Part shown: positions 1 to 64,000 of the stretch, in pieces | How the letters are laid out: each line of letters opens with the position of its first letter | How positions within the stretch are numbered: position 1 is the stretch's first letter | DNA from: a phage | NCBI GenBank assembly: GCA_037574385.1 | Contig: GCA_037574385.1_4529.1 | DNA: 64,000 bases | Reading direction: 5' to 3' (one strand) | The notes under the pieces: generated by a model | Told to the model about the DNA's origin: nothing | The model's database searches: none | What the model saw: only the letters and a program-made list of their open reading frames with translations | Translations under genes and position numbers: made by a program

Positions 1-1
1 A

Positions 2-2215
2 GAAAACTATGCTTTGGCCACTGTTGTTACTTACCATGATAATAACGCATACGGCGACGGTCAAACTCTTTTAGGTTATTACCAAGGTGGTAATTATCAT
101 CATTATTTCCGCGGTAAGGGTACTACAAACATTAATACTCACGGCGGTTTGTTGGTTACTCCTGGTAATATTGACGTTATTGGCGGTTCTGTTAATATAG
201 ATGGTAGAAATAATTCTTCTACACTAATGTTTAGAGGCAACACAACAGGATACAGCTCGGTTGATAATATGGATATTAAAGTTTGGGGTAATACGTTTGT
301 TGATCCAAGCGGAGGTACCCGTAAAAACATTATGGAAATTTCTGATGCAACTAGCTGGATGAGCTATATTCAAAGACTTACTACTGGCGAAGTAGAAATG
401 AACGTTAATGGTTCATTTGAATCATCTGGTGTTACTGCTGGAGATAGAGGAGTTCACACAACAGGTGAAATTTCATCTGGAGCAGTGAATGCTCTTCGTA
501 TTTGGAACGCAGATTATGGAGCCATTTTTAGACGTTCAGAAGGCAGTCTTCATATTATTCCAACTGCTTATGGTGAAGGTAAACACGGTGATATCGGTCC
601 ACTTCGCCCGTTTAGTATGGCTTTAGATACTGGTAAAGTTACTATTCCAGATTTACAATCAAGTTACAATACGTTTGCTGCGAATGGCTATATTAAATTT
701 GTTGGTCATGGAGCAGGCGCTGGTGGTTATGATATTCAATATGTTCAAGCAGCTCCTATTTTCCAGGAAATTGACGATGATGCTATAAACAAATATTATC
801 CTATTGTTAAACAGAAGTTTTTAAACAGTAAAGCTGTTTGGTCTTTAGGTACTGAAATTAATTCGGGTACATTTGTTTTACACCATATCAAAGAAGATGG
901 TTCACAAGGCCATACATCAAGATTTAACGCTGACGGTACAGTTAACTTCCCGGATAACGTTCAAGTCGGTGGCGGTGAAGCTACTATTGCTCGCAATGGT
1001 AATATCTGGTCTGATATCTGGAAAACGTTTACTTCTGCCGGTGATACTACAAATATTCGCGATGCTATTGCGACTCGTGTTTCGAAAGAAGGCGACACGA
1101 TGACCGGCAAATTGACTTTATCTGCAGGTAACGATGCCCTTGTTTTAACTGCAGGTGCTGGTGCTTCATCACATATCCGTAGTGATGTAGGTGGTACAGG
1201 TAATTGGTATATAGGCAAAGGCGGTGCCGACAATGGTCTAGGTTTTTACAGTTACATTACACAAGGCGGTGTATACATAACAAATACCGGTGAAATATCG
1301 CTTTCTCCTCAAGGACAAGGAACATTTAATTTTAATAGAGACCGCCTTTATATAAATGCTAGTCAATGGGTTGCACATAAATCTGGCGCTTGGGGCGACC
1401 AATGGGGCTTAGAAGCTCCTGTATTTGTGGATTTTGGCTACGTCGGTAATGATAGTTATTATCCTATTATCAAAGGAAAATCAGTTATTACTAATGAAGG
1501 ATTTGTATCAGGCGTTGATTTTGGTATGCGCCGTACCCCTAATATGTGGGCACAAGGTATTATCCGTGTAGGCAACCAGGAAAACGGTTCAGACCCACAA
1601 GCCATCTATGAATTCCACAGTAACGGTACTTTTTATGCCCCTAGCCTACTTAAGAGCAATAGAGTATCAGCAGGTGGCGGTGACCCCGTATGGGCCGGGC
1701 CATGTATTGTTCTTGGCGATAATGACACAGGTCTAGTTTGGGAAGCAGATGGTATTTTCAACGCATACGCAAACGGACAAGGCGTGTTTAGTTTTAGAGC
1801 TGGTCTCGCACAAACATTTGGTAACGTATCTTTAAACGTTAACGCAGGTATGTATGTTCGTGATAACATTGATGTTAACGACGTTTATATCCGTTCTGAT
1901 ATTCGCTGTAAGTCAGAAATTAAGCTTATTAAGAACGCTCAAGAGAAATCTAAACTCTTAGGCGGCTATACTTATCTGCTTAAAAACTCTGTTACAGACG
2001 AAGTTAAACCATCTGCAGGTTTAATTGCTCAGGAAGTTCAAGAAGTATTGCCTGAACTTGTTTCTGAAGATAAAGAGACCGGACTGCTTCGTTTGAACTA
2101 TAACGGTATTATTGGTTTAAATACTGCCACTATCAACGAGCATACTGACGAAATCAAGGAATTGAAATCTGAAATTGCTGAGTTGAAAGCATTAATTAAA
2201 TCATTGATAAAATAA
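2..2215 (+). CDS. 37: long tail fibre distal subunit gp37, C-terminal part (5' truncated at window edge), with C-terminal intramolecular-chaperone/autocleavage domain
   Basis: Frame is open to position 2 (track start at 14 is a TTG). Gly/Asn/Thr-rich fibre-like sequence; last ~120 aa (DVYIRSDIRCKSEIKLI...GLIAQEVQEVLPELV...) resemble the S74-type intramolecular chaperone of fibre/endosialidase proteins; followed by gene 38. Confidence 0.8.
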   Translation, partial: ENYALATVVTYHDNNAYGDGQTLLGYYQGGNYHHYFRGKGTTNINTHGGLLVTPGNIDVIGGSVNIDGRNNSSTLMFRGNTTGYSSVDNMDIKVWGNTFVDPSGGTRKNIMEISDATSWMSYIQRLTTGEVEMNVNGSFESSGVTAGDRGVHTTGEISSGAVNALRIWNADYGAIFRRSEGSLHIIPTAYGEGKHGDIGPLRPFSMALDTGKVTIPDLQSSYNTFAANGYIKFVGHGAGAGGYDIQYVQAAPIFQEIDDDAINKYYPIVKQKFLNSKAVWSLGTEINSGTFVLHHIKEDGSQGHTSRFNADGTVNFPDNVQVGGGEATIARNGNIWSDIWKTFTSAGDTTNIRDAIATRVSKEGDTMTGKLTLSAGNDALVLTAGAGASSHIRSDVGGTGNWYIGKGGADNGLGFYSYITQGGVYITNTGEISLSPQGQGTFNFNRDRLYINASQWVAHKSGAWGDQWGLEAPVFVDFGYVGNDSYYPIIKGKSVITNEGFVSGVDFGMRRTPNMWAQGIIRVGNQENGSDPQAIYEFHSNGTFYAPSLLKSNRVSAGGGDPVWAGPCIVLGDNDTGLVWEADGIFNAYANGQGVFSFRAGLAQTFGNVSLNVNAGMYVRDNIDVNDVYIRSDIRCKSEIKLIKNAQEKSKLLGGYTYLLKNSVTDEVKPSAGLIAQEVQEVLPELVSEDKETGLLRLNYNGIIGLNTATINEHTDEIKELKSEIAELKALIKSLIK

Positions 2216-2220
2216 TAAAA

Positions 2221-2234
2221 GGGCCTTCGGGCCC
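2221..2234 (+). promoter_or_regulatory. intercistronic RNA hairpin GGGCC-UUCG-GGCCC between 37 and 38
   Basis: Perfect 5-bp GC stem with UUCG tetraloop, then U5 and GGAGG-N5-ATG of gene 38. Confidence 0.5.
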
Positions 2235-2245
2235 TGGAGGTTTTT

Positions 2246-3025
2246 ATGGCAGTAGTAGGAATACCTGGTTGGATTGGAACATCAGCAGTGGCTGAAACAG
2301 GTCAACGTTGGATGTCAGCAGCTTCTAGAGAATTACGTCTAGGGAACCCATCTTGGATGTCACAATTCGCTGGACGTTCAAGAGAAATTATTCACACTCT
2401 TGGAGCAGACCATAACTTTAATGGTCAATGGTTCCGTGACCGCTGTTTTGAAGCCGGTGGCGCTCCTATAGTGTTTAATATCACAGGCAACTTAGTATCA
2501 TATTCTAAAGACGTTCCTTTATTCTTCATGTATGGTGATACTCCTAACGAATATGTTACTTTGAATATTCATGGTGGTGTTCATATGTGGGGCCGAGGTG
2601 GTAATGGTAGCGTAAATGGAAGCCCAGGCACTAATGGCGGCGACGTAATCCAAAATGATATTGGTGGACGACTTCGCATTTGGAACTATGGCGTTATTGC
2701 ATCAGGTGGCGGTGGCGGGGGTGCAGTGTCGTTAAAGAATAGCTGGGATGCGTATGCTACAGCTGGTGGTGGCGGTGGCAGGCCATTTGGTCTTGGCGGC
2801 GGCGGTGTTAATTGGCCTGGTGGCAATGCTAGTTATGACGGTCCAGGTGGTGGCGGTAATACAAGTCAATTTGGTGGCGGCAATGGCGGTGATGCTGGGG
2901 GTGCTGGTGGTGACGGATGGGGCAGTCACTTATCTAGATCTGGGGGTGGTGCTCCTGGTAGAGCAGTATTCGGAAGTTCACCTTCATGGGGTGCTACAGG
3001 CACAATCTACGGCTCCTGGATTTAA
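2246..3025 (+). CDS. 38: tail fibre adhesin gp38 (T2-type receptor-recognising protein with glycine-rich motifs)
   Basis: 259 aa; conserved N-terminus MAVVG.PGWIG...QRWMS...[14 protein letters not shown]; C-terminal half has polyglycine runs (GGGGGG) separating short variable segments, as in T2/T6 gp38. Confidence 0.9.
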
Positions 3026-3043
3026 ACGATAATACCTCTCAAT

Positions 3044-3051
3044 TATAAATA
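3044..3051 (+). promoter_or_regulatory. late promoter TATAAATA upstream of t
   Basis: Exact TATAAATA ~20 nt upstream of the holin ATG; consensus of T4 gp55-dependent late promoters. Confidence 0.6.
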
Positions 3052-3070
3052 TTGATAAATGGGAGGTAAT

Positions 3071-3730
3071 ATGGCAGCACCAAAAGTATCATTTTCGCCT
3101 AGTGATATTTTATTTGGGTTGCTAGACCGCATTTTCAAAGATAACGCCTCTGGAAATATTCTTATTTCCAGAGTTGCTGTTGTAGTTCTTTTGTTCCTAA
3201 TGGCACTAATATGGTACAAAGGGAGTATTTTTATGGATTATTACGTGAGGTCGAAATATGATACTTACACAGAAGTAATTCAAAAAGAAAGAAATACACG
3301 ATTTGAATCTGCGGCTTTAGAACAACTACAAATAGTCCACGTCACATCAAGGGCGGATTTTAGTTCGGTGTATTCTTTCAGACCTAAAAATCTAAATTAT
3401 TTCGTCGACCTTATTGCGTATGAAGGTAAGTTACCTAGCACAGTAACTGAAAAATCTATGGGAGGATTTCCTGTCGATAAAACTACAGCAGAATATTCGG
3501 TCCATTTAAGTGGACTTCACTTTACTTCTAAAACAGATTTTGCTTTCTTACCTACCAAATCAAAAACTCCGGAACTGGCATATATGTATAGTTGTCCTTA
3601 CTTCAATTTGGATAACATATATGCTGGAACTGTTTCTATGTATTGGTATAAGGGGTCGGATGTGTTAAATGAAGAACGCTTGGCAGCAATATGCAACCAA
3701 GCAGCAAGGATATTAGGGCGGGCTAAATAA
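3071..3730 (+). CDS. t: holin T (lysis timing)
   Basis: Starts MAAPKVSFSPSDILFGLLDRIFKDNA, one TM segment, ends ...CNQAARILGRAK; high identity to T4 holin as I recall it. GGGAGG 5 nt upstream of ATG 3071 (track ORF begins at 3059). Confidence 0.9.
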   Translation: MAAPKVSFSPSDILFGLLDRIFKDNASGNILISRVAVVVLLFLMALIWYKGSIFMDYYVRSKYDTYTEVIQKERNTRFESAALEQLQIVHVTSRADFSSVYSFRPKNLNYFVDLIAYEGKLPSTVTEKSMGGFPVDKTTAEYSVHLSGLHFTSKTDFAFLPTKSKTPELAYMYSCPYFNLDNIYAGTVSMYWYKGSDVLNEERLAAICNQAARILGRAK

Positions 3731-4003
3731 TTAGTTGTTAGAATACATCGTCAAATGGCGATAAATATTTTCAAAACCTTCATTGAATTCACTAATCAGT
3801 GTTTTCTTTTCTTCGGCAGTTAAATTTGTAATTAGTTTTCTGAACGAATTCTGATTTAGCTGCCGACCATCTTTTTTAATTCCAATCTCATTCAAGAATC
3901 CGATGAAATTTGCTCGGTCTTCAACAATATCTTCCCTAGAGAATTTAATCAAAATAGAAGCAATAGTAATAATTTCACGTACGATTTCAATGTCTTTATT
4001 CAT
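3731..4003 (-). CDS. asiA: anti-sigma70 factor AsiA
   Basis: 90 aa, MNK.I..VREIIT.ASILIKFSREDIVE.RANFI.FLNEIG...NQNSFRK...EFNEGFE matches T4 AsiA. Confidence 0.9.
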   Translation of the reverse strand: MNKDIEIVREIITIASILIKFSREDIVEDRANFIGFLNEIGIKKDGRQLNQNSFRKLITNLTAEEKKTLISEFNEGFENIYRHLTMYSNN

Positions 4004-4049
4004 AACGTTTTATTCATTCCATTTGGTTGATACGAGTATAGTACCATTA

Positions 4050-4250
4050 TCAGTGTTGATTGTAAACAGCTTTTTCTACACTTTTAACGTAATCAATGTA
4101 GTCTTCCTGTTCATACGAGTGTAAGGCCAAGAACGTGGCTAATAGTTCATTATAGACTAAAGCCTCACGCTCACGTTCTGCCTCTACTACGTTCTGAAGA
4201 TTATGGCTCATATCATTCCTTATAACTATCAATGTAGTCCTGTATGTCAA
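4050..4250 (-). CDS. hypothetical early protein (66 aa)
   Basis: ORF in early-gene orientation between asiA and motA; 3' overlap with next ORF. Confidence 0.4.
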   Translation of the reverse strand: MTYRTTLIVIRNDMSHNLQNVVEAEREREALVYNELLATFLALHSYEQEDYIDYVKSVEKAVYNQH

Positions 4251-4500
4251 AGAATGACATTTCGTATTCTAGGACATTAAGAGCCCGTTCTTCAGTATAG
4301 TCAGAACCAAAGACGATAGTGATTTCACCAGGCTTCATATGATTGAAATCGACACTAAAAGGAATACGAGAACATACTTCGTCTGCCATATCTGCAACAA
4401 CACTACGATATACTTCTCGGTTAACCTGATAAAGCTCTGCAAGTTCTTCACAACGAATAACAAGTTCAGTGGCAGGATTTTCTTTGATTTTAGTAAGCAT
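4213..4500 (-). CDS. hypothetical early protein (95 aa); positional candidate for Arn-like anti-restriction protein
   Basis: Acidic 95-aa ORF at the position where T4 has arn; no sequence match verified. Confidence 0.45.
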   Translation of the reverse strand: MLTKIKENPATELVIRCEELAELYQVNREVYRSVVADMADEVCSRIPFSVDFNHMKPGEITIVFGSDYTEERALNVLEYEMSFFDIQDYIDSYKE

Positions 4501-4574
4501 AGTCTTTACCCTTATGTTTTTGTTTGCGTTTAGATTGAAGTTCTGATTTCTTCTTGTCCTTATGGACAGAAGCC

Positions 4575-4802
4575 TTATTGAAATCGTGTTTTGCTACAAG
4601 ATTGTTCATAATGATTTATAACCTCATTTAAACATTTATCGGTAAAAGAAAACTTTTTAGCCACAGAACATTCGATAATGTGCTCTTTCAAATCTTTAGG
4701 GTCGGTATAACCCATCTCAGTAATAAAGTGGCGAATTAAAGCTTTATTCTTATCATTAACAGAATTAAAATAATCTGCTTTAGAATCAATTATTCTCATC
4801 AT
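4575..4802 (-). CDS. hypothetical early protein (75 aa)
   Basis: ORF in operon orientation, tightly packed. Confidence 0.45.
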   Translation of the reverse strand: MMRIIDSKADYFNSVNDKNKALIRHFITEMGYTDPKDLKEHIIECSVAKKFSFTDKCLNEVINHYEQSCSKTRFQ

Positions 4803-5067
4803 CTAATTTCCTTAATTGATATTGCAGCGAGCTAATAATTTCTTCGTTCATTTTAATATACATGTCACGCAAGAAAGGTTTTAACCCTTCACGAATAATT
4901 GCTAATGTGTCACCTTTACATAGATTGACCAAATAAGGGTGATCTAAAGCGTCCCAACCAGGCTGATTAGCATACATGCCATAGTTTTCTTCCATCATAT
5001 GATTAAGACGTTTGATATCTTGGATACGTGATTCAATAGCATCTTTCTGGAGTTGTTTAATATTCAT
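4786..5067 (-). CDS. hypothetical early protein (93 aa)
   Basis: ORF in operon orientation. Confidence 0.45.
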   Translation of the reverse strand: MNIKQLQKDAIESRIQDIKRLNHMMEENYGMYANQPGWDALDHPYLVNLCKGDTLAIIREGLKPFLRDMYIKMNEEIISSLQYQLRKLDDENN

Positions 5068-5528
5068 TAATAAAGGTCCTCTGAATAAAGTTCTTTCTCA
5101 CTTCCACCACGTTCAATACGTACCTGTCCAGCATACGTTGCAATAATCATTGCTTCTTCACGAGTCCAGTAATTAGAGTATTGGTCAATAAAGCCTTGGT
5201 CGTCGCCACAAACTTGTTGCGAGACTAATTGAGGACCAACTATATCAAGTACTTCAGCCATATCTTTAGAGTAATGACGAACTCCAGGAATAACCAGAGT
5301 TCCACCACTCTTCAATTTAAACCTATTAGCTGCACATACTATAACACGTTGAACTTTTTGGTCATTGTTCCAATAGCACGTTTGCCAACAGATTTCAGGA
5401 ACTTCATTCATTATATCATCAGCAGAATAATTATAACCGTAGGACTGGAATTTTTCTGCTAGACTTTCAGGAGTCTCACGAGACAAGGCTAAATCTAATA
5501 GCTCTAAGCGTTCTTTAAATGATTTCAT
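5067..5528 (-). CDS. hypothetical early protein (153 aa)
   Basis: ORF in operon orientation; stop/start coupling with neighbours. Confidence 0.5.
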
Positions 5529-5854
5529 TTAAACCATTCCTTAATACGTTGCCAAATAGATTTTTGTGCTTGTTTATTTACACCAATCGAACGAATAACC
5601 GGTTGTGACTGCTGATATTCTTTATAATCTTCTTTATAGATTTCGTAAGCTGCATCAACAAATGAACTGATCGCTGCCATGTAGTTTTTACGAAGGCCAA
5701 ATGGCGCATCATTATTTTCACGAATAACCATATATTGGCCTGCTTTAATCTTTACAATTGTCCCTAAATAAGCCCCGTGGTACCAAATATCCCATCCTTC
5801 CTGAGTAGGTTCTGCACATTTACGAAGTTCGTTAATAATATTCAGCTTATTCAT
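5525..5854 (-). CDS. hypothetical early protein (109 aa)
   Basis: ORF in operon orientation; 4-nt overlap with upstream gene. Confidence 0.5.
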
Positions 5855-5864
5855 TATGTATTCC

Positions 5865-6497
5865 TCACAGTACGTTAGTTACAAGGGTAATGATTTCTTT
5901 GGACACATTAGGGAAGTCAATGTAAGTATATTTACCACCGATCTTAATCTTAACATCATTTTCAAGAGAAGTAAACAGCTTTGATTCAGCTTCTGACATG
6001 TTGTATGCAAAGATTCTAAGAGCGCCATCTCGTCGAATTTCAATTTGGCGAATACCTAGAACTCGTTTTGCAAATCGAACTTCCAAGTTACTACGGTTTT
6101 CACCAATTTCTTTAACTTCAACTTTATCTTTAATATTTTCAAAAACAAAGTTTGCTAATTCATGCATTTCAGGAGTAACTCCACGTGCTTTTCTAGTGTT
6201 ACGTTTCTGAAGAAGTTCTGGAGCATTTTCTTGAGCAAATAGGTCTGCAGCTTTTTGGATAATATCCATTGCTTCGCCGGTTGCCACAAGTCCATCACCG
6301 GATTTTTCGACTAAACCTTTCTTAATCAATACACCAATGTTAGAGTTAACAACTGATGCGTTGTATTCTGCTTCCAGAGCTTCACGGACATTGGCAGCAG
6401 TGGTGAAGTTGTTCTTAATGATATAAACCATTATTGCCGCAGTTTTTTCATTCAGAGCGTTTTCAGAAGCTTTGATGATGTAAGTAACTTTAGACAT
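5865..6497 (-). CDS. motA: middle-promoter transcriptional activator MotA
   Basis: 210 aa; MSKVTYIIKAS...NSNIGVLIKKGLVEKSGDGL...AQENAPELL matches T4 MotA. Confidence 0.9.
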   Translation of the reverse strand: MSKVTYIIKASENALNEKTAAIMVYIIKNNFTTAANVREALEAEYNASVVNSNIGVLIKKGLVEKSGDGLVATGEAMDIIQKAADLFAQENAPELLQKRNTRKARGVTPEMHELANFVFENIKDKVEVKEIGENRSNLEVRFAKRVLGIRQIEIRRDGALRIFAYNMSEAESKLFTSLENDVKIKIGGKYTYIDFPNVSKEIITLVTNVL

Positions 6498-6594
6498 TTT
6501 ATTTCTCCAATTTGGTTGTTTTGTTTTGATAGGTCTATAATATCACGTTTGAAGCACGTGTAAACTGTTTTATGAGAAAAAAAAATGCACAAAA

Positions 6595-6610
6595 GGGAGC
6601 TTCGGCTCCC
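6595..6610 (-). terminator. rho-independent terminator after gene 52
   Basis: GGGAGC/GCTCCC stem; on minus strand followed by UUUUGUGCAUUUUUUUUU. Confidence 0.6.
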
Positions 6611-6686
6611 TAATCGTGATTGTCCAACCAATACAGCCAAATCACTAGTGCAGCTATTGCACCGAGAAATCCTAAGGCTAAGGCAC

Positions 6687-8012
6687 TCAAAGTGCCTCCA
6701 AGTCTTTAGTGTACTCTGTCACAACATCGGTAGACTTCCAATACTCATTTTCTTCTTTCTTAGCTTTAGCTTCTTCTGCTAGTTTACGTGCTTCATCGGA
6801 AGTGATATGGAAGATGTTAAGACCTACCAGTTTATCAACATGTTCTTTATACATTTCGATTTGTGCTAGCTCTTCAGTCAAAGCTTTACGAGTCTTGCCC
6901 TGAATCACAATTTCACCACTGATAACTTTTTTGATGAAGTGTGCCTTAGCAAAAGCAAGTTTAAATGCTTTTTCAGATTCAAGGATTTTGTTGTCAATAC
7001 GTTTCTGAACGTAAGTCTTACGGACTTCAACAAAATCTTTGATTAAGTCTACTACATTATCGTAGACCGCTAATTTACCTTTTTCATTAATCACTGTGAT
7101 GTTTTGTGAACGACGTTCGATGAGACTAAAATCTTTCATGATTTTTTCATGACGTAGCTCTTCATCGTCTGGAAGCGAGTACTCTTTACGGAACTTCACC
7201 TTAAACCCAAATCCATGTTCACCACAATCATCTTCCCATGAGATTAGACCTTTATCTTCTAATGGGTCAAGAACCTTACTCACATACGTTTCACGGTCGA
7301 ATTTATATGGGATTTCAGTTATCTGCATTTGAGTACGAGATGTGAACTTATATGTTCCGTGAATCTCATAACGCCCATCAACTTCATGTACTTCACCACG
7401 GAATTCCGGGAATTCAACTTTTGGCTTAGTGACATTTTTACCTTGAAGAGCTTGTAATACAGCCTTTTTGACTGATTTAAAACTATGAGGCAGAATATTT
7501 GTTGCATAACCGGTTGCAATACCGGAGACACCATTCAAAAGAACTGTCGGAATAATAGGAAGATAGAATTTTGGTGGAATATGTTCTTTATCTTCATGAG
7601 TTGGAGCATATTCGGTATCTTTATAGACATTATAGAAATTTTTGCTTACACGAGCAAAAATATAACGAGATGCCGCAGCTTTTTGGACTGTTCTAGAACC
7701 AAAGTTGCCTTGGCCATCTAACAGTGGATAGTTGTTGTTCCATGTGTTAGCCATTAATGCACCTGCATCTTGTGCAGAAGATTCACCATGGTGATAACCT
7801 AAATCTGCAACACCACCCGCAATTGACGCAAGTTTATGAAATTTTTCTTTATTACCACGAGCCAAATCTAACGCACGATGGACCACAAAACGTTGAACCG
7901 GCTTAAATCCATCAATCATGTTTGGGATTGCACGGTTTTCAACGGTGTACATCGCATATGCTAAGGCTTCGTTATCAATAATACTTTTTAGATTACGAGA
8001 ATTCAATTGCAT
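6687..8012 (-). CDS. 52: DNA topoisomerase II medium subunit gp52 (GyrA-like)
   Basis: 441 aa with GyrA/ParC-like cleavage-core sequence; size and position match T4 gp52. Confidence 0.95.
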   Translation of the reverse strand: MQLNSRNLKSIIDNEALAYAMYTVENRAIPNMIDGFKPVQRFVVHRALDLARGNKEKFHKLASIAGGVADLGYHHGESSAQDAGALMANTWNNNYPLLDGQGNFGSRTVQKAAASRYIFARVSKNFYNVYKDTEYAPTHEDKEHIPPKFYLPIIPTVLLNGVSGIATGYATNILPHSFKSVKKAVLQALQGKNVTKPKVEFPEFRGEVHEVDGRYEIHGTYKFTSRTQMQITEIPYKFDRETYVSKVLDPLEDKGLISWEDDCGEHGFGFKVKFRKEYSLPDDEELRHEKIMKDFSLIERRSQNITVINEKGKLAVYDNVVDLIKDFVEVRKTYVQKRIDNKILESEKAFKLAFAKAHFIKKVISGEIVIQGKTRKALTEELAQIEMYKEHVDKLVGLNIFHITSDEARKLAEEAKAKKEENEYWKSTDVVTEYTKDLEAL

Positions 8013-8019
8013 ATTTTCA

Positions 8020-8157
8020 CCATATTAATGAACGAATAACCATTATAACATCTGAAATGAAAAGCACTACTTGGATTAGTCCAAACATCACACCGTAGTA
8101 CAGAACCGTAAGCAACAACAAGAGCCCGAAGGCTCCTGTTAAGATTTTCTTAATCAT
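8020..8157 (-). CDS. possible small hydrophobic protein (~46 aa), below ORF-track threshold
   Basis: Hand translation MIKKILTGAFGLLLLLTVLYYGVMFGLIQVVLFISDVIMVIRSLIW; ATG overlaps upstream stop (TAATG). A GAGCC-UUCG-GGCUC hairpin lies inside it, so it may be spurious. Confidence 0.3.
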
Positions 8158-8159
8158 TA

Positions 8160-8303
8160 CTCGCCTTTTAATACGTTAAGAAGAGCTAAGACTGCTAAGG
8201 TACCTTGTGATACGGCCTGTTGAAATACTGTTGTTTCGCCCGTAACTAAAGTGTTAACGAATAAAAACGACCAACACAGCAATGCAATAATCCATGCTAC
8301 CAT
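8160..8303 (-). CDS. possible small membrane protein (~48 aa); candidate ac-like peptide
   Basis: Hand translation MVAWIIALLCWSFLFVNTLVTGETTVFQQAVSQGTLAVLALLNVLKGE; sits where T4 has ac/stp between 52 and ndd. Confidence 0.35.
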
Positions 8304-8355
8304 TTTAATTACCTCAAAAATAAATTAAAGGCCTAACTTAATAGGTCCGTATAAA

Positions 8356-8802
8356 TTAGTAACTCTGCAGAATGAATTTGAAATTATCAGCCAGAAGACG
8401 GTTCATTTCAGTGAGTGTTTGATATTCTGACGTATGGTTGCGAGTGAATGCCAGAGCCAATTGACCTTTACCATAACCAGTGGTCAGTGGTTTCATGTTC
8501 TTAGCTGCAACAAAGATTACATCATATTCAATATTGTTAGTGCCCATGGTACGGGCTAGTTGCGAACGGCCTTGACGAATGTGAGAAAGAATTGCATCCA
8601 ACCCTTGTTTAGAACGTTGACGTCCTACAAAGAATCGTGCTGCTACTTGACGCCAATCAGATGAACCTTTAACAAAGAAGTAAAAACCTTCACGAGAACG
8701 AAACTCTTTAGAAACTTCAGAACCATATTCACCATTACGAACTACTGCAACAACTTCACCGCCAACTGCCAGAAGGTCTTTACGAGTTAAATATTTGGTC
8801 AT
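8356..8802 (-). CDS. ndd: nucleoid disruption protein Ndd
   Basis: 148 aa; ...[29 protein letters not shown]...[41 protein letters not shown] matches T4 Ndd. Confidence 0.85.
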
Positions 8803-8840
8803 GCTAATTTCCTCAATTGATTAATGTTTTTGTAATCCAT

Positions 8841-8876
8841 GAGAGCATTATACTCTGCTCTCAAGAGTTTGTACAA
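8841..8876 (-). promoter_or_regulatory. early promoter with -10 inside a hairpin loop (copy 1 of a 36-nt repeat)
   Basis: Minus strand TGTACAAACTCTTGAGAGCAGAGTATAATGCTCTC: -35-like, 17-nt spacer, TATAAT; GAGAGCA/TGCTCTC stem flanks the -10. Near-identical copy at 53237-53272. Confidence 0.5.
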
Positions 8877-8878
8877 TT

Positions 8879-9139
8879 TTATTCGGTCATATCAGAACGT
8901 TCAAAAAGCTCTTCAACAGTTAAACATTCGGTGTCATCCTCAATAAAGAATCGGGTCCAACACGTTGGGGCGATGCAGTTATGAGTTTGTCCAGCTATAG
9001 AAGCTACACGAATAAGCTGCTGACCATTATTCAGGACAAATTTTTCACCAATTTCAACATCTTTAAAAAGCTTAGCCATTTTGTATTCCTCATGTTTAAG
9101 TAGGACTACTATACCATAATCATACCGTGATGTAAACAA
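8879..9139 (-). CDS. hypothetical early protein (86 aa)
   Basis: ORF directly downstream of the promoter-hairpin; MAKLFKDVEIGEKF... Confidence 0.55.
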   Translation of the reverse strand: MFTSRYDYGIVVLLKHEEYKMAKLFKDVEIGEKFVLNNGQQLIRVASIAGQTHNCIAPTCWTRFFIEDDTECLTVEELFERSDMTE

Positions 9140-9329
9140 TTAAATTACATTAAAATATGTTAAAGCCAACCATGTTCCAGTGAACGAACATGCAATGTAA
9201 AAAACCGTATCACAAATTGTTTTTAGTACAATAAGAAGTGCATTTTTCATAAGTACCTCAATGCAATTGAAAATATTATACAAATCATAGGGATACTAAG
9301 CAACCATATTCCGATCCACATTTTAGAGC

Positions 9330-9593
9330 TCATATCTCAACTTCCGCGAGTTCCATATATCCTTTGCTGATAACCTCTTTAAGGTCTTTAGAAAGAATAA
9401 CATCAAAATGGTCGTTCATATGTCCATTAACCAGACGAGTTATTTCGGCTTCAGATGACATATAAGGCACGTCTGAGTCCCAATGAGATAGACCTAAATG
9501 GGTATAAATCATCCCTTCGTCGTCTGCGGTGTTGTACATTGAAACAAACTCACCTGTCACTTTATGTTTTGCGTAGAAAAATTTAAATTTCAT
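9330..9593 (-). CDS. hypothetical early protein (87 aa)
   Basis: ORF in operon orientation, preceded by a GGACTA...TAGTCC hairpin with embedded -10-like sequence (~9601-9640). Confidence 0.5.
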   Translation of the reverse strand: MKFKFFYAKHKVTGEFVSMYNTADDEGMIYTHLGLSHWDSDVPYMSSEAEITRLVNGHMNDHFDVILSKDLKEVISKGYMELAEVEI

Positions 9594-9661
9594 GATGTTA
9601 TCCTCTTTTAGATAGGACTACTGTATCATAGTCCTACTTAGTTGTAAACACTTTTATGAAA

Positions 9662-10282
9662 TTAAAGTTGAAGATACCACCCGTTGTAGTTGCTCTTGCG
9701 GACGATTTTCTTTAGGTCTTCATGGTCTCCCACGAACTTTATAGAATAAGAGAAGACGTCAGGTGAGGTTTCTTTGACATTCAATATAATAATACAGTCT
9801 GCAACTCGATGATTCAGGAATGGCCCTATGTTGATTCCGTTGCCACCCGGATAATCACCACTGTATCCTGTGGTAACAGAAATCCATTTAGAATCCATCT
9901 GATGTGTCTTGACTTCTACACGAATTCCACAATATTTAGGATGGGCTAACACGTCCCATGCATATGTGTACGGGTCTTCTACGTCTTCATTACCTTTATT
10001 AACATATCCGTCTAGCCAATTTGCTACTACATACTCTGCAAAGACTGCAACCTTACAACGTCGAACTACATCTTCTTTGTTTTGGTCTGGATTTTGGCTC
10101 AATGAATATCGAGCAGTGTCAGCAATCTTCACCTTCATTTCACTAGTCAAAAACTCATTCGACAGGATAAATGTCGGAAGATTCTTCAGTCTCAATAGTC
10201 CCAAGTTCGTCTTTACCATAGATACCTCTGATGTGTAGTTCGCCAAAATAAATGCGGTCTCCTTCTTCAAGATAGTTAGCAT
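9662..10282 (-). CDS. denB: endonuclease IV (DenB)-like protein; true start probably an internal Met giving ~185 aa
   Basis: Position between ndd region and rIIB as in T4; internal Met (MVKTNLGLLRLKN...) gives the T4 DenB length. Identity asserted from synteny and size, not verified. Confidence 0.55.
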   Translation of the reverse strand: MLTILKKETAFILANYTSEVSMVKTNLGLLRLKNLPTFILSNEFLTSEMKVKIADTARYSLSQNPDQNKEDVVRRCKVAVFAEYVVANWLDGYVNKGNEDVEDPYTYAWDVLAHPKYCGIRVEVKTHQMDSKWISVTTGYSGDYPGGNGINIGPFLNHRVADCIIILNVKETSPDVFSYSIKFVGDHEDLKKIVRKSNYNGWYLQL

Positions 10283-10493
10283 CTACCGGCGGGATTTCAA
10301 TAACAACTTCGTCGCATTCTAACCAGCCGTAGTGTGCATCACCAGGATGTTTTACCAATTTAGCACAATAAACTGATTTACACTTATGATGACCACGAAG
10401 ATTAGCAATTTTGGATTCTGATACGTCAAATGGATGAATCATAATTACCCCTAAAGAAAAAGGGGACCGAAGTCCCCAATTATTATTCTGCAA
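10155..10493 (-). CDS. hypothetical protein downstream of rIIB (start probably internal Met near 10442)
   Basis: ORF between rIIB and denB; track start overlaps rIIB; Cys/His-containing small protein. Confidence 0.4.
   Translation of the reverse strand: MQNNNWGLRSPFSLGVIMIHPFDVSESKIANLRGHHKCKSVYCAKLVKHPGDAHYGWLECDEVVIEIPPVDANYLEEGDRIYFGELHIRGIYGKDELGTIETEESSDIYPVE
10462..10477 (-). terminator. UUCG-tetraloop hairpin / terminator after rIIB
   Basis: Minus-strand RNA GGGGAC-UUCG-GUCCCC followed by UUUUUCUUU. Confidence 0.55.
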
Positions 10494-11418
10494 ACAATTC
10501 AGTAACGTCTGAAATTACTTCATAACGACAAGTACGCATCTTAGCATCACCATAGTCAACTGGGATGGATACAACATCACGTGGATGAACTTTAACCTTA
10601 ACAACTTTATCTGAGCTTGAACCAAAGTGGCGAATATAAGATTTAGCACAAACGTGGAGACCACGAGAACAGGTTTGAGTATCATCGTCGTTAACTCGAG
10701 TACGAGGCATTGAAACAACTTTACCTGGGGAGTTATCAAATGTACCACTATAGCAGTCTAAATAGTCCTTACGAACTACTTTCCACGCGTAGAAATGCCC
10801 ATCTTCAGTGATTTCAATATCATTTGCAACCAAGAAGTCGAATAAACGTTGTACAGCTTTTTCGCTCGGGTTTTCTAACAGGTTTTCAAGGAACGGCAGA
10901 TAGAATTTAAAGTCTTCGCCTTTTTCCATGGAATCAATAATACGATTAACCAGACCTGAACGAATTTCTATACCTTGATAAAATAAACTACCACCTTCAA
11001 TAGTAACATTACCGTCAACAAACTTAGTAATAGCTTTCTTGACGTTAATAAGTTCAACAGCTTTACTAAGGTTTCCTGCGACCAGATTAGCTTTAATTTC
11101 TTCAAAATTTGCATGACTTGATGGGGTCGCATTGTATGCTACGCGTCCTTCAATGATTGAAATAAATTTAGATGACGCGTTCCATACGATTTCTGGACGA
11201 TGTCCGCCGATAATAGGTTCATCATTTTCTGGGATCTGTTCTTCGTCTTCAAATTCAGCTGCTTTCTCTTCAGCTTTAAAATTCTTAACAATCTTACGAA
11301 GAGTATCTGTTGAAATGTCGAAGTAATCGGCAATTTCTTTACGAGTCCATTTGCCCGATTCAACCAGGCCGTAAGCTTCTAACTGTTCTTCTTGGGACAA
11401 GCATTTAATATTGTACAT
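10483..11418 (-). CDS. rIIB: rIIB protein
   Basis: 311 aa; N-terminal MYNIKCLSQEEQLEAYGLVESGKWTRKEIADYF... and overall length match T4 rIIB; directly downstream of rIIA. Confidence 0.9.
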   Translation of the reverse strand: MYNIKCLSQEEQLEAYGLVESGKWTRKEIADYFDISTDTLRKIVKNFKAEEKAAEFEDEEQIPENDEPIIGGHRPEIVWNASSKFISIIEGRVAYNATPSSHANFEEIKANLVAGNLSKAVELINVKKAITKFVDGNVTIEGGSLFYQGIEIRSGLVNRIIDSMEKGEDFKFYLPFLENLLENPSEKAVQRLFDFLVANDIEITEDGHFYAWKVVRKDYLDCYSGTFDNSPGKVVSMPRTRVNDDDTQTCSRGLHVCAKSYIRHFGSSSDKVVKVKVHPRDVVSIPVDYGDAKMRTCRYEVISDVTELFAE

Positions 11419-11427
11419 AATGTTTCC

Positions 11428-13641
11428 TTATTTGGCCGCTTCCACGGCCTTCATGAATTTAACGATTTGAGCGACTTGTTCTTTAGAAAGAGTACCACGT
11501 CGTCCCATGTATTCTGACACAATATGATAATTGGTTTCGAATTCAATAACCATTTTATCATCATTATCGTAAGCATTATCTTTAAGCTTATCGAAAATTT
11601 TAGCACACAATTCTAACTTTTTATTCAGTTCTCTGTTAGTAGCACCTGAGAATCGATTCCATCCCCAACGATTATTTACCGTTGAGAGTTTTGCAAAATC
11701 TTTACTGATTTCTTTGTTTTTAGAGCTAAAATACTTACTAAGGAAGTTAAGCTCTTCGTTACGAGTAATATGATTCAAATAAGGCTGTGCTCTACGACTT
11801 GGTGATACATACTCATCATAATCCACTTTATCAATTAGCGTAATATAGTCATTAATTGATTTTTCGAACAAGCATTCTACTTCGCCAAGTTTACGAACTT
11901 TCTTAGCAATCTGTGGACGAACTACAGTGAACTCTTTAATACCTGACAAATCAGCAATACGGGTCAAGAAATTGGAGTCATAGTTCAACCAACCTTTATC
12001 TGCGTCAAGACATTCAGCATTAGAACGATTACGAACTATAGCATAACCTTGGATTTCATCTGCTTCACTTGCTGGAATAAAGAGGTCTTCTGATACCCAA
12101 ACATCGTTTTCATTCTTAAAGAATCGATGAGCACTTGGCGATTTAGGACGAGGCTCATTAGTCCGTTTCCTGACTTCAATCCATGGCTTAACGATTTGTA
12201 AAAGCTCTGAAGTCTTGTACATGTTAATGTTGTCGCCGTCAAAGATAACTTTAAGGCGTTCCAGAAGTTTCATTGCATCTTCGTCTGTAGGGTCAACGAA
12301 TAGTACGCTTTTACCAAAACCGCGTGGAACTTTACCGGTTAATTTAACCTCGTCTTTAGACATTTCAATTGAATTAAGAGCTCGCATTAATGGAACGCGT
12401 CCCTTAACGTCGTCAATAACAATTTCAACGTTTTTAATGTTAATGCCAATCAGGCTGTTAATTGAAATAGTTGATGATGAGCTACCACTTTCACGAATAC
12501 GACGAAGACGAGGGGATTCAACGATATCGTATACGACGCCAAGATTACACCACTCAGGCCCCATTTTAAAACGTTTATACAACTCAGAATAAGTTAGTTG
12601 TTCTTTAGAGTATTTCAGTGATTCAATATTAGACCCAGCCTTTTCCATGTATTTACGAGCGGTATAGCCAAGAGAATCAATTTCACGGAACACATGACGT
12701 GGGTATTTACAATCAATCCATTTCTTAGAATCTTCAGCGAACAATTTAGCATCGATTTCTGCAACGCGTTTATGGATATTTGCTACTGTACGTTTATCAA
12801 ACGACAATGCTTCACGAGACGGAGCTACATCTAGTTCACCCATAGGGAATTTAATATAAGCTGTAGTGCATCGTGTCATCATCCATGTTTGTTCTTTAAT
12901 AACACTTCCGATTGGATAAACAATACCACCATAAACAGCCATGATATTACCACGTTCACCCCGTGGAGCTTCCTTGGCCAAATATACATCGTCAAATTCT
13001 GGGAAGTATTTAATATCTTTAACACCACGAACTTCTGCTATATCACCTAAAGGACGCATAACATATGCAATTTCAGATGCGAACTTTTCAAAATCTTCTG
13101 GGTTAACCGGTACGACTACTTCTACACCCGTACGGTCATCAGGACCCATCTTATCTACAAAGGTTGGCTTAATTTGAGGACCCGTGTCATCTTGGTAGAT
13201 TACGTAACCACGAACTTCACCGTTGTGATAAGACGTAAGGTTAAACGTATCGGTATATGCTAGCGGAGCTTTAGAGCCGAGCCCGAATCCACCAATGAAA
13301 TCGTTGCTCGATGTTTTAGTTGAAGCAAAATATGAGTTATAGATTCCTGGCTCTTCGTCATTACCTCGAATAGTGAAATCACTCATACCAGGACCAAAGT
13401 CTCGAACTACAAAACGTGGGTCTAAACGACCTGGAGCCTGAACAATAAACTTATCAGTGCAACCGTTAAGAATTTGTCCATCAATACAGTTTGTGATTAA
13501 TTCACGTACACAAGCCAATTCTTTGTTTGTATAAAGGTCATTAGACAAAATCTTATAAACTTTGCTATTGCCTTGAATAGTGAATGCTGTACTCTTACCG
13601 CCTGAACCAATAATCGTTTCTTTAGCCGTTTCAATAATCAT
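11428..13641 (-). CDS. rIIA: rIIA protein
   Basis: 737 aa, N-terminal GHKL-ATPase-like region; size and position match T4 rIIA. Confidence 0.95.
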   Translation of the reverse strand: MIIETAKETIIGSGGKSTAFTIQGNSKVYKILSNDLYTNKELACVRELITNCIDGQILNGCTDKFIVQAPGRLDPRFVVRDFGPGMSDFTIRGNDEEPGIYNSYFASTKTSSNDFIGGFGLGSKAPLAYTDTFNLTSYHNGEVRGYVIYQDDTGPQIKPTFVDKMGPDDRTGVEVVVPVNPEDFEKFASEIAYVMRPLGDIAEVRGVKDIKYFPEFDDVYLAKEAPRGERGNIMAVYGGIVYPIGSVIKEQTWMMTRCTTAYIKFPMGELDVAPSREALSFDKRTVANIHKRVAEIDAKLFAEDSKKWIDCKYPRHVFREIDSLGYTARKYMEKAGSNIESLKYSKEQLTYSELYKRFKMGPEWCNLGVVYDIVESPRLRRIRESGSSSSTISINSLIGINIKNVEIVIDDVKGRVPLMRALNSIEMSKDEVKLTGKVPRGFGKSVLFVDPTDEDAMKLLERLKVIFDGDNINMYKTSELLQIVKPWIEVRKRTNEPRPKSPSAHRFFKNENDVWVSEDLFIPASEADEIQGYAIVRNRSNAECLDADKGWLNYDSNFLTRIADLSGIKEFTVVRPQIAKKVRKLGEVECLFEKSINDYITLIDKVDYDEYVSPSRRAQPYLNHITRNEELNFLSKYFSSKNKEISKDFAKLSTVNNRWGWNRFSGATNRELNKKLELCAKIFDKLKDNAYDNDDKMVIEFETNYHIVSEYMGRRGTLSKEQVAQIVKFMKAVEAAK

Positions 13642-13653
13642 ATTTTTCTCTCA

Positions 13654-13854
13654 TCACAAGTTACGTTTAAAAATTTCTGCTACTTCAAGAAGTTCTTCTT
13701 TAGTAGCTGTATCGGTTTGTATTTTATATCGAATTTCTTTAAAGCGTTCTTTAAAGGACTCTGCTGACTCGATATCAAAAAATCTTTGGATAAGCCGGAA
13801 TTCCCGGAGCACTGCTTTATCAAAAAGTTCCAAGTCCACGTTATATGTTCTCAT
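13654..13854 (-). CDS. rIIA.1-like small protein (66 aa)
   Basis: Short ORF immediately upstream of rIIA as in T4. Confidence 0.6.
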   Translation of the reverse strand: MRTYNVDLELFDKAVLREFRLIQRFFDIESAESFKERFKEIRYKIQTDTATKEELLEVAEIFKRNL

Positions 13855-13879
13855 AATATTCTCTTCAGTAGATTCCTAG

Positions 13880-13930
13880 GGCACTATTACTAAAGACCAT
13901 ATAATCTATCATCTTATGTGTAATAGTGCC
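13880..13930 (-). promoter_or_regulatory. 11-bp stem-loop with -10-like element in the loop, between glycosyltransferase gene and rIIA.1
   Basis: GGCACTATTAC ... GTAATAGTGCC perfect inverted repeat; loop contains GATTATAT. Confidence 0.45.
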
Positions 13931-13946
13931 TCAGGCGATTCAGGAT

Positions 13947-15047
13947 TTACGCTGTGAAGATTTTATCCCACATTGCAACAACTGCATCTCGGTTATACTT
14001 CTTCCATACTGCTTCAGCACGTTTAACTCGAGCTTCGTATGTGTCAGTGAATTCTAATACAGCTTTTGTGTAAAGCGCAACTACTTCTTTCTTAGGAGTA
14101 GAGGAATCAATTTCTACACGCACAGTATCTGGGTCATATTCGAATGTCGCATGCGGATAATCCTTAAAAACTAACTGAATTACAGGGACACCTTTAGAAA
14201 TGGCTTCAATAGAACTATTCTCTACCGTACCTGTGTCAGGACACGTATTAATAAGTGCTTTAGCTGTTTTAAGACGTTCCATAATTTCACTGTGTGGAGC
14301 ATCAATAATAACAGGATACTTAGCCGGTGGTGCCCATTTACTAGGACAGTATCCTGCGCCATTTTCGCCTAGTGCTTTAATCGCTTCAAGAGCAACATCA
14401 GTACGACGCATTTTAGTGTCATAACGTTGTGCACTAATAATCAGATCAGTCGCCGGAAGAACTTCAGGTTTCTCATTCAAACAAATAACCGGATAATCTT
14501 CGGCTTCAAACAACGGATTTGCTCGCCAATAATCATAATCAATTTTGTCAGTCAGACCTGAAGTCATATAACAATATTTGCGTTCAAATTCACGGAAGGC
14601 TTTAGTAGGAGCATAACTCTTACCACCGTTCTTATGAATTTGAATAGTCTGGTCCCAAATTTGAACAATGCCACGAGATACCGGCTCAAACGGTGTTGCC
14701 ATAAAATTCTTATGAACTTTAGAGAGACCTGCGTCTTTAATTGCCTGAACGGTTAGTTTAGTCGGTTCCATTGTAACAACGAAATCGTACTCATTAATGC
14801 CGGCTAGTTCAACAATCTTACGAGCCATAGTATAACTCATACCTAGACTGAATTTAGTCAGATGACCAACAGGATGATGATTAACCTTCCAATCACCAAA
14901 CGTGTCATTATCAAAGCCGATATAATCAATATCAGCACCGATGGACACAAGATATTTCAACACATTTAAATGTACTGCTTCAAGACCACCTTGTACACGT
15001 TCTGGGTTAAACGGGACTGCGCGAGATGGGATAAACATAACTTTCAT
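13947..15047 (-). CDS. GT-B fold glycosyltransferase (candidate DNA sugar transferase)
   Basis: 366 aa; N-terminal Rossmann segment and C-terminal ENSSIEAISKGVPVIQ resembling the GT4 E-x7-E donor-binding motif; occupies the rIIA-39 gap. Confidence 0.55.
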   Translation of the reverse strand: MKVMFIPSRAVPFNPERVQGGLEAVHLNVLKYLVSIGADIDYIGFDNDTFGDWKVNHHPVGHLTKFSLGMSYTMARKIVELAGINEYDFVVTMEPTKLTVQAIKDAGLSKVHKNFMATPFEPVSRGIVQIWDQTIQIHKNGGKSYAPTKAFREFERKYCYMTSGLTDKIDYDYWRANPLFEAEDYPVICLNEKPEVLPATDLIISAQRYDTKMRRTDVALEAIKALGENGAGYCPSKWAPPAKYPVIIDAPHSEIMERLKTAKALINTCPDTGTVENSSIEAISKGVPVIQLVFKDYPHATFEYDPDTVRVEIDSSTPKKEVVALYTKAVLEFTDTYEARVKRAEAVWKKYNRDAVVAMWDKIFTA

Positions 15048-15073
15048 AATTAAGCCTTATTAAAATTAAAATG

Positions 15074-15091
15074 AAGCTCCCGAAGGAGCTT
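15074..15091 (-). terminator. UUCG-tetraloop hairpin / terminator after gene 39
   Basis: Minus-strand RNA AAGCUCC-UUCG-GGAGCUU followed by U-rich tract. Confidence 0.5.
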
Positions 15092-16907
15092 AGGACATCC
15101 ATTCTTTACGAAGTTCTGAATCATCACCCAACAACATTTCAAAGAGTTCTTTCCAATTTTCAGGAAGTTTAACTACGTCGTACACAGGGTTTTGAATCAT
15201 TTCACGATATTCTGACTTTTCAAGGGAGCCCAATCCCTTGATGTATCGAATACTATGCTTAGGCAGTGTATCTTTAGCTTCTTCATACTCAGCTACAGTA
15301 TAAAACCATTTTTGAGTTTTGCCGATTTGTGCAATAATTACAGGTGTTTTAACAAAGCGAATACGTCCTTGTTCAAACAATTCAGGCCAATTACTAAAGA
15401 AAGCAAGCAAAGCCGGATAGATACTTCCAAGACCGTCATGATCGGCATCGGTCATAATTGCAATATTACGATAGTTCGTATTCTCTGCCTTTTCACCAAG
15501 AATAAGACCTGTGATAGCACAGATATCAAAGAGCTCTTTGTTCTTCATCATATCGGCATATGACATACCCCAGCTATTCATCACCTTACCACGTAATGGG
15601 AATCCGCCGTGTAGTTCACGGTCACGAACATCAATGAGATATCCAATTGCCGAATCACCTTCTGTTAAAAACAATGTCGTATCTGCATCTTTACCGCATT
15701 GGTTAGCTTTAATATGCTTATGAACCTTAGCTTTAGTTGCCTTTTTAGCTGCTTTAGTTTCTGCAGCCTTTTCTGCTGCCAATTTACGAGCTAATGCTGC
15801 TTCAACAATAGGCATAATCAAGGCTTCGTTTTTAAGAAGTGCCTGAGCAATTTTCTTAGCATCTAATTGGATATGATTACGAATATCACCATACGTTGAC
15901 GTTAAACGTTCTTTAGTCTGAGAATCAAAACGCATGTTGCTCATGTCTCTAATAAACATCAACATTGTGAGACATTCTTTAACACGAGCTTTAGTGACTT
16001 CAATACCCTTATATTTCTTTTTAATACCCGGCAAAAGATGTTCGCAAATATCATCCATTACACATTCAACATGATGACCACCATTTTTAGTATGGATGTT
16101 ATTCACATAAGTTAAATGACGGAAGCCATCCGGTGATGTTGTGAATGCTATAGAGACTTTATCATTTTCTTGAATGATGTTATCTTCACCAAATTGTTTA
16201 GCAAATCGTTTAAAATTGCCATCAACCTTTTTACCATTAAATGTGAACTTGATATCAGGATAAACGACTGCCAATGTTTGAAGTCGGTCTAAAGTAATAT
16301 CTAAATAAATTTGAGATAAATTATGCTCTTCAAATGAAGTGAAATCAGGAGTGAAGATTACTTTAGTGCCTTTACCTTTAGATTTCTTAGAAGACCATGA
16401 TTTGTTTTCCATTCCGTTTGAACAGTTAACAGTGATTTCATTTTCGCCATCTGACGTGATGCCTGTAAACAACGTAGAGAAGATATTAGTTAAACTACTC
16501 CCGACGCCGTTCATACCACCTGTCTTGCGTTCAGAGTCGTCACCAAAGTTACCACCGGCCTTTGGAATAGTCCAGGCTGCTACAGGCCCAGGAATTTGTT
16601 CACCCGTTTGGTCGGTAACTAAACCTTGAGGAATACCACGTCCGTTATCTTCCACTGAAACTTGATTATTTTTAATTTGCACATCAATTTTATTTGCAAA
16701 CTTAAATGATGTACGAATAGCTTCATCAACCGAGTTGTCAATAATCTCATCGATTAATTTAACCAGACCAGGAACATATTCAACTTGTTGATATTTACCA
16801 AACAAAAAACGCTCATGTGCTTCTTTAGCTGAAGAACCAATATACATACCACTACGTTTCTTAATATGTTCTACATCTGACAGTACCTTAATTTCATTTT
16901 TAATCAT
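15090..16907 (-). CDS. 39: DNA topoisomerase II large subunit (GyrB-like), gp39 and gp60 as one uninterrupted ORF
   Basis: 605 aa: GHKL ATPase N-domain plus Toprim region; length equals T4 gp39 + gp60. Confidence 0.95.
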   Translation of the reverse strand: MIKNEIKVLSDVEHIKKRSGMYIGSSAKEAHERFLFGKYQQVEYVPGLVKLIDEIIDNSVDEAIRTSFKFANKIDVQIKNNQVSVEDNGRGIPQGLVTDQTGEQIPGPVAAWTIPKAGGNFGDDSERKTGGMNGVGSSLTNIFSTLFTGITSDGENEITVNCSNGMENKSWSSKKSKGKGTKVIFTPDFTSFEEHNLSQIYLDITLDRLQTLAVVYPDIKFTFNGKKVDGNFKRFAKQFGEDNIIQENDKVSIAFTTSPDGFRHLTYVNNIHTKNGGHHVECVMDDICEHLLPGIKKKYKGIEVTKARVKECLTMLMFIRDMSNMRFDSQTKERLTSTYGDIRNHIQLDAKKIAQALLKNEALIMPIVEAALARKLAAEKAAETKAAKKATKAKVHKHIKANQCGKDADTTLFLTEGDSAIGYLIDVRDRELHGGFPLRGKVMNSWGMSYADMMKNKELFDICAITGLILGEKAENTNYRNIAIMTDADHDGLGSIYPALLAFFSNWPELFEQGRIRFVKTPVIIAQIGKTQKWFYTVAEYEEAKDTLPKHSIRYIKGLGSLEKSEYREMIQNPVYDVVKLPENWKELFEMLLGDDSELRKEWMS

Positions 16908-16956
16908 GTTGTCTCCTCGTTATGAAGGTATTCTATCATCCGAAATCTAAAGCAAA

Positions 16957-16972
16957 AAGGGCCGAAGCCCTT
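16957..16972 (-). terminator. UUCG-tetraloop hairpin at 3' end of upstream gene
   Basis: Minus-strand RNA AAGGGC-UUCG-GCCCUU then U-rich. Confidence 0.45.
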
Positions 16973-17396
16973 ATTTAAATTTAATTTTCTGAAGTGCATC
17001 AATTGCAGCCAAACGCCCTTGTTCACTTTTAACTGTAATGACCACATCGCCTGATACGATCACCGAACCATCAACAAATTCTATAGAGTCTTTTTTGAAA
17101 TCGACAGCTGTATCTGGTTCCGGAACTTCTTCAAAGAATTTAAATTCTGCACCATAAATCAGAATATCACCTTGCATACTATGAATAGTTCGGCCATAAT
17201 CGCCTACGGCTTCTACAGCAATCATTGAAACACCGTAACCAATCATCTCTTCCACAATAAAATCTTTAGACAATAAAGTAGTATGCAGATTAGTATTAAG
17301 ACGTTTACCAGTCGTATTAAGAATTCTCAAGAAATTATCTTCCTGTCCTTTGATAATACGGTATTTCTTGCCAATTTCAAAACCTTTAAAAGCCAT
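16971..17396 (-). CDS. hypothetical early protein (141 aa)
   Basis: ORF in operon orientation. Confidence 0.55.
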   Translation of the reverse strand: MAFKGFEIGKKYRIIKGQEDNFLRILNTTGKRLNTNLHTTLLSKDFIVEEMIGYGVSMIAVEAVGDYGRTIHSMQGDILIYGAEFKFFEEVPEPDTAVDFKKDSIEFVDGSVIVSGDVVITVKSEQGRLAAIDALQKIKFK

Positions 17397-17398
17397 AA

Positions 17399-17578
17399 TT
17401 ATCCCTTCTTAAGTAAGTCGTAAAAACCACCGTTCACATGTTTAGGAGCAGAAACCCGACGAGTAGACAGACGATGACATTCAGGGCAAACATCGTTTTC
17501 TCGTTCAGAAATCCTTTTAATTTTTTCATATTCATGACCACAATCTTCAGATTGACATTTATAGTCGTATAACGGCAT
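17399..17578 (-). CDS. FmdB-like zinc-ribbon protein (59 aa, below ORF-track threshold)
   Basis: Hand translation MPLYDYKCQSEDCGHEYEKIKRISERENDVCPECHRLSTRRVSAPKHVNGGFYDLLKKG; MP.Y.Y.C..CGH.FE...CP.C pattern typical of FmdB zinc ribbons; stop abuts next gene start. Confidence 0.5.
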   Translation of the reverse strand: MPLYDYKCQSEDCGHEYEKIKRISERENDVCPECHRLSTRRVSAPKHVNGGFYDLLKKG

Positions 17579-17580
17579 TA

Positions 17581-18009
17581 TTATTCCTTAAAATGTGTTT
17601 TCAACATTTGATACAAAGACCATGCCTGGTCGTTATTTTCGATAGTAATCGTCATCACCGGAAATTCGGTCAATTCATCAAGTTCTTCAGAGTCTTGCTC
17701 TTCAGACGCTTGATATGGATTTCCAACTTCATCAAAAAACTCTGCTTCACTAGTAGAGAGCCAGATAAAGTTTTCATCAAGAATATCACCACCAGTTGCG
17801 TATCCAACCATGCCAGTAGATGTCACAATTTTAGTAGGTCGACCAAGATGGTCAACATCTAATACTTTAAATGGTTCCATGCCAAGACGTCGTGCATAAA
17901 TCCCATTATCAGTGTGGTTTTTAATAAACTCTTCTTGGACACGTTTATCTTTAAATTGGTACCATGAGTTAACGCGGAATTTATTAGCCATTAGTAAGTT
18001 TCCTTCCAA
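17581..18009 (-). CDS. hypothetical early protein (142 aa)
   Basis: ORF in operon orientation. Confidence 0.5.
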
Positions 18010-18263
18010 TAAGTTGTACCATTTTCAGTGATTTCACGGAAGATACCATAGATAGGCATTTCATCACCGAGTTTTTCGTAAACGTAAACCACTTCAGTGT
18101 AGCATAAAAATTCAGTCCAGTTTTTCTGTACAACAACTAAATCAGGATTAAACAGAACATCTTCAAACTCATCGATGTTTGAATCAGTAGTTACGTTTTT
18201 AATGATTTGACGTTTCATAATATTCTCCTCTTGTTTTGATAGGTCTATAGTATCATAGACCAT
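17991..18263 (-). CDS. hypothetical early protein (90 aa)
   Basis: ORF in operon orientation. Confidence 0.5.
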
Positions 18264-18275
18264 AGTTGTTGTACA

Positions 18276-18800
18276 TCATTTTAGCAAAATAAAATCAACT
18301 TGTTCTGCCAATGAACGTCTGAACATTAATTGACAACTTCCGAGGATGAAATCAGGTGCTTCATAGACCGCGATGTAGTATCCTTTAGCTTTCAAGAGTT
18401 CAACATCTACCTGGTCATCAAACCATGCATAAACCGCGTCAACACTTTCAAATCCAAAATAGAACCCTTGAGCCCAATCTTCACTCAATTCAAATGTGTG
18501 CTCAATTCTATAGTATCTTAAGATATTTTGTTCAAGGAGTTTATCTTCATTTACTGTAGGACGATTAGGGACATTATAGTTGTCGCCGTGATGGTAGAAA
18601 TTACCTGAGAGTATTCCATGTTTATCAAGGAACTCCCATGTTTCTTCAGAGTTGTCGGTGCCCGACCAACCGTAAGGTGAGCGAGGTTCTTTATTCCAAG
18701 AGGTTTCCCAAATTCTGACGGCTTTACCGTCTTCGATGGCAATTCCTGGTAATGATTCACGTTGAGTACAAAAACTACGTTCTACGCGGTAAACTAACAT
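18276..18800 (-). CDS. hypothetical early protein (174 aa)
   Basis: ORF preceded by RBS-sequestering hairpin/promoter element. Confidence 0.55.
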   Translation of the reverse strand: MLVYRVERSFCTQRESLPGIAIEDGKAVRIWETSWNKEPRSPYGWSGTDNSEETWEFLDKHGILSGNFYHHGDNYNVPNRPTVNEDKLLEQNILRYYRIEHTFELSEDWAQGFYFGFESVDAVYAWFDDQVDVELLKAKGYYIAVYEAPDFILGSCQLMFRRSLAEQVDFILLK

Positions 18801-18806
18801 ATTATT

Positions 18807-18847
18807 CTCCTCTGGTTGATACGGTTATAATATCAAAACCAGAGGAG
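18807..18847 (-). promoter_or_regulatory. 11-bp stem-loop with -10-like element in loop and Shine-Dalgarno in 3' arm
   Basis: CTCCTCTGGTT ... AACCAGAGGAG perfect inverted repeat; minus-strand 3' arm CAACCAGAGGAG is followed by AATAATATG. Confidence 0.5.
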
Positions 18848-18859
18848 AAGTAAACAACT

Positions 18860-19279
18860 TTATGCGAAAGCAGCCGGGCTATATTTTTTAATTTGGAATT
18901 CAGGAACTACCATGAACTGACCAGCGAAAACGATGTTATAAAGCTTAACACCATCTTCTACCCAACGGTCGCTAATAAATCCGGCGATTTGCTTAGTTTT
19001 CCATGGCGTTCCATCGGTTGCCGCAGCAATAGTGAATTCGTGGTCTTTTTCAACAGAAACTGATCTGCATAGTCCCCATTTGAACGCTTTTTCTTCTGGT
19101 TCAATGAATTGGCTTGAGACGTAGCCAATGTTGCCATCAGCATCACGAACTTTAACTTGATGTGGACTAAAGAGTCCACAACTTACAGAAAGAACTTCAA
19201 CCAACTTCCCAGCAACTTTAGAGCGAGAAGCAACAGATACATATACGTAATCACCAATAGAGAGATTTGCAATATTCAT
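18860..19279 (-). CDS. hypothetical protein, member of a 3-gene tandem paralog family
   Basis: C-terminal region shares ...GFISD.WVEDG.KLYNIVF.G.F.VV... with the next two genes. Confidence 0.6.
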   Translation of the reverse strand: MNIANLSIGDYVYVSVASRSKVAGKLVEVLSVSCGLFSPHQVKVRDADGNIGYVSSQFIEPEEKAFKWGLCRSVSVEKDHEFTIAAATDGTPWKTKQIAGFISDRWVEDGVKLYNIVFAGQFMVVPEFQIKKYSPAAFA

Positions 19280-19288
19280 AATAATTCC

Positions 19289-19774
19289 TTAAGCTTTACG
19301 AGGAGACACATAACGAGTGATTTCGGATTCTTTAACAACTCTGAAGTCACCTAAGAATACGATATTGTATAACTTTTCACCATCTTCAACCCATTGGTCA
19401 CTAATGAAGCCACACATAGTATCAGTTTTGCTTGGATAACCGTATTCATCGATGAAGTCAAATTCTTTATCAGTCTGGAATTCAACGCCTTTGCAAAGGG
19501 CCCATTTGAACTGTACATTATGCTCTGTGGATTCAACTTTTTCTCTTGAAGCAAAAGCACTACTCACAGGCGTTTCCAAGAACTTTGCACGAACATAAGC
19601 AAATTTGGTTTCCTGTGTCCCAAAACTAGGAATAATACGAACCTTTACCTCAGAATCTTCATCTTTAACGCCTTCTTTAAGTTGAATACTTACAACTTCG
19701 ACCAATTTTCCTGCGGCTTTAGAACGAGATTTGTTAGATACGCGAACGATTTCACCAATAATACCAAGATTCAT
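19289..19774 (-). CDS. hypothetical protein, tandem paralog 2 (start moved to MNLGIIGEIV)
   Basis: Track N-terminus (MLYIQGWMEYNEF) is the translated promoter repeat; internal Met is the likely start. Shares the C-terminal motif. Confidence 0.6.
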   Translation of the reverse strand: MNLGIIGEIVRVSNKSRSKAAGKLVEVVSIQLKEGVKDEDSEVKVRIIPSFGTQETKFAYVRAKFLETPVSSAFASREKVESTEHNVQFKWALCKGVEFQTDKEFDFIDEYGYPSKTDTMCGFISDQWVEDGEKLYNIVFLGDFRVVKESEITRYVSPRKA

Positions 19775-19804
19775 AATTTCTCTCTCTTTGTTTAAATTGA
19801 ATTC

Positions 19805-19833
19805 ATTATACTCCATCCATCCTTGGATGTACA
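19805..19833 (-). promoter_or_regulatory. early promoter-hairpin repeat, copy with compensatory stem variant
   Basis: Minus strand TGTACA-[CATCC AAGGAT GGATG]-GAG-TATAAT; stem CATCC/GGATG where the other copies have CAACC/GGTTG. Confidence 0.55.
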
Positions 19834-19836
19834 ACA

Positions 19837-20331
19837 TTAATTAAGGATATTAACCACAGCACTACGTGGAACTACACTAAAATCACCTGCATGAACAACG
19901 TTCAGAAGTTCAACACCGTCTTCAATCCACTGGTCAGTTACCCATCCATTTACTGGACCTGCGAAAGGACGTCGAATTGAAACATATTTACACAGCAAAT
20001 CAGTAGGCTCAATAGGCTTAATCAGAGTACCGTACATACAAGCGATATCCATATCAATACAGATGTCTTTAACGGGTTCTACTTCTTCAATCAACAGTTC
20101 AAAGTCTGTGCTTGGAAGGGCGGTAGTGGAAATTGTACCATATGAATTTTTAATTTCTAAGAATAACCAAGGGCCTTCAGCTTGTTTGATGAAGTTAACA
20201 ATAGTGAAACTATTGCCTTGAGTGGCACCTAAAATTTCACAAAACTTTTCGTAAGCTCGCACTGAAGCACTGTACCAGTTGATTTGTTTTTCGTCTTTCA
20301 GGATGTAAGTAGCCGTAGTATTGATATTCAT
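19837..20331 (-). CDS. hypothetical protein, tandem paralog 3 (164 aa); positional candidate for MotB-like protein
   Basis: Shares C-terminal ...GWVTDQWIEDGVELLNVVHAGDFSVV... motif; T4 has motB in this neighbourhood; not verified. Confidence 0.55.
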   Translation of the reverse strand: MNINTTATYILKDEKQINWYSASVRAYEKFCEILGATQGNSFTIVNFIKQAEGPWLFLEIKNSYGTISTTALPSTDFELLIEEVEPVKDICIDMDIACMYGTLIKPIEPTDLLCKYVSIRRPFAGPVNGWVTDQWIEDGVELLNVVHAGDFSVVPRSAVVNILN

Positions 20332-20362
20332 AATGTTTTTCCTGTTTGGTTAAGATAGAAAG

Positions 20363-20392
20363 ATTATACTCCAACCATCCTTGGTTGTAAAC
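20363..20392 (-). promoter_or_regulatory. early promoter-hairpin repeat (TTATACTCCAACCATCCTTGGTTGTAAACTG)
   Basis: Minus strand has GTTTACA, ~17-18-nt spacer containing CAACC..GGTTG stem, TATAAT; ~30 nt upstream of the gene start. Confidence 0.55.
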
Positions 20393-20397
20393 TGATT

Positions 20398-21075
20398 TTA
20401 TCGCTGTTTTACACTTAACGGGTCAGGATTCTCAGGGACATCTTCAAGGCCAAGCGCATAACGCTGAGCATATTTTAACATCAAAATATCTTTAGCACAA
20501 TCATGAATACTATCATGGGCAATGAATCCTTTTAGCGTACCCATAGGTAATGGACACATACTTAATCCTCGCGTCAACGAGTAAGCTTCGATTGCCGTAC
20601 GAATATCGCGTTGAGCCCAGAATTTAACCGGTTCTAATTTATCAGTATCAATATCTGGTTCAAGAACACCTTCATCACGATAGAGGTCACGAATCAAATC
20701 GACCAAGATCGGGAAGTCAAAGCTCATACCACGGCACCACATCTGTGATTTCCATTGGTCAACTTTATTAGCTCGACAATAATCTAAAAAGATTTTAATG
20801 CCTTCAAGCGTAGTGACATCGTCTTCAGACGGAGCCAGGTTTTTACGTGCTTCTGCTGATTGTTCTTTCCACCATTTCATAGTGGATTTAGCGAAAACTC
20901 GCTTCCCTTTTTGAGAAGCTAAATTAAATTTAATTCGCTTACCTCGTTGAACAAGTTCTTCAAATGTTTCAACAACTTCAGGGTCCGAATTATATGCAAT
21001 AACCGCAAGGTCAATAACAGCCGCTTTTGATGTATTGCCGAATGTTTCAAAATCTATAATAACATCAGTGCTCAT
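20398..21075 (-). CDS. dexA: exonuclease A (DexA), DnaQ-like 3'-5' exonuclease
   Basis: 225 aa; N-terminal IIDFETFG exonuclease motif; size and position upstream of dda as in T4. Confidence 0.85.
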   Translation of the reverse strand: MSTDVIIDFETFGNTSKAAVIDLAVIAYNSDPEVVETFEELVQRGKRIKFNLASQKGKRVFAKSTMKWWKEQSAEARKNLAPSEDDVTTLEGIKIFLDYCRANKVDQWKSQMWCRGMSFDFPILVDLIRDLYRDEGVLEPDIDTDKLEPVKFWAQRDIRTAIEAYSLTRGLSMCPLPMGTLKGFIAHDSIHDCAKDILMLKYAQRYALGLEDVPENPDPLSVKQR

Positions 21076-21084
21076 AATTTTCTC

Positions 21085-22398
21085 TCAAATAAAATGGACG
21101 TCAAAACGACCACGAGTCGTGCCGACATACAATAACTGTTTAGCTAATTCTGAATCGGCATAATGGATACAAGGTGTATAAACAAAGGCTGTGTCAACAG
21201 ACATACCCTGAGCCTTATGGAAGGTTGATACTGGTAGTGCCTTCACCTTAGTGAACATACGTTTAGCATCCCAGAATTCGCTCCATGGAGCTTTACCACC
21301 TTTATTCCAGAATTTGTATGTTTCTGCAGTCTTAGCCAAAAACAAATTGAATTTATAAAGCTCTTCTTCAGAAGAAATAACCTTTATATCTTCGCGGATG
21401 TATTCTTCATCATCCCCATATGTTTCTACTGTAAGATTCCAGTATCGTATCATATACTCGCCAGAAACACCACGTGCTTTAACGAATGTAGACGTTTCTA
21501 CAGCATCTCGAATACGAACGAATTGCCCGTTATTGAAAAGCATTTCGGTCATATTTTTGCCATCTAGCTTATATGTCTTAGTAAATGGCTCTTGTAGAAC
21601 AATGACCTCGTCTTTAATAAATGGCTTTTCTGTTTCAAGAAGTTTTCGGCGAATAATTGAATTCAACTTATCCACCGACTTATTTGTGAATGCCATCATT
21701 CGATTTTCGAAAAGGTCTTCAGGAGTTTTAACGACGTTAAAATAGTTCATCATATACGATTTAAGGTCTGTATATCCATGAACACCGTGCCCATCAACTA
21801 CTTTATCATAAATCCATTTGCCATTACGAATATCGGTCGCAACATCAATAATTGGTGCATTGCTACGTTTAACTTCTGTAAGGTTGCATTGCACGAAGTC
21901 TTTGTGAGTGAAGAAAGGACTTAGATACGCAGTTGATTCGCCGGGGTCCACTGGACGAATCTGACATCGGTCACCAATTCCAATTACTGTACACCATTTA
22001 GGGATACTAGCTAACATTATTTTAAACAGAGAACGGTCACACATTGACGCTTCATCAAATAACAGTACACGACACAAGGCTAAGTCGGGAACCTTTTTCT
22101 GTTCAAATAATACGTTTTCTTCGTATGTAGTTGGGTTGATTTTAAGAATGCTATGAATAGTCGATGCTTCTTGTCCAGCAAGTTTGCTTAGAACCTTTTT
22201 AGCAGCGTGTGTTGGTGCTGCTAAAATAATACCTGATTCTCCAGAAGAAATAAGGGCTTCAACGATGAATCTAGTAAGGGTTGTTTTACCTGTACCCGCA
22301 GGTCCATTAATAGTTACGTGATGTTTCTTTTCTTTAATAGCTTTCATAACAACGTTGAAGGCGTTTTTCTGGCCTTCAGTCAAGTCATCAAATGTCAT
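21085..22398 (-). CDS. dda: Dda DNA helicase (SF1)
   Basis: 437 aa; Walker A INGPAGTGKTT; matches T4 Dda in length and order. Confidence 0.9.
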   Translation of the reverse strand: MTFDDLTEGQKNAFNVVMKAIKEKKHHVTINGPAGTGKTTLTRFIVEALISSGESGIILAAPTHAAKKVLSKLAGQEASTIHSILKINPTTYEENVLFEQKKVPDLALCRVLLFDEASMCDRSLFKIMLASIPKWCTVIGIGDRCQIRPVDPGESTAYLSPFFTHKDFVQCNLTEVKRSNAPIIDVATDIRNGKWIYDKVVDGHGVHGYTDLKSYMMNYFNVVKTPEDLFENRMMAFTNKSVDKLNSIIRRKLLETEKPFIKDEVIVLQEPFTKTYKLDGKNMTEMLFNNGQFVRIRDAVETSTFVKARGVSGEYMIRYWNLTVETYGDDEEYIREDIKVISSEEELYKFNLFLAKTAETYKFWNKGGKAPWSEFWDAKRMFTKVKALPVSTFHKAQGMSVDTAFVYTPCIHYADSELAKQLLYVGTTRGRFDVHFI

Positions 22399-22706
22399 CG
22401 TAAAGTCCCTGCAATTGGAATACTAACAATACGGCCAGTATCTAGAATTCGTTGATACAATCTTTGCGTCTCTGCATCTAGTTTAACGTGTTTCATTTCA
22501 AGCTTATTAAACCAGAACTTACGCGGAGTTTCGACCATTCTTAGAACTCCCATTTTTAAATCTGTTTTATACTGTGTTTTCAAAGTATCGAAAACTTTAT
22601 CTGCAATATCCTTTCTAAAAAATACTGCAGGACGATATTCATCAAGAGGAACCGGGACAGTAAATCCTTCCATATCTCGATAAACTATTGCATATACATA
22701 AACCAT
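22395..22706 (-). CDS. dda.1-like small protein (103 aa)
   Basis: ORF overlapping the dda start by 4 nt. Confidence 0.55.
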   Translation of the reverse strand: MVYVYAIVYRDMEGFTVPVPLDEYRPAVFFRKDIADKVFDTLKTQYKTDLKMGVLRMVETPRKFWFNKLEMKHVKLDAETQRLYQRILDTGRIVSIPIAGTLR

Positions 22707-22708
22707 AA

Positions 22709-23455
22709 TTAACCTTTAACCAATTGGAATAATGATGCGCTAAGTGGTAAGCCACGTTTCAATTTTAATTTACCAATGAAACCAATCTTTTCAAAACGTT
22801 GCAAACCTTGGATAACTTTATCATATGTATCGAAAAGCGATTCAGCGTCAGTTAATTTAGTTTTAGTTTTCCAGTCAGAGCCTTTAAGAAGAACGTTGAG
22901 TTTAGTAAGTTCATGGCCTTCTGCTTGGTGTGAACCATTAATGCGTGCTTTCAAAGCAACAATTCTAAGTTTAGATTCGTTAGATAAAGGTTGATTTTTC
23001 ATCATGTTCGCCATATGCTTAACACGATTTTCACGTTTTGCTCGGATTTTTAAAATAGTACCATAAACCTTTTTAATTTGGGCCCATTTCTTCTCGTCGA
23101 GATTAAGTTTCTCTACTTTACGGACAGAAGGATTAGCGATACGTCTTGCAATGGCATCACGTTTCTCAATAAGTTCTTCTAATGTTAAATCAGAACGAGC
23201 CGTGTTATATTTTTTCTTAACTGGGATAACATTACCTTTAATGTAGCCGATATCGTTATCAAAACGTTCTAAGGATAATTTCTCACCTTCAACAGAGTTA
23301 TTGAAAGATTCACCTGAGTAAGCGCAGACCTTTTGATCAAGAATGTTTTTAAGGTAATTAAAGTCTAAGTTAAAATCCTTAGAGCGTCTCTTCGCAGAAG
23401 CTCTGGTGTGGTCAAGACGACGATTGATTTTGTTAATTTTATTATTTGATAACAT
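22709..23455 (-). CDS. srd: Srd-like protein (sigma-related, host transcription modulation)
   Basis: 248 aa basic protein at the T4 srd position (between mod genes and dda); size matches. Assignment by synteny. Confidence 0.5.
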   Translation of the reverse strand: MLSNNKINKINRRLDHTRASAKRRSKDFNLDFNYLKNILDQKVCAYSGESFNNSVEGEKLSLERFDNDIGYIKGNVIPVKKKYNTARSDLTLEELIEKRDAIARRIANPSVRKVEKLNLDEKKWAQIKKVYGTILKIRAKRENRVKHMANMMKNQPLSNESKLRIVALKARINGSHQAEGHELTKLNVLLKGSDWKTKTKLTDAESLFDTYDKVIQGLQRFEKIGFIGKLKLKRGLPLSASLFQLVKG

Positions 23456-23608
23456 AATATTTTCCTCTGTCTTACGGACGTTAGGTCATTTAGCTGATAA
23501 GCTTATAATATCATGCCCTCAGGTAGTGTACACTCTTTTTTTCGTAAAATGCTTTAATTTTTTATGTGTTATAATGGTTCTGAGTTCCATCCGGTTATTC
23601 CAATCCAG

Positions 23609-24217
23609 TCAGTAACTGACAATAGTCAGATTCCAGATTGTATAATTTCCATCTTGAATAATAGAATCTACACGCAGTGTAGTCCCTATAGGGAGCATAA
23701 ATTCACATTCGTCAGATATAAGTCTAGCATTAGACCGTCTTGTCGCTTCAGGGAAAGCTCCATTGAACTCACAAGACGGCGCAGCCAGAATCATATTAAG
23801 CATATGTTCACGGAAGTTGAAAGCAAATGGTGCATCTTTGATGCAGAACATATTAAATGTTCCATAAAAATTATATGAAGCAAAGTTACGTGCTACACCG
23901 AACACCGGGCTGAAGCTCATTACTCTGTCAAATTTAATAATACTACCAACGCCTTTATCATCAAGTGTGGCCATAGTTTTCTTAGAGATTCCACGATACA
24001 TTGTCTCAGGAACAGAAGACGACCAATTTCTACGAACAATTGCACTTAAATCTTGTTGGATGCTATCAGGCTTGTTTTCCATACACTGCCACAGTATACT
24101 TTGTTCAATGTCGCTGAATTGACTATCAATTTCGTACTGCAATACATCTTGATATTCGGGGTTTTGAGCACGACGAACCATTTCTTCAATTTCACACTCG
24201 TTATACGGCATAAACAT
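23609..24217 (-). CDS. ADP-ribosyltransferase, ModA/ModB family
   Basis: 202 aa; spaced R (YRGIS), S-x-S (MSFS) and E (ECEFMLP) elements; T4 ModA/ModB are ~200 aa at this locus. Confidence 0.6.
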   Translation of the reverse strand: MFMPYNECEIEEMVRRAQNPEYQDVLQYEIDSQFSDIEQSILWQCMENKPDSIQQDLSAIVRRNWSSSVPETMYRGISKKTMATLDDKGVGSIIKFDRVMSFSPVFGVARNFASYNFYGTFNMFCIKDAPFAFNFREHMLNMILAAPSCEFNGAFPEATRRSNARLISDECEFMLPIGTTLRVDSIIQDGNYTIWNLTIVSY

Positions 24218-24274
24218 TTAGGTTTCTCCTGTGGTTGATAAAGGTATAGTATCATCGTCGGTAGAGTTTGTACA

Positions 24275-24409
24275 CTAAAAATTCAACATTTTCAAATGAA
24301 TGATTTTGTATAATCGAGATAAAGGGTCATATTCTAAGTCTTCAATTTCCACAATCTCAAATCTAGAGATACTTGAGACCATGTACTCTTGTTCAGATTG
24401 ACATGTCAT
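24275..24409 (-). CDS. possible small protein (~44 aa, below threshold)
   Basis: GGAGG 6 nt upstream of ATG; hand translation MTCQSEQEYMVSSISRFEIVEIEDLEYDPLSRLYKIIHLKMLNF. Confidence 0.35.
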   Translation of the reverse strand: MTCQSEQEYMVSSISRFEIVEIEDLEYDPLSRLYKIIHLKMLNF

Positions 24410-24806
24410 GATAGACCTCCATTTAAAGATAAGCCTATCATAACACGAGAGGAGGGAATGTAAACTACTTTTTAAGCTTTCCGACTAAAGGTCCATCAGG
24501 GCCAGGTTGTTCTAACATGAATGGTGATGCTTTAAGAAGCAATGCCAACCCTTTCACCATTCGATACCATATCTCAAAGTCCTTTTTCTTGGTTTCCACT
24601 AAGAATTGCTCTTTCAAATGCTCTTTCATTTCCAAGGACTCCACGGTGGTGGGTCGTCATAATAAGAGGCAAGGTCTTTCAGGGCTTCAACAGGTAAACT
24701 AAAGCCATGTCGTTGTATAATACTATCTAGTTCATCAACAAGTTCACTACGATGCACTTTAGGAGCCTCAACTTCAGGCTCATCAAACATACTCATCAAG
24801 TCCATA

Positions 24807-25271
24807 TTATTCACCAAGATAAAAACTAGCCGGTTCAGAGAATGTTTCTAGTGCTACACCTTTTGTCTTAAAAAATTTCCAAATAGCTCGTTGCAAATGG
24901 GTTAAATCTGCTAATGATGTAATAAAGTATTTTTTGGCAAAATACTTATGGTCTCGCTTTTCAAACAGGTCTAAACGCTTTTCAGGATTCACATAAACGG
25001 CATTTTCTGTAGATTCATACCCTAAATCCTTTATGCCTTCTTCAAGACTAAACGGAGAATTTTTAGAATGAGTAATAGCTCCAACTCGCTCTACACGAAT
25101 TTTGTAACCTTTAGGAATCTGCAATTTGCAGAATTCTTCTACGATATATTGCGGATTATTTAGACTTTTGTTAATGAGAATAGCTATTTCTAGCGGAGTC
25201 TTATCTTCTACTGGTATATGTTTAAACGACTTGGCTTCAAGCAAATACATTTTAAATAGCATAGCATCCAT
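24807..25271 (-). CDS. hypothetical early protein (154 aa)
   Basis: ORF in operon orientation between mod and soc. Confidence 0.55.
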   Translation of the reverse strand: MDAMLFKMYLLEAKSFKHIPVEDKTPLEIAILINKSLNNPQYIVEEFCKLQIPKGYKIRVERVGAITHSKNSPFSLEEGIKDLGYESTENAVYVNPEKRLDLFEKRDHKYFAKKYFITSLADLTHLQRAIWKFFKTKGVALETFSEPASFYLGE

Positions 25272-25477
25272 TATAATTTCCTCAATGGTTCACCCATATA
25301 AAGTTTTACAATACGTTCGCCTTCATCTTCGACGAGCTTTTCTTCATGTTTCTGGAATTCTTTAGCCATATTCTCTTCAAGAACATCCAGCCAATCTTCT
25401 GGACCGACTCCATCATTCAAGCTTTTAAACCATTTTACTATTCTGTTCATTCGCAGCTCCCTGAGCTTGAACCACAA
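25271..25477 (-). CDS. hypothetical early protein (68 aa)
   Basis: ORF with start/stop coupling to neighbour. Confidence 0.5.
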   Translation of the reverse strand: MWFKLRELRMNRIVKWFKSLNDGVGPEDWLDVLEENMAKEFQKHEEKLVEDEGERIVKLYMGEPLRKL

Positions 25478-25770
25478 TCAGAATAACTTGACCCAGAATC
25501 ACCAGGCCAAGACGATACGTATGAATGATTATAACTTGAAGAGCTTGAAGCATTAACCTGTTTTGTTTTTGGACGAATAACTTCTTCCATCATTCCGTCA
25601 CCGATATATTCCCAACTTTTTTCGTGTGTATCAGGAATAGGCATCATACCTTCGCCTGGTTTAACAGCAAATAACTTCTTCAGTATCGTAAGCATTAATT
25701 GTTCCTCGAACAAAACGAACACCACCATCATCCCAACGGATTTCGGCATTAAATTTGACGTCTTCACCAT
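25447..25770 (-). CDS. hypothetical protein with Ser-rich C-terminal tail (start probably internal Met near 25647)
   Basis: C-terminus ...NASSSSSYNHSYVSSWPGDSGSSYSDCGSSSGSCE; track start overlaps upstream ORF. Confidence 0.4.
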   Translation of the reverse strand: MVKTSNLMPKSVGMMVVFVLFEEQLMLTILKKLFAVKPGEGMMPIPDTHEKSWEYIGDGMMEEVIRPKTKQVNASSSSSYNHSYVSSWPGDSGSSYSDCGSSSGSCE

Positions 25771-25888
25771 CCATCATGAATGAGTGTACGACTACATCAT
25801 CGTAATATCCAAGACCGTATTTCAACGAAACTTCTTGAGCAATCAAAGCACCTAATGTGTTATTAGGTTTAATCCAACGATTTAACAT
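25661..25888 (-). CDS. hypothetical early protein (75 aa)
   Basis: ORF in operon orientation upstream of Ser-rich ORF. Confidence 0.5.
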   Translation of the reverse strand: MLNRWIKPNNTLGALIAQEVSLKYGLGYYDDVVVHSFMMDGEDVKFNAEIRWDDGGVRFVRGTINAYDTEEVICC

Positions 25889-25964
25889 ATTGTTCTCCTC
25901 TTGAGTAGGTAAGAATATCTTAACACAGTTTTTAGTGGTTGTAAACTCTAGAAACGAAAAAAAA

Positions 25965-25986
25965 AAGGAATCCCGAAGGATTCCTT
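25965..25986 (-). terminator. rho-independent terminator after soc
   Basis: Minus-strand RNA AAGGAAUCC-UUCG-GGAUUCCUU followed by U9. Confidence 0.7.
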
Positions 25987-25993
25987 AAATTAT

Positions 25994-26230
25994 TTAACCG
26001 CTTACTGGTGTAGGGGTAAACATTGCGGCGTTCTTAGTTTTCCAAGTTGCTGCATCAGAAACGACATCAGAATAAGCTGCCTTTTCTGATGGAAAGATTT
26101 GGTAATGAGAATCTGCAATCCGATGTTCGTTTGAATAAATCTCAAACGGAACAGAAACTTCCATACCTTTAACTTCTTTACCTTCACCAGCTGGATGCGT
26201 GAAGGTTTTGATATTAACGAAACCACCCAT
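25994..26230 (-). CDS. soc: small outer capsid protein Soc
   Basis: 78 aa; ...VNIKTF......KEV.GMEVSVPF.IYS..H.I...HYQIFPSEKAAYS.V... matches T4 Soc. Confidence 0.9.
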   Translation of the reverse strand: MGGFVNIKTFTHPAGEGKEVKGMEVSVPFEIYSNEHRIADSHYQIFPSEKAAYSDVVSDAATWKTKNAAMFTPTPVSG

Positions 26231-26261
26231 AATAAACTCCTTTGTTGTTTAATTACAGGTG

Positions 26262-26269
26262 TATTTATA
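26262..26269 (-). promoter_or_regulatory. late promoter TATAAATA upstream of soc
   Basis: Plus-strand TATTTATA = minus-strand TATAAATA ~32 nt upstream of soc ATG. Confidence 0.6.
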
Positions 26270-26271
26270 AC

Positions 26272-26553
26272 TTACAATTTAGCAGCTTGGACTGCTTTAT
26301 TGGCTTCAGTCATTTTAGCTAGATTTTCAGCAGTAGGATTAGCAATGTATTCGGCTGTAGCTTGAGCAAAAACATTATGAGTTTCGATTACATTTTTAGC
26401 ATTTTCAGTATTCATATCAATTTCTTGTTTAGATAAATTTTTTAGTTGATTGGCTAAGAGTTCTACAAAGATTTCAACATTAGCGTTTTCAATTATAGCA
26501 TTAATATGCTTCTTACGAGCTTTCTTAAGCTGACGTTTATTTAAACGAGACAT
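26272..26553 (-). CDS. hypothetical protein (93 aa)
   Basis: ORF between 56 and soc. Confidence 0.5.
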   Translation of the reverse strand: MSRLNKRQLKKARKKHINAIIENANVEIFVELLANQLKNLSKQEIDMNTENAKNVIETHNVFAQATAEYIANPTAENLAKMTEANKAVQAAKL

Positions 26554-27089
26554 TAATAACCTCGGTCCTGACGAGCAAAGTTCTCGGCGTTTTTCAGGTA
26601 ATACAGTTTAAAGATTTCTTCTGCAGTCAGTCCAAGGCCATGGAACATATTCAGAACAAAGTGGAGGATATCAATCATTTCGAATTTAATTTCGAGCTGG
26701 TCTTCAGGAGACAACTCATCAATACGACGATTACGGAATTCAGCATGTTGTACTTTCCAAGGCTTCCATACACTGCTGGCAGCTTTTTCACCATTGCTCA
26801 TACCACCAAGTGAAGTCAGCAGTTCACGGAATTCATCATCAATATAATCTTTCTGATTACGCAGCCAATCAACAACATCGCCAGCAGTGGCCAATTCATC
26901 AGGATGTTTGTTATGTTCAGGCTTGTCATTTGCCAGACGAACCTGTAAAGATTTCTGCATATCAAGCATAACTTGCAGTGGGTCTTTATCTTCGTGAATC
27001 AGAGCATTAAAATAAGCTTCTTCTGCTTTATCAACACCAGAAATAAGTTGTGAACATTCGTTAAAGTGTGCCATTATTTTTCCTTTCAA
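26553..27089 (-). CDS. 56: dCTPase/dUTPase gp56 (MazG-like); probable start at MAHFNEC (~27074)
   Basis: ...MAHFNEC..LI.GVDKA......DPLQVMLDMQ..LQ.RLAN......DVV.W.R.QKD.IDDEFRELLTSLG...EIFKLYYLKN.ENFARQDRGY matches T4 gp56. Confidence 0.85.
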   Translation of the reverse strand: MKGKIMAHFNECSQLISGVDKAEEAYFNALIHEDKDPLQVMLDMQKSLQVRLANDKPEHNKHPDELATAGDVVDWLRNQKDYIDDEFRELLTSLGGMSNGEKAASSVWKPWKVQHAEFRNRRIDELSPEDQLEIKFEMIDILHFVLNMFHGLGLTAEEIFKLYYLKNAENFARQDRGY

Positions 27090-27163
27090 TTCAGTAATAA
27101 GTGAGTTAATTCTAACATTAATTTTATAAAGCGTAATAAATAATAGGTAACTAAGGAGATATT

Positions 27164-27361
27164 ATGTTTAAACTTCCATCGTTAATCAACGCTATTAAAG
27201 GCAATAAAAAGAAAACTGCTATCGCTGCAATAGTTGTAGGCGGCATTATTTCATGGAACTTCGGGATTGCACCATTGTTAGTTGCCCATGGTGTTATAGT
27301 TCCTTCTGTTCCATTGGATACTGTAGTTGATTTGGCCTTTGCTATTATAGGGCTTGTTTAA
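27164..27361 (+). CDS. small membrane protein (65 aa), lone plus-strand gene between 56 and 61
   Basis: AGGAG 6 nt upstream of ATG; KKK then hydrophobic TM stretch; only plus-strand ORF with a good RBS in this early region. Confidence 0.45.
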   Translation: MFKLPSLINAIKGNKKKTAIAAIVVGGIISWNFGIAPLLVAHGVIVPSVPLDTVVDLAFAIIGLV

Positions 27362-28380
27362 ATCTTCGAATAACGAGATAATCTCATTTTAGCATGCAAC
27401 CCACTTGAAATATTCTGTTTCATATATTCTAAAATTTCTTGTGGTGTTGCATTTTCTTTCATTACCATATCATTCACATCCTTTGATCTCCATGGAGCTC
27501 TATCCCAGAACATAACACGTTCGCCTGCATCTACTAATCGCTTCATACGAGCTATAGTATCCGGATGCCTAGGTTCATTATCCATTACCCATACCCGACG
27601 TTCTTTAAATGGTACCACATCTAAATCTATTGAGCCGCCTGTAATAGCGATTGCATTGGGTATGAATAAACTATCAATAGGGCCTTCCATTACCCAGACG
27701 TCTCCTTCCTTAACACGTTCAACACCATAAATTTTTGTTGCAGACTCAAACGCTTTAATAGTGATATATTTCTGAGGAGCATCTTTACGAAGTGCACGTC
27801 CTTGGAATGACTCGGCCTTCCCGTCTTTATTAAAAATAGGAATCACTAAACGTGGTTCAGGAATCTCTTTCTTATACGTACCAGGTTGAATTTTGTTAAC
27901 CAATTTAGGCCATTCTAATGTGAACCATAATCTGTTCCACGATTCTTTAGGAATACACCGAGACTTAACATATTTCACAATAGGATGCTCTTCAGGCAGC
28001 TTGTCCAGACGAGAACAAGACGGCAAAGAATTTATAGTCTTTTTCTCCGGTTCTGGTTTATGTTCAGGAACCTTTTCAATCTTTGGTTCCATTCTAGCTT
28101 TTTCTTTACGAACTTCCATTAGATATTCACGATAAAGATCTTCGTCATACTCTTTTAAGTATCCGGAAATTGTATTATGATATTGACAGTTATAGCAATG
28201 CACATTACCTGGAGTACCGCCATAATACCATCCGCGAGCTTTCATTGCATCTGTCTGAGAGTCGCCACAAACTGGACAACGAAACGTTAATTTAAATGTG
28301 CTTGAATTATTGATTTGTCTAAAACGAGGTAGGTGAGAAAACGCACGATAAGCAAATTCATTATCTATCCATTCAGCCAT
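27358..28380 (-). CDS. 61: DNA primase gp61
   Basis: 340 aa; N-terminal zinc ribbon CPVCGDS...CYNC and Toprim region; matches T4 gp61. Confidence 0.9.
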   Translation of the reverse strand: MAEWIDNEFAYRAFSHLPRFRQINNSSTFKLTFRCPVCGDSQTDAMKARGWYYGGTPGNVHCYNCQYHNTISGYLKEYDEDLYREYLMEVRKEKARMEPKIEKVPEHKPEPEKKTINSLPSCSRLDKLPEEHPIVKYVKSRCIPKESWNRLWFTLEWPKLVNKIQPGTYKKEIPEPRLVIPIFNKDGKAESFQGRALRKDAPQKYITIKAFESATKIYGVERVKEGDVWVMEGPIDSLFIPNAIAITGGSIDLDVVPFKERRVWVMDNEPRHPDTIARMKRLVDAGERVMFWDRAPWRSKDVNDMVMKENATPQEILEYMKQNISSGLHAKMRLSRYSKI

Positions 28381-28419
28381 AGTATTCTCCAGAGGCCTTA
28401 AATTAATAAGGCCATCATA

Positions 28420-28914
28420 TCACAACTTATTGATATTTACTTTAATTCGCTTTCTTTTCTTGGAAGGAATTTGTTCTGGACCTTTATTTACGACTGCACC
28501 TGTAGTTGTTCCTGATGCAATAGCTTGAGGACTGCCACCTGAATCACCAGCCACCATATCCTCAAATAAAGGGAGTTCTTTAAATATTTCTTTCTGCTGT
28601 TCTTCTGTAATGTTATAGCGGGATGCTACAGCACTCCAGGCAGACATCATTGAGGCCATTCCATTAAGACCCGGAACAGTGCTCATCATTCGCTTCATTG
28701 AACGAACTGAAGCATGAAAAGGTGTATAAGCCGCTTTCTCTTCAGGAGTGGAAGGACGTTTAAGAACACTTCCACGTTCGTCGATGATTTTGGCTTCATA
28801 CGCTTTCCATTCGGTAAAAGGTTTTTGCATTAGACGAATAAACTTATATGCATAAACTGAATCTATTGCAGTGTTAATAATACCCATAGGTACCTCCTGA
28901 GTATATTTAATCAA
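28420..28914 (-). CDS. 61.1-like hypothetical protein (164 aa)
   Basis: ORF immediately upstream of 61. Confidence 0.55.
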   Translation of the reverse strand: MIKYTQEVPMGIINTAIDSVYAYKFIRLMQKPFTEWKAYEAKIIDERGSVLKRPSTPEEKAAYTPFHASVRSMKRMMSTVPGLNGMASMMSAWSAVASRYNITEEQQKEIFKELPLFEDMVAGDSGGSPQAIASGTTTGAVVNKGPEQIPSKKRKRIKVNINKL

Positions 28915-29104
28915 TCACAAAGATCGCTTTATCACCGTTCGCATCTGTGACTTCATATGTAGTGTCTTCATAGTGTGGAATATTCCAAATTACACCGTCA
29001 TTAGCTTTTACGCTAATATGACATTGGTGTTTTGAAACAACTTCATAATCTTCAAAACTTGTAAAAACACTAATTTTAGAACCAGTGCAAATTGCAGTAG
29101 TCAT
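28907..29104 (-). CDS. hypothetical protein (65 aa)
   Basis: ORF in operon orientation. Confidence 0.45.
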   Translation of the reverse strand: MTTAICTGSKISVFTSFEDYEVVSKHQCHISVKANDGVIWNIPHYEDTTYEVTDANGDKAIFVID

Positions 29105-29105
29105 T

Positions 29106-29765
29106 TTAACCTCGATTCATAAATGCATTAAATATTTGGTCATCAACAGAAATTTCTAATTCGACTTCAATTGCTTCAGCCTTTTCTTCAGGTGGTAATT
29201 CGTATCCACACACTACAATTTTTTCATCGATATCAAAATATACAGAAGCAATATGATTAATGTTATTTTCAGTTAAGTCTAAATCAACATCAACATCTTT
29301 TTGACCTACACTTAAAGGATAACTAATACGGGTTATTTTATTATCTTTAACAAAGAGTCCACCAACATACTCTGTACTACGTTTGAAGTTTACACGTTTC
29401 CGAATTGAAAGATATGATGCATCTTTACCGTGAGCTCGGCTCATAGGACATAATGAATAACTAGAATAAGAGATATCAAATCCTACGCCTTCAACATGTG
29501 CCAGAGTATCATGAGTAAACCAATTATAGTCGTATGCCAAATCCATTAAATTATAATATGTGAACGGAACTGGATTAACGTCATACGTTGTACCTTTAAA
29601 ATCTGCCCAGGCAACGATTTCGTTATCTTTAACAATTACAAAAATTACACCAATATGGTATCCGTTATTATTTTCATTCGGCGTTATATTATAACATTGT
29701 GCATTAGGAAATTTACCATATTTAAATGGCGCGTTTTTGTGCATATAATAAATCATATTATTCAC
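29106..29765 (-). CDS. hypothetical protein (219 aa)
   Basis: ORF in operon orientation. Confidence 0.55.
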   Translation of the reverse strand: MNNMIYYMHKNAPFKYGKFPNAQCYNITPNENNNGYHIGVIFVIVKDNEIVAWADFKGTTYDVNPVPFTYYNLMDLAYDYNWFTHDTLAHVEGVGFDISYSSYSLCPMSRAHGKDASYLSIRKRVNFKRSTEYVGGLFVKDNKITRISYPLSVGQKDVDVDLDLTENNINHIASVYFDIDEKIVVCGYELPPEEKAEAIEVELEISVDDQIFNAFMNRG

Positions 29766-30051
29766 CTGTGATTTCGGTTACGATATCTTTGTTATCGAAA
29801 TTAGGGTCACAATACAAAACATAGTTGTACTGCATGATACCGCCAGACTTAAGTTGTTCAACAACTTTATTAACCATATTAGGACGGTCTCGTTTAGTGA
29901 TGTTCATGATATCAGAGAAGATTTGTTGTTCAACATCTTCTTGATTTGCAGTCATTGACCACTCACAGAGGTCTTTATCATAACCTGCTGTAACTGGAGC
30001 TGGTGCACATGATACTGCAAGTAAGATTGCTGCCAATGATAACTTTTTCAT
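29758..30051 (-). CDS. sp: Spackle (Sp) periplasmic protein
   Basis: 97 aa; signal peptide MKKLSLAAILLAVSCA..., GYDKDLCEWSMTA...MQYNYVLYCD.NF.NK.I..E..GE matches T4 Sp. Confidence 0.85.
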   Translation of the reverse strand: MKKLSLAAILLAVSCAPAPVTAGYDKDLCEWSMTANQEDVEQQIFSDIMNITKRDRPNMVNKVVEQLKSGGIMQYNYVLYCDPNFDNKDIVTEITGE

Positions 30052-30114
30052 TTTAACTCCTTAGTTGATTTGATAGGACTACTATACTATAGTCCATCTA
30101 TAATGTAAACAAGT

Positions 30115-30363
30115 TTATTCTTTTTCGCGAATAATAATTACTTGTTGAGGCTGCTGAGCAGATTTCTTTTCGGCAACGATAGACCAAATTAAAGTTCCAA
30201 TCCAACCAACCATCGTCCAGTTAAAGAGCAAAGATACAAAGAAGATTGCTGTTGTGCTTTTTGTGCCACGAATAAGTGCGATTACCCAAGGCAACATGTA
30301 AATGATGATTGAACCAATACCTGCGATTAAAACTGCTACTGAACTAGCTACGAATAATTCCAT
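30115..30363 (-). CDS. small membrane protein (82 aa, two TM segments)
   Basis: Hydrophobic ORF in operon orientation. Confidence 0.5.
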   Translation of the reverse strand: MELFVASSVAVLIAGIGSIIIYMLPWVIALIRGTKSTTAIFFVSLLFNWTMVGWIGTLIWSIVAEKKSAQQPQQVIIIREKE

Positions 30364-30424
30364 GTTAATTTCCTCTTGATTTGTTATGTTTATAGTATCT
30401 TGTTTTAACTTTGGCGTAAACCAA

Positions 30425-30793
30425 TTAATTAAATTTGTTTAAACGTTCAATACACTGGACGTAGTTATTCGCGATTTGTTTCTGGGTAGGCTCTTTACCA
30501 GTTGTTTCAATATAGCGAATGAATGCGATTTCAGTAGCCTGTAAGCAATGTTCTTTAACGCGTTGTTCTTTTGTCAATGCTACAGTATCAGAATCACGAT
30601 AACGTTGAGCATGGGCATCAGCTTGAATCATTCGATTACCTACAGTAACCGGGTCTTCCACTTCAACTTTAGGTTGGTTGTACTGTTTAACATTCGGGTT
30701 ATAAATCAATTGGCCAACATTATTAGGGATAAAGCCGTGAGCACCACATCCAGTTAATCCGAATACCATTGCTAAAGCGATTAATTTTTTCAT
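30425..30793 (-). CDS. putative lipoprotein (122 aa)
   Basis: Signal peptide plus lipobox MKKLIALAMVFGLTGC. Confidence 0.55.
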   Translation of the reverse strand: MKKLIALAMVFGLTGCGAHGFIPNNVGQLIYNPNVKQYNQPKVEVEDPVTVGNRMIQADAHAQRYRDSDTVALTKEQRVKEHCLQATEIAFIRYIETTGKEPTQKQIANNYVQCIERLNKFN

Positions 30794-30864
30794 TTCAATT
30801 TCCTCTGTAGTTGATAAAAAGATAGTAACACAGTATGTGGTGCTTGTAAACAGTTATTTTAAAA

Positions 30865-31074
30865 TTATCGAAAATCAGCTTCAAAAACTTTCTCGTCATT
30901 AATAAATGCTTTAACAAGTGCACTGTTCACTTCGGCGAGTTGTACCGCAACCCACTCGATTTCTTCACGATCACCTGATAACATGATATCTTTAGTGAAC
31001 ATCTCACCACTTTTAAACCAGCCAATAAAAGTAATTTTAGTTAATTTGCTCATATTTCCTCGCAAAATGCCCAT
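30865..31074 (-). CDS. hypothetical protein (69 aa)
   Basis: ORF in operon orientation. Confidence 0.45.
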   Translation of the reverse strand: MGILRGNMSKLTKITFIGWFKSGEMFTKDIMLSGDREEIEWVAVQLAEVNSALVKAFINDEKVFEADFR

Positions 31075-31367
31075 TCAGCGTGATAAACTGTAGCACCTTT
31101 AGTATCGTTCATTTGAACTACGTCTACCGGAGAAATTACTCGATAGAGACGTGGTTCACCTCCATAAGAGCGTGCTGCTCGTCCTGCATAAATCTTTGCT
31201 AAACCGATATCTTCAGTAAAGAATACACGATTCAAGTTTTTCTTACGTCCAGTTTCAGACAGAACTCCTGTTTCTTCAGGAGGACAAAGCATGTTTTCGA
31301 TGTTAGCTGAACTACTTGAACCGTGATAAAAAATCTTAAATTCTGCTTTACAATCGATGGTTTTCAT
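31050..31367 (-). CDS. hypothetical protein (105 aa)
   Basis: ORF preceded by promoter-hairpin element. Confidence 0.5.
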   Translation of the reverse strand: MKTIDCKAEFKIFYHGSSSSANIENMLCPPEETGVLSETGRKKNLNRVFFTEDIGLAKIYAGRAARSYGGEPRLYRVISPVDVVQMNDTKGATVYHAEWAFCEEI

Positions 31368-31373
31368 TTTGTT

Positions 31374-31414
31374 CTCCAGTAGTTGATAGGTCTATAATAA
31401 CACAACTACTGGAG
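31374..31414 (-). promoter_or_regulatory. 12-bp stem-loop with -10-like element in loop and Shine-Dalgarno in 3' arm
   Basis: CTCCAGTAGTTG ... CAACTACTGGAG perfect inverted repeat; minus strand GTTTAC-17 nt-TATTAT; 3' arm ...CTGGAGAACAAAATG. Confidence 0.5.
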
Positions 31415-31422
31415 AAGTAAAC

Positions 31423-31797
31423 TTAAAAACGTAATTTAGATATATCTGCGTTGATTTCGTTTTGGTTTGCGTCGTATGCAATTAAACGAACCGCTTTAGA
31501 TGGGTCATTCAATGCATAGAAATGATGGAACATTGCTCGAACGATATCACCATTTACGAGTTCTACCTGGATAGGAGAACCTTTTTCTAGTTGGAAATGT
31601 TCATAAGCTTTGATGGTTCGCAGATAATCAAGTTTTTGATTTCCGGCTCCAACAATTTGTACGATACGTTTGCCCATGTTTTCCATACGAGATACAATAG
31701 TTTTAGGAGCAAGAATAACGTAGGTTGCCAACGGAGAAACTACTTCAACAGTTGTGTTTTCGGTGATTGCAGTAAAAATTGCTTGAGACATATTCAT
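31423..31797 (-). CDS. hypothetical protein (124 aa)
   Basis: First ORF downstream of 41. Confidence 0.5.
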   Translation of the reverse strand: MNMSQAIFTAITENTTVEVVSPLATYVILAPKTIVSRMENMGKRIVQIVGAGNQKLDYLRTIKAYEHFQLEKGSPIQVELVNGDIVRAMFHHFYALNDPSKAVRLIAYDANQNEINADISKLRF

Positions 31798-31863
31798 AAT
31801 GTTTTCCTCTTGGTTGGTGTAAGTACATCATATCATGCCTAGAGGAAGATGTAAACCCCGAAA

Positions 31864-31879
31864 GGAGACCGAAGTCTCC
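31864..31879 (-). terminator. UUCG-tetraloop hairpin after gene 41
   Basis: Minus-strand RNA GGAGAC-UUCG-GUCUCC; U-rich flank mainly on the plus strand. Confidence 0.45.
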
Positions 31880-31885
31880 TTTTTA

Positions 31886-33328
31886 TTAAAATTTTAACTC
31901 ATTGGCTAAGCTATCTAGGTCAGCACGTGTTGCTTTGGCTTTACCTACGCGTTCCGTACGATTCACCTCTGCCTGACGCATCTGAGCACCTGCGTTTTCA
32001 TTTACTGTGTTAGGTGTGTTCATGCCTTCTTGCTCAATCTCAACCCATTTCTGATTGCCTTTACGTACACCCATCAAGAACTTGTTCCACTTATTCTTAT
32101 CACCATATCGTGATTTGATTTGTTTGATAAGTTGTTGTTCAGCTTGTGCAAGTTCTTCAGTTTCAATTACGGCCAACATGAAATCTGCCGTTGCTGGTAA
32201 ACCTGCTGATTCTGCAATATCACTCATGTTCATGTCTGAAGCATCCCATGCTGCACGTCCTACTTGAGCTGCAGTCCATAGAACTGTTTCAGATTCTACT
32301 GCTAATGCACGAAGTTCTTCTGCAATAGCTTTAACTAATGTGTAACTATTTTCAGTGTAAACTCTGATACGACAAGACCCACAAATACCTAAGTAATCGA
32401 CTATAATTACAGACGGCACAAAGTTCTTCTTAAGTTTCAATTCATTAAGCAATGCACGGAATGTATTAGCATTAGCTCCACCAGTAGGATACTGTTTGAC
32501 TACTAAACGTCCTAATGTTGATTTTGAACGCCATTTTTCCATCTTGGCTTTATATTCAGCATAAGATACGTTACCATCATCGATATCATCGAGTGATACG
32601 TCAAGCATGTTTGCATCTATACGCTTAGCACAAACTTCTTCAGCCATTTCCATGGAAATATAAAGAACATTATGTCCTGTTTGAAGATAATCTGCAGCAA
32701 GTGAACAAAGGCCTAAAGATTTACCAACGTTAACACCAGCCATTAAAACGTTCAGTGTACCTGTTTCTGCGCCACCTTTGGTGATTTTATTAAGAATGTT
32801 TAATTTGAACGGGACCTTACGTGCTTTATTTAGATAAGAAAGCCAGCGTGCTTCATAGTCTTCCATCCAGTCATGTCCAACATAACTATCGAACGAAATT
32901 GAAAGTGCTTGACGCATAATATCAGGAATAGCTCCTACGTCAGGCATTTTCTTGTTACGTTGTTCTGGAGGTAGTTCAGCATTAGACTGAATCTCAATGA
33001 TTTTGGATGTAGCATTATACATCGCTTTTTGCTGGACATATTTCTCAGTTTCTTTAACCAACCATTCGTGGTCTTCAGGAGTATCAGCCAATTTTTCAAT
33101 TAGGTCTGAAGTTCCTTTATATTCGGCTTCAGTTAAAGAACTGTTATCTAAAGCCACCTTTAATGCATTGATGGATGGCATTGCATTATATTCGTTAACG
33201 TGGCTCTTTATAATTTTAAAGACATTTTTTGCCGGTCCACGCTCAAAATACTCAGAATCCATATAAGGCCAGACCTTAGAAAAATAAGCCTGGTCGTATA
33301 CGAGATGAGACAAAATAATTTCTACCAC
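31886..33328 (-). CDS. 41: replicative DNA helicase gp41 (DnaB-like)
   Basis: 480 aa; Walker A GVNVGKSLG; DnaB-family architecture; matches T4 gp41. Confidence 0.95.
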   Translation of the reverse strand: MVEIILSHLVYDQAYFSKVWPYMDSEYFERGPAKNVFKIIKSHVNEYNAMPSINALKVALDNSSLTEAEYKGTSDLIEKLADTPEDHEWLVKETEKYVQQKAMYNATSKIIEIQSNAELPPEQRNKKMPDVGAIPDIMRQALSISFDSYVGHDWMEDYEARWLSYLNKARKVPFKLNILNKITKGGAETGTLNVLMAGVNVGKSLGLCSLAADYLQTGHNVLYISMEMAEEVCAKRIDANMLDVSLDDIDDGNVSYAEYKAKMEKWRSKSTLGRLVVKQYPTGGANANTFRALLNELKLKKNFVPSVIIVDYLGICGSCRIRVYTENSYTLVKAIAEELRALAVESETVLWTAAQVGRAAWDASDMNMSDIAESAGLPATADFMLAVIETEELAQAEQQLIKQIKSRYGDKNKWNKFLMGVRKGNQKWVEIEQEGMNTPNTVNENAGAQMRQAEVNRTERVGKAKATRADLDSLANELKF

Positions 33329-33337
33329 GATAACTCC

Positions 33338-33700
33338 TTAAAAGAATTTAAATTTTTTCTTGGTTCGTTCATTAAAAGCTTGTTGTACCTGCATTGTAAC
33401 ACATTTTTCAACATGCGGCGCAAGTTCTGCTTTTCTGTCCTGGTCAAGAACTGCAAAGTCCATTACGATTTTACCATCAACCCAATCTAGTTTTGTAATA
33501 TAGACTATATGATGGGAGCCGTCTTCAAGTGTAATCAGAATCTCTTGAATGACATTTTCCATTGCTGAACGGATAATTTTAAGAGATTCATTAAACACTC
33601 GTTCTTTGCGAATGTCTTCCCCTTCCGAAGAAGGGGATTCATCAACGATTTCTAGATTCAAATCATCGAGATTATTCATCGAAATCTTCCATTTCGTCAA
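33338..33700 (-). CDS. 40: gp40-like protein
   Basis: 120-aa ORF between uvsX and 41 as in T4. Confidence 0.6.
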   Translation of the reverse strand: MTKWKISMNNLDDLNLEIVDESPSSEGEDIRKERVFNESLKIIRSAMENVIQEILITLEDGSHHIVYITKLDWVDGKIVMDFAVLDQDRKAELAPHVEKCVTMQVQQAFNERTKKKFKFF

Positions 33701-34844
33701 GGTCGTTTTCTATATCTGCTGCAGATGGAGCATCAGAAGCTTTAACCGGAACTTTAGTTGTTGCTTTGCAATTAATAAGGTCGTTAACAGCGTCATCAAC
33801 TTCTTTAATAGAAGAGATAGCACCTAGTTTATATTTAGTTTCAATTGCATCTCGGAAAGGTTTGTGTTTAAACAACGGTCCCCAGAATTCTACACAATCA
33901 GTAGCTTTAGCACGCCATGATTTCTCTTCACGAATCATTTCGCCTGTTTCTTCGTCAAGGAATTCGCGAGCATACCACCCAGCTTTAGGCTTAACTACAA
34001 AACCAATTTCGGTTGCCATTTCTAGCAAGCCACTGAATGGGTCGATACCGCCATCAAAATTAACCGTGATCGGGAAAGTAGATTTCTCTTTAACTGTACG
34101 AGATTTTTCTGCTTTCAACGTGAAGTCATAACCGGTCAATTCTGTACCTTCTTTAACCTGACGTTTAGAGATAAAGAATACAGTGTTAGCAGAGTAAAGA
34201 ATACCTGTACCACCGCCCATAATCTCTTTAGGATATAGTCCGCCGATTTCCATTGCGGTATGGTTGATTGCAACACACGGAATATCTTTAATAGTCAGAT
34301 AAGGAGTCACAATGCGGAAAAGAGATTTAAGTGCCTTAGCACGAGACATATCACCTACGACTTTCTCGTTCAATGCATCTTCGGTTTCTTTCTTAGATGC
34401 AGTATTACCGATTGAATCGATAAAGATAATAACTTTATCACCGCGTTCAATTGCATCAAGCTGATTAGTCATATCAACTTTAAGTTGTTCGACAGACTGA
34501 ATTGGTGTATGAACTACACGGTCTAAATCAACACCCATTGAACGAAAATAAGATTCTGAAGCACCAAATTCCGAGTCATAAAACAAACAGATTGCATCTT
34601 TATATTTCTTCATATACGCTGCAACCATAGTCAGCCCAAACAATGTTTTAAAATGTTTAGAAGGTGCAGCAAAAATAGTCAAGCCTGATTGCAATCCTGC
34701 ATTCAGAGCACCACCTAGTGCAATATTCAACATCGGAATACGAGTAGGGACTTCATCACGATTATTAAACAGCTTAGACTTAGTCAAGTCTGCAGTCATT
34801 TTAGAAGTAGAAGCTTTAATCAGACGAGATTTTAAATCAGACAT
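33672..34844 (-). CDS. uvsX: UvsX recombinase (RecA-like)
   Basis: 390 aa RecA-fold ATPase with acidic C-terminal tail; matches T4 UvsX. Confidence 0.95.
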   Translation of the reverse strand: MSDLKSRLIKASTSKMTADLTKSKLFNNRDEVPTRIPMLNIALGGALNAGLQSGLTIFAAPSKHFKTLFGLTMVAAYMKKYKDAICLFYDSEFGASESYFRSMGVDLDRVVHTPIQSVEQLKVDMTNQLDAIERGDKVIIFIDSIGNTASKKETEDALNEKVVGDMSRAKALKSLFRIVTPYLTIKDIPCVAINHTAMEIGGLYPKEIMGGGTGILYSANTVFFISKRQVKEGTELTGYDFTLKAEKSRTVKEKSTFPITVNFDGGIDPFSGLLEMATEIGFVVKPKAGWYAREFLDEETGEMIREEKSWRAKATDCVEFWGPLFKHKPFRDAIETKYKLGAISSIKEVDDAVNDLINCKATTKVPVKASDAPSAADIENDLDEMEDFDE

Positions 34845-34943
34845 TGTATTTTTCCATAGGCATCATTATATTTTACTCATGTTTAAAAGATAAGATGATT
34901 ATATACTAAGAGTTATACAGCATTTAAAACTTTAAACAGGCTC

Positions 34944-35492
34944 TTAACGAGCCCATTTGATAATTTCTGTAATCAAATTATTACGTTCGCTTGCATTAAA
35001 TCCTATAACTTTGTTAGCACCATCATGATTAAGTAATTGATACGTTTGGATTTTGTTATGAATTGCAAACTCTTCAAAATGTGAAATGACTGTATTAAAA
35101 CCGAATGAAGACAAAGTAATAAGGTCGTCTTCAAAACTTTCAGTCATTTCGTTACGTGTTAAAATAATTGTGAACACATCATGGTTTTGGCAAAGACGAA
35201 TATAATCCTGTTCATAAACGTCAAGAACCGAGTCCGCATCTTGTCGAATACGTCCATAAACCCAGTTACTAATATATCCACGGTCTAATAGATAAATCTT
35301 AGTAGGGTCTAAATAATTCAACATCGTTTCGAAACAGCCAACTTCATTTCGAGACTTAACATCGAAACGCCCATCAACTGTTCGTTTAGGGAAATCAATC
35401 TTTACATATCTTTCACTAATTTCCATTATGTCATTAATGAAAGTTGTTTTACCAGCATTATCCGGTCCGTCTACTAAAATAATTTTAGCCAT
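34944..35492 (-). CDS. P-loop kinase (NMP-kinase/gluconokinase-like fold), substrate unknown
   Basis: 182 aa; Walker A LVDGPDNAGKTT at residues 5-16 and a later hhhhD Walker B-like segment. Confidence 0.55.
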   Translation of the reverse strand: MAKIILVDGPDNAGKTTFINDIMEISERYVKIDFPKRTVDGRFDVKSRNEVGCFETMLNYLDPTKIYLLDRGYISNWVYGRIRQDADSVLDVYEQDYIRLCQNHDVFTIILTRNEMTESFEDDLITLSSFGFNTVISHFEEFAIHNKIQTYQLLNHDGANKVIGFNASERNNLITEIIKWAR

Positions 35493-35493
35493 T

Positions 35494-36393
35494 TTATTCC
35501 TCGATTACGACATCTTCGTATTTAGGTATATTATACGGTGAAGAAATTAAAGCATTAAAGTAGATGAACTCACCAAGACCTGGATGGAATACTTCTTCAG
35601 GATTTTCGAAATATTGAATCTTCGGACGTCCTTTAAGAATTTGATAGTACTCAGTTTTAGTTGGTTTAAAAATTCGAATCAGCGCTTCTTCAGGGTACTT
35701 ATTTCTGTCGAAGCTAATATTTGGATCTGTTATATAAAGCGGTTGGCCTAATTGAATTGCACATTCAACCACTTGTTCAAAACGATAGCACGGGTCACTA
35801 ATTCGAAATGGATGAAAAATACCATCTAGATGAATAGGAGCCAAATCACCTACAAGACGCTGCATGATGGAAGGACGTATAACTTTCTGCGTTACGATAA
35901 TCTTATTACCATCTGCACCTGCGTTAACCAGCACTTCCTTTTGACGTTCATTCAACACAGTAGTTTGAAGTGAACGATTAACCGACAACATATCGGTTTT
36001 TAAGAATTCATCAATATAAAAGCGTGGTTTATTAGGGTCTGTAGTGATATTGAAATTGAATTCCACATCAAAAGCGCCATCATATCCAGTGATATCTGTG
36101 ATTAGAAAATCACAATCATAATAAGCAATTAATGAATCAACCACAAATTCATTTTCAGACCAGAAATATTTACGAGTGTTATACGCGTTATCTTTATACC
36201 ATAATGGAACAAACTTAAATTCCGGGAAAAGACGTTCACATTCTTTAATATCAGATGCATTACGTGGATATGTAATCACATCACCCGGATTAGCACGGTG
36301 CAAATGAAGTTGGAAGTTGCCATCCTTAAGGATAGCATACTGTCCAGTTTCATAAGACCGCATACTCAAGATTGGTACGCGGAAAATAGCCAT
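35494..36393 (-). CDS. hypothetical protein (299 aa) at the position of T4 beta-gt; candidate transferase
   Basis: No motif recognised; placed between uvsX and the hydroxymethylase where T4 encodes beta-glucosyltransferase. Confidence 0.5.
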   Translation of the reverse strand: MAIFRVPILSMRSYETGQYAILKDGNFQLHLHRANPGDVITYPRNASDIKECERLFPEFKFVPLWYKDNAYNTRKYFWSENEFVVDSLIAYYDCDFLITDITGYDGAFDVEFNFNITTDPNKPRFYIDEFLKTDMLSVNRSLQTTVLNERQKEVLVNAGADGNKIIVTQKVIRPSIMQRLVGDLAPIHLDGIFHPFRISDPCYRFEQVVECAIQLGQPLYITDPNISFDRNKYPEEALIRIFKPTKTEYYQILKGRPKIQYFENPEEVFHPGLGEFIYFNALISSPYNIPKYEDVVIEE

Positions 36394-37109
36394 TAGTCAA
36401 GGAATCCTTTAACATAATCAAAATCACGTTCAAACACATGGGCACTTACCATGGTATGAGTATAATCACCAACTTCTACACCGCATTCGTTAGCGATATA
36501 ATGAAGTAATTTTCCTTGGAGATAAAAATCCAACTGCATAACAACAGCACAGTTCTGAGAACGCATATGGCAGTGCGTATAAAGCTTACCATCACGAATA
36601 TAATAAGTAACTGAGTCAGTACATGGATATTCAAGCGTTTCGTCTGAATCAAGCAAAGCCTGATCAGAACTTTCTAGAATTTGGAACACAACTCTTCGGG
36701 AGTTAGGCTTCTCTTTAAGTTCTTTTAGAAGAGCTGGTAATTGGGCCGCAATGCGAGGACCATAGAAAGTGTTGAAGTTCGCCGGCAAAACATCTGATTT
36801 TGGTTTAGAAATAAATTTAGCGACATTAGGATATGCCTTAAACGCTTCTTCTGCGTTGGTACCACCAGAAATCATAAACTTCCAGAAGTCTTCGGCATAT
36901 TCATAAGAGATGCGGTTAATACGTGGGTCGGTCATTTTGAATGATGATGGAGTGTCAACAACTACTGTCATAGACCCAATTTCATTACAACGTCCAATAC
37001 GAGAATCAGTTACGAATTCCGGGTTTTCTAAAATTTCACGATTGACTGCTTTAAATGCGGTTTGAAAATCTGCGGCTTTGATATATTTCATTGTGTTATG
37101 TTTTCCCAT
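36393..37109 (-). CDS. thymidylate-synthase-family pyrimidine nucleotide hydroxymethylase (divergent gp42-like)
   Basis: 238 aa; SRRVVFQILES, EYPCTDSVTYYIRDGKL and VSAHVFERDF align with TS / dCMP-hydroxymethylase motifs (catalytic Cys in PCT). Confidence 0.6.
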   Translation of the reverse strand: MGKHNTMKYIKAADFQTAFKAVNREILENPEFVTDSRIGRCNEIGSMTVVVDTPSSFKMTDPRINRISYEYAEDFWKFMISGGTNAEEAFKAYPNVAKFISKPKSDVLPANFNTFYGPRIAAQLPALLKELKEKPNSRRVVFQILESSDQALLDSDETLEYPCTDSVTYYIRDGKLYTHCHMRSQNCAVVMQLDFYLQGKLLHYIANECGVEVGDYTHTMVSAHVFERDFDYVKGFLD

Positions 37110-37151
37110 GTTTACCTCAATACAATTTATTATATACTCAATTCGTAAAGC

Positions 37152-37391
37152 TTATTTGAATTTCTTGACAATGTTGATATAACGTAAAGCTTCAGCATCG
37201 ATACTTCCAAGGACACTATGAAGAAATGCATCAGCGTAGTATTCCAATTGAATAGGTTCTTTAATCACTTTAGCCGCTTTGGTTTCAAACAGGCCCATCA
37301 GGGCCTTTTTAAGAATTTGTTCGTTGCTGTTAATTTTCGTAGTCAAAATCTCTTCATTAAGTTGGTGGTTAAAAGTTTTTCTAGAAATCAT
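37152..37391 (-). CDS. hypothetical protein (79 aa)
   Basis: ORF within the cassette. Confidence 0.45.
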   Translation of the reverse strand: MISRKTFNHQLNEEILTTKINSNEQILKKALMGLFETKAAKVIKEPIQLEYYADAFLHSVLGSIDAEALRYINIVKKFK

Positions 37392-38563
37392 TCCGGGTAC
37401 CTCAAAGCGTCATCAGAGTTAGTTATATCAATAATAGATATAGAGTTTTCTGCTAACCCATTTTTAGATAATTGACGTTTATAATATCTTTCACAATATG
37501 TACACGTTGACCCACAGATTTCATTAGCACAATCAAAATCAGGATGTCTGAACCACCTTTTTTCTAAAAAGCCATCTAACAAAGAGGTTTCAATATTTAC
37601 TGTATGTGAAAACTCAGTCTCATTTTCAAGAGTGAAAATAGTCTCTAAAGGCTTCCACAGTTCTAACAAATTACCTTCAAACTTTTCAGAAGCGTATGCT
37701 TCAAGAACTTTCAAAATGTAGTCTGTGCTACCTGTACGTCCTGAAACTTTGAATTGAGTGATACCAATATCATTATAAAGTTTCAAATCTTGAGGACGAA
37801 CAAAACGAGTTCTCAACCAGTTAAATGGGTCTGTATCACGAGCTTTAATACAGTGCTGCATTGGATATCCATTTAAGGATTTAGCATCATCAGCTGTAAC
37901 ATCAGTACTATGGAAAATATAGCAAGAGTCACGATAGCTACAATGTGTTGTATACCCTTTACCAGCATTAGAACAGAACTCATTTACAAGAACTTCAAAT
38001 ATTATATTGTTCTTATTGCAAAACTCTGCTGCACGCTTCAGGAAAGAAACTGAACGGTTCTTATGAATTCCACAGCAGACCTTTTTGATATTATATTGGT
38101 CATGCAAGTATTTGATTTGAGTTACGGCATCGACATGTAGAATTGTTGAAACTTCAATCTCAATATCTTTATTGACTTCACGAACAATTTCCATAACAAC
38201 AGGGTTAGCGATAGTAATACGCCATACGCCTATTGACCAAAGATACTGAACATAATCCTGAATAGCTTTCTTCTTCCACTCAACTAGTTCTCTTTTTGAA
38301 CCAGGATTTATCGTGTTGAGTGTATAGTTAAAGCAAATACCTAATTCGTTACAACGTTTAACGTAGTCTTCTAACATCTTTTTGTCAACGTCAGGAAGCC
38401 TAAAATCAGGTCTGGCTGCTACAAAAGCCATTTCTCTTGTAGAGCCATATACTTCGTTTATCAAGCTATTAGGATAGGTTTTATTGAGCTCTACGATTTT
38501 ATCAAGAAGAGCTAAATCAAAATTCGTTCCGATTTTAAAAGTATTCATTTTTTTGCATCTCAC
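37388..38563 (-). CDS. Cys-rich hypothetical protein (391 aa), possibly metal/Fe-S binding
   Basis: Several conserved-looking Cys; C-terminal C-x4-C-x3-C-x2-C (CANEICGSTCTYC). No family assignable by eye. Confidence 0.5.
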   Translation of the reverse strand: MRCKKMNTFKIGTNFDLALLDKIVELNKTYPNSLINEVYGSTREMAFVAARPDFRLPDVDKKMLEDYVKRCNELGICFNYTLNTINPGSKRELVEWKKKAIQDYVQYLWSIGVWRITIANPVVMEIVREVNKDIEIEVSTILHVDAVTQIKYLHDQYNIKKVCCGIHKNRSVSFLKRAAEFCNKNNIIFEVLVNEFCSNAGKGYTTHCSYRDSCYIFHSTDVTADDAKSLNGYPMQHCIKARDTDPFNWLRTRFVRPQDLKLYNDIGITQFKVSGRTGSTDYILKVLEAYASEKFEGNLLELWKPLETIFTLENETEFSHTVNIETSLLDGFLEKRWFRHPDFDCANEICGSTCTYCERYYKRQLSKNGLAENSISIIDITNSDDALRYPE

Positions 38564-38604
38564 GTTAATTGATGCGATGGTTTTTGCAGGTCTTACTTAA
38601 ATTA

Positions 38605-39006
38605 TTATAGATTCGGTTTATATGATTTAAATGTTTCGAATTCGCCTTTATTCATAAGAGCTTTGAATTCGTCAGGACGCATAGCTTTGTCGTCGATAAT
38701 CCAATCATATACTGGTTTATGTGTTAGCAAATTATGGTACTTCAAGCCAATGTTTGCCAAGTTCTGAATCAGACTTGGGAGAATGTCAATTGCTATACGT
38801 CCAGGACCTACTGACTTCATACCACGAGCAGTGTAAAGCGTTATGGTATGCCCTGCATCATACAGGGCATTAATGGCAGACACCATTTCGACGTCTGGTT
38901 TGAAGTTCACGTAATCGCGATTGTTATTCCATTCTGTGATGCAATCATCGACATCAAAACAAAGATTAAGCATGTTTTCTACACGGTGCATTAGATTTGT
39001 TCCCAT
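38605..39006 (-). CDS. small HAD-superfamily phosphatase
   Basis: 133 aa; motif I FDVDDCIT near N-terminus; later T/S and K/D motifs consistent with a capless HAD phosphatase. Confidence 0.55.
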   Translation of the reverse strand: MGTNLMHRVENMLNLCFDVDDCITEWNNNRDYVNFKPDVEMVSAINALYDAGHTITLYTARGMKSVGPGRIAIDILPSLIQNLANIGLKYHNLLTHKPVYDWIIDDKAMRPDEFKALMNKGEFETFKSYKPNL

Positions 39007-40676
39007 TGATGAGTGATATCGCCACCGATTGGACGATAAGAAACACCAGTTTCTTTATCAGTTAGTACCCATTTACCAGGATTTTTTGTAATCAGAGTAG
39101 CCGTTACAGGTTCTGCTACGTCATAACTAATAGAGCCGTCTTGAAGTACACGGCCCATGTTACGTAATTGCTTAGTTAGAAGTTCCATACCTTTATAATA
39201 TGCGGCTACCGCTTTAAGTGGATTATTCTTGAAATAACCACCTAATGCAATCCAGATAATTGCCACTGCCAAATGATGATACTCGTTAAACGAACTCATC
39301 TTTCCATATTTGTAAACTAATGGATTGATGTTAATAGTCACATTACAAGTTGTTTCATCAATAATAAACTGGCCCCAGGTCGGATTAGCGTTGAATTCAT
39401 CATAACCTGAAACAGCATAAAGCACTTTAGCTTCATCATACAATTTTGGCCCGTAAATCTTGGTTTCACCAAAATATCCACGAGGGTCGATAAACTTGAC
39501 TTCGCCGTTATCAGTAATCATAGTATTACTGAAGTTCGGGTCACCGTGAATAACAGAGTACTGTCCCTGAGAACGGTTATGATAACGAATAAGGTGTTCT
39601 AAAGCTTGTTTCAGCATTGGCTTCAGACGTCCAATCTTAGTGTAGTTCACGTGTGTGATTTTACCAAATGAATCAATCAATGGCTGAATGCTTTCACAAC
39701 GATCAATAACTTTCGTATAGAACTCTTTAGTGAAATCACGACGAACAGTTTCAGGACTTACAAAATAAATGTCTGTGTTAAATTTCAGTGCATCTAAAAT
39801 TGCATCAATAATTTGTGGACGAGCAAGACTTGATTTGGATTTAATATATTCAAATGCTGGCTTACCTTTAATGCGTTCCATTTCAAAGTTATTTTCATTA
39901 ACAGAAACTAACTGAGGAACTGAATCTGATTTCACTTTCAAATACCATGAAATCTCATCTTTTTGAAGAGCTCGACCTTGTTCAGTTAATGCGAATTTAG
40001 TTACAGTTTCTTCACCAATTTCAACCGCATTAAAACTACGATTAAGTTCACGAACTTCATGAGCTTTTTCAAGTTTAGGCATATCACCAAGGTCGATGAT
40101 ATTCATAAGCTCTGATTTATTGAATGCGCCGCTGTAAAGGAATTCTACAAAATCACGTCCTTTGCAGTATTCGTGAATTTCCTCATCAGTAGAACCCATG
40201 TAGAATTCCCAGTCTTTGAACTGATAAATTCCTACAACATTACCGCCTGTTGCACCTACATTAGTGATATTTTCACCATCGAAATTATATCGACATTCAT
40301 CACCTTTAACATAGATTGCGTTAACATTCCAAGACCATGAACCAAAATCAGGAATAATATCACACCAGTTAACAACTACGTTATGGCCGTCTAAATCTTT
40401 GTGTAATTTAGCAAGAGCATAAGCAGAACCATACGCTTCATCAACTGTACGAATAGTCACATTGAACCCTTCTTGCTCACAATAAGCTCGAACAGTTTCA
40501 GCAAATTTTGAATGAACTACTACAATAATTTCATCTGCGCCAAGGTCAGAATAAATTGTATACAAATTGCTCAGAATAGTGTCTTGTTTATAGTTCACAA
40601 GAACTTTTGGAATATGGTGAGTAATTGGATATAAACGAGTTGCCAATCCAGCACCAAGAATAACAGCTTTTTTCAT
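38991..40676 (-). CDS. bifunctional sugar-1-phosphate nucleotidyltransferase / APH-type anomeric sugar kinase
   Basis: 561 aa; N-terminal ILGAGLATRLYP (G-x-G-x-R nucleotidyltransferase signature); C-terminal HGDPNFSNTMI...KFIDPRG matching the APH/choline-kinase catalytic loop. Confidence 0.65.
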   Translation of the reverse strand: MKKAVILGAGLATRLYPITHHIPKVLVNYKQDTILSNLYTIYSDLGADEIIVVVHSKFAETVRAYCEQEGFNVTIRTVDEAYGSAYALAKLHKDLDGHNVVVNWCDIIPDFGSWSWNVNAIYVKGDECRYNFDGENITNVGATGGNVVGIYQFKDWEFYMGSTDEEIHEYCKGRDFVEFLYSGAFNKSELMNIIDLGDMPKLEKAHEVRELNRSFNAVEIGEETVTKFALTEQGRALQKDEISWYLKVKSDSVPQLVSVNENNFEMERIKGKPAFEYIKSKSSLARPQIIDAILDALKFNTDIYFVSPETVRRDFTKEFYTKVIDRCESIQPLIDSFGKITHVNYTKIGRLKPMLKQALEHLIRYHNRSQGQYSVIHGDPNFSNTMITDNGEVKFIDPRGYFGETKIYGPKLYDEAKVLYAVSGYDEFNANPTWGQFIIDETTCNVTININPLVYKYGKMSSFNEYHHLAVAIIWIALGGYFKNNPLKAVAAYYKGMELLTKQLRNMGRVLQDGSISYDVAEPVTATLITKNPGKWVLTDKETGVSYRPIGGDITHQWEQI

Positions 40677-40713
40677 GTTGAAGTCCTCATTGGTAAGTAG
40701 GTGTATTGTACAC

Positions 40714-40860
40714 TATTCTAGTTAAAGCATTCATACTTTGCCTGTAGACCAATCATAATCCATCCAATTACAAGTGTTGGAATCATTACTGGAGCCGTTA
40801 AGCTCCAGTAGATAGTCATGACAAGCATCAATAGTAAAAGTCCTATTGTTATTGCTTTCA
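40714..40860 (-). CDS. possible small membrane protein (~48 aa, below threshold); positional candidate for Imm-like protein
   Basis: Hand translation MKAITIGLLLLMLVMTIYWSLTAPVMIPTLVIGWIMIGLQAKYECFN; ATG overlaps the upstream stop (ATGA). Confidence 0.35.
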
Positions 40861-41493
40861 TTGTTCGCCTCGTAACATGGCACCTAGTGCACCGCCAGGG
40901 TGGAACTTAAGGAAATCATTAGAGGTAAATCCGCGTTCAGACGAAAGGTTGATAGCGAACGTATCGATAAGCGCTAACAACAATGTAGTGGACATAGTCG
41001 GAGCTAAAGAGTTCTCGTCAACTTCTACCGCGATACCGGTACAGAATGTATAATCAAAAAGAGCTTCGTATTCTTGTGGAATGTCAGGGTTACAATGTAA
41101 CAGAATCTGTTTAACCTGAGGACGAATCATACGAAGATGTTTAGCAACACCTATCATTTCTTCAGTCTTACCAGAACGACTGATGTGAACTAATACATCA
41201 TTAGGTGCAATGAATCCTGCATCACCGTGAGAATAATGCCCAGTGTTCAAATACATGCTAGGAATACCTAGTGAAGCAAAAGTCTCGGAAGCTTTAGTTG
41301 CGATATTAGCGTTCTTACCAACACCTGTAATAATTACACGACTTTCATAATTACTCAGTCCTGGGCGTCGAAGAGTTTCTAGAATAGCATTATAACGAGC
41401 AGGGTTTTGACTAATTACTTTGGCCATAGCGGCCAAAGAAGAAGCTTGTTTTATGATTGCGTCAATAGCGATAGTGATTGGTGTAGTTTTCAT
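40858..41493 (-). CDS. SIS-domain sugar-phosphate isomerase, D-arabinose-5-phosphate isomerase (KdsD/GutQ)-like
   Basis: 211 aa; ITGVGKNANIATKASETFASLGIPS matches the SIS phosphosugar-binding motif; single SIS domain without CBS domains. Confidence 0.65.
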   Translation of the reverse strand: MKTTPITIAIDAIIKQASSLAAMAKVISQNPARYNAILETLRRPGLSNYESRVIITGVGKNANIATKASETFASLGIPSMYLNTGHYSHGDAGFIAPNDVLVHISRSGKTEEMIGVAKHLRMIRPQVKQILLHCNPDIPQEYEALFDYTFCTGIAVEVDENSLAPTMSTTLLLALIDTFAINLSSERGFTSNDFLKFHPGGALGAMLRGEQ

Positions 41494-41533
41494 ATTTCTC
41501 TCATTTAATTAGTTTACCGTCCTTGGCATTATA

Positions 41534-44245
41534 TCAAAAATCGAACATATCGAACAGAGATGCTTTCTTCTCGTAATCGAGTTTCGCTGCTGATGTGAAT
41601 CCTTCAAGTGGTTTAATAAATGTCTTCTCAAGGAGAACCGTGTAGTCCATCCAATGAAGTACGTCGTCTTTAATTAAATCTGTGATTTCAGTACCAGAAG
41701 GCCATGCGATACATTTATCACCGAATGGGTTTCCTTCACGTAAAGGCAGAACATATACTTTTTCACCTTCTACAACTTGTGGTGCATCAATATTACCTTT
41801 GATAGCCCGGTTATACGTTAGAATTCCACGAATATGGAACGGGCATTTGGGACCCGGGAATCCACCTACATCATATTTAGCAATGTTATTCGCAGAAGAT
41901 ACCGACGCGATGCTAATATAATTCAATTGACGGAATTCTTTTTCAAACTCTTTAAAATACTCTTGTAATGATTCTTCACCTTCCTGAAGCATACGACGAA
42001 TACATTCCTTAAGAGCTTTCTGTACCGCTTTAGGAGTTGAAGATTTCTGTGTTTCGAGACCCATGATTTTGAGTTTAGGCTTAGCGTAACGAGTACCTTC
42101 CATATCCCACACGTTTAATGCATAACGTTTCTTACCAGTCCAAAATCCGCCAATACCTTTAGAACCGAGCGGAGGACCAGCGATAGCTTCTCGGTCCATG
42201 AACATCAAATGTTGCTTATTATTCATGTATTCGCACATTTCACGGAAACCTCTATCAATAGCAGGTTCCATACGTTCACGAGCGAACTTATCTAAGAAGT
42301 CTACCCAATGGTTGGTATCACGGAATTTAGATTCACCAACCTTATCAATAATTTTATCTGCAGATACATAAATGGAGTCTGTATCACCGTATAGAACGAA
42401 AGCTTCACCTTCTGTACCACAAACTTCGTTCAGATATTCATTAACTTTACGTTCAATCCACTGTAAAGCCATTTGCCCGAATGTTGTGATTGCAGTAGCA
42501 TTACGCAAATCATAATAACGGAACCAAACGTTGCCAAGTGCACCATAAAGTGAGTTGATAAGCAATTTACGGTTAATCTGTGCAGTCATACCTGCAACTT
42601 CAGTACGTTGAGCTCTAAACAACATTTCATTAAGAGATTTAGCAGACAACTTTTTAATCTTTTCTTTAATCTCGTCAGTGAAGTCGAAACGATAATCAAC
42701 ATCTAATGGTTCGTCAACAGAAAGATTAGGATTATGCAATGCCTCTTTAATTATTTCACCATTACGTTGAGCTGCAAGCATGTAACCTTTATGTTCTTTA
42801 CGCTGATTAAAGACCTTAGTGATTTCAGTTGGAACTACACCATCACGGTCTTTATAATACATCATGCCATTAGGAGAGCAACTGTACACATCTGAAGGAC
42901 GTTCAGCAACAGCGTTAATATAATCATGTAATGGAGCTACTTTAAACGTTCCTGCTATTGTTTCTGGGCTAATATTCACTTGGCGAATAATACTTGGATA
43001 CAGAGATGTAAGGTCGAAACTCATTACATATTTGTATCGATTTGGAATAGGTTCCTTAACAAAAGCGCCTGGGTAAGGTTGAACCGGGTGAGAACGACCT
43101 TGTGGAATCACCTTGTTCTGCTCTTTAAGGCTATTAAAAATAATAGCATCCCATGTTTTAATTGGGCTAAACACAGATTGAATCTGTATCTTAGCATAAT
43201 AACCCATGTCCAAACTCAAGTTGATGAACTGACGCTTAGCATCAATTTGCAATACACGATACACGTCGATAATGTTATAAGAAATATATCGTTGGTGATT
43301 GCTTTCACGAAGCTTAGAAATAGGGCCGTCATATTTCAGTTTACCAACGTTCAATTCAAATTCTGAAATGTAATCCAGAGAATACGACGGTTGATTGGTA
43401 AAAGAGAATTTTTTGTAAAGGTCAATGTAATCAAGAACAGAGATACCGAACAATGTAATGATTTCACGAGAACCATACATGTTTTCGATAACTTTAACAT
43501 GAGTTTTACGATGTGGTGATAAACGTTTCGCAGTAGATTCGCCAAAAATATTCTTGATTCGGTTATACACATATGGAATATCAAATGACTCAACGTTCCA
43601 TCCGGTTAAAATGACAGGAGTTTTCTGTTGCCAGAAGTTGAGATATTCCATCAACAATTCTTTTTCGTTATCGAACGGCATATAAATGATTTTATCAATA
43701 ATTTCGGATGGAACTTCATCACCACCTTGTTCTTGAAGCTTAGCAGCGATTTCAATAGACCATTCTTCTACATTACCATATGGAGAATTCAATAGATCAA
43801 ATACGTAAAACCTGTCGTCAATTGAGTCATAATGAGTGATAGCATCAATCGGATGTTTTGCTTGTGACGGCTCAGGGAACCCATCCGGAGATGTTACTTC
43901 GATGTCGAAGTTAGCCACACGAATTTTTGTATGGTCGTATTTGATTTCATAGTTATAAGTGTCAGACAAATACGCCAATTTGAAATCGTCCATGCCAAGT
44001 GCTTCAAGTCCGATATCTTCCATGCGTTTAATCCATTGGGAGGCATCACGCATATTAGCGAACAACTTACGAGTACACGACTTACCGTAGATATCGAAAT
44101 ATTTCGTAGCCTGACTTTCTGGACAATGAGCAAACAGTGATGGTTTATATTCTACTTCACGAGTACGTTCACGGCCATTAGAATCGATGTAACGTTCAAA
44201 AATTGAATCACCGATCTGTTCAACCGTTAAGTAAAATTCTTTCAT
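41534..44245 (-). CDS. 43: DNA polymerase gp43 (family B)
   Basis: 903 aa; exonuclease motifs, YGDTDS polymerase motif; N-terminus MKEFYLTVEQIGDSIFERYIDSNGRERTREVEYKPSLFAH... matches my memory of RB69 gp43. Confidence 0.97.
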   Translation of the reverse strand: MKEFYLTVEQIGDSIFERYIDSNGRERTREVEYKPSLFAHCPESQATKYFDIYGKSCTRKLFANMRDASQWIKRMEDIGLEALGMDDFKLAYLSDTYNYEIKYDHTKIRVANFDIEVTSPDGFPEPSQAKHPIDAITHYDSIDDRFYVFDLLNSPYGNVEEWSIEIAAKLQEQGGDEVPSEIIDKIIYMPFDNEKELLMEYLNFWQQKTPVILTGWNVESFDIPYVYNRIKNIFGESTAKRLSPHRKTHVKVIENMYGSREIITLFGISVLDYIDLYKKFSFTNQPSYSLDYISEFELNVGKLKYDGPISKLRESNHQRYISYNIIDVYRVLQIDAKRQFINLSLDMGYYAKIQIQSVFSPIKTWDAIIFNSLKEQNKVIPQGRSHPVQPYPGAFVKEPIPNRYKYVMSFDLTSLYPSIIRQVNISPETIAGTFKVAPLHDYINAVAERPSDVYSCSPNGMMYYKDRDGVVPTEITKVFNQRKEHKGYMLAAQRNGEIIKEALHNPNLSVDEPLDVDYRFDFTDEIKEKIKKLSAKSLNEMLFRAQRTEVAGMTAQINRKLLINSLYGALGNVWFRYYDLRNATAITTFGQMALQWIERKVNEYLNEVCGTEGEAFVLYGDTDSIYVSADKIIDKVGESKFRDTNHWVDFLDKFARERMEPAIDRGFREMCEYMNNKQHLMFMDREAIAGPPLGSKGIGGFWTGKKRYALNVWDMEGTRYAKPKLKIMGLETQKSSTPKAVQKALKECIRRMLQEGEESLQEYFKEFEKEFRQLNYISIASVSSANNIAKYDVGGFPGPKCPFHIRGILTYNRAIKGNIDAPQVVEGEKVYVLPLREGNPFGDKCIAWPSGTEITDLIKDDVLHWMDYTVLLEKTFIKPLEGFTSAAKLDYEKKASLFDMFDF

Positions 44246-44291
44246 TTAATTTCCTTTAGACGAGTTATTGTCTTTTGTTTGTTGATGAACT

Positions 44292-44323
44292 TATTATACT
44301 CCAAATGGGACCGAAGTCCCATT
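44292..44323 (-). promoter_or_regulatory. UUCG hairpin immediately followed by -10 TATAAT between regA and 43
   Basis: Minus strand CAAUGGGAC-UUCG-GUCCCAUU then TGGAGTATAAT. Confidence 0.5.
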
Positions 44324-44326
44324 GCT

Positions 44327-44704
44327 TTAATTACCAATTGTATATTTTGCTTTCAAAGTCCAGTCATCTTTCTGTTTAAAAGAGATAACTCGGAAGTTAT
44401 TAGTCAGGCTAAATAGATCTTCACGAGCAGAGTCTTCAATAACAATCAATCCCCAGTCTTCAAGCAACTGAGCAATCGAATCACGTCGCTGATAGTCTTC
44501 GCCGTCAATATCAACCTGGCGTCCATCCATACGCAACATTTCTTTAAAGTGGACAATATAGTACTTACCTTGCTTTTGGAGGATATGACAAGACTGGTAA
44601 AGGACTTTATCTTTGTTATTAGCGATGCCCATACGGGTCAAAGTCTCTTTGACTTTCAGAAAATCTTCAGGGTTCTTCAATTTAATTTCAATCATTTTTA
44701 CCAT
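44327..44704 (-). CDS. regA: translational repressor RegA
   Basis: 125 aa; ...[51 protein letters not shown]...[12 protein letters not shown]...KYTIGN matches T4 RegA. Confidence 0.95.
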
Positions 44705-45261
44705 TCCAATGCTAATTTTTTAAATTGTTTTTGTTCTTTCACGTTTTTGGTAACTTCTTTGAGAAATTCATCAGTGACCATGGCCTTCAGTTCTTTAAGG
44801 ACTATTGGCAACTTGTTATTTTTTTCAAGGAGCCGCTTATACTCGGTAGCATCATTCATGTTGATTGTGTAATGTTTCATCAACAGTTTGATAACTAGTA
44901 ACTCTGAAGTGTCTTCGACTAGTTTAGCCCATTTAGAGAATCGACGACCACGCGGAATTGCCGCCATCATATAGTTGAAGTGCGCTTCATCACTTAATTC
45001 AGAACCGACTAAGTTCATCATGTAAACGGCTGGCATACATTCTGGGAACTGGGATAATGAGTTCTCAACCATAAATTTTGAGTAGTCGACCTGAGCAATT
45101 GACATAGATTTCTTTTCGTTAATAGCATTAATGATTTTAAAGAATTCATTCTCAGGTTTTTCTTTAAACATATCAGCACATTTTTGAATCGCATCAGCGT
45201 CATTAGACTTCCATGCAATTTGGTGCTCGTTAAGCTGGACGTCATCATCGAATAAGTTCAT
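44698..45261 (-). CDS. 62: clamp loader small subunit gp62
   Basis: 187 aa; ...QLNEHQ.AW.S.D...FKEK.ENEFF.II.AIN.K...[25 protein letters not shown]... matches T4 gp62. Confidence 0.9.
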
Positions 45262-45262
45262 A

Positions 45263-46225
45263 TTATTTCCAAGTCAGTTCGCAGGTCAGCTGAAGAAGCA
45301 TATACATAACATGTAATTCAATATTACTTGCTAGTCCATGAAACTTATTATTTTCGCCTGCAATTTCGTAAAGCGAAATAATACTTTTACCAGGTGCAAC
45401 TTGGTCATAACATTCTGAAACTAATTTATCGATGAACCACGAATAATCTGCAGCATATTTTGGAGCTAATGCACGAAGCTGTTTGATATCTTTGTTCTTC
45501 ATTGCTTCGATAACATCAGAGACTGTGCCACGGTCATTAGTTACGATAGACAGAATACCTGCATCAAGAACACCTTTAGACGAGTACTGGTCTAATTGGC
45601 CGATTGTGCGACGAAAGTCTGGGAAGTTCTTTTTAACCAGAGCTGCAACAACTTTCATATCAGCGATTTCGATATTTTCGTTCTTACAGATTTCAACCAT
45701 ACGATGAATCATTTTCTTCATCATCGAGATTTTATCTTCTTCGGTTGGACGACCGAATTCGATAACTCGACAACGGCTACGTAATGGTTCAATAATTCCG
45801 TCAATATTGTTAGCAGTGATAATAATAGAGCAGTTACTAGAGAATTCTTCCATAAACGTACGAAGGTGACGTTGTGATTCGGCGAGGCCACTACGGTCAA
45901 ATTCATCAATAACAATAACTTTAGGCTTGCCTTCCATTGAGACTGAACGAGCGAATGCAGTTAACGGACCACGAACAAAATCAATCTTACAATCAGAACC
46001 GTTGACGAACATCATTTCGGCATTGATATCGTTACATAATGCTTTTGCTACAGTTGTTTTACCTGTACCAGGAGAAGGAGAGTGCAAAATAATATGAGGA
46101 AGTTTTCCTTTAGATACTAAAGACTTGAATGTTTCATGGTCATACGCAGGCAGAATACATTCGTCAATGGAAGAAGGACGATATTTCTGTTCTAGAATGT
46201 GTTCTTTAGAATTGATAGTAATCAT
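45263..46225 (-). CDS. 44: clamp loader ATPase gp44
   Basis: 320 aa AAA+; Walker [11 protein letters not shown]; matches T4 gp44. Confidence 0.95.
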
Positions 46226-46300
46226 GTAATTTTCCTCATTATCATTAAACTGGAGGATTTCTCCTCCATAATCGTATCACATTAAACTTAAAGCTTTGAC

Positions 46301-46987
46301 TTAGAAGTCGTGAGTAGAATCGGCTTCCATTGCAATAACATAACTTACTTGAGAGCTTTCAAACTTGGCTGCAACTTTATCACCAGCTCCCCACAACATT
46401 ACTTTATAGTTACCTGGCTGGATTTTCATATTAGCCATATTGATTACGAAGTTAAAGTTATTAGAACCATCATAATCGGTAAGAGTCAAAGAATACTTAG
46501 GACGAGTTAGTCCAGAATCTTCAACTTTATTATAACCGTTGATAACAATTTTACCATCTTTATTTGTAATAGCAATTGTATCAATCTGAAGACCACGTGA
46601 AACTCGAAGCAATTGTTGAAGGTCCTCAGCTTTAATTTCAGTAATCACCGAAGCCACCGGGAATTGAATTGGCTTATTAGGAAAAACAATGGTGCTCTTG
46701 TCGGCAGCAGGCCAATAAACTGTGGAACGTGTATCTGCAATTTTAATATTGCCATCGGTGTGCATTGAAATTTCAGCATCATCAGACACTAGACTCAAAA
46801 TGCTTAAGAAGCTATTCAAATCATAAAGTGCTACGTCAAAATCAATTTCATCAGAGATATTTGCTTCCGCATAAGTGGTGCCATTAACTGCACGAGTCAT
46901 AATAAATTTACCTTGACTCAGCAGAATGCCTGAGTTAATAGAGGCAAAGTTTTTCAGAATAGCGATAGTATCTTTAGACAGTTTCAT
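46301..46987 (-). CDS. 45: sliding clamp gp45 (start at MKLSKDT)
   Basis: Track ORF starts 15 nt upstream (to 47002); MKLSKDT..LKNFA.INSGI...FIMTRAVNGTTYAEANISD... matches T4 gp45. Confidence 0.9.
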   Translation of the reverse strand: MKLSKDTIAILKNFASINSGILLSQGKFIMTRAVNGTTYAEANISDEIDFDVALYDLNSFLSILSLVSDDAEISMHTDGNIKIADTRSTVYWPAADKSTIVFPNKPIQFPVASVITEIKAEDLQQLLRVSRGLQIDTIAITNKDGKIVINGYNKVEDSGLTRPKYSLTLTDYDGSNNFNFVINMANMKIQPGNYKVMLWGAGDKVAAKFESSQVSYVIAMEADSTHDF

Positions 46988-47027
46988 TTTATTTCCTTTC
47001 AAGACAATTCAAAGTTTAACAAATTTA

Positions 47028-47444
47028 TTATGCAGCAACCATTTGCTTTTTAATAGCTTCAGGCAGTGATTCAATATATTCTGGAATTTTAGAAGCAACA
47101 ATTTCGCCGGCTGCAATTAGTTGTTCGTCGGCATCAACACAATAGAAATCTTCCAGGCGCTCAGAACCATCTTTATCAAGAACGATTTTTCCACCAGCTT
47201 CAATAGAATCTTTATAGTGCTTACGCATCAGATGAATCCACATATCAGATACATCGTTATCAATAAAACCATAAATCATAAAACGAGTTTCTTGTGGCAA
47301 AGATTGAAGCTTTTTAGCACTTGCGTCATCACAATGCAGGACCCATGCTTTACGAACACGATTATGGTTATGCGGGTTAGCGTCAGTACGGATAGAAGTA
47401 ACTTTCAGATCAGCAGCAGTGAAACCTTTAGCAGTAGTAAACAT
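47028..47444 (-). CDS. rpbA: RNA polymerase binding protein RpbA
   Basis: 138-aa ORF directly downstream of 45 as in T4. Confidence 0.65.
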   Translation of the reverse strand: MFTTAKGFTAADLKVTSIRTDANPHNHNRVRKAWVLHCDDASAKKLQSLPQETRFMIYGFIDNDVSDMWIHLMRKHYKDSIEAGGKIVLDKDGSERLEDFYCVDADEQLIAAGEIVASKIPEYIESLPEAIKKQMVAA

Positions 47445-47456
47445 ATTATTTCTCTC

Positions 47457-47657
47457 TTATTCGTAGAAGTCGGTAACTGTCCATGCGGAATTGCGATTAG
47501 ACATTATTTTATTATACTCATCTTTAAAAGCAGATTTGAGCATTTGTTCAGTAACAATATGTTCTTCACCTGAAAACGTATTGGTCAAAACATATTTTTT
47601 AATTTCAGGGACAACGAGAAGATGATGTCCGGTTGAATACTCCATGTTGTTCTCCAT
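47457..47657 (-). CDS. 45.2-like small protein (66 aa)
   Basis: Short ORF between 46 and rpbA as in T4. Confidence 0.55.
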   Translation of the reverse strand: MENNMEYSTGHHLLVVPEIKKYVLTNTFSGEEHIVTEQMLKSAFKDEYNKIMSNRNSAWTVTDFYE

Positions 47658-47699
47658 TTAATTTGATGTGGTCATTATAACCACATCGTGTTAAAGCGT

Positions 47700-49388
47700 T
47701 TATGAAACAGTCATTACAGTAAATCGTCCAACTTTGCTCATCTGAAGATGTTGTCCATAAGCTTGTGGGTCATGGTCTCTGTGACTAATTATAAACACGT
47801 TTGCATCGGTTAGAGAGTTAAGAATCGTTGAAATAGCTTTAATACCTTCAGAATCAGTCGCGGAATCCATGACTTCGTCCATAATTAATGTATTGATTCT
47901 AACACCAGAGACCTTTTCAGCAATATCTCGCCATGTAAACAACAACGCGATATCAATGCGTGCTTTTTCACCTTGACTAAATGAAGCATAACTAAAATCT
48001 TCACGGCCGCGTGATTTTATAGATTCATTGAATTCTTCGTCAATAGAAAACACATAATCAGCTTCCATGATTTTAAGATAATGGTTAATCTGCTTGTTGA
48101 ACAGAGGCACATATTTTTTAATGATAGCACCTTTAATACCAGAATCTTTTAACATATCTGTGATAATACCACGATGGTATTTTTCAAGAACGATATCCGA
48201 TTTTGTTTTAATGATTTTATCAAGTTCTTTTTGAAGCAAAGCTATCTCATCGGCATGGTCGATAAATTCCGCCGAGGCTTGTTCTATTGCAGCTTTAACT
48301 TTCTTAGCTTTATCAATAGTAGCAATCATTGCTTGTTTCTTTGTACGAATATCGGATGCAAGGTCCTGTTTAGTCTTAACATTAGCTCTATATTCGTCCA
48401 CTAGGACACTCAGATTATCTCTGTGACAGGTAAGTTGCTCGAATGAGTGATTACATTCATGAAGCTTATCGGTAATCTTAGAGACAATAGGATCGCCCTG
48501 GTGCAACTGTGATGCACAAGTAGGACATGTACCGCCATCGTGATACATCTTAATAACTTTGTTATATGAGTCAATTTTAGATTTAATCAAGAATGCTTCT
48601 TGTCCTATCTTGTTGAATGCCTCAGTAGGGTCTTCATCAAGAACGATATTAAGTAGTCGCTCATTAGCTTCTTCGATTTCTGCTTTTAATGAACGAGCTT
48701 CTTTGGCTAGGTCGTCATACATATTCTGTAGACGTGCTACATTATCGCCAGATAATTTCTTTTGGCGTTCGATATTCTCGTTATAAATCTTAATTTGTTG
48801 GATAATACCATCTTTCTTGGCATCGAGAACTTGTCCCTGGGAATTAAGTTCTCGAACTTGAGACTTATTGATTTTATCCATTTCAGCGAGTGTGCCGACT
48901 TCTAAAAGGTCTTCGACAAGTTTTCTACGAGCAGGGGTGCTAAGAGCCATGAAAGGGGTATACCCTGCCGTCCCAAGCACAACGATCTGTTTAAAAGACG
49001 CGTATGACATTCCGATGCTACGTTCAAATTCTTCTTGGAAGTCGCGACTGCTGGCAGATTCATCAAGACGAACACCGTTAACGGAGATTTCGAAAATATT
49101 GGGCTTTTGGCCACGTTTAATGAAGTATTTTTTATCATCGAATTCCATCCAAAGCTCAACTAAGAGCTCTTTCTTGTTCGTGCTATTAATGATTTGTCCT
49201 TTCTTAACATCACGAAATGGTTTACCGAAAAGTCCGAAAGTAATGGCTTCTAACATCGTAGATTTACCACCGCCATTTTTACCAGTGATTAATGTCTTTT
49301 GGACTTTATCTAATTGGATATCAATAGGATTCCCACCTACCGACATGATGTTTTGATAACGAACACGATTTAATTTAAATGATTTCAT
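47700..49388 (-). CDS. 46: recombination endonuclease subunit gp46 (Rad50/SbcC-like)
   Basis: 562 aa; Walker A GKNGGGKSTMLEA, central coiled coil with CPTC zinc hook, C-terminal ABC signature/Walker B. Confidence 0.95.
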   Translation of the reverse strand: MKSFKLNRVRYQNIMSVGGNPIDIQLDKVQKTLITGKNGGGKSTMLEAITFGLFGKPFRDVKKGQIINSTNKKELLVELWMEFDDKKYFIKRGQKPNIFEISVNGVRLDESASSRDFQEEFERSIGMSYASFKQIVVLGTAGYTPFMALSTPARRKLVEDLLEVGTLAEMDKINKSQVRELNSQGQVLDAKKDGIIQQIKIYNENIERQKKLSGDNVARLQNMYDDLAKEARSLKAEIEEANERLLNIVLDEDPTEAFNKIGQEAFLIKSKIDSYNKVIKMYHDGGTCPTCASQLHQGDPIVSKITDKLHECNHSFEQLTCHRDNLSVLVDEYRANVKTKQDLASDIRTKKQAMIATIDKAKKVKAAIEQASAEFIDHADEIALLQKELDKIIKTKSDIVLEKYHRGIITDMLKDSGIKGAIIKKYVPLFNKQINHYLKIMEADYVFSIDEEFNESIKSRGREDFSYASFSQGEKARIDIALLFTWRDIAEKVSGVRINTLIMDEVMDSATDSEGIKAISTILNSLTDANVFIISHRDHDPQAYGQHLQMSKVGRFTVMTVS

Positions 49389-49633
49389 ATGTATTCTCTT
49401 CGAATGAAGTCCTCTACATATTTTAACATGTCATCCCTATCAGCAAAATATTCATCTAGTTCTGCATACATAACAACACCCGGTGCGTACTCACAGGTAA
49501 CATACATTGTTCCAAAGAAACGAGGAGTTGATTCCTCGCAATTCTCAGTCCATTCAACGATACCAATATAACCGTCACCAATACTAAATTCATGACGATG
49601 GATTTCATAATCAGTCTTCGTCATTATACGCAT
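49385..49633 (-). CDS. 46.1-like small protein (82 aa)
   Basis: ORF between 47 and 46. Confidence 0.5.
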   Translation of the reverse strand: MRIMTKTDYEIHRHEFSIGDGYIGIVEWTENCEESTPRFFGTMYVTCEYAPGVVMYAELDEYFADRDDMLKYVEDFIRREYI

Positions 49634-49868
49634 CCTCGATACATGCTTCAGCCATTTTAAGAATAGAGCCAGGAGTATCGTTGTCCATTATATTAAAGCT
49701 AAATTCAATAGCCCAGTCGGTGCAGACATGAACTGCTTTAACTTCATTGCCTTCAACGCGTAATGGCTCAATCCAATACTTGATGGTGTTCTCGAATCCA
49801 TCATCATCTTTAACGTCTATTTCAACTTCAAGCCCGAGCCCAGCATTGTTAAATTCATCTAAAGTCAT
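49611..49868 (-). CDS. 46.2-like small protein (85 aa)
   Basis: ORF between 47 and 46. Confidence 0.5.
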   Translation of the reverse strand: MTLDEFNNAGLGLEVEIDVKDDDGFENTIKYWIEPLRVEGNEVKAVHVCTDWAIEFSFNIMDNDTPGSILKMAEACIEDAYNDED

Positions 49869-50884
49869 TGTGTTGCCTCAATATAAAGTTCGTTGGAATA
49901 TTTGACCAGCGCTTCTCTGTCTTCGTCTGAGATATCTGGAATCGCGTCAATATATTCTTTAATGATATCTTGAAGTGATTTAATCTCGATTTCCTGGTCG
50001 TCATCAGATTCAACACTGTTATCAACTTTAGAAACCATACGAAGAGAGTGAACTACTTTTTCAAGTTCAGATTCAAACTTAGTCAACTCTGAATCAATTT
50101 CTGATACTATAACACGTACGGCTAGATTAGTATAATCAGAATAATTGATTTTGCCTTTAAACGGATAAGTGATTCGTCGATGCCATGTCGTTTCATTGGG
50201 AATAAATTCCATACGTTCAACGTCGGTGTCAAATACCCAGAATCCGCGAGGATCATTCTCGTCACCTGCAGTAAGGGTCCATGGTGTCCCAATATATTTG
50301 ACGTTAGCAGCTTCAGAGATTGTGTGGAAGTGGCCGGACCAGACTTGTTTATAGGTCTTTAAGAAATCAGGTTCAAGCCCATGAGACTTCATTCCTTTAT
50401 AGAAATAAAAGCCGTTCAGTTCCCAGTGCCCAACACAATACGCAGCAGAAGAAGTCTTGATATGCTCTAAGATTTCACCTGTATTTTCTTCACACATCCA
50501 TGGAACGATATCAATCAGACATCCGTCAAAATCTACAGTAGTTGGATGTTCATAAATAGTAAAGTTTTCAAATTGAGTTAACAATTCAGAAACAGTGTTA
50601 GGTGTTATTGTATTCTTAAACGCCATGTCATGGTTTCCTATCGTGACATGAACGTGAATGCCTGCCTTAGAAATCATATCAACTATTTCACGATTGAATT
50701 CCATCGTACGATGTGTAATTGCTTTACGGACGTCGAACCAATCACCGTACTGAATCCAAGTTTTAATCCCGTGTTTCTTAGAGTATTCAATTGCTTGACG
50801 AATACCATCACGTTGAATATCTTGGACCCATGGGTCGTCCTGTTTAACGCCGATATGGAAGTCACCTAAATGTAAAATTTTCAT
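49865..50884 (-). CDS. 47: recombination nuclease gp47 (Mre11/SbcD-like); start at MKILHLGDFH
   Basis: Calcineurin-like phosphoesterase motifs (LHLGDFHIG, GNHD, GHFH); track ORF extends 27 nt further upstream (to 50911). Confidence 0.9.
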   Translation of the reverse strand: MKILHLGDFHIGVKQDDPWVQDIQRDGIRQAIEYSKKHGIKTWIQYGDWFDVRKAITHRTMEFNREIVDMISKAGIHVHVTIGNHDMAFKNTITPNTVSELLTQFENFTIYEHPTTVDFDGCLIDIVPWMCEENTGEILEHIKTSSAAYCVGHWELNGFYFYKGMKSHGLEPDFLKTYKQVWSGHFHTISEAANVKYIGTPWTLTAGDENDPRGFWVFDTDVERMEFIPNETTWHRRITYPFKGKINYSDYTNLAVRVIVSEIDSELTKFESELEKVVHSLRMVSKVDNSVESDDDQEIEIKSLQDIIKEYIDAIPDISDEDREALVKYSNELYIEATQ

Positions 50885-51024
50885 AAGTCTAACGCCGTTA
50901 TCGCAATGCAAAATAAAACCACAGAAATTAATCCATCTGGGGTACTAAAGAAACCTATCCAACACGCCCTAGTGAATAGATAGAAGGCTAATATCAATAT
51001 AGTCACACCTAAAAATATAATCAT
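50881..51024 (-). CDS. possible small membrane protein (~47 aa, below threshold)
   Basis: Hand translation MIIFLGVTILILAFYLFTRACWIGFFSTPDGLISVVLFCIAITALDL; stop overlaps gp47 ATG (ATGA). Confidence 0.35.
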   Translation of the reverse strand: MIIFLGVTILILAFYLFTRACWIGFFSTPDGLISVVLFCIAITALDL

Positions 51025-51071
51025 ATGTTTTCCTCATTAGTTGGTTCATTTTATCATCCAGAATATAAAGC

Positions 51072-51100
51072 AAAAAAAAAGGAAGCACTAGGCTTCCTTT
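51072..51100 (-). terminator. rho-independent terminator at the alpha-gt locus
   Basis: GGAAGC/GCTTCC stem with 5-nt loop; minus strand followed by U9. Confidence 0.65.
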
Positions 51101-51260
51101 CCAATTAACACACCGTACAGAGGTTCGCGATTAGACGTGAACTTGATAGGCTTATACGTAATAGTACCTTCATTTTCTGCTTTAATACGAGCGGCTTCAA
51201 ATTGAAGTATCATCTCATTTTTGTCAGATTTAATCTTATCAAAATCCATCGAATTCGTCA
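51087..51260 (-). CDS. possible small protein (~57 aa, below threshold) ending inside the terminator loop
   Basis: GAGG 8 nt upstream of ATG; hand translation MTNSMDFDKIKSDKNEMILQFEAARIKAENEGTITYKPIKFTSNREPLYGVLIGKEA. Confidence 0.35.
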
Positions 51261-51410
51261 TTCATAAAACCTCTTAAACTTTTTCGTATTCGTAATTCAT
51301 AAGCTTAAAAATCTGGGTGTTCGTCTTTCATTAGCCACCTGTCCACGTTATCATCGTTTCCACCATTTCTTAACTTGAAATGAATCAACCCTGCGTTCAG
51401 CTTCAGACGT

Positions 51411-51734
51411 TTAAACTTTGTTTGAACTAGCGCCATTAATGATGTCCTCAATAGCCTGACGAGTAGTAACCCACTGGATTTTAATTAACTTGTCATTATA
51501 CGGTTGTCGTAGAATATCCCGAGATTTCTTAATAGCATATTCATAAGCTTCGAAGTTGTTTTGAATTGCTGCTTCTTGAGCATGAGCATAAAGTCGATTT
51601 AGTTCGAAACGATTCTTTTTAAGAATCTTTTCGGATTTTTTACGTGCTTCAGCTTCATTTTTCTTTTGTATTTCTTGTAGCATTTTAGCTACTGCATCTT
51701 CTGCTTCTTTATTTTCAATAATCTCGGTAGTCAT
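51411..51734 (-). CDS. hypothetical protein (107 aa), 55-downstream
   Basis: Charged, helical ORF in operon orientation. Confidence 0.5.
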   Translation of the reverse strand: MTTEIIENKEAEDAVAKMLQEIQKKNEAEARKKSEKILKKNRFELNRLYAHAQEAAIQNNFEAYEYAIKKSRDILRQPYNDKLIKIQWVTTRQAIEDIINGASSNKV

Positions 51735-51735
51735 A

Positions 51736-51945
51736 TTATCTCATTAAATTAAAATAAAAACGTCCGTCCTCTTCAATACAGAACTCGTACTCAACTGGAG
51801 TCCCATTTATTGAAAATGACACGTCATGTGGGTTCAAAGGGTCGATGTCAAAATTAATTTTAAATTCTCGACCCAACAGTTTTACCAAATAAGGGATTGC
51901 TTCGTCAAAAGGTTCTTCTAAGTAGTTAGAGATGTCAATTGTCAT
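51736..51945 (-). CDS. hypothetical small protein downstream of 55 (start at internal Met)
   Basis: Track ORF overlaps the 55 coding end; internal [17 protein letters not shown]... start removes the overlap. Confidence 0.45.
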
Positions 51946-52510
51946 CCTCATATAAAAAATCCAAACTAGGCGAATCGCTAACAACTTCCTTCTTTTCAGC
52001 CCCAGGAGCTTTATAAGCGGATTCTTCATAATGCGTCATTTTATCGTAGATGTCTTGAATAAACGTTTCATCTACCAACGCTACCATATCATCGTCATGA
52101 CTGTCGTAGACATTATGAACGAAGTAACTATATTTCTTTGCAACTTCCTTACGTTCTTTTTTGATACGTTGGACAAAAGCATTAAAACAAGCTCGAGTTA
52201 TGTATGCATGTGGGTTATTGTACTTAGTTTCGTCGAAATTATGAAGTCCCTTAATAGAGGCTTCAATCCCATCTGCAATCATCTCCTGCTTCCAAGACTG
52301 GGTATACCCTGAAAAGTTGAAACGTTTGGACAGGCCTTCGGCGATAAGCATAATTGCTAAACCGATGGTATCATTCTGACGAATAATTTTGTTTGGGTCT
52401 TTATTATTTAAGAGCTCCTTTTTCCACTCGATTATAGCAGCGAGAAGCTCTTTATTATTCACATAGTTATTTTTAGGTTTTTGTTCAGTCATAAGTACCT
52501 CTTGGCTCAA
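51935..52510 (-). CDS. 55: late-transcription sigma factor gp55
   Basis: ...[148 protein letters not shown] matches T4 gp55. Confidence 0.95.
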
Positions 52511-52647
52511 TTCATAGGTCTATTATATCATAATATTTAGAGACCTATCTTAAAGCACGAGATACTATCAAAGATACGTAACTTTCATAAAGTTGACGAC
52601 TTAAAATTCACCAAACTTTTCTTCGGTTATAGCAATTCTAGATAGTT

Positions 52648-52875
52648 TCATTCTAATTCCTTCGCTGCAAATAAGGCAGCATCCAACGAATCAAATTGGT
52701 CAACGAAATCAATATTCAACGCATCGTCAACCGTAGCATATAACCACCATTGTTTGAATTCGTATTCTAGAATAAATCCAGGACCTTCAATCTGAGGAAG
52801 ACCTAGGCTATTTGTACCAACTTCGTAACCAGCTAGACGCAGGTCATTAATCAAAGTTTCTGTTAATACGCTCAT
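52648..52875 (-). CDS. hypothetical protein (75 aa)
   Basis: ORF in operon orientation between nrdG and 55. Confidence 0.5.
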   Translation of the reverse strand: MSVLTETLINDLRLAGYEVGTNSLGLPQIEGPGFILEYEFKQWWLYATVDDALNIDFVDQFDSLDAALFAAKELE

Positions 52876-53243
52876 TTTGCCGCCTTAACAATTTTCAGGT
52901 CAATGAATTTTTTCTTACGTTGATTTTTCATACGACGGATAGTCTTTTCAGAGATTTCATGTTTCTGATAAGCTTTAGATTCAACACCAAATGCAGCAAC
53001 GTCAAATTCAGAAAGAATATATTGTACTAGAATTTCACGAATAGAATTACGTCCAATTTTCTGGTCGTGTTTTTGCATGATTTCATAAAGACGGAATTCC
53101 CACGCGTCAAGAACTTGAGGAGTAACAATATTGCCGGATTCCAGAAGAGCAACAACTTTATCGAAAGCGAAAGAATTAACTACGTTTTTGATTTTAGTAG
53201 ACATATTATTTTCCTCGGTTATTTTATTATCCAACGAGAGCAT
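52872..53243 (-). CDS. hypothetical protein (123 aa)
   Basis: ORF immediately downstream of the promoter-hairpin repeat. Confidence 0.55.
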   Translation of the reverse strand: MLSLDNKITEENNMSTKIKNVVNSFAFDKVVALLESGNIVTPQVLDAWEFRLYEIMQKHDQKIGRNSIREILVQYILSEFDVAAFGVESKAYQKHEISEKTIRRMKNQRKKKFIDLKIVKAAK

Positions 53244-53272
53244 TATACTCTGCTCTCAAGAGTCTGTACACT
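53237..53272 (-). promoter_or_regulatory. early promoter with -10 inside a hairpin loop (copy 2 of the 36-nt repeat)
   Basis: GAGAGCATTATACTCTGCTCTCAAGAGTCTGTACA, one mismatch to copy at 8841-8876. Confidence 0.5.
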
Positions 53273-53510
53273 ATTTTTTAAGCATGAAAAGCAAGTAATT
53301 TGTATCACGTGGAGTAATATCAACACCCATATCAAAGATGCCTTTATAGATTGGGTATTTGTTTTCGGTTGTATCGAAGCTGAAACTATTTCCATCACAT
53401 CTAACAGTAATGGCATCTGTTAAAATGTCATACTCAATCCTAACAATTGAATCCCCAATTTTAACGTCGAGGTGTTTTTTGAATTTGATAAAATCTAATT
53501 CTTCGGCCAT
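53271..53510 (-). CDS. hypothetical protein (79 aa)
   Basis: ORF in operon orientation. Confidence 0.45.
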   Translation of the reverse strand: MAEELDFIKFKKHLDVKIGDSIVRIEYDILTDAITVRCDGNSFSFDTTENKYPIYKGIFDMGVDITPRDTNYLLFMLKK

Positions 53511-53570
53511 GATATTTTCCTCATTTTAAGACGATAGGAAGAAGTGTTATCTTCCTACTATCGTAAACTA

Positions 53571-53783
53571 TTAACCGAACTTTTTAGCACCTTTCCAGCC
53601 TTCGTACATAACTGCACAAGTCAATAGTACAGCATGTTGGCATTCTTTGTATTTGTAAACCCAGAACCAGCGTAAGAAGTCTTCATCCTCAACGCCGTTG
53701 AGTTTCATGTTGGCAAAGAATTCTGCACGTTCTTCACGAAGTTGCCATGACACAATATTTTCAGGATTCATTTTATATTCCAT
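53571..53783 (-). CDS. hypothetical protein (70 aa)
   Basis: ORF in operon orientation. Confidence 0.45.
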   Translation of the reverse strand: MEYKMNPENIVSWQLREERAEFFANMKLNGVEDEDFLRWFWVYKYKECQHAVLLTCAVMYEGWKGAKKFG

Positions 53784-53995
53784 GCCCCATTTTCATCGAT
53801 GAACTTAATCCAGTCATTTACAGACCATTTAGTTGTATCACCCTTTGGATTAACATTTAAAGTATATAATCCCTGCTTAAAAAGCATTCGTTTGATATTC
53901 ATAATTTCCTCAACTGTAACGATAACATTCGTTAGCTTTACGTTTGGCTTCAGTATGAGAAGTATTATAATCATAATCTTCTTTACTGTAAACAT
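53768..53995 (-). CDS. hypothetical protein (75 aa)
   Basis: ORF in operon orientation; overlaps the next ORF. Confidence 0.4.
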   Translation of the reverse strand: MFTVKKIMIIILLILKPNVKLTNVIVTVEEIMNIKRMLFKQGLYTLNVNPKGDTTKWSVNDWIKFIDENGAWNIK

Positions 53996-54230
53996 CCTTT
54001 TTCAACTTACGAACTTCTTTGCGGAGTTGTCGATTCATTTCGTTCTTGACTTCAGAATCAACACCTTTCGTACGTTTCCATTTATCTGAGCGGAAGATGT
54101 TTTCAACCATGTCTTTGTGGCTAACACCATCAGGAGCTTTACGCTTACCAAAATAGTCGTAATCGCGAACTTTCAAATCTTTACGACGATATGTTTTACC
54201 CATAAGTACCTCAGAGGTTGATTGATACAA
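53910..54230 (-). CDS. hypothetical basic protein (106 aa)
   Basis: ORF in operon orientation. Confidence 0.45.
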   Translation of the reverse strand: MYQSTSEVLMGKTYRRKDLKVRDYDYFGKRKAPDGVSHKDMVENIFRSDKWKRTKGVDSEVKNEMNRQLRKEVRKLKKDVYSKEDYDYNTSHTEAKRKANECYRYS

Positions 54231-54459
54231 TGCGTTTGATAAAATTCACTTCACTTACTGAAAGGTCTTTAAGGCCAATTGCTTCTAAACGCTGAGTAAG
54301 CGTCAACATCGGGATATAATCCCATTGAGTTTTATTTGCTTGATAAGTACGAACGCCATTAGCAATTTCAACATGCAAATCTGAAATGGTAACGAATACC
54401 GGTCGCTCATCATTAACTTTAAGGGTTAGAACAACTTTCTTTGAATCTAAACTAATCAT
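54211..54459 (-). CDS. hypothetical protein (82 aa)
   Basis: ORF in operon orientation. Confidence 0.45.
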   Translation of the reverse strand: MISLDSKKVVLTLKVNDERPVFVTISDLHVEIANGVRTYQANKTQWDYIPMLTLTQRLEAIGLKDLSVSEVNFIKRIVSINL

Positions 54460-54800
54460 AGTTTAATTTCCTTCGCGATTGAACAGAAGATACCACGGTC
54501 ACAAAGCATTTCACCGATTTCTGGATATTTGATTGAACGATACCAAACATCCAGGCTTGAAATTCTGGTTATCCGTACTGCATTACCATTGACAGAATAG
54601 TACTGGTCAACCTTAATTTCTTTATCTTCAATTGTCATTTTGTTTTCCTCTGTGGTAGATGGTGTTAATCTTAACATATCTATCGAGGATGTAAACTGGT
54701 TTATGAAAATATTTTCGATTTGAGAGGGGCACAAGGAGATAGCGAAGTGAAGATTCCAATGGATTATATTAGAAATGAGATAAAGAAGACCAGGCGGCAC
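54456..54800 (-). CDS. hypothetical protein (114 aa)
   Basis: ORF in operon orientation. Confidence 0.45.
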   Translation of the reverse strand: MPPGLLYLISNIIHWNLHFAISLCPSQIENIFINQFTSSIDMLRLTPSTTEENKMTIEDKEIKVDQYYSVNGNAVRITRISSLDVWYRSIKYPEIGEMLCDRGIFCSIAKEIKL

Positions 54801-54804
54801 CTGG

Positions 54805-55101
54805 TCAATCTTCTATGATATCAGAGTCGTATCCTAATGAAATCAAGGACTTTTTAAACTCTGCAATATTCTTTTGTTTCTTATCATTTAAAAATATGAC
54901 AGGATAACGAATATTAAGTGAAGTGAATCCTGCACGTTTAGCAAGAGATACGATTAAAGGACGGTCATATTCAATCTTACCATTATTAGTGAGGACTTTA
55001 TAAAATGTATAAGGAGCATTGAGCTCCTTTAAAAGTTTTGTAACGGTATAACATCCTGGACAACGTCCTACTTCTTCAGGGATGCCATAGATTTCAATCT
55101 T
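54805..55101 (-). CDS. glutaredoxin-like protein (NrdH-like); start codon uncertain
   Basis: KIEIYGIPEEVGRCPGCYTVTKLL...: glutaredoxin fold start with CPGC active site. Track ORF (to 55257) overlaps the upstream gene; no in-frame ATG directly before the domain. Confidence 0.5.
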   Translation of the reverse strand, partial: KIEIYGIPEEVGRCPGCYTVTKLLKELNAPYTFYKVLTNNGKIEYDRPLIVSLAKRAGFTSLNIRYPVIFLNDKKQKNIAEFKKSLISLGYDSDIIED

Positions 55102-55411
55102 ATTCTTTAAGTTCGAGTTTTGTTCCACGAGAAATAATTCCTTGATACGCCCAGTATGGCGGGTTAACAGAATCCTCACCAGAGTTTTCTTCAGGAAAAT
55201 AAACCTGGATAACGAAGCCGGATTCATCAAAGGTGAAATAAGTAGTAGGCAGTTCACCTAACAAATCGGCACGAGCGTTGATTTCTTCGAGGTCTTGTTC
55301 ACGTCCAGCCCAGAAGCTTGGGTTCAGACTACATTCATAGAAATAATAGTCATTACCGAACATATCAAACCCCTTCCAACTCTCTACCACGTACCGCTCA
55401 AAACTAATCAT
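55100..55411 (-). CDS. hypothetical acidic protein (103 aa)
   Basis: ORF in operon orientation upstream of glutaredoxin-like ORF. Confidence 0.5.
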   Translation of the reverse strand: MISFERYVVESWKGFDMFGNDYYFYECSLNPSFWAGREQDLEEINARADLLGELPTTYFTFDESGFVIQVYFPEENSGEDSVNPPYWAYQGIISRGTKLELKE

Positions 55412-55413
55412 AA

Positions 55414-55629
55414 TTAAGCCTTTTTATCAAGAACAGAATTCAGTTTATTAGTAATTTTGTCCAAACGTTCATTGAATTCGCTGGAGGATAAACCCTTTTC
55501 CGGAGAAATTAAACTAATCACGAAAAATACACCAGTAAAAGGAATAAGAAAAATAGCTCCAACTGCCATAAACAGAAAGAATGTTACAGTTGTAAGAAAA
55601 TCAGCTAAACCTTTACGAAATTTATACAT
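55414..55629 (-). CDS. small membrane protein (71 aa)
   Basis: Two hydrophobic segments; operon orientation. Confidence 0.45.
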   Translation of the reverse strand: MYKFRKGLADFLTTVTFFLFMAVGAIFLIPFTGVFFVISLISPEKGLSSSEFNERLDKITNKLNSVLDKKA

Positions 55630-55743
55630 ATTTACCCTTAATTAATTAACCAAGCATTGATAAGCACTAAACTATATTGCGAATAAAATTCTGGACCAAA
55701 ATGAAAAATCATATCATTTATAGTATCCATAATATAATTCAAT

Positions 55744-56214
55744 TTAATCATGTTTCCACACCCCATCGGTATTTGACCAAAGTCGCTGATTATCTGATCC
55801 TCGCCACAGCTTTTTAGTCGGAAGATTTTTCTCATACTTCCCATCAATAATAACATCAACATATTTAAGCATTTCTAGCTGTTTAATATCTTCAAACTTA
55901 TATCCTGTCCACAACCAAATGCTTTTATTGGGATAAAGATTTTTAATAGTTTGAACCACAGAGTGAATAACATCTCGGTTATCAGGATAGAGAGGGTCGC
56001 CTCCAGTTATAGTCAATCCTTCTATATAATCATTATTCAAACATTGAATTAATTGTTCTAGTGTTTCACCAGTGAATGGAGCACCATTTCTAGCATTCCA
56101 TGTTGATTTATTATAACACCCTTCGCATTTATGCAAACAACCTGTAACGAAAAGAACGACCCTACAACCAGGGCCATTAACAAAATCGCAAGGATAAAAT
56201 CTATCATAATTCAT
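55744..56214 (-). CDS. nrdG: anaerobic ribonucleotide reductase activating protein NrdG (radical SAM)
   Basis: 156 aa; C-x3-C-x2-C (CLHKCEGC) near N-terminus; directly downstream of nrdD. Confidence 0.9.
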   Translation of the reverse strand: MNYDRFYPCDFVNGPGCRVVLFVTGCLHKCEGCYNKSTWNARNGAPFTGETLEQLIQCLNNDYIEGLTITGGDPLYPDNRDVIHSVVQTIKNLYPNKSIWLWTGYKFEDIKQLEMLKYVDVIIDGKYEKNLPTKKLWRGSDNQRLWSNTDGVWKHD

Positions 56215-58028
56215 TGGTGTTTAACCCTATGCATGATTTCTTTATTTTTACCGAGATTAAATCCGCGTTCGTTCGGATTTCCCAAATAACCGCACGTTCT
56301 TCTTATTGTGTTCATCTTTTTAGGATCAGTTTCTCCGCAAACTGAACAAACAAATCCGTTTTCAGTAGGAGTCATTTCATGGGTACTTCCGCATGTAAAA
56401 CATTTATCCACTGGCATATTAACACCAAAATAATCTAAATGTTGTGCAGCATAATCCCAGACGGCCTCAAGTCCTTTTAAGTTATTTTTCATATCAGGAA
56501 GTTCAACATAAGAAATGTGACCACCTGTCGCAATGAAATGATATGGCGCTTCACGAGAAATCTTTTCAAACGGAGTAATATTTTCTTCTACTGAAACGTG
56601 GAAACTATTAGTGTACCAGCCTTTATCGGTAACATCTTTTACACTTCCGTATTTTTCTGTATCAAGTTTACAGAAGCGATAACAAAGGTTTTCAGCAGGA
56701 GTCGAATATAAACTAAAAGCAAATCCAGTTCTTTCAGTCCACTGTTTAAGATGAGCATTCATTTTAGTTAAAATTTCTTGCCCAATATCACGACCGACAA
56801 GAATATTCAATTCGTGAATACCAATGTATCCCAAAGACACTGAACTTCTACCGTTTTTAAATAACTCAATTATGTCGTCATCAGGTTTAAGACGAACACC
56901 GAATGCACCTTCTTGGTAAAGAATAGGAGCAACAGTCGCTTTAACTCCTTTTAAGGAACTAATTCTACACATCAAGGCTTCAAAACACAGATCCATTCGT
57001 TCATTGAATAATTCAACAAATTTCTGTTCATTGAACTGTGTTCCAATATAAGAATCTAATGCGATACGAGGAAGATTCAGCGTTACAACACCTAGATTAT
57101 TACGCCCATCAAGAATTTCATTACCGGTTGAATCTTTCCACACACTCAAGAAACTACGGCAACCCATTGGAGAAACTGGAACTGAAGAACCGGTAATAAC
57201 TTTGTTATTCTTAACCGAAATGATGTCAGGATACATTCTTTTGCTTGCACATTCTAAAGCAAGCTGCTTAATATCATAGTTCGGGTCGTCTTTATAAAGA
57301 TTAACACCTTCTTCAATGAACATAACAAGTTTAGGGAAAATAGGAGTTATCCCATCACGTCCAAGACCTTTAATCCGATTTTTCAGAATTGCTTTCTGAA
57401 TCATTCGTTCAGTCCAATCGGTTCCCATGCCAAATGTAATTGTTACAAAAGGCGTTTGTCCATTTGAACTAAAGAGAGTATTTACTTCATATTCATAAGC
57501 TTGGAATGCATCGTATACGTCTTTTTCTGTTTTAGATTGAGCATAATTCAACGCATCAGCGATTTGCCATTTTTCTGCATCTTCAACATGTTTAGCGTAT
57601 GTGCGTTTAACATAAGGAGAAAGAACTTTATCGACATTCGCAAATGTAGTTCCGCCATACTGATGTGAAGCAACTTGTGCGGTAATTTGTGCCATAATTG
57701 CAGTAGCAACACCAATTGATTTAGGCGTTTCAATTTGAGCATTGCCTAATTTAAATCCATTCTCAAGCATCCCCTTTAAATCGACTAAACAGCAATTAGT
57801 AAATGGAAGAGCAGGAGAATAATCAATATCATGCATGTGGATAATTCCACTTTCATGCGCATTCATAATAAAAGACGGGACCATATTTTTGGCAATGTGC
57901 TTAGACACAATACCAGCCATAAGGTCCCGTTGAGTTGGAAAAACACGAGAATCTTTATTAGCATTCTCGTTCAAAAGATCTTTATTAGTTTTATGAATTA
58001 ATCCTTCAATTTCTTTTTCAATTTTCAT
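56211..58028 (-). CDS. nrdD: anaerobic ribonucleoside-triphosphate reductase NrdD
   Basis: 605 aa; C-terminal zinc site (C..C...C..C) and glycyl-radical motif RTCGYLG; uninterrupted (no intron). Confidence 0.95.
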   Translation of the reverse strand: MKIEKEIEGLIHKTNKDLLNENANKDSRVFPTQRDLMAGIVSKHIAKNMVPSFIMNAHESGIIHMHDIDYSPALPFTNCCLVDLKGMLENGFKLGNAQIETPKSIGVATAIMAQITAQVASHQYGGTTFANVDKVLSPYVKRTYAKHVEDAEKWQIADALNYAQSKTEKDVYDAFQAYEYEVNTLFSSNGQTPFVTITFGMGTDWTERMIQKAILKNRIKGLGRDGITPIFPKLVMFIEEGVNLYKDDPNYDIKQLALECASKRMYPDIISVKNNKVITGSSVPVSPMGCRSFLSVWKDSTGNEILDGRNNLGVVTLNLPRIALDSYIGTQFNEQKFVELFNERMDLCFEALMCRISSLKGVKATVAPILYQEGAFGVRLKPDDDIIELFKNGRSSVSLGYIGIHELNILVGRDIGQEILTKMNAHLKQWTERTGFAFSLYSTPAENLCYRFCKLDTEKYGSVKDVTDKGWYTNSFHVSVEENITPFEKISREAPYHFIATGGHISYVELPDMKNNLKGLEAVWDYAAQHLDYFGVNMPVDKCFTCGSTHEMTPTENGFVCSVCGETDPKKMNTIRRTCGYLGNPNERGFNLGKNKEIMHRVKHQ

Positions 58029-58498
58029 TTTAAACTCTTTCTAAGCTGCTTTTTGAATGAAGATATTAATTGTGTTTTAGTATCAGATTCATTATATTCA
58101 AATCCTCTTTGAAGCATCTCAGCCATCATTTCCTCTTTACCTAGTCTTGAGAACTCTTTAGTTTTGTCTGGAACAAAATTAGGATGGATATTATTATCAG
58201 AATAATCTTGTTTCAAATAAGCAAGAAGAGCTTCAAGCCATTCGAGGTAATCAACGTTTTGACCTTTCAAACCGGAACGGTTGAACTTATGCTTCATTTG
58301 ACCTTCTGCTGCGTTGCACAGATTACAGAGTAATCCACGAACTCTACCGGCTTTTGGCCCGTTTAATTCATGGTCGTGGTCAAGATGGTTACCTTGAACA
58401 TCAGAGTCTAATTCACGGCGGCAAATAGGACACTTACCGTTCTGTGCATCATAAAATTTTTGTTTTTCTTCTTTATATTTTGCGCCTGATAATAACAT
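58025..58498 (-). CDS. 49: endonuclease VII (gp49), Holliday-junction resolvase
   Basis: 157 aa; ...KEEKQKFYDAQNGKC.IC.REL..DVQ.NHLDHDHELNGPKAG.VRGLLCNLCNAAEGQMKHKFNRSGLKGQ.VDYLEWLE matches T4 EndoVII. Confidence 0.95.
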   Translation of the reverse strand: MLLSGAKYKEEKQKFYDAQNGKCPICRRELDSDVQGNHLDHDHELNGPKAGRVRGLLCNLCNAAEGQMKHKFNRSGLKGQNVDYLEWLEALLAYLKQDYSDNNIHPNFVPDKTKEFSRLGKEEMMAEMLQRGFEYNESDTKTQLISSFKKQLRKSLK

Positions 58499-58503
58499 GA
58501 TAA

Positions 58504-58535
58504 ACCCTTACCTTAAATAGATAAGGGTATTTATA
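58504..58535 (-). promoter_or_regulatory. late promoter TATAAATA overlapping an RBS-sequestering hairpin upstream of gene 49
   Basis: Minus strand TATAAATA (plus 58528-58535) followed by ACCCTTA...TAAGGGT stem, ~30 nt upstream of ATG. Confidence 0.55.
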
Positions 58536-58537
58536 AT

Positions 58538-58735
58538 TTAGTAAACTTTATAAAAGTTACGATGAGAACGTTTAGCTTTGCGAAGCTGACGTTTAGTAGG
58601 ACGAACTGTAAATGGTTGTCCAGAGAAAAAATTCGGATCGGTTTTAATAAGCAAATACCAATCATGCTTGCCATTTTTTAATAAACGGTACAATAATTTA
58701 ACTTGCATAATAATCTCTTCCCATTTCCATATCAA
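58538..58735 (-). CDS. hypothetical basic protein (65 aa)
   Basis: ORF upstream of gene 49. Confidence 0.45.
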   Translation of the reverse strand: MIWKWEEIIMQVKLLYRLLKNGKHDWYLLIKTDPNFFSGQPFTVRPTKRQLRKAKRSHRNFYKVY

Positions 58736-58836
58736 TTAATTCATTTATTGAAGGTTCATCATAACATGGTTCTTCGTCGTTGTAAACTGTTTCGACGTCT
58801 GGCTCGACTGTCTCCCATCGAGCAGAATACCACGGT

Positions 58837-59046
58837 TTAACCCCGGAGTTTATTGAGCTCTTCATAATCAATCCAGGATTCTAGCCCAGATGGCAAATCA
58901 GATTCAATTTCCCAAAGAAGCTCTTCAATTTTCTGAAGACGATCTAATTCTTCAACAGGAATAGTAACCATTGATGGAGCTCTTGCTGCACTAATATCGT
59001 ATATCATATTTACCCCAGTTTGACCATACAATCGCCGTATTTCCAC
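58837..59046 (-). CDS. hypothetical protein (69 aa)
   Basis: ORF in operon orientation. Confidence 0.45.
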   Translation of the reverse strand: MEIRRLYGQTGVNMIYDISAARAPSMVTIPVEELDRLQKIEELLWEIESDLPSGLESWIDYEELNKLRG

Positions 59047-59225
59047 TTAGAAATAGACTTTTCGCCATTAGAATAATAAACTTCTAGTTTAGCACGATTA
59101 TTTTTAATTTGAATAATCTTTGCTGTCATCAAAGTTCCATACCCATAATAAACTGCAACTTCGTCACCTACATATACTGCGTTTCCACGGTAGTCATGGA
59201 TATAATCAGTTCCTTCAAGCATCAT
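59010..59225 (-). CDS. hypothetical protein (71 aa)
   Basis: ORF in operon orientation; overlaps neighbour. Confidence 0.45.
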   Translation of the reverse strand: MMLEGTDYIHDYRGNAVYVGDEVAVYYGYGTLMTAKIIQIKNNRAKLEVYYSNGEKSISKWKYGDCMVKLG

Positions 59226-59485
59226 TTAAAATATTCTCGCAGTTGGTCAAATCCACCAATGTGACTTCCGTCAGGAGCAAATACTTGAGGCATAGTCAAT
59301 CCAACTTGTGATTCACGTCCAAGCTTAACCAAAAGCTCAGTAATTTTCTCATCGTCGAACACACCTTTTTCCGGCATAACATTAATGAATTCGAACGGCT
59401 GTTTCTTAACAGTCAACAATCGTTTCGCATTATCACAATAAATGCATTTATGAATAGTAGAGTCATACCCGTACACTTTAAACAT
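59222..59485 (-). CDS. nrdC: glutaredoxin-like thioredoxin NrdC (start at MFKVYGY)
   Basis: MFKVYGYDS.IHKC.YCDNAKRLLTVKKQPFEFIN.MPEKGVFDDEKI.ELL.KLGR..Q.GLTMPQVFAPDGSHIGGFDQLREYFK matches T4 NrdC; track ORF begins 18 nt upstream (to 59503). Confidence 0.9.
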   Translation of the reverse strand: MFKVYGYDSTIHKCIYCDNAKRLLTVKKQPFEFINVMPEKGVFDDEKITELLVKLGRESQVGLTMPQVFAPDGSHIGGFDQLREYFK

Positions 59486-59891
59486 TATTTTTCCTTTCGT
59501 CAATTAAGCAATTAACACCCAATACAATACATGTAATAAAACCTGTGATACAGATAGAAACTAACAACACTGTACCAAAGAACCAAATCAGGTTATCTTT
59601 ACTATTTTGTTGAATATCCATCTCGCGAATTTCTATAGCTATCGTATCACCTTTATTCAGAAGCGTATAAAACGATGGTGATACATGCCTGTCAAAAACT
59701 CGTCCTTGCTCATCTTTATAGACTGCAATAAATTCTAATTTAGAATATTTTCCTGTAGATTGGCCTGAGATTAATTCCACTACCTCCACAGGAATTACTT
59801 TAGTTTCCATATAAGTATTCTGGCTGTTCCAAATGAATGGAATAATGGCAAAAACTAAAGCTGCAATAAAACAACGAAGACTATATCTCAT
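59478..59891 (-). CDS. membrane protein (137 aa, N- and C-terminal TM segments)
   Basis: Hydrophobic termini; operon orientation. Confidence 0.5.
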   Translation of the reverse strand: MRYSLRCFIAALVFAIIPFIWNSQNTYMETKVIPVEVVELISGQSTGKYSKLEFIAVYKDEQGRVFDRHVSPSFYTLLNKGDTIAIEIREMDIQQNSKDNLIWFFGTVLLVSICITGFITCIVLGVNCLIDERKNNV

Positions 59892-60196
59892 TATAATGTT
59901 CTCTCAAATTTGTGGAAGCATTTACGGCATTTCAATTTCAGGTTATCAGTGGTCCAGTTAACCAATTGAACCTGAATAGTTCCACATTCCGGACACGGAT
60001 GTTTTGCTGCCGATTTGGCAGCATTTTCACGTCGTTCAACCATTTTCATTATTTCGTTCCATGCCGGAGGAACGAACTCTTCTTTACCATGAATTTTATC
60101 TCGCTGAACAAATTCAATCTTTGAACTATCGTCAATAAACTTAACTAAGCTGTGATTAGTGTTCATATCAATATCCTCTAAAAGACGTAGTTTCAT
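59891..60196 (-). CDS. zinc-ribbon protein (101 aa)
   Basis: CPECG ... CRKC four-Cys pattern in C-terminal half. Confidence 0.5.
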   Translation of the reverse strand: MKLRLLEDIDMNTNHSLVKFIDDSSKIEFVQRDKIHGKEEFVPPAWNEIMKMVERRENAAKSAAKHPCPECGTIQVQLVNWTTDNLKLKCRKCFHKFERTL

Positions 60197-61146
60197 TATA
60201 ACACCTCAATGGCATTTCGTAAACCATCCGCTTTCGCATTCAGAGCTTTTAACGATTTAGTTTGTTCTTTAATCTGGGCTTCGACTTCTTTCAGACGAGA
60301 TTTGAGATATTCACGTTCTTCTCTTAAGTTATCAACTTTTTCTGCTTTAGGCTCTTTAATAGGCTTAGGCTTATACTCGTTAGGGTTCTTCAGTTTAATT
60401 TTAATTCGAGAACTGAATAACATTGAACCGTTATCTTCGGTTTCGTCGAACATTTCAACAACATCCATAGTCTGTAACATCATGCGAAGTTTATAAGACA
60501 GAGAACGAACGGTTTTATTGTGCTTCTTAATTTCTTCAGCTTTCATGGTACCGAGATTACGTGAGTAGTAATAAGGAACCTGGATATCAATTGATAACGA
60601 CGCGGTGCCATTACCAGTTGGTTTGAATACTGCAGTAACCCAATCTTTAACATGAACTTTATTTGTACGATCATCGCCGCCTGTGAATAATTTACATGAA
60701 TGTTTAAAAAGCATATTCACTTGGTTATTGAATTCACAAGCAAATTTATCAGCAAATTTAGTTTCAGGAATGGTAGATAACCAATCAGCCAAATGAGTCT
60801 TTTTAACATCATTAACAATAGTGAATTCAACCAAATCGGTTTTAGATGTCACAGATTTAATAAAGCTCGGCTTCATAAAGTTTTTAATGTTATCGCGAGC
60901 TACAGTAGAAGATAATAAACGAGAACGTTTGAACCATTGAAGCAGTGTCCCTAATGAATGAGAATACGCATTCTGAGTATCTTTACAGATATGATTTTCT
61001 TGGCCTGTGTATGTACCAAAATCGCGAAGAATACCACTTACTACATCTCGGTGTGGAACATCAAATCCTAGTGCACCAGTAGCGCGCTGAGCATGAACGT
61101 TAGCGATAAGACCGGCAAAGTATTCAATGTAATGTGAACGTGTCAT
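60196..61146 (-). CDS. hypothetical protein with C-terminal coiled coil (316 aa)
   Basis: Globular N-domain plus heptad-like C-terminus (LREEREYLKSRLKEVEAQIKEQTKSLKALNAKADGL); own promoter repeat upstream. Confidence 0.6.
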   Translation of the reverse strand: MTRSHYIEYFAGLIANVHAQRATGALGFDVPHRDVVSGILRDFGTYTGQENHICKDTQNAYSHSLGTLLQWFKRSRLLSSTVARDNIKNFMKPSFIKSVTSKTDLVEFTIVNDVKKTHLADWLSTIPETKFADKFACEFNNQVNMLFKHSCKLFTGGDDRTNKVHVKDWVTAVFKPTGNGTASLSIDIQVPYYYSRNLGTMKAEEIKKHNKTVRSLSYKLRMMLQTMDVVEMFDETEDNGSMLFSSRIKIKLKNPNEYKPKPIKEPKAEKVDNLREEREYLKSRLKEVEAQIKEQTKSLKALNAKADGLRNAIEVL

Positions 61147-61174
61147 AATATTTTCCTCTCGTTAAGATAGATTC

Positions 61175-61203
61175 ATTATACTCCAACCATCCTTGGTTGT
61201 AAA
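61175..61203 (-). promoter_or_regulatory. early promoter-hairpin repeat
   Basis: Identical to the 20363-20392 copy (ATTATACTCCAACCATCCTTGGTTGTAAA). Confidence 0.55.
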
Positions 61204-61208
61204 CTGAT

Positions 61209-62165
61209 TTATGATTTTAATGCATTCATTGCGTTAAAAAGTTTAGAGTACTGCAACTGGAGATTGGTCACCACCTGTTGAGCATCACGAAGCTTAGCTT
61301 GTGCCTTATCAAGTTCAACAGACAGTTGGTCTACAGTAGCCTTGATTTGATTGTAATGATAATCTTCAGCCGGAAGAAGGTCATTAGAAACATTTAGTTT
61401 TGCTGCCGACAGTTTGCACACATTTGGCAAACCTTTAAACATACCAGATTGTGCTGGAGAATATGCGCCTAGAACCTCTGCATTACCGACTGGTGTTGAT
61501 GTAATATTGCCTTCGAACGTTGCATTTTCCTTTTTAAGATTTTTATAATATTCAGAGTCTTTGTGCCACCATGGTGCAGGAACCTTTTTACCAATAGATA
61601 CACGAGCCTGGATAGCGATATGGCCCTTATTCTTGATAGGGTCGATAATATTAAGCTCACGAGAATAAATTGCTTTAATCTGGTGGATATTATCACCTAA
61701 AACTTCCAACGCTTGGTGGAATACACGAGCAACGTTATCATTCTTAGGTTTATACGTAAGAGTGAACTCGTTCTCACTGATAACCATGGTTTCTAACTTA
61801 TCGTAAGTATATTTCAAATGCTTCATGTTAATTGCTTGAGGACGAATACGAGAAGCAATGGCCATCAGATTGTTAAGGTTATTTCTGAACTGTTTAGCAA
61901 AATATTGTCCATAACCGCCAATACAAAAATTACGAAGTTTCTGTTTGGCCAGTAAACGACTGAACTCACCGTTTTTAATGAACTCTTTAACGGGTGTGTT
62001 AGTAACACATTCAAATTGAGTAAACTTACGAGAAGTAATCCCATAATATGAACAGATTTCCTCAATCTCTTCAGGAGTCTTTACAGGCATACGGATAGGA
62101 TTAGGTCCTGGAGTATATGCGTTCGAGGTAAATTCTTTGATAAGTTCTCTACGTGTAATAGCCAT
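61209..62165 (-). CDS. hypothetical protein with C-terminal coiled coil (start moved to MAITRREL)
   Basis: Track N-terminus (MMYNQGWLEYNNF) is translated promoter repeat; C-terminal LSVELDKAQAKLRDAQQVVTNLQLQYSKL coiled coil. Confidence 0.6.
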   Translation of the reverse strand: MAITRRELIKEFTSNAYTPGPNPIRMPVKTPEEIEEICSYYGITSRKFTQFECVTNTPVKEFIKNGEFSRLLAKQKLRNFCIGGYGQYFAKQFRNNLNNLMAIASRIRPQAINMKHLKYTYDKLETMVISENEFTLTYKPKNDNVARVFHQALEVLGDNIHQIKAIYSRELNIIDPIKNKGHIAIQARVSIGKKVPAPWWHKDSEYYKNLKKENATFEGNITSTPVGNAEVLGAYSPAQSGMFKGLPNVCKLSAAKLNVSNDLLPAEDYHYNQIKATVDQLSVELDKAQAKLRDAQQVVTNLQLQYSKLFNAMNALKS

Positions 62166-62192
62166 TTTATATTCCTCATGTTGAAAAAAATT

Positions 62193-62222
62193 ATTATACT
62201 CCAACCATCCTTGGTTGTACAT
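62193..62222 (-). promoter_or_regulatory. early promoter-hairpin repeat
   Basis: ATTATACTCCAACCATCCTTGGTTGTACA; same element with -35 variant. Confidence 0.55.
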
Positions 62223-63217
62223 CATTCCTTAAGAAGTTTTACTACCTGAATAAGATTAGCTCGTTCTGTTTTATTTTTACCGTTCAGTCCGGCCAATCGC
62301 GAGATTTCATCGTCAGTTTGTTGAATAGTTACATTAAGTTCATTAATCAAAGCTTCAAAGTATTTGATTTGCTCAGCATGTTTTGATTCAAATTTCTGAA
62401 CCGGAATAACGTCTTGGTTCAGTTCATCAATAAGGTCTTTAAGAGCATCTTCTTGGTTGATATCATATTCAACTTCTTTTATTTCTTCAACGAGCTCGTC
62501 TTTATATCTAACGTCTTTTAGTCCTGGTGCTGGTCCTGAAATCTCTTCTTTAAGAGTACAAACATATCCAATACGGTATCCAGTTCCGTCTCGCTTGATA
62601 TCAACTTCGTCGATAAATCCACAATGTTTAAGTCCAGAGCCGATTATGTCAAAATATCCTTGACGTCGTCCTTCAAACGTTACACGAACTACTAAGACAG
62701 TTTTGCCACCAACCTTTTGAAGCTCACATTTATAAAAGTCTGTTGAACCTGAATAACGTGGATGAGTTTTAAAGTTCATCTGACGATCTAAGCCCATTTG
62801 TAAACGTGCTGTTACGGCCATAAAACGTGTTTGGTTCTCGTTAAGATGAGCAACGATCCATTTCAAAGGCATTTTACACTGTTCACGTCCGAACAAATCA
62901 GTACGTCCTAGATTACGCAGGATGTTGTTAGAGTTAATCATCGACAGAACGTTAAGTTTATTCAGCGCGCTGAAGATTCCATCAGCCATTGATTTTCCAT
63001 AACCTTTACACGCTTTAATAAGTGCTCGCGGCAGATTAGCATAGATTTCGGACGGCATATGAAAATCAAATTTACTAGTCAGTAATTGATGAACTTGGAT
63101 AGCAATTTGCTCATAATTAAGTGCTCTGCGATCGTTATGGTCTTTAAACCACACTTTAATCTGTGAAGCACATAAACCGTTAATTTCATGTTTTACCGCA
63201 TCAGATGTAATGCTCAT
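62222..63217 (-). CDS. hypothetical protein with long C-terminal coiled coil (331 aa)
   Basis: C-terminal ~100 aa highly charged heptad-like; preceded by variant promoter-hairpin (ATTATAACCCGTCCTTGGGTAAA). Confidence 0.6.
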   Translation of the reverse strand: MSITSDAVKHEINGLCASQIKVWFKDHNDRRALNYEQIAIQVHQLLTSKFDFHMPSEIYANLPRALIKACKGYGKSMADGIFSALNKLNVLSMINSNNILRNLGRTDLFGREQCKMPLKWIVAHLNENQTRFMAVTARLQMGLDRQMNFKTHPRYSGSTDFYKCELQKVGGKTVLVVRVTFEGRRQGYFDIIGSGLKHCGFIDEVDIKRDGTGYRIGYVCTLKEEISGPAPGLKDVRYKDELVEEIKEVEYDINQEDALKDLIDELNQDVIPVQKFESKHAEQIKYFEALINELNVTIQQTDDEISRLAGLNGKNKTERANLIQVVKLLKE

Positions 63218-63279
63218 AACTATTTCCTCAGATTGAATTGGAACTCAAAACCATTATAACCCGTCCTTGGGTAAAGCGT

Positions 63280-63807
63280 TTATGCGTGAACCGTCTTTAA
63301 ACGTTCTTCAAATTTCCGAAGAGTACTAATACGTTCTGATTTCTGTTTTGTGTAGTTTGCAATACGTTCTGAAGTGAGAGCGTATCGTTCGTTTACTGTT
63401 TCTTTCATGAAGTCAGGGATTTCACGAGAAGCTTTAATTTCATCAAACTTATCGATTACTGCCTGGTCTTCAGCGATTAAATTTTCGTACATCTCGATAT
63501 CTTTCTTGATAAACTCGATATCTTCCTGGGTTACTTTGGATAAACGAGATGCTTTATCCTTTTTGTACTGCTCGTTAGTTTCACGAGACCAGAATAATGT
63601 ACGTTTTTTATTAGTGTTTTTGTAGACTTCCACAATTCCAACCGAATCGATGATAACAATCCAATTCCAGCGAGATTTGAAAATCTGACCTCCGTCCACG
63701 GTAATCTCGTTACCATAAGCAACGTCATTAAAGAACTTGCTTTGTGCTTCAGATTTAAATTTACCGTCGTTATAATTTACCAGGTTGAAAATATCTTTAG
63801 CGTTCAT
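63280..63807 (-). CDS. hypothetical coiled-coil protein (175 aa)
   Basis: Charged helical C-terminal half; preceded by promoter/hairpin region 63811-63850. Confidence 0.55.
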   Translation of the reverse strand: MNAKDIFNLVNYNDGKFKSEAQSKFFNDVAYGNEITVDGGQIFKSRWNWIVIIDSVGIVEVYKNTNKKRTLFWSRETNEQYKKDKASRLSKVTQEDIEFIKKDIEMYENLIAEDQAVIDKFDEIKASREIPDFMKETVNERYALTSERIANYTKQKSERISTLRKFEERLKTVHA

Positions 63808-64000
63808 GTTTTACCTCCAGTAGTTGATAGGTCTATAATAACATAACCATAGACCTTGTAAACAACTAAAAGAAACTTTTTTCGGTATTTTTTCCACTGA
63901 ACCAAACAGACTTCGGGATTTTTTGTAATTTTTCAGATTTAAGTTTCTCTTCCTGTTCTTTCTTATATACACCCTTGTCGTACTGGAGCATCTCTATGGC

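Follow-up and report, generated by a model that had tools for sequence, protein, structure and literature searches.

The gene at 36393-37109 of the 64,000-nucleotide stretch of phage DNA analysed here (the window) very probably encodes the Mosigvirus ortholog of AfhB (RB69 gp48, 5hodCMP synthase), that is, a thymidylate synthase (TS)-fold, flavin- and O2-dependent dCMP 5-hydroxylase; judged from its sequence, the probability of this assignment is about 0.95. This type of enzyme is already known, having been reported in 2025-2026. The gene is an ATG-to-TAA open reading frame on the minus strand with a GAGG ribosome-binding site before the start, and its 238-aa product is covered by the Pfam Thymidylat_synt model (PF00303) at residues 122-235 only (E 2.3e-15, 56.9 bits vs a cut-off of 24.3). 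An earlier interpretation made from the letters alone (the sequence-only reading) had placed a 238-aa TS-family protein at this site; both the frame and the fold proved to be real, and every one of the motifs that it quoted (SRRVVF, PCTDSVTYYIRD and SAHVFERDF) is present in the protein.

The window belongs to an RB69-like Mosigvirus, and a 157-member Mosigvirus protein cluster is 100% identical to the protein. RB69 gp48 is 99% identical, with two substitutions (N85D and V107A), and AfhB of phage HY126 (sequences of PDB 9iqc, 9ir2 and 9iqu) is 98% identical, with five; none of these changes lies at a signature position, and no functional difference from either protein is expected on this comparison. 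It has been reported that E. coli DNA acquires 5hodC when RB69 gp48 is combined with a dNMP kinase, that the gp48 product is labelled by 18O2, and that the enzyme is yellow after purification, FMN being released from it (PMC13326640). The product is 5hodC and not 5hmdC, with a retention time and mass that differ from those of the T4 enzyme's product (PMC13326640). The flavin is named differently by source, as FMN in PMC13326640 and as 'riboflavin' and 'FAD' in the PDB titles. For the 98-99% identical proteins, the available evidence covers the dCMP substrate, the 5-hydroxy-dCMP product, the O2-derived oxygen, and flavin binding, and includes crystal structures containing dCMP and flavin; for the protein of the window, orthology, fold, all signature residues, and a complete gene cluster could be established from sequence.

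An alignment-based AlphaFold model, built from 48 homologs, reached a pLDDT of 88.3, whereas the single-sequence model (pLDDT 37.6) was unusable. By using Foldseek, the alignment-based model was found to match 9iqc ('Monooxygenase dependent on riboflavin with dCMP and FAD') at a TM of 0.94, and it also superposes on 9iqu ('phage HY126 dCMP hydroxylase-AfhB with substrate dCMP'), both entries having been released on 2025-07-16. After AfhB itself, the nearest solved folds were MilA (TM 0.82) and cellular TSs, many TSs matching the model at TM 0.7-0.8.

Four residues, Glu160, Cys163, Asn186, and Asp194, align to L143, C146, D169, and N177 of ThyA and are invariant in 121/121 family members (53-100% identity). 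Asn186 occupies the position of ThyA D169 and T4 D171, so that the folate-binding Asp of gp42 is absent and the protein carries the D169N signature, which has been proposed as diagnostic of 5hodCMP synthases along with N177D and L143E (PMC13326640). A check for loss of the catalytic Cys found Cys163, the equivalent of E. coli ThyA Cys146, to be kept; the gp42-type nucleophile (T4 Cys148) and dCMP-specificity Asp (Asp194, T4 Asp179) are both present. By alignment, Asp194 at the ThyA Asn177 position is the residue predicted to specify dCMP, as in T4 gp42. Further key residues are Arg138/Arg139 (phosphate) and His224. The features of the AfhB clade, namely the TS fold, D169N, the catalytic Cys, Asp at 177, an acidic residue at 143, close characterised relatives, and a cytosine-glycosylation cluster, were all found. 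The protein resembles HY126 AfhB and RB69 gp48 in length, fold, and the four signature residues, and gp80 of Acinetobacter phage DLP3 (~70% identity, Acinetobacter type) has the same four.

The window carries a complete arabinosyl-5-hydroxycytosine cluster, 94-99% identical to that of RB69 and in the same order (Table 1). The ATG of the arabinosyltransferase 1 gene and the TAA of afhB share one base (TAATG), and the gene for arabinosyltransferase 2 sits between rIIA.1 and the topoisomerase gene. RB69 gp45, the counterpart of the thymidylate-kinase-like protein, is labelled 'nucleotide kinase' in PMC13326640. The 79-aa ORF had no Pfam or NCBIfam match (Pfam searched at E up to 10); its identity as a diverged chorismate mutase was rejected, as hhalign against a phage chorismate-mutase profile gave a probability of 0.08%.

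Table 1. Features of the arabinosyl-5-hydroxycytosine pathway and its surroundings in the window.
Feature	Coordinates	Strand	Evidence
DNA arabinosyltransferase 2, 366 aa, RB69 gp3 ortholog	13947..15047	-	99% to RB69p003; role PMC13326640 Table 1
dCTPase, T4 gp56 homolog	26556..27074	-	69% to T4 gp56; pathway role PMC13326640 Table 1, RB69p028
Thymidylate-kinase-like nucleotide kinase, 182 aa, RB69 gp45 ortholog	34944..35492	-	98% to RB69p045; weak dTMP-kinase P-loop match
DNA arabinosyltransferase 1, 299 aa, RB69 gp46:47 ortholog	35494..36393	-	98-99% to RB69p046 + p047, intact here; role PMC13326640 Table 1
Predicted AfhB / 5hodCMP synthase, 238 aa	36393..37109	-	ORF; Pfam TS; RB69 gp48 99%, HY126 AfhB 98%
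79-aa ORF, RB69 gp49 ortholog	37152..37391	-	95% to RB69p049; slot of chorismate mutase in other genera
Peptidase-U32-family protein, 391 aa, RB69 gp50 ortholog	37388..38563	-	Pfam PF01136
HAD-type sugar phosphatase, AfhF ortholog, RB69 gp51	38605..39006	-	99% to RB69p051; NCBIfam capsule biosynthesis phosphatase 4.3e-13; role PMC13326640
Bifunctional arabinose-phosphate kinase / UDP-arabinose pyrophosphorylase, AfhE ortholog, RB69 gp52:53, 561 aa, intact	38991..40676	-	NTP_transferase N-terminal and kinase-like C-terminal domains; 97-98% to RB69p052 + p053; role PMC13326640
T4 42-imm intergenic relic	40728..40840	-	blastn 70.4% over 115 nt, E 2.3e-8
Arabinose-5-phosphate isomerase, RB69 gp55 ortholog	40858..41493	-	NCBIfam KpsF/GutQ 8.9e-32, KdsD 3.9e-30; 98% to RB69p055

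In a tblastn comparison of 24 T4 proteins with the window, gp42 was 24.8% identical, a similarity unlike that of the neighbouring orthologs gp43, 41, 44, 45, 62, 61, uvsX, 46, and 47 (61-86%), and all T4 proteins of the set other than gp42 were 44-91% identical. By BLASTP, T4 gp42 and the protein share 25% identity over 218 aa (E 3e-13). The remark of the sequence-only reading that this gene is far more divergent than its neighbours was borne out. It is not weakened by the 99% identity to the RB69 protein, which arises because the window itself is from an RB69-like Mosigvirus; since this RB69 protein differs in type from T4 gp42, the divergence stands, and it was mistaken to credit RB69 with a T4-like gp42.

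As to how this divergence arose, a fast-evolving gp42 ortholog or a xenologous replacement had been suggested, and the replacement is the better explanation. Sequence comparisons point to the arrival of the gene in a cassette that replaced the T4-type genes 42 and beta-gt in the same expression slot. The relic in Table 1 comprises 113 nt matching T4 26237-26349, the DNA just upstream of gene 42, and the annotation of RB69p054 reads 'similar to T4 42-imm intercistronic region'. DNA similarity between afhB and gene 42 was undetectable by blastn, while the upstream relic is 70% identical; because the relic is kept and the coding DNA is unlike gene 42, a cassette replacement would be favoured over fast divergence. 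Very fast divergence of a true T4 gene 42 ortholog at its original site, accompanied by a change of function, appears improbable, although the gene lies between uvsX and gene 43 in the slot and orientation known from T4, with a DNA glycosyltransferase gene directly after, and the BLASTP match to gp42 is significant. The AfhB-family HMM also gives the T4-type gp42 of 44RR a slightly higher score (51.5 bits) than it gives E. coli ThyA (34.5 bits), and the gene matches its neighbours in GC and GC3, so that composition gives no sign of foreign origin. However, four extra genes separate the relic from afhB, and the clade of hydroxylases that share all four signature residues was found in Acinetobacter, Shewanella, Pseudomonas, and Rhizobium phages (down to 33% identity in Rhizobium Pootjesviridae) and therefore predates the Mosigvirus/Tequatrovirus split. 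Moreover, the 60 best PDB sequence matches and the 50 best matches by fold consist of TSs and MilA, and T4 dCMP hydroxymethylase is in neither set.

The sequence-only reading had called the protein a hydroxymethylase, and this name is wrong: the 98-99% identical RB69 gp48 and HY126 AfhB make 5-hydroxy-dCMP via flavin and O2, and not via methylene-tetrahydrofolate (PMC13326640, PDB titles). If the protein were a gp42 ortholog, using folate to make 5-hydroxymethyl-dCMP as a classical dCMP hydroxymethylase does, this would explain the TS-family membership, the Asp at ThyA-177 and acidic residue at 143 as in T4 gp42, and the genomic slot, which is that of gene 42; it would also agree with several records annotated 'dCMP hydroxymethylase' and with the first report of RB69 DNA as arabosyl-hmC (Thomas 2018, PMC6024577). 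That hmC assignment is now called erroneous (PMC13390438), and the oxygen of the 5hodC, not 5hmdC, made by the 99%-identical RB69 protein comes as 18O from O2 (PMC13326640). In addition, Asn stands at the folate-binding Asp169 position in 121/121 relatives and the PDB entries describe a flavin monooxygenase. For the RB69 ortholog the hydroxymethylase function is already refuted, and for the protein of the window it is very unlikely. The suggestion of an altered substrate or product was right as to the product, 5-hydroxy-dCMP, and not as to the substrate, which is still dCMP, with Asp194 as in T4 gp42. The two enzymes share the TS fold, the Cys nucleophile, the dCMP-selecting Asp, the acidic 143 position, and a slot next to a DNA glycosyltransferase, and differ in that gp42 (25% identity) uses methylene-THF and water to give a 5-hydroxymethyl product, while AfhB has Asn at the T4 Asp171 position and uses flavin and O2 to give a 5-hydroxy product.

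The mildiomycin CMP 5-hydroxymethylase MilA (PDB 5JNH and 5B6D) is the best full-length non-TS PDB sequence match (residues 14-237, E 4e-11) and is similar in fold (TM 0.81-0.82; 23-24% identity) and in acting on a cytosine nucleotide, but it is folate-dependent, takes a ribonucleotide, and is ~80 residues longer. A thymidylate synthase converting dUMP to dTMP, which is the annotation in most GenBank records and agrees with the Pfam and NCBIfam TS models being the sole family matches, has a negligible probability in view of NCBIfam scores far below the curated cut-offs (68 bits vs 174.6, and 50 vs 108-327), the N177D, L143E, and D169N changes, the missing ThyA C-terminal folate-closing segment (the protein ends ~40 residues earlier), and the RB69 ortholog experiments, which point elsewhere (PMC13326640). 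E. coli ThyA (21% identity) is alike in its fold, catalytic Cys146, and phosphate-binding Arg126/127, Arg166, and Ser167, and unlike in substrate, cofactor, and product.

The proposed pathway would begin with dCTPase (gp56), which supplies dCMP and clears dCTP from the pool. This dCMP would be hydroxylated at C5 by the AfhB ortholog, with oxygen from O2, to give 5-hydroxy-dCMP, the TS-fold enzyme having presumably swapped its folate cofactor for flavin to act as a monooxygenase. As in TS, Cys163 may add to C6; the C5 enamine would then attack a flavin C4a-hydroperoxide, which would replace the methylene-folate iminium ion, and Cys elimination would restore the ring. Asp194 would read cytosine N3/N4, with Asn186 in place of the folate-binding Asp169. 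Phage dNMP kinase and host NDP kinase would convert 5-hydroxy-dCMP to the triphosphate, and the polymerase would incorporate 5-hydroxy-dCTP instead of dC. The 5-OH could then be arabinosylated by the two arabinosyltransferases, with UDP-arabinose supplied by the products of the isomerase, kinase/pyrophosphorylase, and phosphatase genes that lie just upstream. It had been anticipated that the base made here determines what the sugar system decorates, and this agrees with RB69-like phages, in which the 5-hydroxycytosine product is then coated with arabinose.

On the other hand, the adjacent U32-family gene raises the possibility of a second route to the same base. We tentatively propose, at somewhat less than an even chance, that AfhB is the aerobic half of a dual system and that the product of the U32 gene hydroxylates C5 of a cytosine deoxynucleotide, or of cytosine in DNA, as an Fe-S enzyme that depends on prephenate and not on O2. 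The U32 protein scores 42.2 bits with Pfam PF01136 (cut-off 22.4), and hhalign links it to E. coli TrhP/RlhA/UbiU/UbiV with 90.9% probability (E 1.2e-6, 202 columns); the link is made by profile methods only, pairwise BLASTP with RlhA, TrhP, and UbiU being not significant, and phmmer found no match in the PDB. RlhA (ho5C2501 in 23S rRNA), TrhP (ho5U34 in tRNA), and UbiU/UbiV (anaerobic ubiquinone hydroxylation) share the U32 domain and are prephenate-dependent, and the phage gene is genetically linked to prephenate supply. Many Cys are invariant in the phage protein (nine in 121 relatives: C163, 197, 208, 214, 238, 345, 350, 354, and 357), which like RlhA has a C-terminal Cys cluster. Three of its Cys align with TrhP C170, C177, and C197, and the TrhP C193 position is Pro. 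It differs from these enzymes in Cys spacing (CX10CX5CX23C plus CX4CX3CX2C vs the canonical CX6CX15CX3/4C) and in its presumed substrate, a deoxynucleotide or DNA.

Indirect evidence for the prephenate link comes from gene neighbourhoods. A type II chorismate mutase adjoins the U32 gene in all seven non-Mosigvirus phages checked (six other genera and Shewanella phage Thanatos-2); chorismate-mutase matches were found in 51 phage records, and 40/40 of those listed lie beside AfhB or the U32 gene. On other phage contigs, U32 homologs (48-58% identity) occur without AfhB beside dCMP deaminase, dUTPase/DCD, dNK, NT5C, TET-associated-type glycosyltransferase, and DAHP synthase, the last directly adjoining the homolog on a metagenomic phage contig, which would point to a broader class of phage nucleotide hydroxylases that has yet to be described. 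None of the phages of aerobic hosts that were examined carries the U32 gene. A strict tie of U32 to facultatively anaerobic hosts was nevertheless rejected, as Dhakavirus JS98 infects E. coli and lacks U32, chorismate mutase, and isomerase. A role for U32 in arabinose activation was also rejected, as Acinetobacter and Pseudomonas phages have complete arabinose genes without it; DLP3, with no U32 gene listed, makes tri-arabinosyl-5hoC (PMC13326640). A literature search found no paper on U32 or chorismate mutase in this context, and part of the idea may be published already.

The proposed pairing of AfhB and U32 would be of the same kind as TrhO/TrhP and UbiIHF/UbiUV, each an O2-dependent and an O2-independent enzyme for one reaction, and, if true, would also parallel NrdAB/NrdDG. 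An O2-requiring first step is puzzling in phages that multiply in the gut, a largely anoxic place, and the U32 gene, with the chorismate mutase of related genera, is a possible answer: if true, it lets phages of facultative anaerobes make 5-hydroxycytosine DNA there, where a flavin/O2 enzyme fails.

The main value of the AfhB identification lies in correct annotation, since public records call the protein 'thymidylate synthase', 'dCMP hydroxymethylase', or 'hypothetical'. AfhB is the founding step of arabinosyl-5-hydroxycytosine DNA, and this modification governs how coliphages that are candidates for therapy escape or set off restriction, CRISPR, and type IV systems. The enzyme, as reported in 2025-2026, is also a striking re-use of a folate enzyme fold for flavin monooxygenase chemistry.

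No tRNA or Rfam match was found anywhere in the window, and sigma-70 and terminator scans over the cluster showed no enrichment relative to shuffles. The sigma-70 scan found no -35/-10 pair on the minus strand of the short intergenic leader that precedes afhB (37110..37151). This leader contains GCTTTA (37151-37146), an 11-nt spacer, TATAAT (37134-37129), and the GAGG (37118-37115), an arrangement that we take to resemble the T4 MotA-type middle promoter consensus.

The gene afhB has a GAGG ribosome-binding site 5 bases 5' of its start, and its Pfam thymidylate synthase (TS) domain is confined to residues 122-235 (E 2.3e-15). In a tblastn comparison of 24 T4 proteins with the window, gp42 reached 24.8% identity with this ORF over 218 residues (BLASTP against the protein: 25%, E 3e-13), whereas the other 23 proteins gave 44-91%, with 61-86% for gp41, 43, 44, 45, 62, 61, uvsX, 46, 47, dda and gp39. 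The sequence-only reading had therefore correctly recognized a TS-family protein much more divergent than its neighbours, and its three quoted motifs were all found in the ORF.

The ORF encodes an enzyme other than a T4-type gp42. A megablast search with 33600-45000 returned about 150 full-length matches (97-98% identity), all of them RB69-like coliphages, and each ORF from uvsX to gene 43 is 94-99% identical at the protein level to its counterpart in RB69, the type species of Mosigvirus. AfhB differs from RB69 ORF048 by two substitutions (N85D and V107A), and the result that the sequence-only reading would have taken as its refutation, high identity to RB69/T4 gp42, rested on a wrong premise, since RB69 lacks a T4-like gp42. 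In a PDB sequence search, 9iqc, 9ir2 and 9iqu were about 98% identical to AfhB, followed by cellular TSs and MilA (E about 1e-11). An AlphaFold model (48 homologs, pLDDT 88.3) superposed on 9iqc, 'Monooxygenase dependent on riboflavin with dCMP and FAD' (TM 0.94), and on 9iqu, 'phage HY126 dCMP hydroxylase-AfhB with substrate dCMP', both released on 2025-07-16. It has been reported by Lee et al. [quoted passage not shown] The flavin-containing crystal structure of the HY126 enzyme and its in-vitro reconstitution are credited there to He et al. (Nat Chem Biol 2026). The older 'arabinosyl-hydroxymethyl-cytosine' assignment for RB69 is erroneous according to a 2026 paper (PMC13390438). The window protein is thus a near-identical ortholog of an enzyme that is already known, its activity and structure having appeared in print in 2025-2026. 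Public records name identical or near-identical proteins 'thymidylate synthase', 'dCMP hydroxymethylase', 'deoxycytidylate 5-hydroxymethyltransferase' or 'hypothetical protein', and none of the annotations seen gives the established hydroxylase function.

Signature residues point in the same direction. In E. coli ThyA numbering, N177D directs the enzyme to dCMP instead of dUMP, L143E/D marks a non-methyl product, and D169N is proposed as diagnostic of hydroxylases (PMC13326640). Based on an alignment with RB69 gp48, Acinetobacter and Rhizobium phage homologs, T4 and 44RR gp42, and E. coli ThyA, Glu160 of the window protein corresponds to ThyA L143 (T4 gp42 D145), Cys163 to C146 (C148), Asn186 to D169 (D171), and Asp194 to N177 (D179); phosphate-binding Arg138/139, Arg183 and Ser184, as well as His224, are conserved too. 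A database search yielded 379 relatives, and each of the residues named was invariant in 121 of 121 sequences (the query and the best 120 of the 379, 53-100% identity). These residues imply that AfhB shares its substrate, dCMP, with the T4 enzyme and differs in cofactor and product. Of the proposals in the sequence-only reading, the altered product was borne out by Glu160, Asn186 and the 5-hydroxy-dC formed by RB69 gp48, and the catalytic Cys, the loss of which it had named as decisive against its claim, is kept as Cys163; an altered substrate is contradicted by Asp194, and the name hydroxymethylase by Asn186 and the RB69 product.

All pathway genes described for RB69 were found in the window (see table). 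The stop/start overlaps at two junctions, afhB with the transferase gene (TAATG) and the U32 gene with the 79-aa ORF (ATGA), suggest translational coupling. Directly 5' of afhB, GCTTTA and TATAAT are separated by an 11-nt spacer with no -35 element; this putative promoter, whose first base directly follows the stop of the ORF before it, is similar to the MotA-dependent middle promoters of T4. The genes for arabinosyltransferase 1 and the kinase/pyrophosphorylase are each one intact ORF, and each is in two pieces in the RB69 reference record (p046/p047 and p052/p053), which supports the published interpretation of the RB69 splits as sequencing errors. The Dhakavirus phage JS98 has AfhB, transferase, kinase, AfhE (kinase/pyrophosphorylase) and AfhF (HAD phosphatase) homologs; it has an unrelated 166-aa ORF instead of the isomerase, the U32 gene and chorismate mutase, and its sugar, or the origin of its sugar precursor, may differ from that of RB69.

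Features of the afhB region and the arabinosyl-hydroxycytosine pathway in the window
Feature	Coordinates	Strand	Remark
Arabinosyltransferase 2	13947-15047
dCTPase gp56	26556-27074
imm homolog	30118-30363
Thymidylate-kinase-like protein	34944-35492
Arabinosyltransferase 1	35494-36393	-	299 aa
afhB	36393..37109	-	238 aa, ATG to TAA (ORF reading)
Promoter-like element	37110-37151	-
79-aa ORF	37152-37391	-	RB69 gp49 ortholog
U32 gene	37388-38563	-	391 aa
HAD phosphatase	38605-39006
Bifunctional kinase/pyrophosphorylase	38991-40676	-	561 aa
Relic of T4 gene 42-imm intergenic DNA	40728-40840		113 nt; 70% identical to T4 26237-26349 (blastn)
Arabinose-5-phosphate isomerase	40858-41493

The sequence-only reading had left two origins open, a fast-evolving gp42 ortholog or a xenologous replacement. 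afhB occupies the T4 gene-42 slot with a glycosyltransferase gene next to it, as in T4, and its base composition carried no signal bearing on foreign origin. A blastn comparison of window 34800-41600 with T4 23500-27300 gave two real matches only, the start of uvsX and the relic, a likeness also recorded by the RB69 annotators at ORF054. The T4 side of the relic is intergenic DNA directly 5' of gene 42; in the window it lies 5' of the AfhE gene, separated from afhB by four extra genes. The afhB and gene 42 coding sequences have nothing in common at the DNA level and share 25% at the protein level; non-coding DNA has therefore stayed recognizable where the coding DNA has not. Moreover, phages of Acinetobacter, Shewanella, Pseudomonas and Rhizobium have members of the hydroxylase clade whose signature residues are identical, MilA and cellular TSs are the closest solved folds once AfhB itself is set aside, and T4 dCMP hydroxymethylase was absent from the matches listed in the PDB sequence and fold searches. 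These observations leave in-place divergence of a T4-type gene 42 a small probability, and favour a swap of the T4-type '42 plus beta-gt' block for a cassette of foreign origin that uses the same expression slot. The imm homolog, which in T4 lies between genes 42 and 43, has moved elsewhere in the window.

With the AfhB finding itself known, the remaining interest lies in the peptidase-U32-family protein encoded two ORFs upstream (Pfam 42 bits), which has been listed as 'sugar or heterocycle reductase' without discussion (PMC13326640). The bacterial U32 proteins to which a function has been assigned act in hydroxylations that are O2-independent or prephenate-dependent, and some of them have been shown or inferred to be Fe-S proteins. 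RlhA forms 5-hydroxycytidine in 23S rRNA and requires Fe-S biogenesis and prephenate (PMC5727448), TrhP forms tRNA ho5U beside the O2-dependent TrhO (PMC6599085), and in the absence of O2 UbiU/UbiV take the place of flavin monooxygenases, using prephenate as the oxygen donor (PMC6747719, PMC10990095). The phage protein is 81-86% identical across eight genera, exceeding AfhB in conservation; its profile matches that of four E. coli paralogs (hhalign 91%), and across 121 relatives, the most distant at 48% identity, nine Cys never vary, among them a C-terminal CX4CX3CX2C. A gene for a genuine type II chorismate mutase lies directly after the U32 gene or at most two small genes away in seven of seven non-Mosigvirus phages examined (two Kanagawavirus, Winklervirus, Marfavirus, Bragavirus, Tegunavirus and Shewanella phage Thanatos-2; Pfam CM_2 33-47 bits, cut-off 27). 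A tblastn search with one of these mutases matched 51 phage records, and among the matches listed 40 of 40 lay in an AfhB/U32 context. In Mosigvirus this slot holds the 79-aa ORF, which is unrelated to chorismate mutase; E. coli produces its own prephenate.

A close AfhB was present in 343 phage records and the U32 gene in 222. By host name in the record, the AfhB and U32 counts were 26 and 26 for Klebsiella, 7 and 7 for Proteus, 6 and 6 for Yersinia, 15 and 14 for Shigella, and 177 and 137 for Escherichia; Acinetobacter had 57 AfhB records and was outside the ten commonest U32 names (fewer than 3). No U32 gene was found in the AfhB-containing clusters of Acinetobacter phage Konradin and Pseudomonas phage PspYZU05, or near the Rhizobium phage TS gene. 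The E. coli phage JS98 is a counter-example to this host pattern, and the Escherichia AfhB records without U32 probably include such Dhakavirus phages. Metagenomic U32 homologs (48-58% identity) were detected on phage-like contigs (L018-L023), with neither AfhB nor chorismate mutase within 6 kb. Among the genes around them are those for dCMP deaminase and DNA polymerase III alpha (L018, L020), NT5C, dNK and nucleoside deoxyribosyltransferase (L019), DAHP synthase (L021; 237 bits versus 63 for KDO8P synthase), a TET-associated-type glycosyltransferase (33.9 bits, cut-off 27.5) with dUTPase/DCD and UDP-galactopyranose mutase (L022), and a DXD glycosyltransferase, a hint that such DNA-modification modules form a broader class. 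Taken together, the conservation, profile match, Cys, chorismate mutase context, distribution and metagenomic neighbours support the phage U32 protein as a candidate prephenate-dependent, O2-independent pyrimidine hydroxylase, an anaerobic counterpart of AfhB. A literature search, with two key papers outside its reach, found no paper linking phage U32 or chorismate mutase to anaerobic hydroxylation.

Within Mosigvirus, the 79-aa ORF evolves faster (mostly 86-97% identity) than the adjoining U32 gene (about 99%). A 31%-identical homolog adjoins the U32 ('peptidase') gene of Serratia phage 92A1, and records of Yersinia and Pectobacterium phages contain matches as well.

Follow-up and report, generated by a model that had tools for sequence, protein, structure and literature searches.

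The U32 gene and its cassette in an RB69-like phage

The window analyzed here is a 64,000-nucleotide (64 kb) stretch of DNA from an RB69-like Mosigvirus, and the features discussed below are collected in Table 1. The cysteine-rich 391-aa open reading frame (ORF) that an earlier note reported on this DNA is real, and is read on the minus strand from a GTG start. Translation probably begins instead at the ATG at 38548, which would give a protein of 386 aa with the N-terminus MNTFKIG. We preferred this start because it is where the alignments with all homologs and with PHROG 5757 begin, and because Cys3 is not conserved.

The gene had been placed between a "hydroxymethylase" and a HAD phosphatase. 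It does lie in that stretch, but a 79-aa ORF intervenes, and the supposed hydroxymethylase is an ortholog of the 5-hydroxy-dCMP synthase of RB69 (236/238 residues identical to gp48; PMC13326640). RB69 gp48 depends on O2 and flavin, and 18O2 labelling showed that the oxygen introduced by gp48-type synthases derives from O2 (PMC13326640). In RB69 DNA all C is replaced by 5-hydroxycytosine (5hoC) derivatives, with gp46:47 acting as the first arabinosyltransferase on 5hoC and AfhF-type HAD phosphatases taking part in UDP-arabinose synthesis (PMC13326640). A framing in terms of hydroxymethylcytosine (hmC) chemistry is thus outdated, since RB69-like phages make 5-hydroxycytosine (PMC13326640), and the DNA of the window carries arabosyl-5-hydroxycytosine, not hmC. 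With an O2-dependent ThyA-type hydroxylase next door, the U32 gene therefore has a plausible job.

U32 is the most conserved protein of the cassette (82-89% identity, versus 42-73% for the AfhE-like enzyme) and, as a two-gene insertion that is optional, lies where the ThyA homolog meets the HAD gene. The ThyA-type synthase was found in all T4-like 5hoC phages. Elsewhere in the window, NrdD and NrdG, an anaerobic class III ribonucleotide reductase and its activase, show that the phage is equipped for O2-free replication. Scanning the cassette for promoters and terminators gave no excess of hits over shuffled sequence (20 versus 26.8 expected, and 3 versus 3.5, respectively). A TATAAT sits just 5' of the U32 gene and carries no weight given the outcome of the promoter scan.

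Table 1 Positions of the cassette genes, the cysteine sites of the U32 protein and the anaerobic reductase genes in the window.
Feature	Coordinates	Strand	Remarks
Thymidylate-kinase-like nucleotide kinase, RB69p045 ortholog	34944..35492	-	PHROG 761; PMC13326640 Table 1
299-aa glycosyltransferase, RB69 gp46:47 ortholog	35494..36393	-	PHROG 3891; PMC13326640 Table 1
ThyA homolog, RB69 gp48 ortholog	36393..37109	-	Pfam Thymidylat_synt; 236/238 identical to RB69p048
79-aa "type B" ORF (RB69p049, phrog_8601)	37152..37391	-	ATGA overlap with U32 stop codon
U32-family Fe-S protein (predicted cluster)	37388..38563	-	Ortholog of RB69 gp50/RB69p050
C-terminal cluster C345-x4-C350-x3-C354-x2-C357 (CANEICGSTCTYC)	37493..37531	-	Invariant in 120 homologs
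Core cysteine region C163...C197-x10-C208-x5-C214...C238	37850..38077	-	Includes U32-motif Cys
HAD-like phosphatase, AfhF / RB69 gp51 equivalent	38605..39006	-	PHROG 1238; 127/128 identical to RB69p051
Bifunctional nucleotidyltransferase/kinase, AfhE / RB69 gp52:53 equivalent	38991..40676	-	Pfam NTP_transferase, weak kinase matches; PMC13326640
SIS-domain arabinose-5-phosphate isomerase, RB69 gp55 ortholog	40858..41493	-	Pfam SIS, PHROG 5670; 206/211 identical to RB69p055
NrdG	55744-56214	-	Fer4_12 167 bits, Radical_SAM
NrdD	56211-58040	-	Pfam NRDD 571 bits, Gly_radical; RTCGYLG motif

Family, fold and cysteine sites

The protein, previously regarded as being of unknown family, scores 42.2 bits against Pfam PF01136 (Peptidase_U32; cutoff 22.4) over residues 99-291 and has the U32 TIM-barrel fold, which together overturn that description. 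PF01136 is present in all homologs among the matches listed. Phage U32 proteins form a distinct subfamily whose examined members all reside in phage or phage-like contigs, and some 500 diverged relatives (50%-identity clusters, E<=1e-30) were found in uncultivated large phages. A PDB sequence search with the U32 protein returned no match, and a PDB search with the family profile returned one spurious match only, to BIM1 (E 0.019). The score against the UbiU equivalog NCBIfam NF047963 was 18.4 bits, far below its cutoff of 440. A radical-SAM reading of the C-terminal CX3CX2C found no support, as the motif does not lie within a radical-SAM core domain.

The U32 protein contains 14 cysteines (3.6%, versus 1.23% across the 66 long ORFs of the window) and is the only protein within the window with four cysteines in 13 residues. 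This C-terminal cluster, described earlier, was found as C345-ANEI-C350-GST-C354-TY-C357. Taken alone, composition is weak evidence, because the shuffled protein yields such a cluster with P ~0.06 and ~0.25 such stretches are expected over all ORFs. Conservation is more telling: nine cysteines are invariant in 120/120 homologs (48-88% identity), namely C163, C197, C208, C214 and C238 and, in the C-terminal cluster, C345, C350, C354 and C357. Among 131 more divergent full-length representatives, the four C-terminal cysteines are kept in 109-116, the remainder being alignment gaps, C197 is kept in 129 and C238 in all 131, whereas C208/C214 are substituted in ~39% of distant representatives. The C-terminal Cys block is predicted with a pLDDT of ~95.

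Profile alignment with hhalign placed C208/C214 on the U32-motif cysteines C169/C176 of RlhA, such that the phage "C214-YIFHS" is the counterpart of RlhA "C176-YISH". The conserved U32-motif Cys pair is present with altered spacing, owing to a 10-residue insert after C197. The same alignment paired the phage FKVSGR with RlhA FKIEGR (K-(I/V)-x-G-R motif), and K272 and R276 of the phage protein are invariant in the 131 divergent representatives. From the nine invariant cysteines we infer that the U32 protein binds Fe-S, with the C-terminal Cys4 cluster probably forming a second metal or [4Fe-4S] site. The conserved cysteines thus support the metal or Fe-S site that had been suggested. The earlier note had named two outcomes that would count against it, cysteines that vary among homologs and a family unrelated to nucleotide metabolism; the outcome favors the finding.

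Linkage to prephenate synthesis and distribution across phages

In three independent arrangements, the U32 gene has as its neighbor a DAHP synthase or a chorismate mutase, the latter validated with Pfam (CM_2, 36-72 bits, cutoff 27). The gene order is U32-(B)-CM-ThyA homolog in T4-like phages and U32-CM in jumbo-phage contigs of 194-294 kb; a DAHPS-CM fusion lies one gene away from U32 in loci L040 and L043, and locus L028 has the order U32-DAHPS. Chorismate mutases of the type seen in U32 cassettes occur in 51 of 50,697 phage records, and 51/51 are within a U32 cassette. Prephenate is the required co-substrate or oxygen donor for RlhA, TrhP and UbiU/V, and U32-hydroxylation activity is restored by the CM domain of PheA alone (PMC5727448, PMC6599085, PMC10990095). 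Most related phage genera have their own chorismate mutase beside the U32 gene; none was found in the 64 kb Mosigvirus window. The prephenate link for the window phage thus rests on homology to its relatives, because its own lineage is without a phage chorismate mutase.

The 79-aa ORF fills, or adjoins, the slot that holds the chorismate mutase in relatives, and in other genera ORFs at or beside this position match CM_2 with 36-65 bits. The 79-aa ORF itself had no Pfam or NCBIfam match (E<10) and an hhalign probability of 0.3% against phage chorismate mutases, and its identification as a degenerate chorismate mutase was rejected. The phage carboxymethylcytosine system employs a CmoA-like Cx-SAM synthase (PMC12783734). 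A chorismate mutase that feeds such an enzyme was likewise rejected for the U32 cassette, which is without a methyltransferase or CmoA-like gene.

We anchored a co-occurrence analysis on the 5hoC-glycosyltransferase family, represented in the window by the 299-aa enzyme, at 35 loci. The ThyA-type enzyme and U32 occur together at 15 of these loci, the ThyA-type enzyme only at another 15, U32 only at five and neither at none, where the U32-only class is scored within +/-6-10 kb of sequence. Where U32 occurs without the ThyA-type enzyme, its gene is translationally coupled to that of a glycosyltransferase homolog (hhalign probability 99.3%, E 1.9e-20, for the ORF coupled to tier-2 U32 genes against the 299-aa glycosyltransferase), and dNMP-kinase-like, dNTP-pyrophosphatase-like and further glycosyltransferase-like genes flank the pair. 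Such a gene set is the usual one for modification modules that work at the dNMP level, U32 taking the place of the hydroxylase.

U32 was present in 222 phage records, with hosts that are all Enterobacterales or Shewanella. It was observed solely in phages that infect facultative anaerobes and in none of the Acinetobacter or Pseudomonas phages inspected, in which the HAD gene directly adjoins the ThyA homolog. U32 is not universal among phages of facultative anaerobes, however, as the Dhakaviruses of E. coli have the ThyA-type enzyme and no U32; such hosts can thus be infected without it. The correlation with host oxygen use is confounded by phage phylogeny.

Proposed function and comparison with known systems

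The nine cysteines, the chorismate mutase/DAHP synthase linkage, the distribution across cassettes, the facultatively anaerobic hosts and the presence of NrdD/NrdG are five findings that point one way. From the family, fold, cysteine conservation, gene linkages and distribution observed, comparative genomics suggests that the U32 protein would bind Fe-S, use prephenate and act independently of O2, and suggests a candidate substrate and product. We consider it somewhat more probable than the alternatives taken together that U32 hydroxylates pyrimidine C5 with prephenate and independently of O2, making 5-hydroxy-dCMP; formation of 5-hydroxycytosine in DNA, instead of 5-hydroxy-dCMP, is less likely. 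The substrate level is a guess, because the targets of RlhA and TrhP are polymers of RNA and not free nucleotides. The suggestion that the gene provides a redox step inside the base-modification cassette is supported as probable, while the "unusual transferase" also put forward for it is without support.

The U32 enzyme, a putative soluble iron-sulfur protein, would do anaerobically what the adjacent ThyA-type 5-hydroxy-dCMP synthase does with flavin and O2. Following the mechanism proposed for UbiU/V, the substrate ring would undergo a two-electron oxidation, with the electrons leaving via Fe-S clusters at the core Cys site and the C-terminal Cys4 site, and prephenate would decarboxylate and aromatize to phenylpyruvate, handing its hydroxyl to C5. 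The resulting 5-hydroxy-dCMP would then pass to the dNMP kinase, DNA polymerase and the arabinosyltransferases, for which the SIS, AfhE-like and HAD enzymes would supply UDP-arabinose. In the Mosigvirus of the window, prephenate would come from host PheA/TyrA. A bolder version is one that we hold tentatively, at a little under even odds. In it, U32 would be the first virus-encoded and first DNA-directed prephenate-dependent hydroxylase, a self-contained two-cluster enzyme that acts on free dCMP with an organic oxygen donor and is needed for O2-free infection. The ~500 diverged relatives in uncultivated large phages would then be the only hydroxylase of cassettes for glycosylated 5-hydroxypyrimidine DNA, and DNA of this kind would be widespread in the viromes concerned.

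RlhA is the best-scoring characterized relative, followed by TrhP, and the U32 protein could therefore be a phage copy of an RNA hydroxylase that tunes translation in infected cells via tRNA or rRNA of host or phage, its location in the cassette being incidental. Both relatives use prephenate, so the chorismate mutase linkage would fit equally well. However, the phage protein is without DUF3656 and without the RNA-binding regions that extend RlhA and TrhP at the C-terminus (386 aa versus 653 and 453), and the hosts already have both enzymes. The U32-only cassettes, moreover, couple U32 to the homolog of a 5hoC-DNA glycosyltransferase amid dNMP/dNTP enzymes, and the distribution of U32 complements that of the ThyA-type dCMP hydroxylase. 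These observations make an RNA target improbable.

We regard as equally improbable a redox helper, either a flavin reductase for the ThyA-type synthase or the "Sugar or heterocycle reductase" that is the guess for RB69 gp50 (RB69p050) in Table 1 of PMC13326640, for which two conserved Cys clusters would suit an electron-transfer protein. The ThyA-type synthase and kinase are enough for 5hodC in E. coli without gp50, and Acinetobacter phages without U32 make the same arabinosyl-5hoC (PMC13326640); AfhE and AfhF account for UDP-arabinose synthesis; the five U32 cassettes without a ThyA-type enzyme are unexpected for its helper; and the recurrent linkage to chorismate mutase/DAHP synthase would be left unexplained. 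Database labels ("peptidase", "putative protease of the collagenase family") and the collagenolytic activity reported for PrtC and HP0169 (cited in PMC5727448) suggest a collagenase-like U32 peptidase that processes a phage or host protein. U32 proteolysis has no known catalytic mechanism, though, the genetically characterized U32 proteins of E. coli are all hydroxylation factors, and invariant Fe-S-type cysteines, a nucleotide-metabolism context and chorismate mutase linkage give a protease no rationale, which renders this reading very unlikely indeed.

The arabinosyl-5-hydroxycytosine pathway of RB69-like phages was solved only in 2025-2026, and its hydroxylase uses O2. RB69-like phages have gut-bacteria hosts and an anaerobic ribonucleotide reductase; the prephenate-dependent hydroxylase proposed here would address how their DNA is modified without O2 and would fill a gene that lacks a role in the published pathway scheme (PMC13326640). 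Full-text searches retrieved no published statement of a U32/prephenate route to 5hoC, He et al. 2026 and Mahler et al. 2025 being outside their scope, and nothing relevant on chorismate mutase and prephenate in the DNA modification of phages; the U32 gene is unmentioned in the Thanatos, Durham and 2018 RB69 papers. If the proposal is true, prephenate-dependent hydroxylation reaches beyond RNA and quinones to include DNA precursors, and into viruses. Hypermodification based on hydroxypyrimidines would become predictable in uncultivated phages without a ThyA homolog. A soluble mononucleotide substrate could permit the first in vitro reconstitution of U32 chemistry, no U32 hydroxylase having been reconstituted so far (PMC10990095). 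For phage therapy, the proposal bears on which phages retain anti-restriction DNA modification in the anoxic gut.

RlhA, TrhP and UbiU/V, the characterized U32 proteins, depend on prephenate to hydroxylate their substrates without O2, and in two cases the target is pyrimidine C5. RlhA (YdcP), the 5-hydroxycytidine-2501 synthase of E. coli 23S rRNA, belongs to the same Pfam family and gives the best profile match (E 8e-6). Its dependence on prephenate and Fe-S was established genetically (PMC5727448), and hydroxylation at cytosine C5 is the chemistry proposed for phage U32 too. RlhA combines the U32-motif cysteines with an essential C-terminal Cys group, matching the phage layout (PMC5727448), but the spacing of the latter differs (CX4CX3CX2C in the phage, C572-x7-C580...C611-x2-C614 in RlhA). 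RlhA acts on a ribosome assembly intermediate, whereas the predicted substrate of phage U32 is a deoxynucleotide or DNA. With PF01136 only, no DUF3656 and 386 instead of 653 aa, phage U32 is not an RlhA ortholog.

TrhP and TrhO, which form ho5U34 in tRNA, pair a U32 prephenate enzyme with an unrelated O2-dependent enzyme that makes the same 5-hydroxypyrimidine; genomes have both or either alone (PMC6599085), and all three combinations recur among the phage cassettes. The O2-dependent partner is a flavin-using ThyA homolog in the phages and a rhodanese (TrhO) in the tRNA system, and the phage substrate would be DNA-directed. The profile match of TrhP to phage U32 covers the N-terminal half only (E 1e-3). 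Within the phage cassette, the RB69 gp48, DLP3 gp80 and HY126 homolog has the same predicted product as U32, two genes away, but an unrelated fold and a dependence on flavin and O2 (PMC13326640).

UbiU-UbiV are likewise U32 Fe-S proteins, which replace the flavin/O2 mono-oxygenases UbiI/H/F under anaerobic conditions, and 18O labelling identified prephenate as their oxygen donor (PMC10990095). Like TrhO/TrhP, they set a precedent for one product being reached by both an O2-dependent and a prephenate-dependent route. Their heterodimer carries two [4Fe-4S] clusters (PMC10990095), resembling the pair of Cys sites that the phage protein has in one chain; it differs in its lipid substrate and its need for the partner UbiT. 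Phage U32 is weakly similar to UbiU (hhalign E 6e-3) and has no match to UbiV except a 17-residue stretch that aligns C238 with UbiV C39 (E 0.18). The U32 "peptidase" Mk0906 of Methanopyrus kandleri (PDB 5d88), at 14% identity and 247 aa, is without the C-terminal Cys4 segment.

The U32 gene within the modification cassette

The cassette of this T4-like Mosigvirus is 98% identical to that of phiC120, with all genes on the minus strand in order from DNA polymerase to UvsX. The 391-aa ORF that the earlier note had located here is real, counted from a GTG. Because homologs and PHROG 5757 align from MNTFKIG onward, the true start is probably the ATG five codons downstream (386 aa); residue numbers follow the 391-aa version throughout. 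The gene is already known, annotated 'peptidase', and its product is the ortholog of RB69 gp50 (385/389 residues identical to RB69p050). The ThyA homolog and the 79-aa ORF match RB69p048 and RB69p049 at 236/238 and 75/79 residues, respectively. The U32 protein is the most conserved of the cassette (82-89% identity, versus 42-73% for the AfhE-like enzyme). The AfhE-like enzyme and the glycosyltransferase are each one intact ORF in the window; the RB69 reference record splits them (p052/p053 and p046/p047), and the intact ORFs agree with the published view of these splits as sequencing errors.

Features in the window and, under L handles, in loci from other phages and contigs
Feature	Coordinates	Strand	Remark
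DNA polymerase		-	First in cassette order
SIS arabinose-5-phosphate isomerase	40858-41493	-	Second
Bifunctional nucleotidyltransferase/kinase, AfhE-like, 561 aa	38991-40676	-	After SIS isomerase
HAD phosphatase	38605-39006	-	Between AfhE-like and U32 genes
U32 gene	37388-38563	-	After HAD phosphatase
79-aa ORF, type B (RB69p049, phrog_8601)	37152-37391	-	Joined to U32 gene via ATGA overlap
ThyA homolog	36393-37109	-	After 79-aa ORF
Glycosyltransferase, 299 aa	35494-36393	-	After ThyA homolog
Thymidylate-kinase-like protein	34944-35492	-	After glycosyltransferase
UvsX		-	Last in cassette order
NrdD, class III anaerobic ribonucleotide reductase	56211-58040	-	Glycyl-radical motif RTCGYLG
NrdG, radical-SAM activase	55744-56214	-	NrdD/NrdG locus 55744-58040
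L004 (466-kb contig)	7447-9086		dCMP deaminase, U32 homolog
L007 (60-kb contig)	7504-9083		dCMP deaminase, U32 homolog
L005	13227-14360		Second U32-like ORF, 377 aa
L036	7086-7976		ORF after U32
L031	7090-8157		ORF after U32
L043	2202-7089		DAHP synthase beside U32
L040	4399-5433		DAHP synthase beside U32
L028	7080-7823		DAHP synthase beside U32
L011 (Escherichia phage Bp7)	4971-9151		Dhakavirus cassette

RB69 DNA carries arabinosylated 5-hydroxycytosine (5hoC), not hmC; the sugar genes of its cassette make UDP-arabinose, and gp48, the ThyA-type enzyme, is a flavin-bound 5-hydroxy-dCMP synthase that takes its oxygen from 18O2 (Lee et al., NAR 2026, PMC13326640). In that paper gp50 is an undiscussed table entry (guess 'sugar or heterocycle reductase', best structural hit 5d88), the RlhA and TrhP hydroxylation pathways are cited solely as unrelated to gp48, and Acinetobacter phage DLP3 is reported to have the same modification without U32.

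Cysteines, family and proposed function of the U32 protein

The U32 protein contains 14 cysteines (3.6%, versus 1.23% in the 66 long ORFs of the window). The C-terminal cluster proposed previously is present as C345-ANEI-C350-GST-C354-TY-C357, the sole cluster of four cysteines in 13 residues within the window. Since shuffling the protein yields such a cluster with P ~0.06, composition alone is weak evidence, and the real support is conservation, which the earlier note had set as the test. Nine cysteines (C163, C197, C208, C214, C238, C345, C350, C354 and C357) are invariant in 120/120 homologs of 48-88% identity. Among 131 more divergent full-length representatives, C238 is retained in all, C197 in 129, C208 and C214 in 80, and the four C-terminal cysteines in 109-116, the remainder being gaps. 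The core and C-terminal Cys4 sites probably bind two Fe-S clusters, through which electrons from the substrate would leave.

The protein has the U32 fold. In profile-profile alignments (hhalign) with the four E. coli U32 paralogs, RlhA was the best match (E 8e-6, residues 46-258 aligned), with phage C208/C214 falling on RlhA C169/C176 and FKVSGR on FKIEGR. TrhP (1e-3) and UbiU (6e-3) followed, and UbiV gave no match. Orthology to any of the four was rejected: DUF3656 is absent and the score is 18 bits versus the UbiU equivalog cutoff of 440. The protein represents a separate subfamily. A profile search across 1.84 billion cluster representatives returned 497 at E<=1e-30 and 1,163 at E<=1e-10; most are full-length and span 350-390 aa.

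Hydroxylases of the U32 family are already known. RlhA produces 5-hydroxycytidine 2501 in 23S rRNA and requires prephenate synthesis, the isc Fe-S machinery, and cysteines of the U32 motif and the C-terminal region (PMC5727448). On balance we favor the reading that the phage protein hydroxylates C5 of pyrimidines in a prephenate-dependent, O2-independent manner, which would allow 5-hydroxy-dCMP to be made without oxygen. Its setting among dNMP-kinase and dNTPase genes favors dCMP as the substrate; DNA itself would be the alternative. Other readings rank lower. RlhA is the closest paralog and acts on RNA, and the phage protein falls outside RlhA orthology; we regard an RNA hydroxylase as unlikely. 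A redox helper or reductase, the latter in line with the published guess for gp50, seems similarly improbable beside the links to prephenate described below, and a true peptidase, as annotated, is very improbable.

Linkage to prephenate supply and to the ThyA-type enzyme

Three independent gene arrangements tie the U32 clade to the chorismate/prephenate branch. Serratia phage LC53 and Enterobacter phage Entb_45 encode an AroQ chorismate mutase (CM, which makes prephenate; Pfam CM_2 44.6 and 40.9 bits, respectively, cutoff 27) in the small ORF that overlaps the stop codon of U32. CMs of this type were found by tblastn in 51 of 50,697 phage records, in 51/51 cases in the cassette adjoining the ThyA homolog and U32; the hosts are Klebsiella, Serratia, Yersinia, Enterobacter, Edwardsiella, Erwinia, Pectobacterium, Providencia, Morganella, Kosakonia and Shewanella, with Escherichia phage EcS1 in addition. 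Among distant U32 relatives from metagenomic phage contigs (tier 2, 45-58% identity), a 107-aa CM_2 protein (55 bits) directly follows U32 on contigs of 194-294 kb. L043 has a DAHP-synthase-CM fusion (125 and 65 bits) one gene away from U32, L040 has such a fusion close upstream, and in L028 the stop codon of U32 is overlapped by an ORF of the DAHP synthase family (142 bits). DAHP synthase stands beside U32 alone or fused to a C-terminal CM, in a cassette that also carries AfhE-like, kinase and HAD phosphatase genes. Entry into the shikimate pathway by way of phage genes appears tied to DNA-modification cassettes.

Type B was rejected as a CM (hhalign probability 0.3%), and no family was detectable for it. 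Yersinia and Pectobacterium phages carry type B and CM in tandem; they are therefore separate proteins, and in Mosigviruses, including the window, type B persists although CM has been lost. The 114-aa CMs of LC53, CHI14 and EcS1 start with a type-B-like stretch (MRRINHxMNE...), pointing to a fusion or remnant. Type B may assist U32 as an accessory factor. In the window's lineage the host enzymes PheA/TyrA would supply prephenate; in most others, phage CM would.

Tier-2 U32 genes adjoin the replicative polymerase, and their neighbors include thymidylate-kinase-like, dCMP deaminase, dUTPase/MazG-like, dNK, UDG, SIS, NTP-transferase and glycosyltransferase-like genes; locus windows of 12-20 kb around them revealed no ThyA homolog. 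At six tier-2 loci, U32 is translationally coupled to an upstream ORF homologous to the 299-aa glycosyltransferase (hhalign 99.3%, E 1.9e-20), whose family attaches the first sugar to 5hoC. Co-occurrence was scored with custom HMMs within +/-10 kb of 36 IMG/VR loci anchored on this family. Both the ThyA-type gene and U32 were present in 15, the ThyA-type gene only in another 15, U32 only in five and neither in none, where 'only' refers to windows of 12-20 kb rather than whole contigs; the 36th locus is a 4.4-kb fragment outside these classes. Within the distant clade of this glycosyltransferase family, a ThyA homolog without U32 occurs at one locus, and the relatives of that locus have U32 without a ThyA homolog. 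Such exchange is expected if both enzymes supply the same intermediate.

Several loci show further variation. In L004 and L007 a dCMP deaminase immediately precedes the U32 homolog, which adjoins a DnaE-type polymerase, a UDG and a thymidylate-kinase-like gene; this is a hint that the substrate of some relatives may be dUMP instead of dCMP, with 5-hydroxyuracil-based DNA as the outcome. In L005 a very divergent U32-like ORF (faint Pfam match) lies 4 kb from the U32 homolog, with a radical SAM/SPASM gene just upstream and a nucleoside deoxyribosyltransferase-like gene just downstream; the two may form a UbiU/UbiV-like pair. The ORFs right after the tier-2 U32 genes of L036 and L031 match TAGT (TET-associated glycosyltransferase family; 22.6 bits) and GT47 below threshold and are further candidates for enzymes that glycosylate the hydroxylated DNA base.

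Hosts, oxygen and proposed parallel hydroxylases

U32 was found in 222 phage records, all at at least 80% identity, and each host among the matches listed is one of the Enterobacterales or Shewanella. The AfhE-like marker of the sugar pathway occurs in 374 records, including 57 Acinetobacter phages and one Pseudomonas phage. The HAD gene and the ThyA homolog are immediate neighbors in Acinetobacter phage AM101 and Pseudomonas phage PspYZU05; U32 and the small ORF are therefore a two-gene insertion at this junction. Since U32 was not found in E. coli Dhakaviruses, the host rule is that every phage seen with it infects facultative anaerobes, not that every phage of such hosts has it, and the correlation with host oxygen use is confounded by phage phylogeny. 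The Bp7 locus encodes AfhE-like, HAD, kinase, ThyA-type and glycosyltransferase proteins and neither U32 nor CM, and Dhakavirus DNA modification is predicted to be strictly O2-requiring. The only other clustered-cysteine proteins in the window are NrdD and NrdG. This reductase and its activase indicate a phage built for replication without O2, yet its known cytosine hydroxylase needs O2. The high conservation of U32 within the cassette is also in keeping with the oxygen argument.

If our reading is correct, a DNA-directed, phage-encoded U32 hydroxylase with an O2-dependent isofunctional partner would add a new variety to a known kind of enzyme; the idea was found neither in the searchable literature nor in the papers on these phages that were consulted. 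The oxygen-free U32 route would run parallel to the flavin/O2 ThyA-type enzyme next door, and two known systems resemble this arrangement. UbiU/V are [4Fe-4S] proteins that replace flavin/O2 ubiquinone hydroxylases under anaerobiosis; 18O labeling identified prephenate as the oxygen donor, the PheA chorismate mutase domain alone restores activity, and there is no in vitro assay so far (PMC10990095). The phage pair would thus parallel UbiU/V and UbiI/H/F. It would likewise parallel TrhP and TrhO in tRNA: TrhP makes 5-hydroxyuridine in a prephenate-dependent manner and is active anaerobically, the unrelated TrhO makes the same base via O2, and organisms have both or either (PMC6599085).

What the first reader, a model, noticed from the sequence alone, without database searches (positions are those of the whole stretch)
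38605..41493. Three-gene module that looks like a free-sugar to NDP-sugar pathway (isomerase, phosphatase, anomeric kinase-nucleotidyltransferase fusion) sitting where T4 has beta-gt/imm
Between uvsX and 43, T4 carries beta-gt, 42 and imm. Here the same slot holds a SIS-domain isomerase of the KdsD/GutQ arabinose-5-phosphate isomerase type (40858-41493), a small HAD phosphatase with motif FDVDDCIT (38605-39006), and a 561-aa fusion of a sugar-1-phosphate nucleotidyltransferase N-domain (LGAGLATRL) with an APH/choline-kinase-type kinase C-domain (HGDPNFSN...FIDPRG). Together these specify a plausible route: ribulose-5-P -> arabinose-5-P -> arabinose -> arabinose-1-P -> NDP-arabinose, i.e. a phage-encoded donor-sugar supply for DNA glycosylation. 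Arabinosyl-hmC has been reported for RB69-like phages, but the enzyme assignments here are my inference from motifs, not a database result.
Basis: partly seen in the sequence, partly recalled or inferred. Interest (0 to 1): 0.85.

Follow-up and report, generated by a model that had tools for sequence, protein, structure and literature searches.

The report
Known phage UDP-arabinose pathway genes

Summary
Three co-directional minus-strand genes lie between uvsX and DNA polymerase gene 43: a single-domain SIS arabinose-5-phosphate isomerase, a 561-aa nucleotidyltransferase/APH-type kinase fusion, and a small HAD phosphatase. Profile searches, invariant catalytic motifs, fold searches and four-domain fusion proteins found elsewhere all support these assignments.

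The window is a Mosigvirus (RB69-like) phage, and the module is already known. Thomas 2018 proposed it, and Lee 2026 and He 2026 characterised it (RB69 gp55, gp52:53, gp51; HY126 AfhE/AfhF). The window's HAD protein is identical to PDB 9IQW.

The product is UDP-D-arabinofuranose for DNA glycosylation. However, the kinase is reported to act on arabinose-5-P to give the 1,5-bisphosphate, and the HAD enzyme then removes the 5-phosphate, so free arabinose is not an intermediate. The acceptor base is 5-hydroxycytosine, not hydroxymethylcytosine.

One side lead emerged. The neighbouring U32-family gene (37388-38563) is the most conserved protein of the cluster. It sits next to a phage chorismate mutase in 16 of 20 related phages. 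In other viral contigs it occurs with the glycosyltransferase but without the ThyA-like hydroxylase. It may be an O2-independent, prephenate-dependent cytosine hydroxylase. I found no accessible paper that says so.

The parts
40858..41493 (-). Single-domain SIS arabinose-5-phosphate isomerase (RB69 gp55 homologue): Ru5P <-> D-Ara5P
   Evidence: Pfam SIS 9.6e-10; TIGR00393 8.9e-32; KdsD 3.9e-30. PDB 3etn 9.6e-25 with the GxGK, HGD, SxSGKT and HxGG motifs aligned. No CBS domains.
40718..40861 (-). 47-aa hydrophobic ORF between the isomerase and the fusion; function unknown, membership in the pathway uncertain
   Evidence: 4-nt overlap with the SIS stop. Homologues in Bp7 (57% identity, next to imm) and in many T4-like loci.
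38991..40676 (-). Bifunctional enzyme (HY126 AfhE / RB69 gp52:53 homologue). The C-domain is an APH/choline-kinase-fold kinase (Ara5P -> Ara-1,5-P2). The N-domain is a sugar-1-P nucleotidyltransferase (Ara1P + UTP -> UDP-Araf).
38605..39006 (-). Small HAD phosphatase (HY126 AfhF / RB69 gp51 homologue): removes the 5-phosphate of Ara-1,5-P2. Probable true start is Met6 at 38991.
   Evidence: TIGR01689 4.3e-13. 100% identical over residues 5-133 to PDB 9IQW. Invariant D18, D20, T56/T59, K97, D105-D106. TAATG junction.
37388..38563 (-). U32-family protein (RB69 gp50 homologue). Unassigned in the literature I could read. Proposed here as a prephenate-dependent, O2-independent C5 hydroxylase. Probable start is the ATG at 38548.
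   Evidence: Pfam Peptidase_U32 7.4e-11. Foldseek top hit 5d88. Ten invariant Cys. hhalign is best to RlhA. Chorismate mutase is adjacent in related phages.
37152..37391 (-). 79-aa ORF translationally coupled to the U32 gene (RB69 gp49 homologue); unknown function; not a chorismate mutase
   Evidence: 4-nt overlap with the U32 stop. Conserved in Yersinia and Serratia phages between U32 and chorismate mutase. No Pfam hit.
36393..37109 (-). ThyA-homologue 5-hydroxy-dCMP synthase (RB69 gp48 homologue; flavin- and O2-dependent). Makes the acceptor base.
   Evidence: Thymidylat_synt 2.3e-15. Five substitutions in 238 residues relative to PDB 9IQC/9IR2. C146 kept; L143E, D169N, N177D. Function shown for RB69 gp48 in PMC13326640.
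35494..36393 (-). Putative first DNA arabinosyltransferase (RB69 gp46:47 homologue)
   Evidence: PHROG 3891 5e-155; no Pfam hit. Assignment taken from PMC13326640. Homologues sit next to U32 in 18 unrelated viral contigs.
34944..35492 (-). Thymidylate-kinase-like P-loop nucleotide kinase (RB69 gp45 homologue)
   Evidence: PHROG 761 'thymidylate kinase' 2.6e-45. Conserved in all related loci.
13947..15047 (-). Probable second arabinosyltransferase (RB69 gp3/ORF003c position, between rIIA and topoisomerase gene 39)
   Evidence: Position only plus the literature (PMC6024577, PMC13326640). No Pfam hit.

Best explanation
The window comes from a Mosigvirus (RB69-like T-even relative). The three genes form the phage-encoded supply line for UDP-D-arabinofuranose.

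1. The SIS enzyme converts host ribulose-5-P to D-arabinose-5-P.
2. The C-terminal APH-fold kinase domain of the 561-aa fusion phosphorylates C1, giving arabinose-1,5-bisphosphate.
3. The small HAD phosphatase removes the 5-phosphate, giving arabinose-1-P.
4. The N-terminal nucleotidyltransferase domain of the fusion couples it to UTP.

Downstream genes of the same operon make the acceptor and attach the sugar. The ThyA homologue and nucleotide kinases make 5-hydroxy-dCMP and its phosphorylated forms. The glycosyltransferases attach one or two arabinoses to 5-hydroxycytosine. The modified DNA is protected from restriction enzymes.

Shown here: gene structure, families, motifs, folds, synteny, and identity to solved HY126 proteins. 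Taken from the literature: enzyme activities, the order of steps, and the DNA chemistry.
For: ORFs and tight junctions (-4, -16, -4, -1 nt) between uvsX and gene 43. Family assignments. The region is 97-98% identical at DNA level to many Mosigvirus genomes. The HAD protein is identical to PDB 9IQW, and the ThyA homologue differs from 9IQC at five of 238 residues. Catalytic motifs are invariant in homologues down to 28-29% identity. The two-domain fold of the fusion is confirmed. The fusion, HAD, ThyA-like, GT and kinase genes are syntenic in phages of Acinetobacter, Pseudomonas, Shewanella, Klebsiella, Yersinia and Serratia. Rosetta-stone evidence: distant homologues are single HAD-SIS-NTase-kinase polypeptides. 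Literature: PMC6024577 (arabinose in RB69 DNA; ORF53_52c and ORF055c proposed); PMC13326640 sections 24-27 (5hoC, gp48 activity, UDP-Araf used by DLP3 transferases, AfhE/AfhF activities relayed from He et al. 2026).
Against: I could not read the primary biochemical paper (He et al., Nat Chem Biol 2026), so the step order rests on its summary in PMC13326640. Table 1 of that same paper still carries the older labels ('dephosphorylates Araf5p to Ara'; 'phosphorylates Ara to Araf1p'). No sequence of AfhE itself was available to compare. The link of 9IQW/9IQC to HY126 is my inference from identity and timing, because the PDB names are generic. Nucleotide specificity (UTP) is not predictable from sequence. 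Several related phages lack the isomerase (Bp7, Potts1, Thanatos-2), so it is an accessory rather than a core part.
Confidence: 0.85

Rival explanations
1. One reading: the HAD enzyme dephosphorylates Ara5P to free arabinose, the kinase domain then acts as an anomeric kinase on the free sugar (as AmgK does on MurNAc), and the N-domain activates Ara1P.
For: The fold pair resembles AmgK/MurU and LicA/LicC, whose kinases act on unphosphorylated substrates. Table 1 of PMC13326640 still lists these step labels.
Against: The text of PMC13326640 reports, for the homologous HY126 enzymes, D-arabinose-5-phosphate kinase activity for AfhE and dephosphorylation of Ara-1,5-P2 by AfhF. The ADP-heptose pathway gives a precedent for kinase-then-HAD-phosphatase. 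Releasing free pentose would waste a phosphate and let the intermediate escape.
Confidence: 0.1
2. The module makes a sugar for something other than DNA (Kdo/capsule or LPS remodelling of the host, or a phosphocholine-type pathway).
Against: The genes are embedded in one operon with the 5hodCMP synthase, a nucleotide kinase and the DNA glycosyltransferase, and this synteny holds across many genera. RB69 DNA contains arabinose on every cytosine (PMC13326640). There is no Kdo-8-P synthase or CMP-Kdo synthetase in the cluster.
Confidence: 0.03
3. The same enzymes make a different nucleotide sugar (a different pentose such as xylose, or a CDP/GDP/dTDP carrier).
For: The Thanatos study discusses activated xylose for the 54%-identical homologue. 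Nucleotide specificity cannot be read from the motifs. The nearest folds include cytidylyl-, thymidylyl- and guanylyl-transferases.
Against: NMR and GC-MS identify D-arabinose in RB69 and DLP3 DNA, and the DLP3 transferases used UDP-Araf in vitro. AfhE is reported as a UDP-D-arabinose pyrophosphorylase. The isomerase family is specific for Ara5P.
Confidence: 0.07

Closest known systems
RB69 gp55 / gp52:53 / gp51 and phage HY126 AfhE / AfhF (UDP-D-arabinofuranose pathway; Thomas 2018, Lee 2026, He 2026)
   Same: Same genes in the same slot of the same phage genus. The HAD protein is identical to the solved structure 9IQW. The fusion is 561 aa, as in the corrected RB69 ORF53_52c. Neighbours are the same (U32, ThyA homologue, GT, kinase).
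   Different: Nothing substantive. There are a few amino-acid differences (for example, the fusion ends ...WEQI here versus ...WERI in the RB69 primer of Thomas 2018). The RB69 GenBank record splits the gene because of a sequencing error, whereas the window has it intact.
ADP-L-glycero-beta-D-manno-heptose pathway (GmhA, HldE, GmhB)
   Same: Same chemical logic: SIS isomerase, anomeric kinase acting on a sugar phosphate, HAD phosphatase removing the distal phosphate, then nucleotidyltransferase. The kinase and transferase are fused in one protein in both.
   Different: Different folds for both catalytic domains of the fusion. HldE is a ribokinase-fold kinase plus a cytidylyltransferase-fold transferase. 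Here the domains are an APH/choline-kinase fold plus an RmlA/MurU fold. The sugar is also different (heptose versus pentose). This is analogous, not homologous.
AmgK-MurU and LicA-LicC (APH-fold kinase + small nucleotidyltransferase pairs)
   Same: Best structural matches for the two domains (MurU, LicC, LicA, choline kinases). Both make a 1-phosphate (or phospho-alcohol) and then the NDP derivative.
   Different: Those are separate proteins acting on unphosphorylated substrates, with no isomerase or phosphatase step.
KdsD / GutQ / KpsF arabinose-5-phosphate isomerases
   Same: SIS domain with the same active-site motifs; same reaction expected.
   Different: Lacks the C-terminal tandem CBS domains, like the single-domain Bacteroides fragilis enzyme 3etn. 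It feeds an NDP-arabinose rather than Kdo.
U32-family prephenate-dependent hydroxylases RlhA, TrhP, UbiU/UbiV (for the neighbouring gene 37388-38563)
   Same: U32 TIM-barrel domain, many conserved cysteines, and genomic linkage to chorismate mutase or DAHP synthase (prephenate supply). RlhA makes the same base chemistry (5-hydroxycytidine).
   Different: Very divergent: no NCBIfam equivalog hit, and hhalign to RlhA gives only 83% probability. The cysteine spacing differs. There is an extra C-terminal CX4CX3CX2C cluster. The substrate would be a deoxynucleotide or DNA, not RNA or a quinone. No experiment exists.

Membership tests
KpsF/GutQ/KdsD arabinose-5-phosphate isomerase | SIS domain | tested here: met
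   Pfam SIS 9.6e-10, above cut-off. TIGR00393 8.9e-32 and KdsD 3.9e-30, but both below the full-length cut-offs.
KpsF/GutQ/KdsD arabinose-5-phosphate isomerase | Active-site motifs (GxGK, HGD, SxSG, HxGG) | tested here: met
   Aligned residue by residue with the solved isomerases 3etn and 5uqi.
KpsF/GutQ/KdsD arabinose-5-phosphate isomerase | C-terminal tandem CBS domains | tested here: not met
   The protein is 211 aa and matches only positions 2-153 of the 268-position model. It is a single-domain type like 3etn.
KpsF/GutQ/KdsD arabinose-5-phosphate isomerase | Ru5P <-> Ara5P activity | not testable with these tools
   Needs an enzyme assay.
HAD phosphatase, AfhF / TIGR01689 EcbF-BcbF type | HAD motifs I-IV (DxD, T/S, K, DD) | tested here: met
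   D18, D20, T56/T59, K97, D105-D106 are invariant in 8 phage homologues.
HAD phosphatase, AfhF / TIGR01689 EcbF-BcbF type | Sequence identity to the solved phage enzyme | tested here: met
   100% over residues 5-133 to PDB 9IQW. That 9IQW is HY126 AfhF is my inference.
HAD phosphatase, AfhF / TIGR01689 EcbF-BcbF type | Ara-1,5-bisphosphate 5-phosphatase activity | not testable with these tools
   Reported for HY126 AfhF, as relayed in PMC13326640.
AfhE-type bifunctional kinase / UDP-arabinose pyrophosphorylase | N-terminal sugar-1-P nucleotidyltransferase fold with GxGxRL and the catalytic Lys | tested here: met
   Pfam 8.1e-10. G10, R14, K24 invariant. MurU, RmlA and LicC are the top fold hits.
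AfhE-type bifunctional kinase / UDP-arabinose pyrophosphorylase | C-terminal APH/choline-kinase-fold domain with HxDxxxxN and the metal-binding Asp | tested here: met
AfhE-type bifunctional kinase / UDP-arabinose pyrophosphorylase | Substrate is Ara5P (not free arabinose) and the nucleotide is UTP | not testable with these tools
   Literature only.
ADP-heptose pathway (GmhA/HldE/GmhB) | Ribokinase-fold kinase and cytidylyltransferase-fold adenylyltransferase (HldE) | tested here: not met
   The domains here have the APH fold and the RmlA/MurU fold. The module works like the ADP-heptose pathway but is not a member.
U32 prephenate-dependent hydroxylases (neighbour gene 37388-38563) | Peptidase_U32 domain / fold | tested here: met
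   Pfam 7.4e-11. Foldseek top hit 5d88, TM 0.71 on the target.
U32 prephenate-dependent hydroxylases (neighbour gene 37388-38563) | Conserved Cys ligands of an Fe-S cluster | tested here: inconclusive
   Ten invariant Cys. C208/C214 align with the CX6C of RlhA, but the spacing differs and no coordinates were available.
U32 prephenate-dependent hydroxylases (neighbour gene 37388-38563) | Dependence on prephenate | not testable with these tools
   Indirect only. Chorismate mutase follows U32 in 16 of 20 T4-like loci, and DAHP-synthase/chorismate-mutase fusions lie near U32 in other viral contigs.
U32 prephenate-dependent hydroxylases (neighbour gene 37388-38563) | Membership of a characterised subfamily (RlhA, TrhP, UbiU, UbiV) | tested here: not met
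   Only a UbiU hit at 9.4e-4, far below cut-off. hhalign probabilities: RlhA 83%, TrhP 14%, UbiU 4%.

The most novel reading that the evidence does not exclude
The cluster may hold a second, oxygen-independent way to make the acceptor base. The U32-family protein next to the HAD gene (37388-38563, RB69 gp50 homologue), perhaps together with the coupled 79-aa ORF, would be a prephenate-dependent Fe-S hydroxylase that puts the 5-OH on (deoxy)cytidylate under anoxia. It would complement the O2- and flavin-dependent ThyA homologue. This mirrors UbiU/V versus UbiI/H/F, and TrhP versus TrhO, in the host. Phages of strict aerobes would carry only the ThyA-type enzyme, phages of facultative anaerobes would carry both, and many uncultured phages would carry only U32 plus the glycosyltransferase.
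Probability: 0.55. Interest if true: 0.7.

Novelty: already known. Interest (0 to 1): 0.2.

Why it matters
The three-gene module explains how RB69-like phages make a donor sugar that their enterobacterial hosts are not known to make. That sugar lets them coat every cytosine with arabinose and resist restriction enzymes. This matters for phage therapy and for engineering these phages, but it is published work, so the finding adds only a new member.

What could still matter is the unassigned U32 gene in the same operon. If it is an anaerobic, prephenate-dependent cytosine hydroxylase, it would be the first U32 hydroxylase acting on DNA precursors. It would also explain how an O2-requiring DNA modification can work in the anoxic gut, and it would give a marker for finding hydroxylated and glycosylated DNA in uncultured phages.

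Tried and rejected
1. Papers not held. The two primary papers could not be read (He et al., Nat Chem Biol 2026; Mahler et al., Cell Host Microbe 2025). Their content is known to me only through PMC13326640.

2. orf79 as a chorismate mutase. I tested whether the 79-aa ORF after U32 is a divergent chorismate mutase and rejected this. It has no Pfam hit, forms a separate family, and coexists with a true CM_2 protein in Yersinia and Serratia phages.

3. Chorismate mutase in the window. None was found. The best tblastn hit (E 0.11, 22742-22861) lies inside an unrelated 248-aa ORF.

4. 'U32 present if and only if the host is a facultative anaerobe'. This holds only in part. Acinetobacter and Pseudomonas phages lack U32, but so do E. 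coli Dhakaviruses such as Bp7.

5. ThyA-like neighbours of distant U32 homologues. None was found in megaphage-like contigs or in 29 viral contigs.

6. Pfam on the two putative arabinosyltransferases gave no hits.

I repeated it with database homologues.

8. PDB sequence search with U32 found nothing at E <= 1.

9. Exact source genome. The best full-length match is 98.0% identical (phiC120), so the exact genome is not in the collection.
Full report
**1. What is there**

ORF listing shows nine co-directional minus-strand ORFs between uvsX (33672-34844) and DNA polymerase gene 43 (41534-44245). In order of transcription they are:
- SIS protein (40858-41493, 211 aa)
- a 47-aa hydrophobic ORF (40718-40861)
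- the 561-aa fusion (38991-40676)
- a HAD protein (38605-39006)
- a U32-family protein (37388-38563)
- a 79-aa ORF (37152-37391)
- a ThyA homologue (36393-37109)
- a 299-aa protein (35494-36393)
- a thymidylate-kinase-like protein (34944-35492)

Gene junctions are -4, +41, -16, +41, -4, +42, -1 and +1 nt, so this is a tightly packed operon. Reading the DNA shows that the HAD gene most likely starts at Met6, with a TAATG overlap on the fusion's stop. The U32 gene most likely starts at the ATG at 38548.

**2. Family assignments**

- SIS protein: SIS/KpsF-GutQ/KdsD (down to 8.9e-32).
- Fusion, residues 1-109: NTP_transferase.
- Fusion, around residues 354-409: only weak kinase-family hits.
- HAD protein: TIGR01689 'capsule biosynthesis phosphatase'.

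I checked the weak kinase call in three independent ways.
- H377-G-D379, N384 and D397-P-R-G400 are invariant in 26 homologues down to 29% identity, as are G10, R14, K24, D106 and D195 of the transferase domain.
- A 43%-identical homologue passes Pfam APH.

The HAD motifs D18, D20, T56/T59, K97 and D105-D106 are invariant. The SIS protein aligns motif for motif with the solved single-domain isomerases 3etn and 5uqi and lacks CBS domains.

**3. Evidence that the three genes work together**

The fusion, HAD, ThyA-like, glycosyltransferase and kinase genes are syntenic in T4-like phages of Acinetobacter, Pseudomonas, Shewanella, Klebsiella, Yersinia, Serratia and E. coli Dhakavirus.

The isomerase is missing from some of them (Bp7, Potts1, Thanatos-2). 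This fits Ara5P being a normal host metabolite of Kdo synthesis (the host-metabolism point is from my own knowledge).

Distant homologues of the fusion (30-35% identity, 890-955 aa) are single polypeptides with the order HAD - SIS - nucleotidyltransferase - kinase. One sits in a giant-virus-like context with MutS7-HNH and Rpb2. This is classical Rosetta-stone evidence for a single pathway.

**4. It is already known**

The region is 97-98% identical to many Mosigvirus (RB69-like) genomes.
- Thomas et al. 2018 (PMC6024577) found arabinose in RB69 DNA, corrected the ORF053c/052c frameshift to one 561-aa protein, and proposed it and ORF055c for UDP-arabinose synthesis.
- Lee et al. 2026 (PMC13326640) assign RB69 gp55, gp52:53 and gp51 to Ru5P -> Araf5P -> Araf-1,5-P2 -> Araf1P -> UDP-Araf. 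For the kinase-first order and the phosphatase step they cite enzymology on phage HY126 (AfhE, AfhF; He et al., Nat Chem Biol 2026).
- The window's HAD protein is identical over residues 5-133 to PDB 9IQW. Its ThyA homologue differs from 9IQC/9IR2 at five of 238 residues. I take these entries to be the HY126 structures.

**5.

(a) The route through free arabinose is contradicted by the reported Ara5P-kinase activity. The logic instead matches the ADP-heptose pathway (GmhA, HldE, GmhB), although with unrelated folds.

(b) The modified base is 5-hydroxycytosine with the sugar on an ether oxygen, not hmC (PMC13326640; PMC13390438).
- The window's ThyA homologue keeps C146 and has L143E, D169N and N177D relative to E. 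coli ThyA. D169N is the published predictor of 5hodCMP synthases.
- That enzyme binds a flavin and takes its oxygen from O2.

**6. Side lead: the U32 gene**

RB69 gp50 is labelled only 'sugar or heterocycle reductase' by Lee et al. and 'epimerase' in PMC13390438. No accessible paper connects it with U32 hydroxylases, chorismate or prephenate.

All characterised non-peptidase U32 proteins are O2-independent hydroxylases that need Fe-S clusters and prephenate.
- RlhA makes 5-hydroxycytidine in 23S rRNA (PMC5727448).
- UbiU/V take the oxygen atom from prephenate (PMC10990095).

My findings:
- (i) U32 is the most conserved protein of the cluster. It is at least 80% identical in all 222 phage records that carry it, including phages where the fusion is only 43-54% identical.
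- (ii) No Acinetobacter name appears among the U32 hits, although 57 Acinetobacter records carry the fusion. The Maestro and PspYZU05 loci lack U32. However, E. coli Dhakavirus Bp7 lacks it too.
- (iii) In 16 of 20 T4-like loci with U32, a type II chorismate mutase lies directly after U32 (or after the 79-aa ORF) and before the ThyA homologue. Pfam CM_2 scores are 8e-8 to 5e-10, above cut-off. The window and three other Mosig-/Marfavirus loci are the exceptions. The three loci without U32 have no such gene.
- (iv) The U32 family has ten invariant cysteines, including a C-terminal CX4CX3CX2C. Among the four E. coli paralogues, hhalign is best to RlhA (83%, E 9e-6) and aligns C208/C214 with the RlhA CX6C. 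The AF2 model's top Foldseek hit is the U32 structure 5d88.
- (v) In 29 non-T4-like viral contigs with 37-55%-identical U32 homologues, some of which are near-duplicates, the neighbours within 7 kb include:
  - a homologue of the cluster's glycosyltransferase in 18, often directly upstream of U32
  - a Tmk-like kinase in 13
  - the NTase-kinase fusion in 11
  - the SIS isomerase in 9
  - chorismate mutase or DAHP-synthase/chorismate-mutase fusions in 5-6
  - a ThyA-like protein in none at E < 1e-4
- (vi) Other homologues sit beside dCMP deaminase, thymidylate kinase, deoxynucleoside kinase and a deoxy-5'-nucleotidase.

The simplest reading is that U32 is a prephenate-dependent pyrimidine C5 hydroxylase. 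In enterobacterial phages it would act in parallel with the O2-dependent ThyA homologue. This is inference only. The substrate is unknown, and the two papers I could not read may already address it.

**7. Verdict**

The module is already known. Interest in the finding as given is low. The neighbouring U32/chorismate-mutase link is the part worth an experiment.

Noticed in passing
window 37388-38563 (-); related loci L004, L015, L016, L019-L032: The U32-family gene in the arabinosylation operon is at least 80% identical across all 222 phage records that carry it. In 16 of 20 T4-like loci it is followed by a phage chorismate mutase. This suggests a prephenate-dependent, O2-independent hydroxylase, which I did not find described in accessible papers.
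   Followed up: yes
L031, L033-L059 (IMG/VR contigs): In non-T4-like viral contigs, U32 homologues sit with a homologue of the cluster's glycosyltransferase (18 loci), Tmk-like kinases, the NTase-kinase fusion and the SIS isomerase. No ThyA-like gene lies within 7 kb. Three to five of these contigs carry DAHP-synthase/chorismate-mutase fusions two genes from U32.
   Followed up: partly
L007 8001-9086; L010 8001-9083; L008 8001-9098: U32 homologues of about 55% identity in very large phage-like contigs (up to 466 kb) lie beside dCMP deaminase, thymidylate kinase, UDG-fused DnaE polymerase, deoxynucleoside kinase, NT5C and a nucleoside deoxyribosyltransferase.
   Followed up: partly
window 37152-37391 (-): The 79-aa ORF is translationally coupled to U32 (4-nt overlap). 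It is conserved in Yersinia and Serratia phages (NHxLNE and EYYxDAFxHS motifs). It has no known family and is not a chorismate mutase. It could be an accessory factor of U32.
   Followed up: partly
window 40718-40861 (-): A 47-aa, strongly hydrophobic ORF lies between the isomerase and the fusion. It is conserved in many T4-like phages. In Bp7 it follows the imm gene, so it is not imm itself.
   Followed up: partly
P0204, P0208, P0209, P0214 (proteins); L061 7001-9781: Four-domain HAD-SIS-nucleotidyltransferase-kinase polypeptides of 890-955 aa exist. One is in a giant-virus-like neighbourhood (MutS7-HNH, RNA polymerase Rpb2) and one is in a eukaryotic transcriptome. They look like a whole Ru5P-to-NDP-pentose pathway in a single protein.
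   Followed up: partly
L002 (Bp7), L004 (Thanatos-2), L005 (Potts1): Several phages with the fusion and HAD genes have no SIS isomerase in the cluster. The isomerase is therefore dispensable, presumably because the host's KdsD/GutQ supplies Ara5P.
   Followed up: partly
L003 13650-14258; L004 10683-11273: The HAD phosphatases of Pseudomonas phage PspYZU05 and Shewanella phage Thanatos-2 carry an extra C-terminal extension of about 70 residues that is absent from the window's protein.
   Followed up: no
window 38991 and 38548: The longest-ORF starts are probably too far upstream. The HAD gene likely starts at Met6 (TAATG overlap with the fusion stop, matching the PDB construct). The U32 gene likely starts at the ATG at 38548, which matches its homologues.
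   Followed up: yes
window 13947-15047 (-): A 366-aa ORF lies between rIIA and topoisomerase gene 39. This is the position of RB69 ORF003c, the proposed second arabinosyltransferase. It has no Pfam hit.
   Followed up: partly
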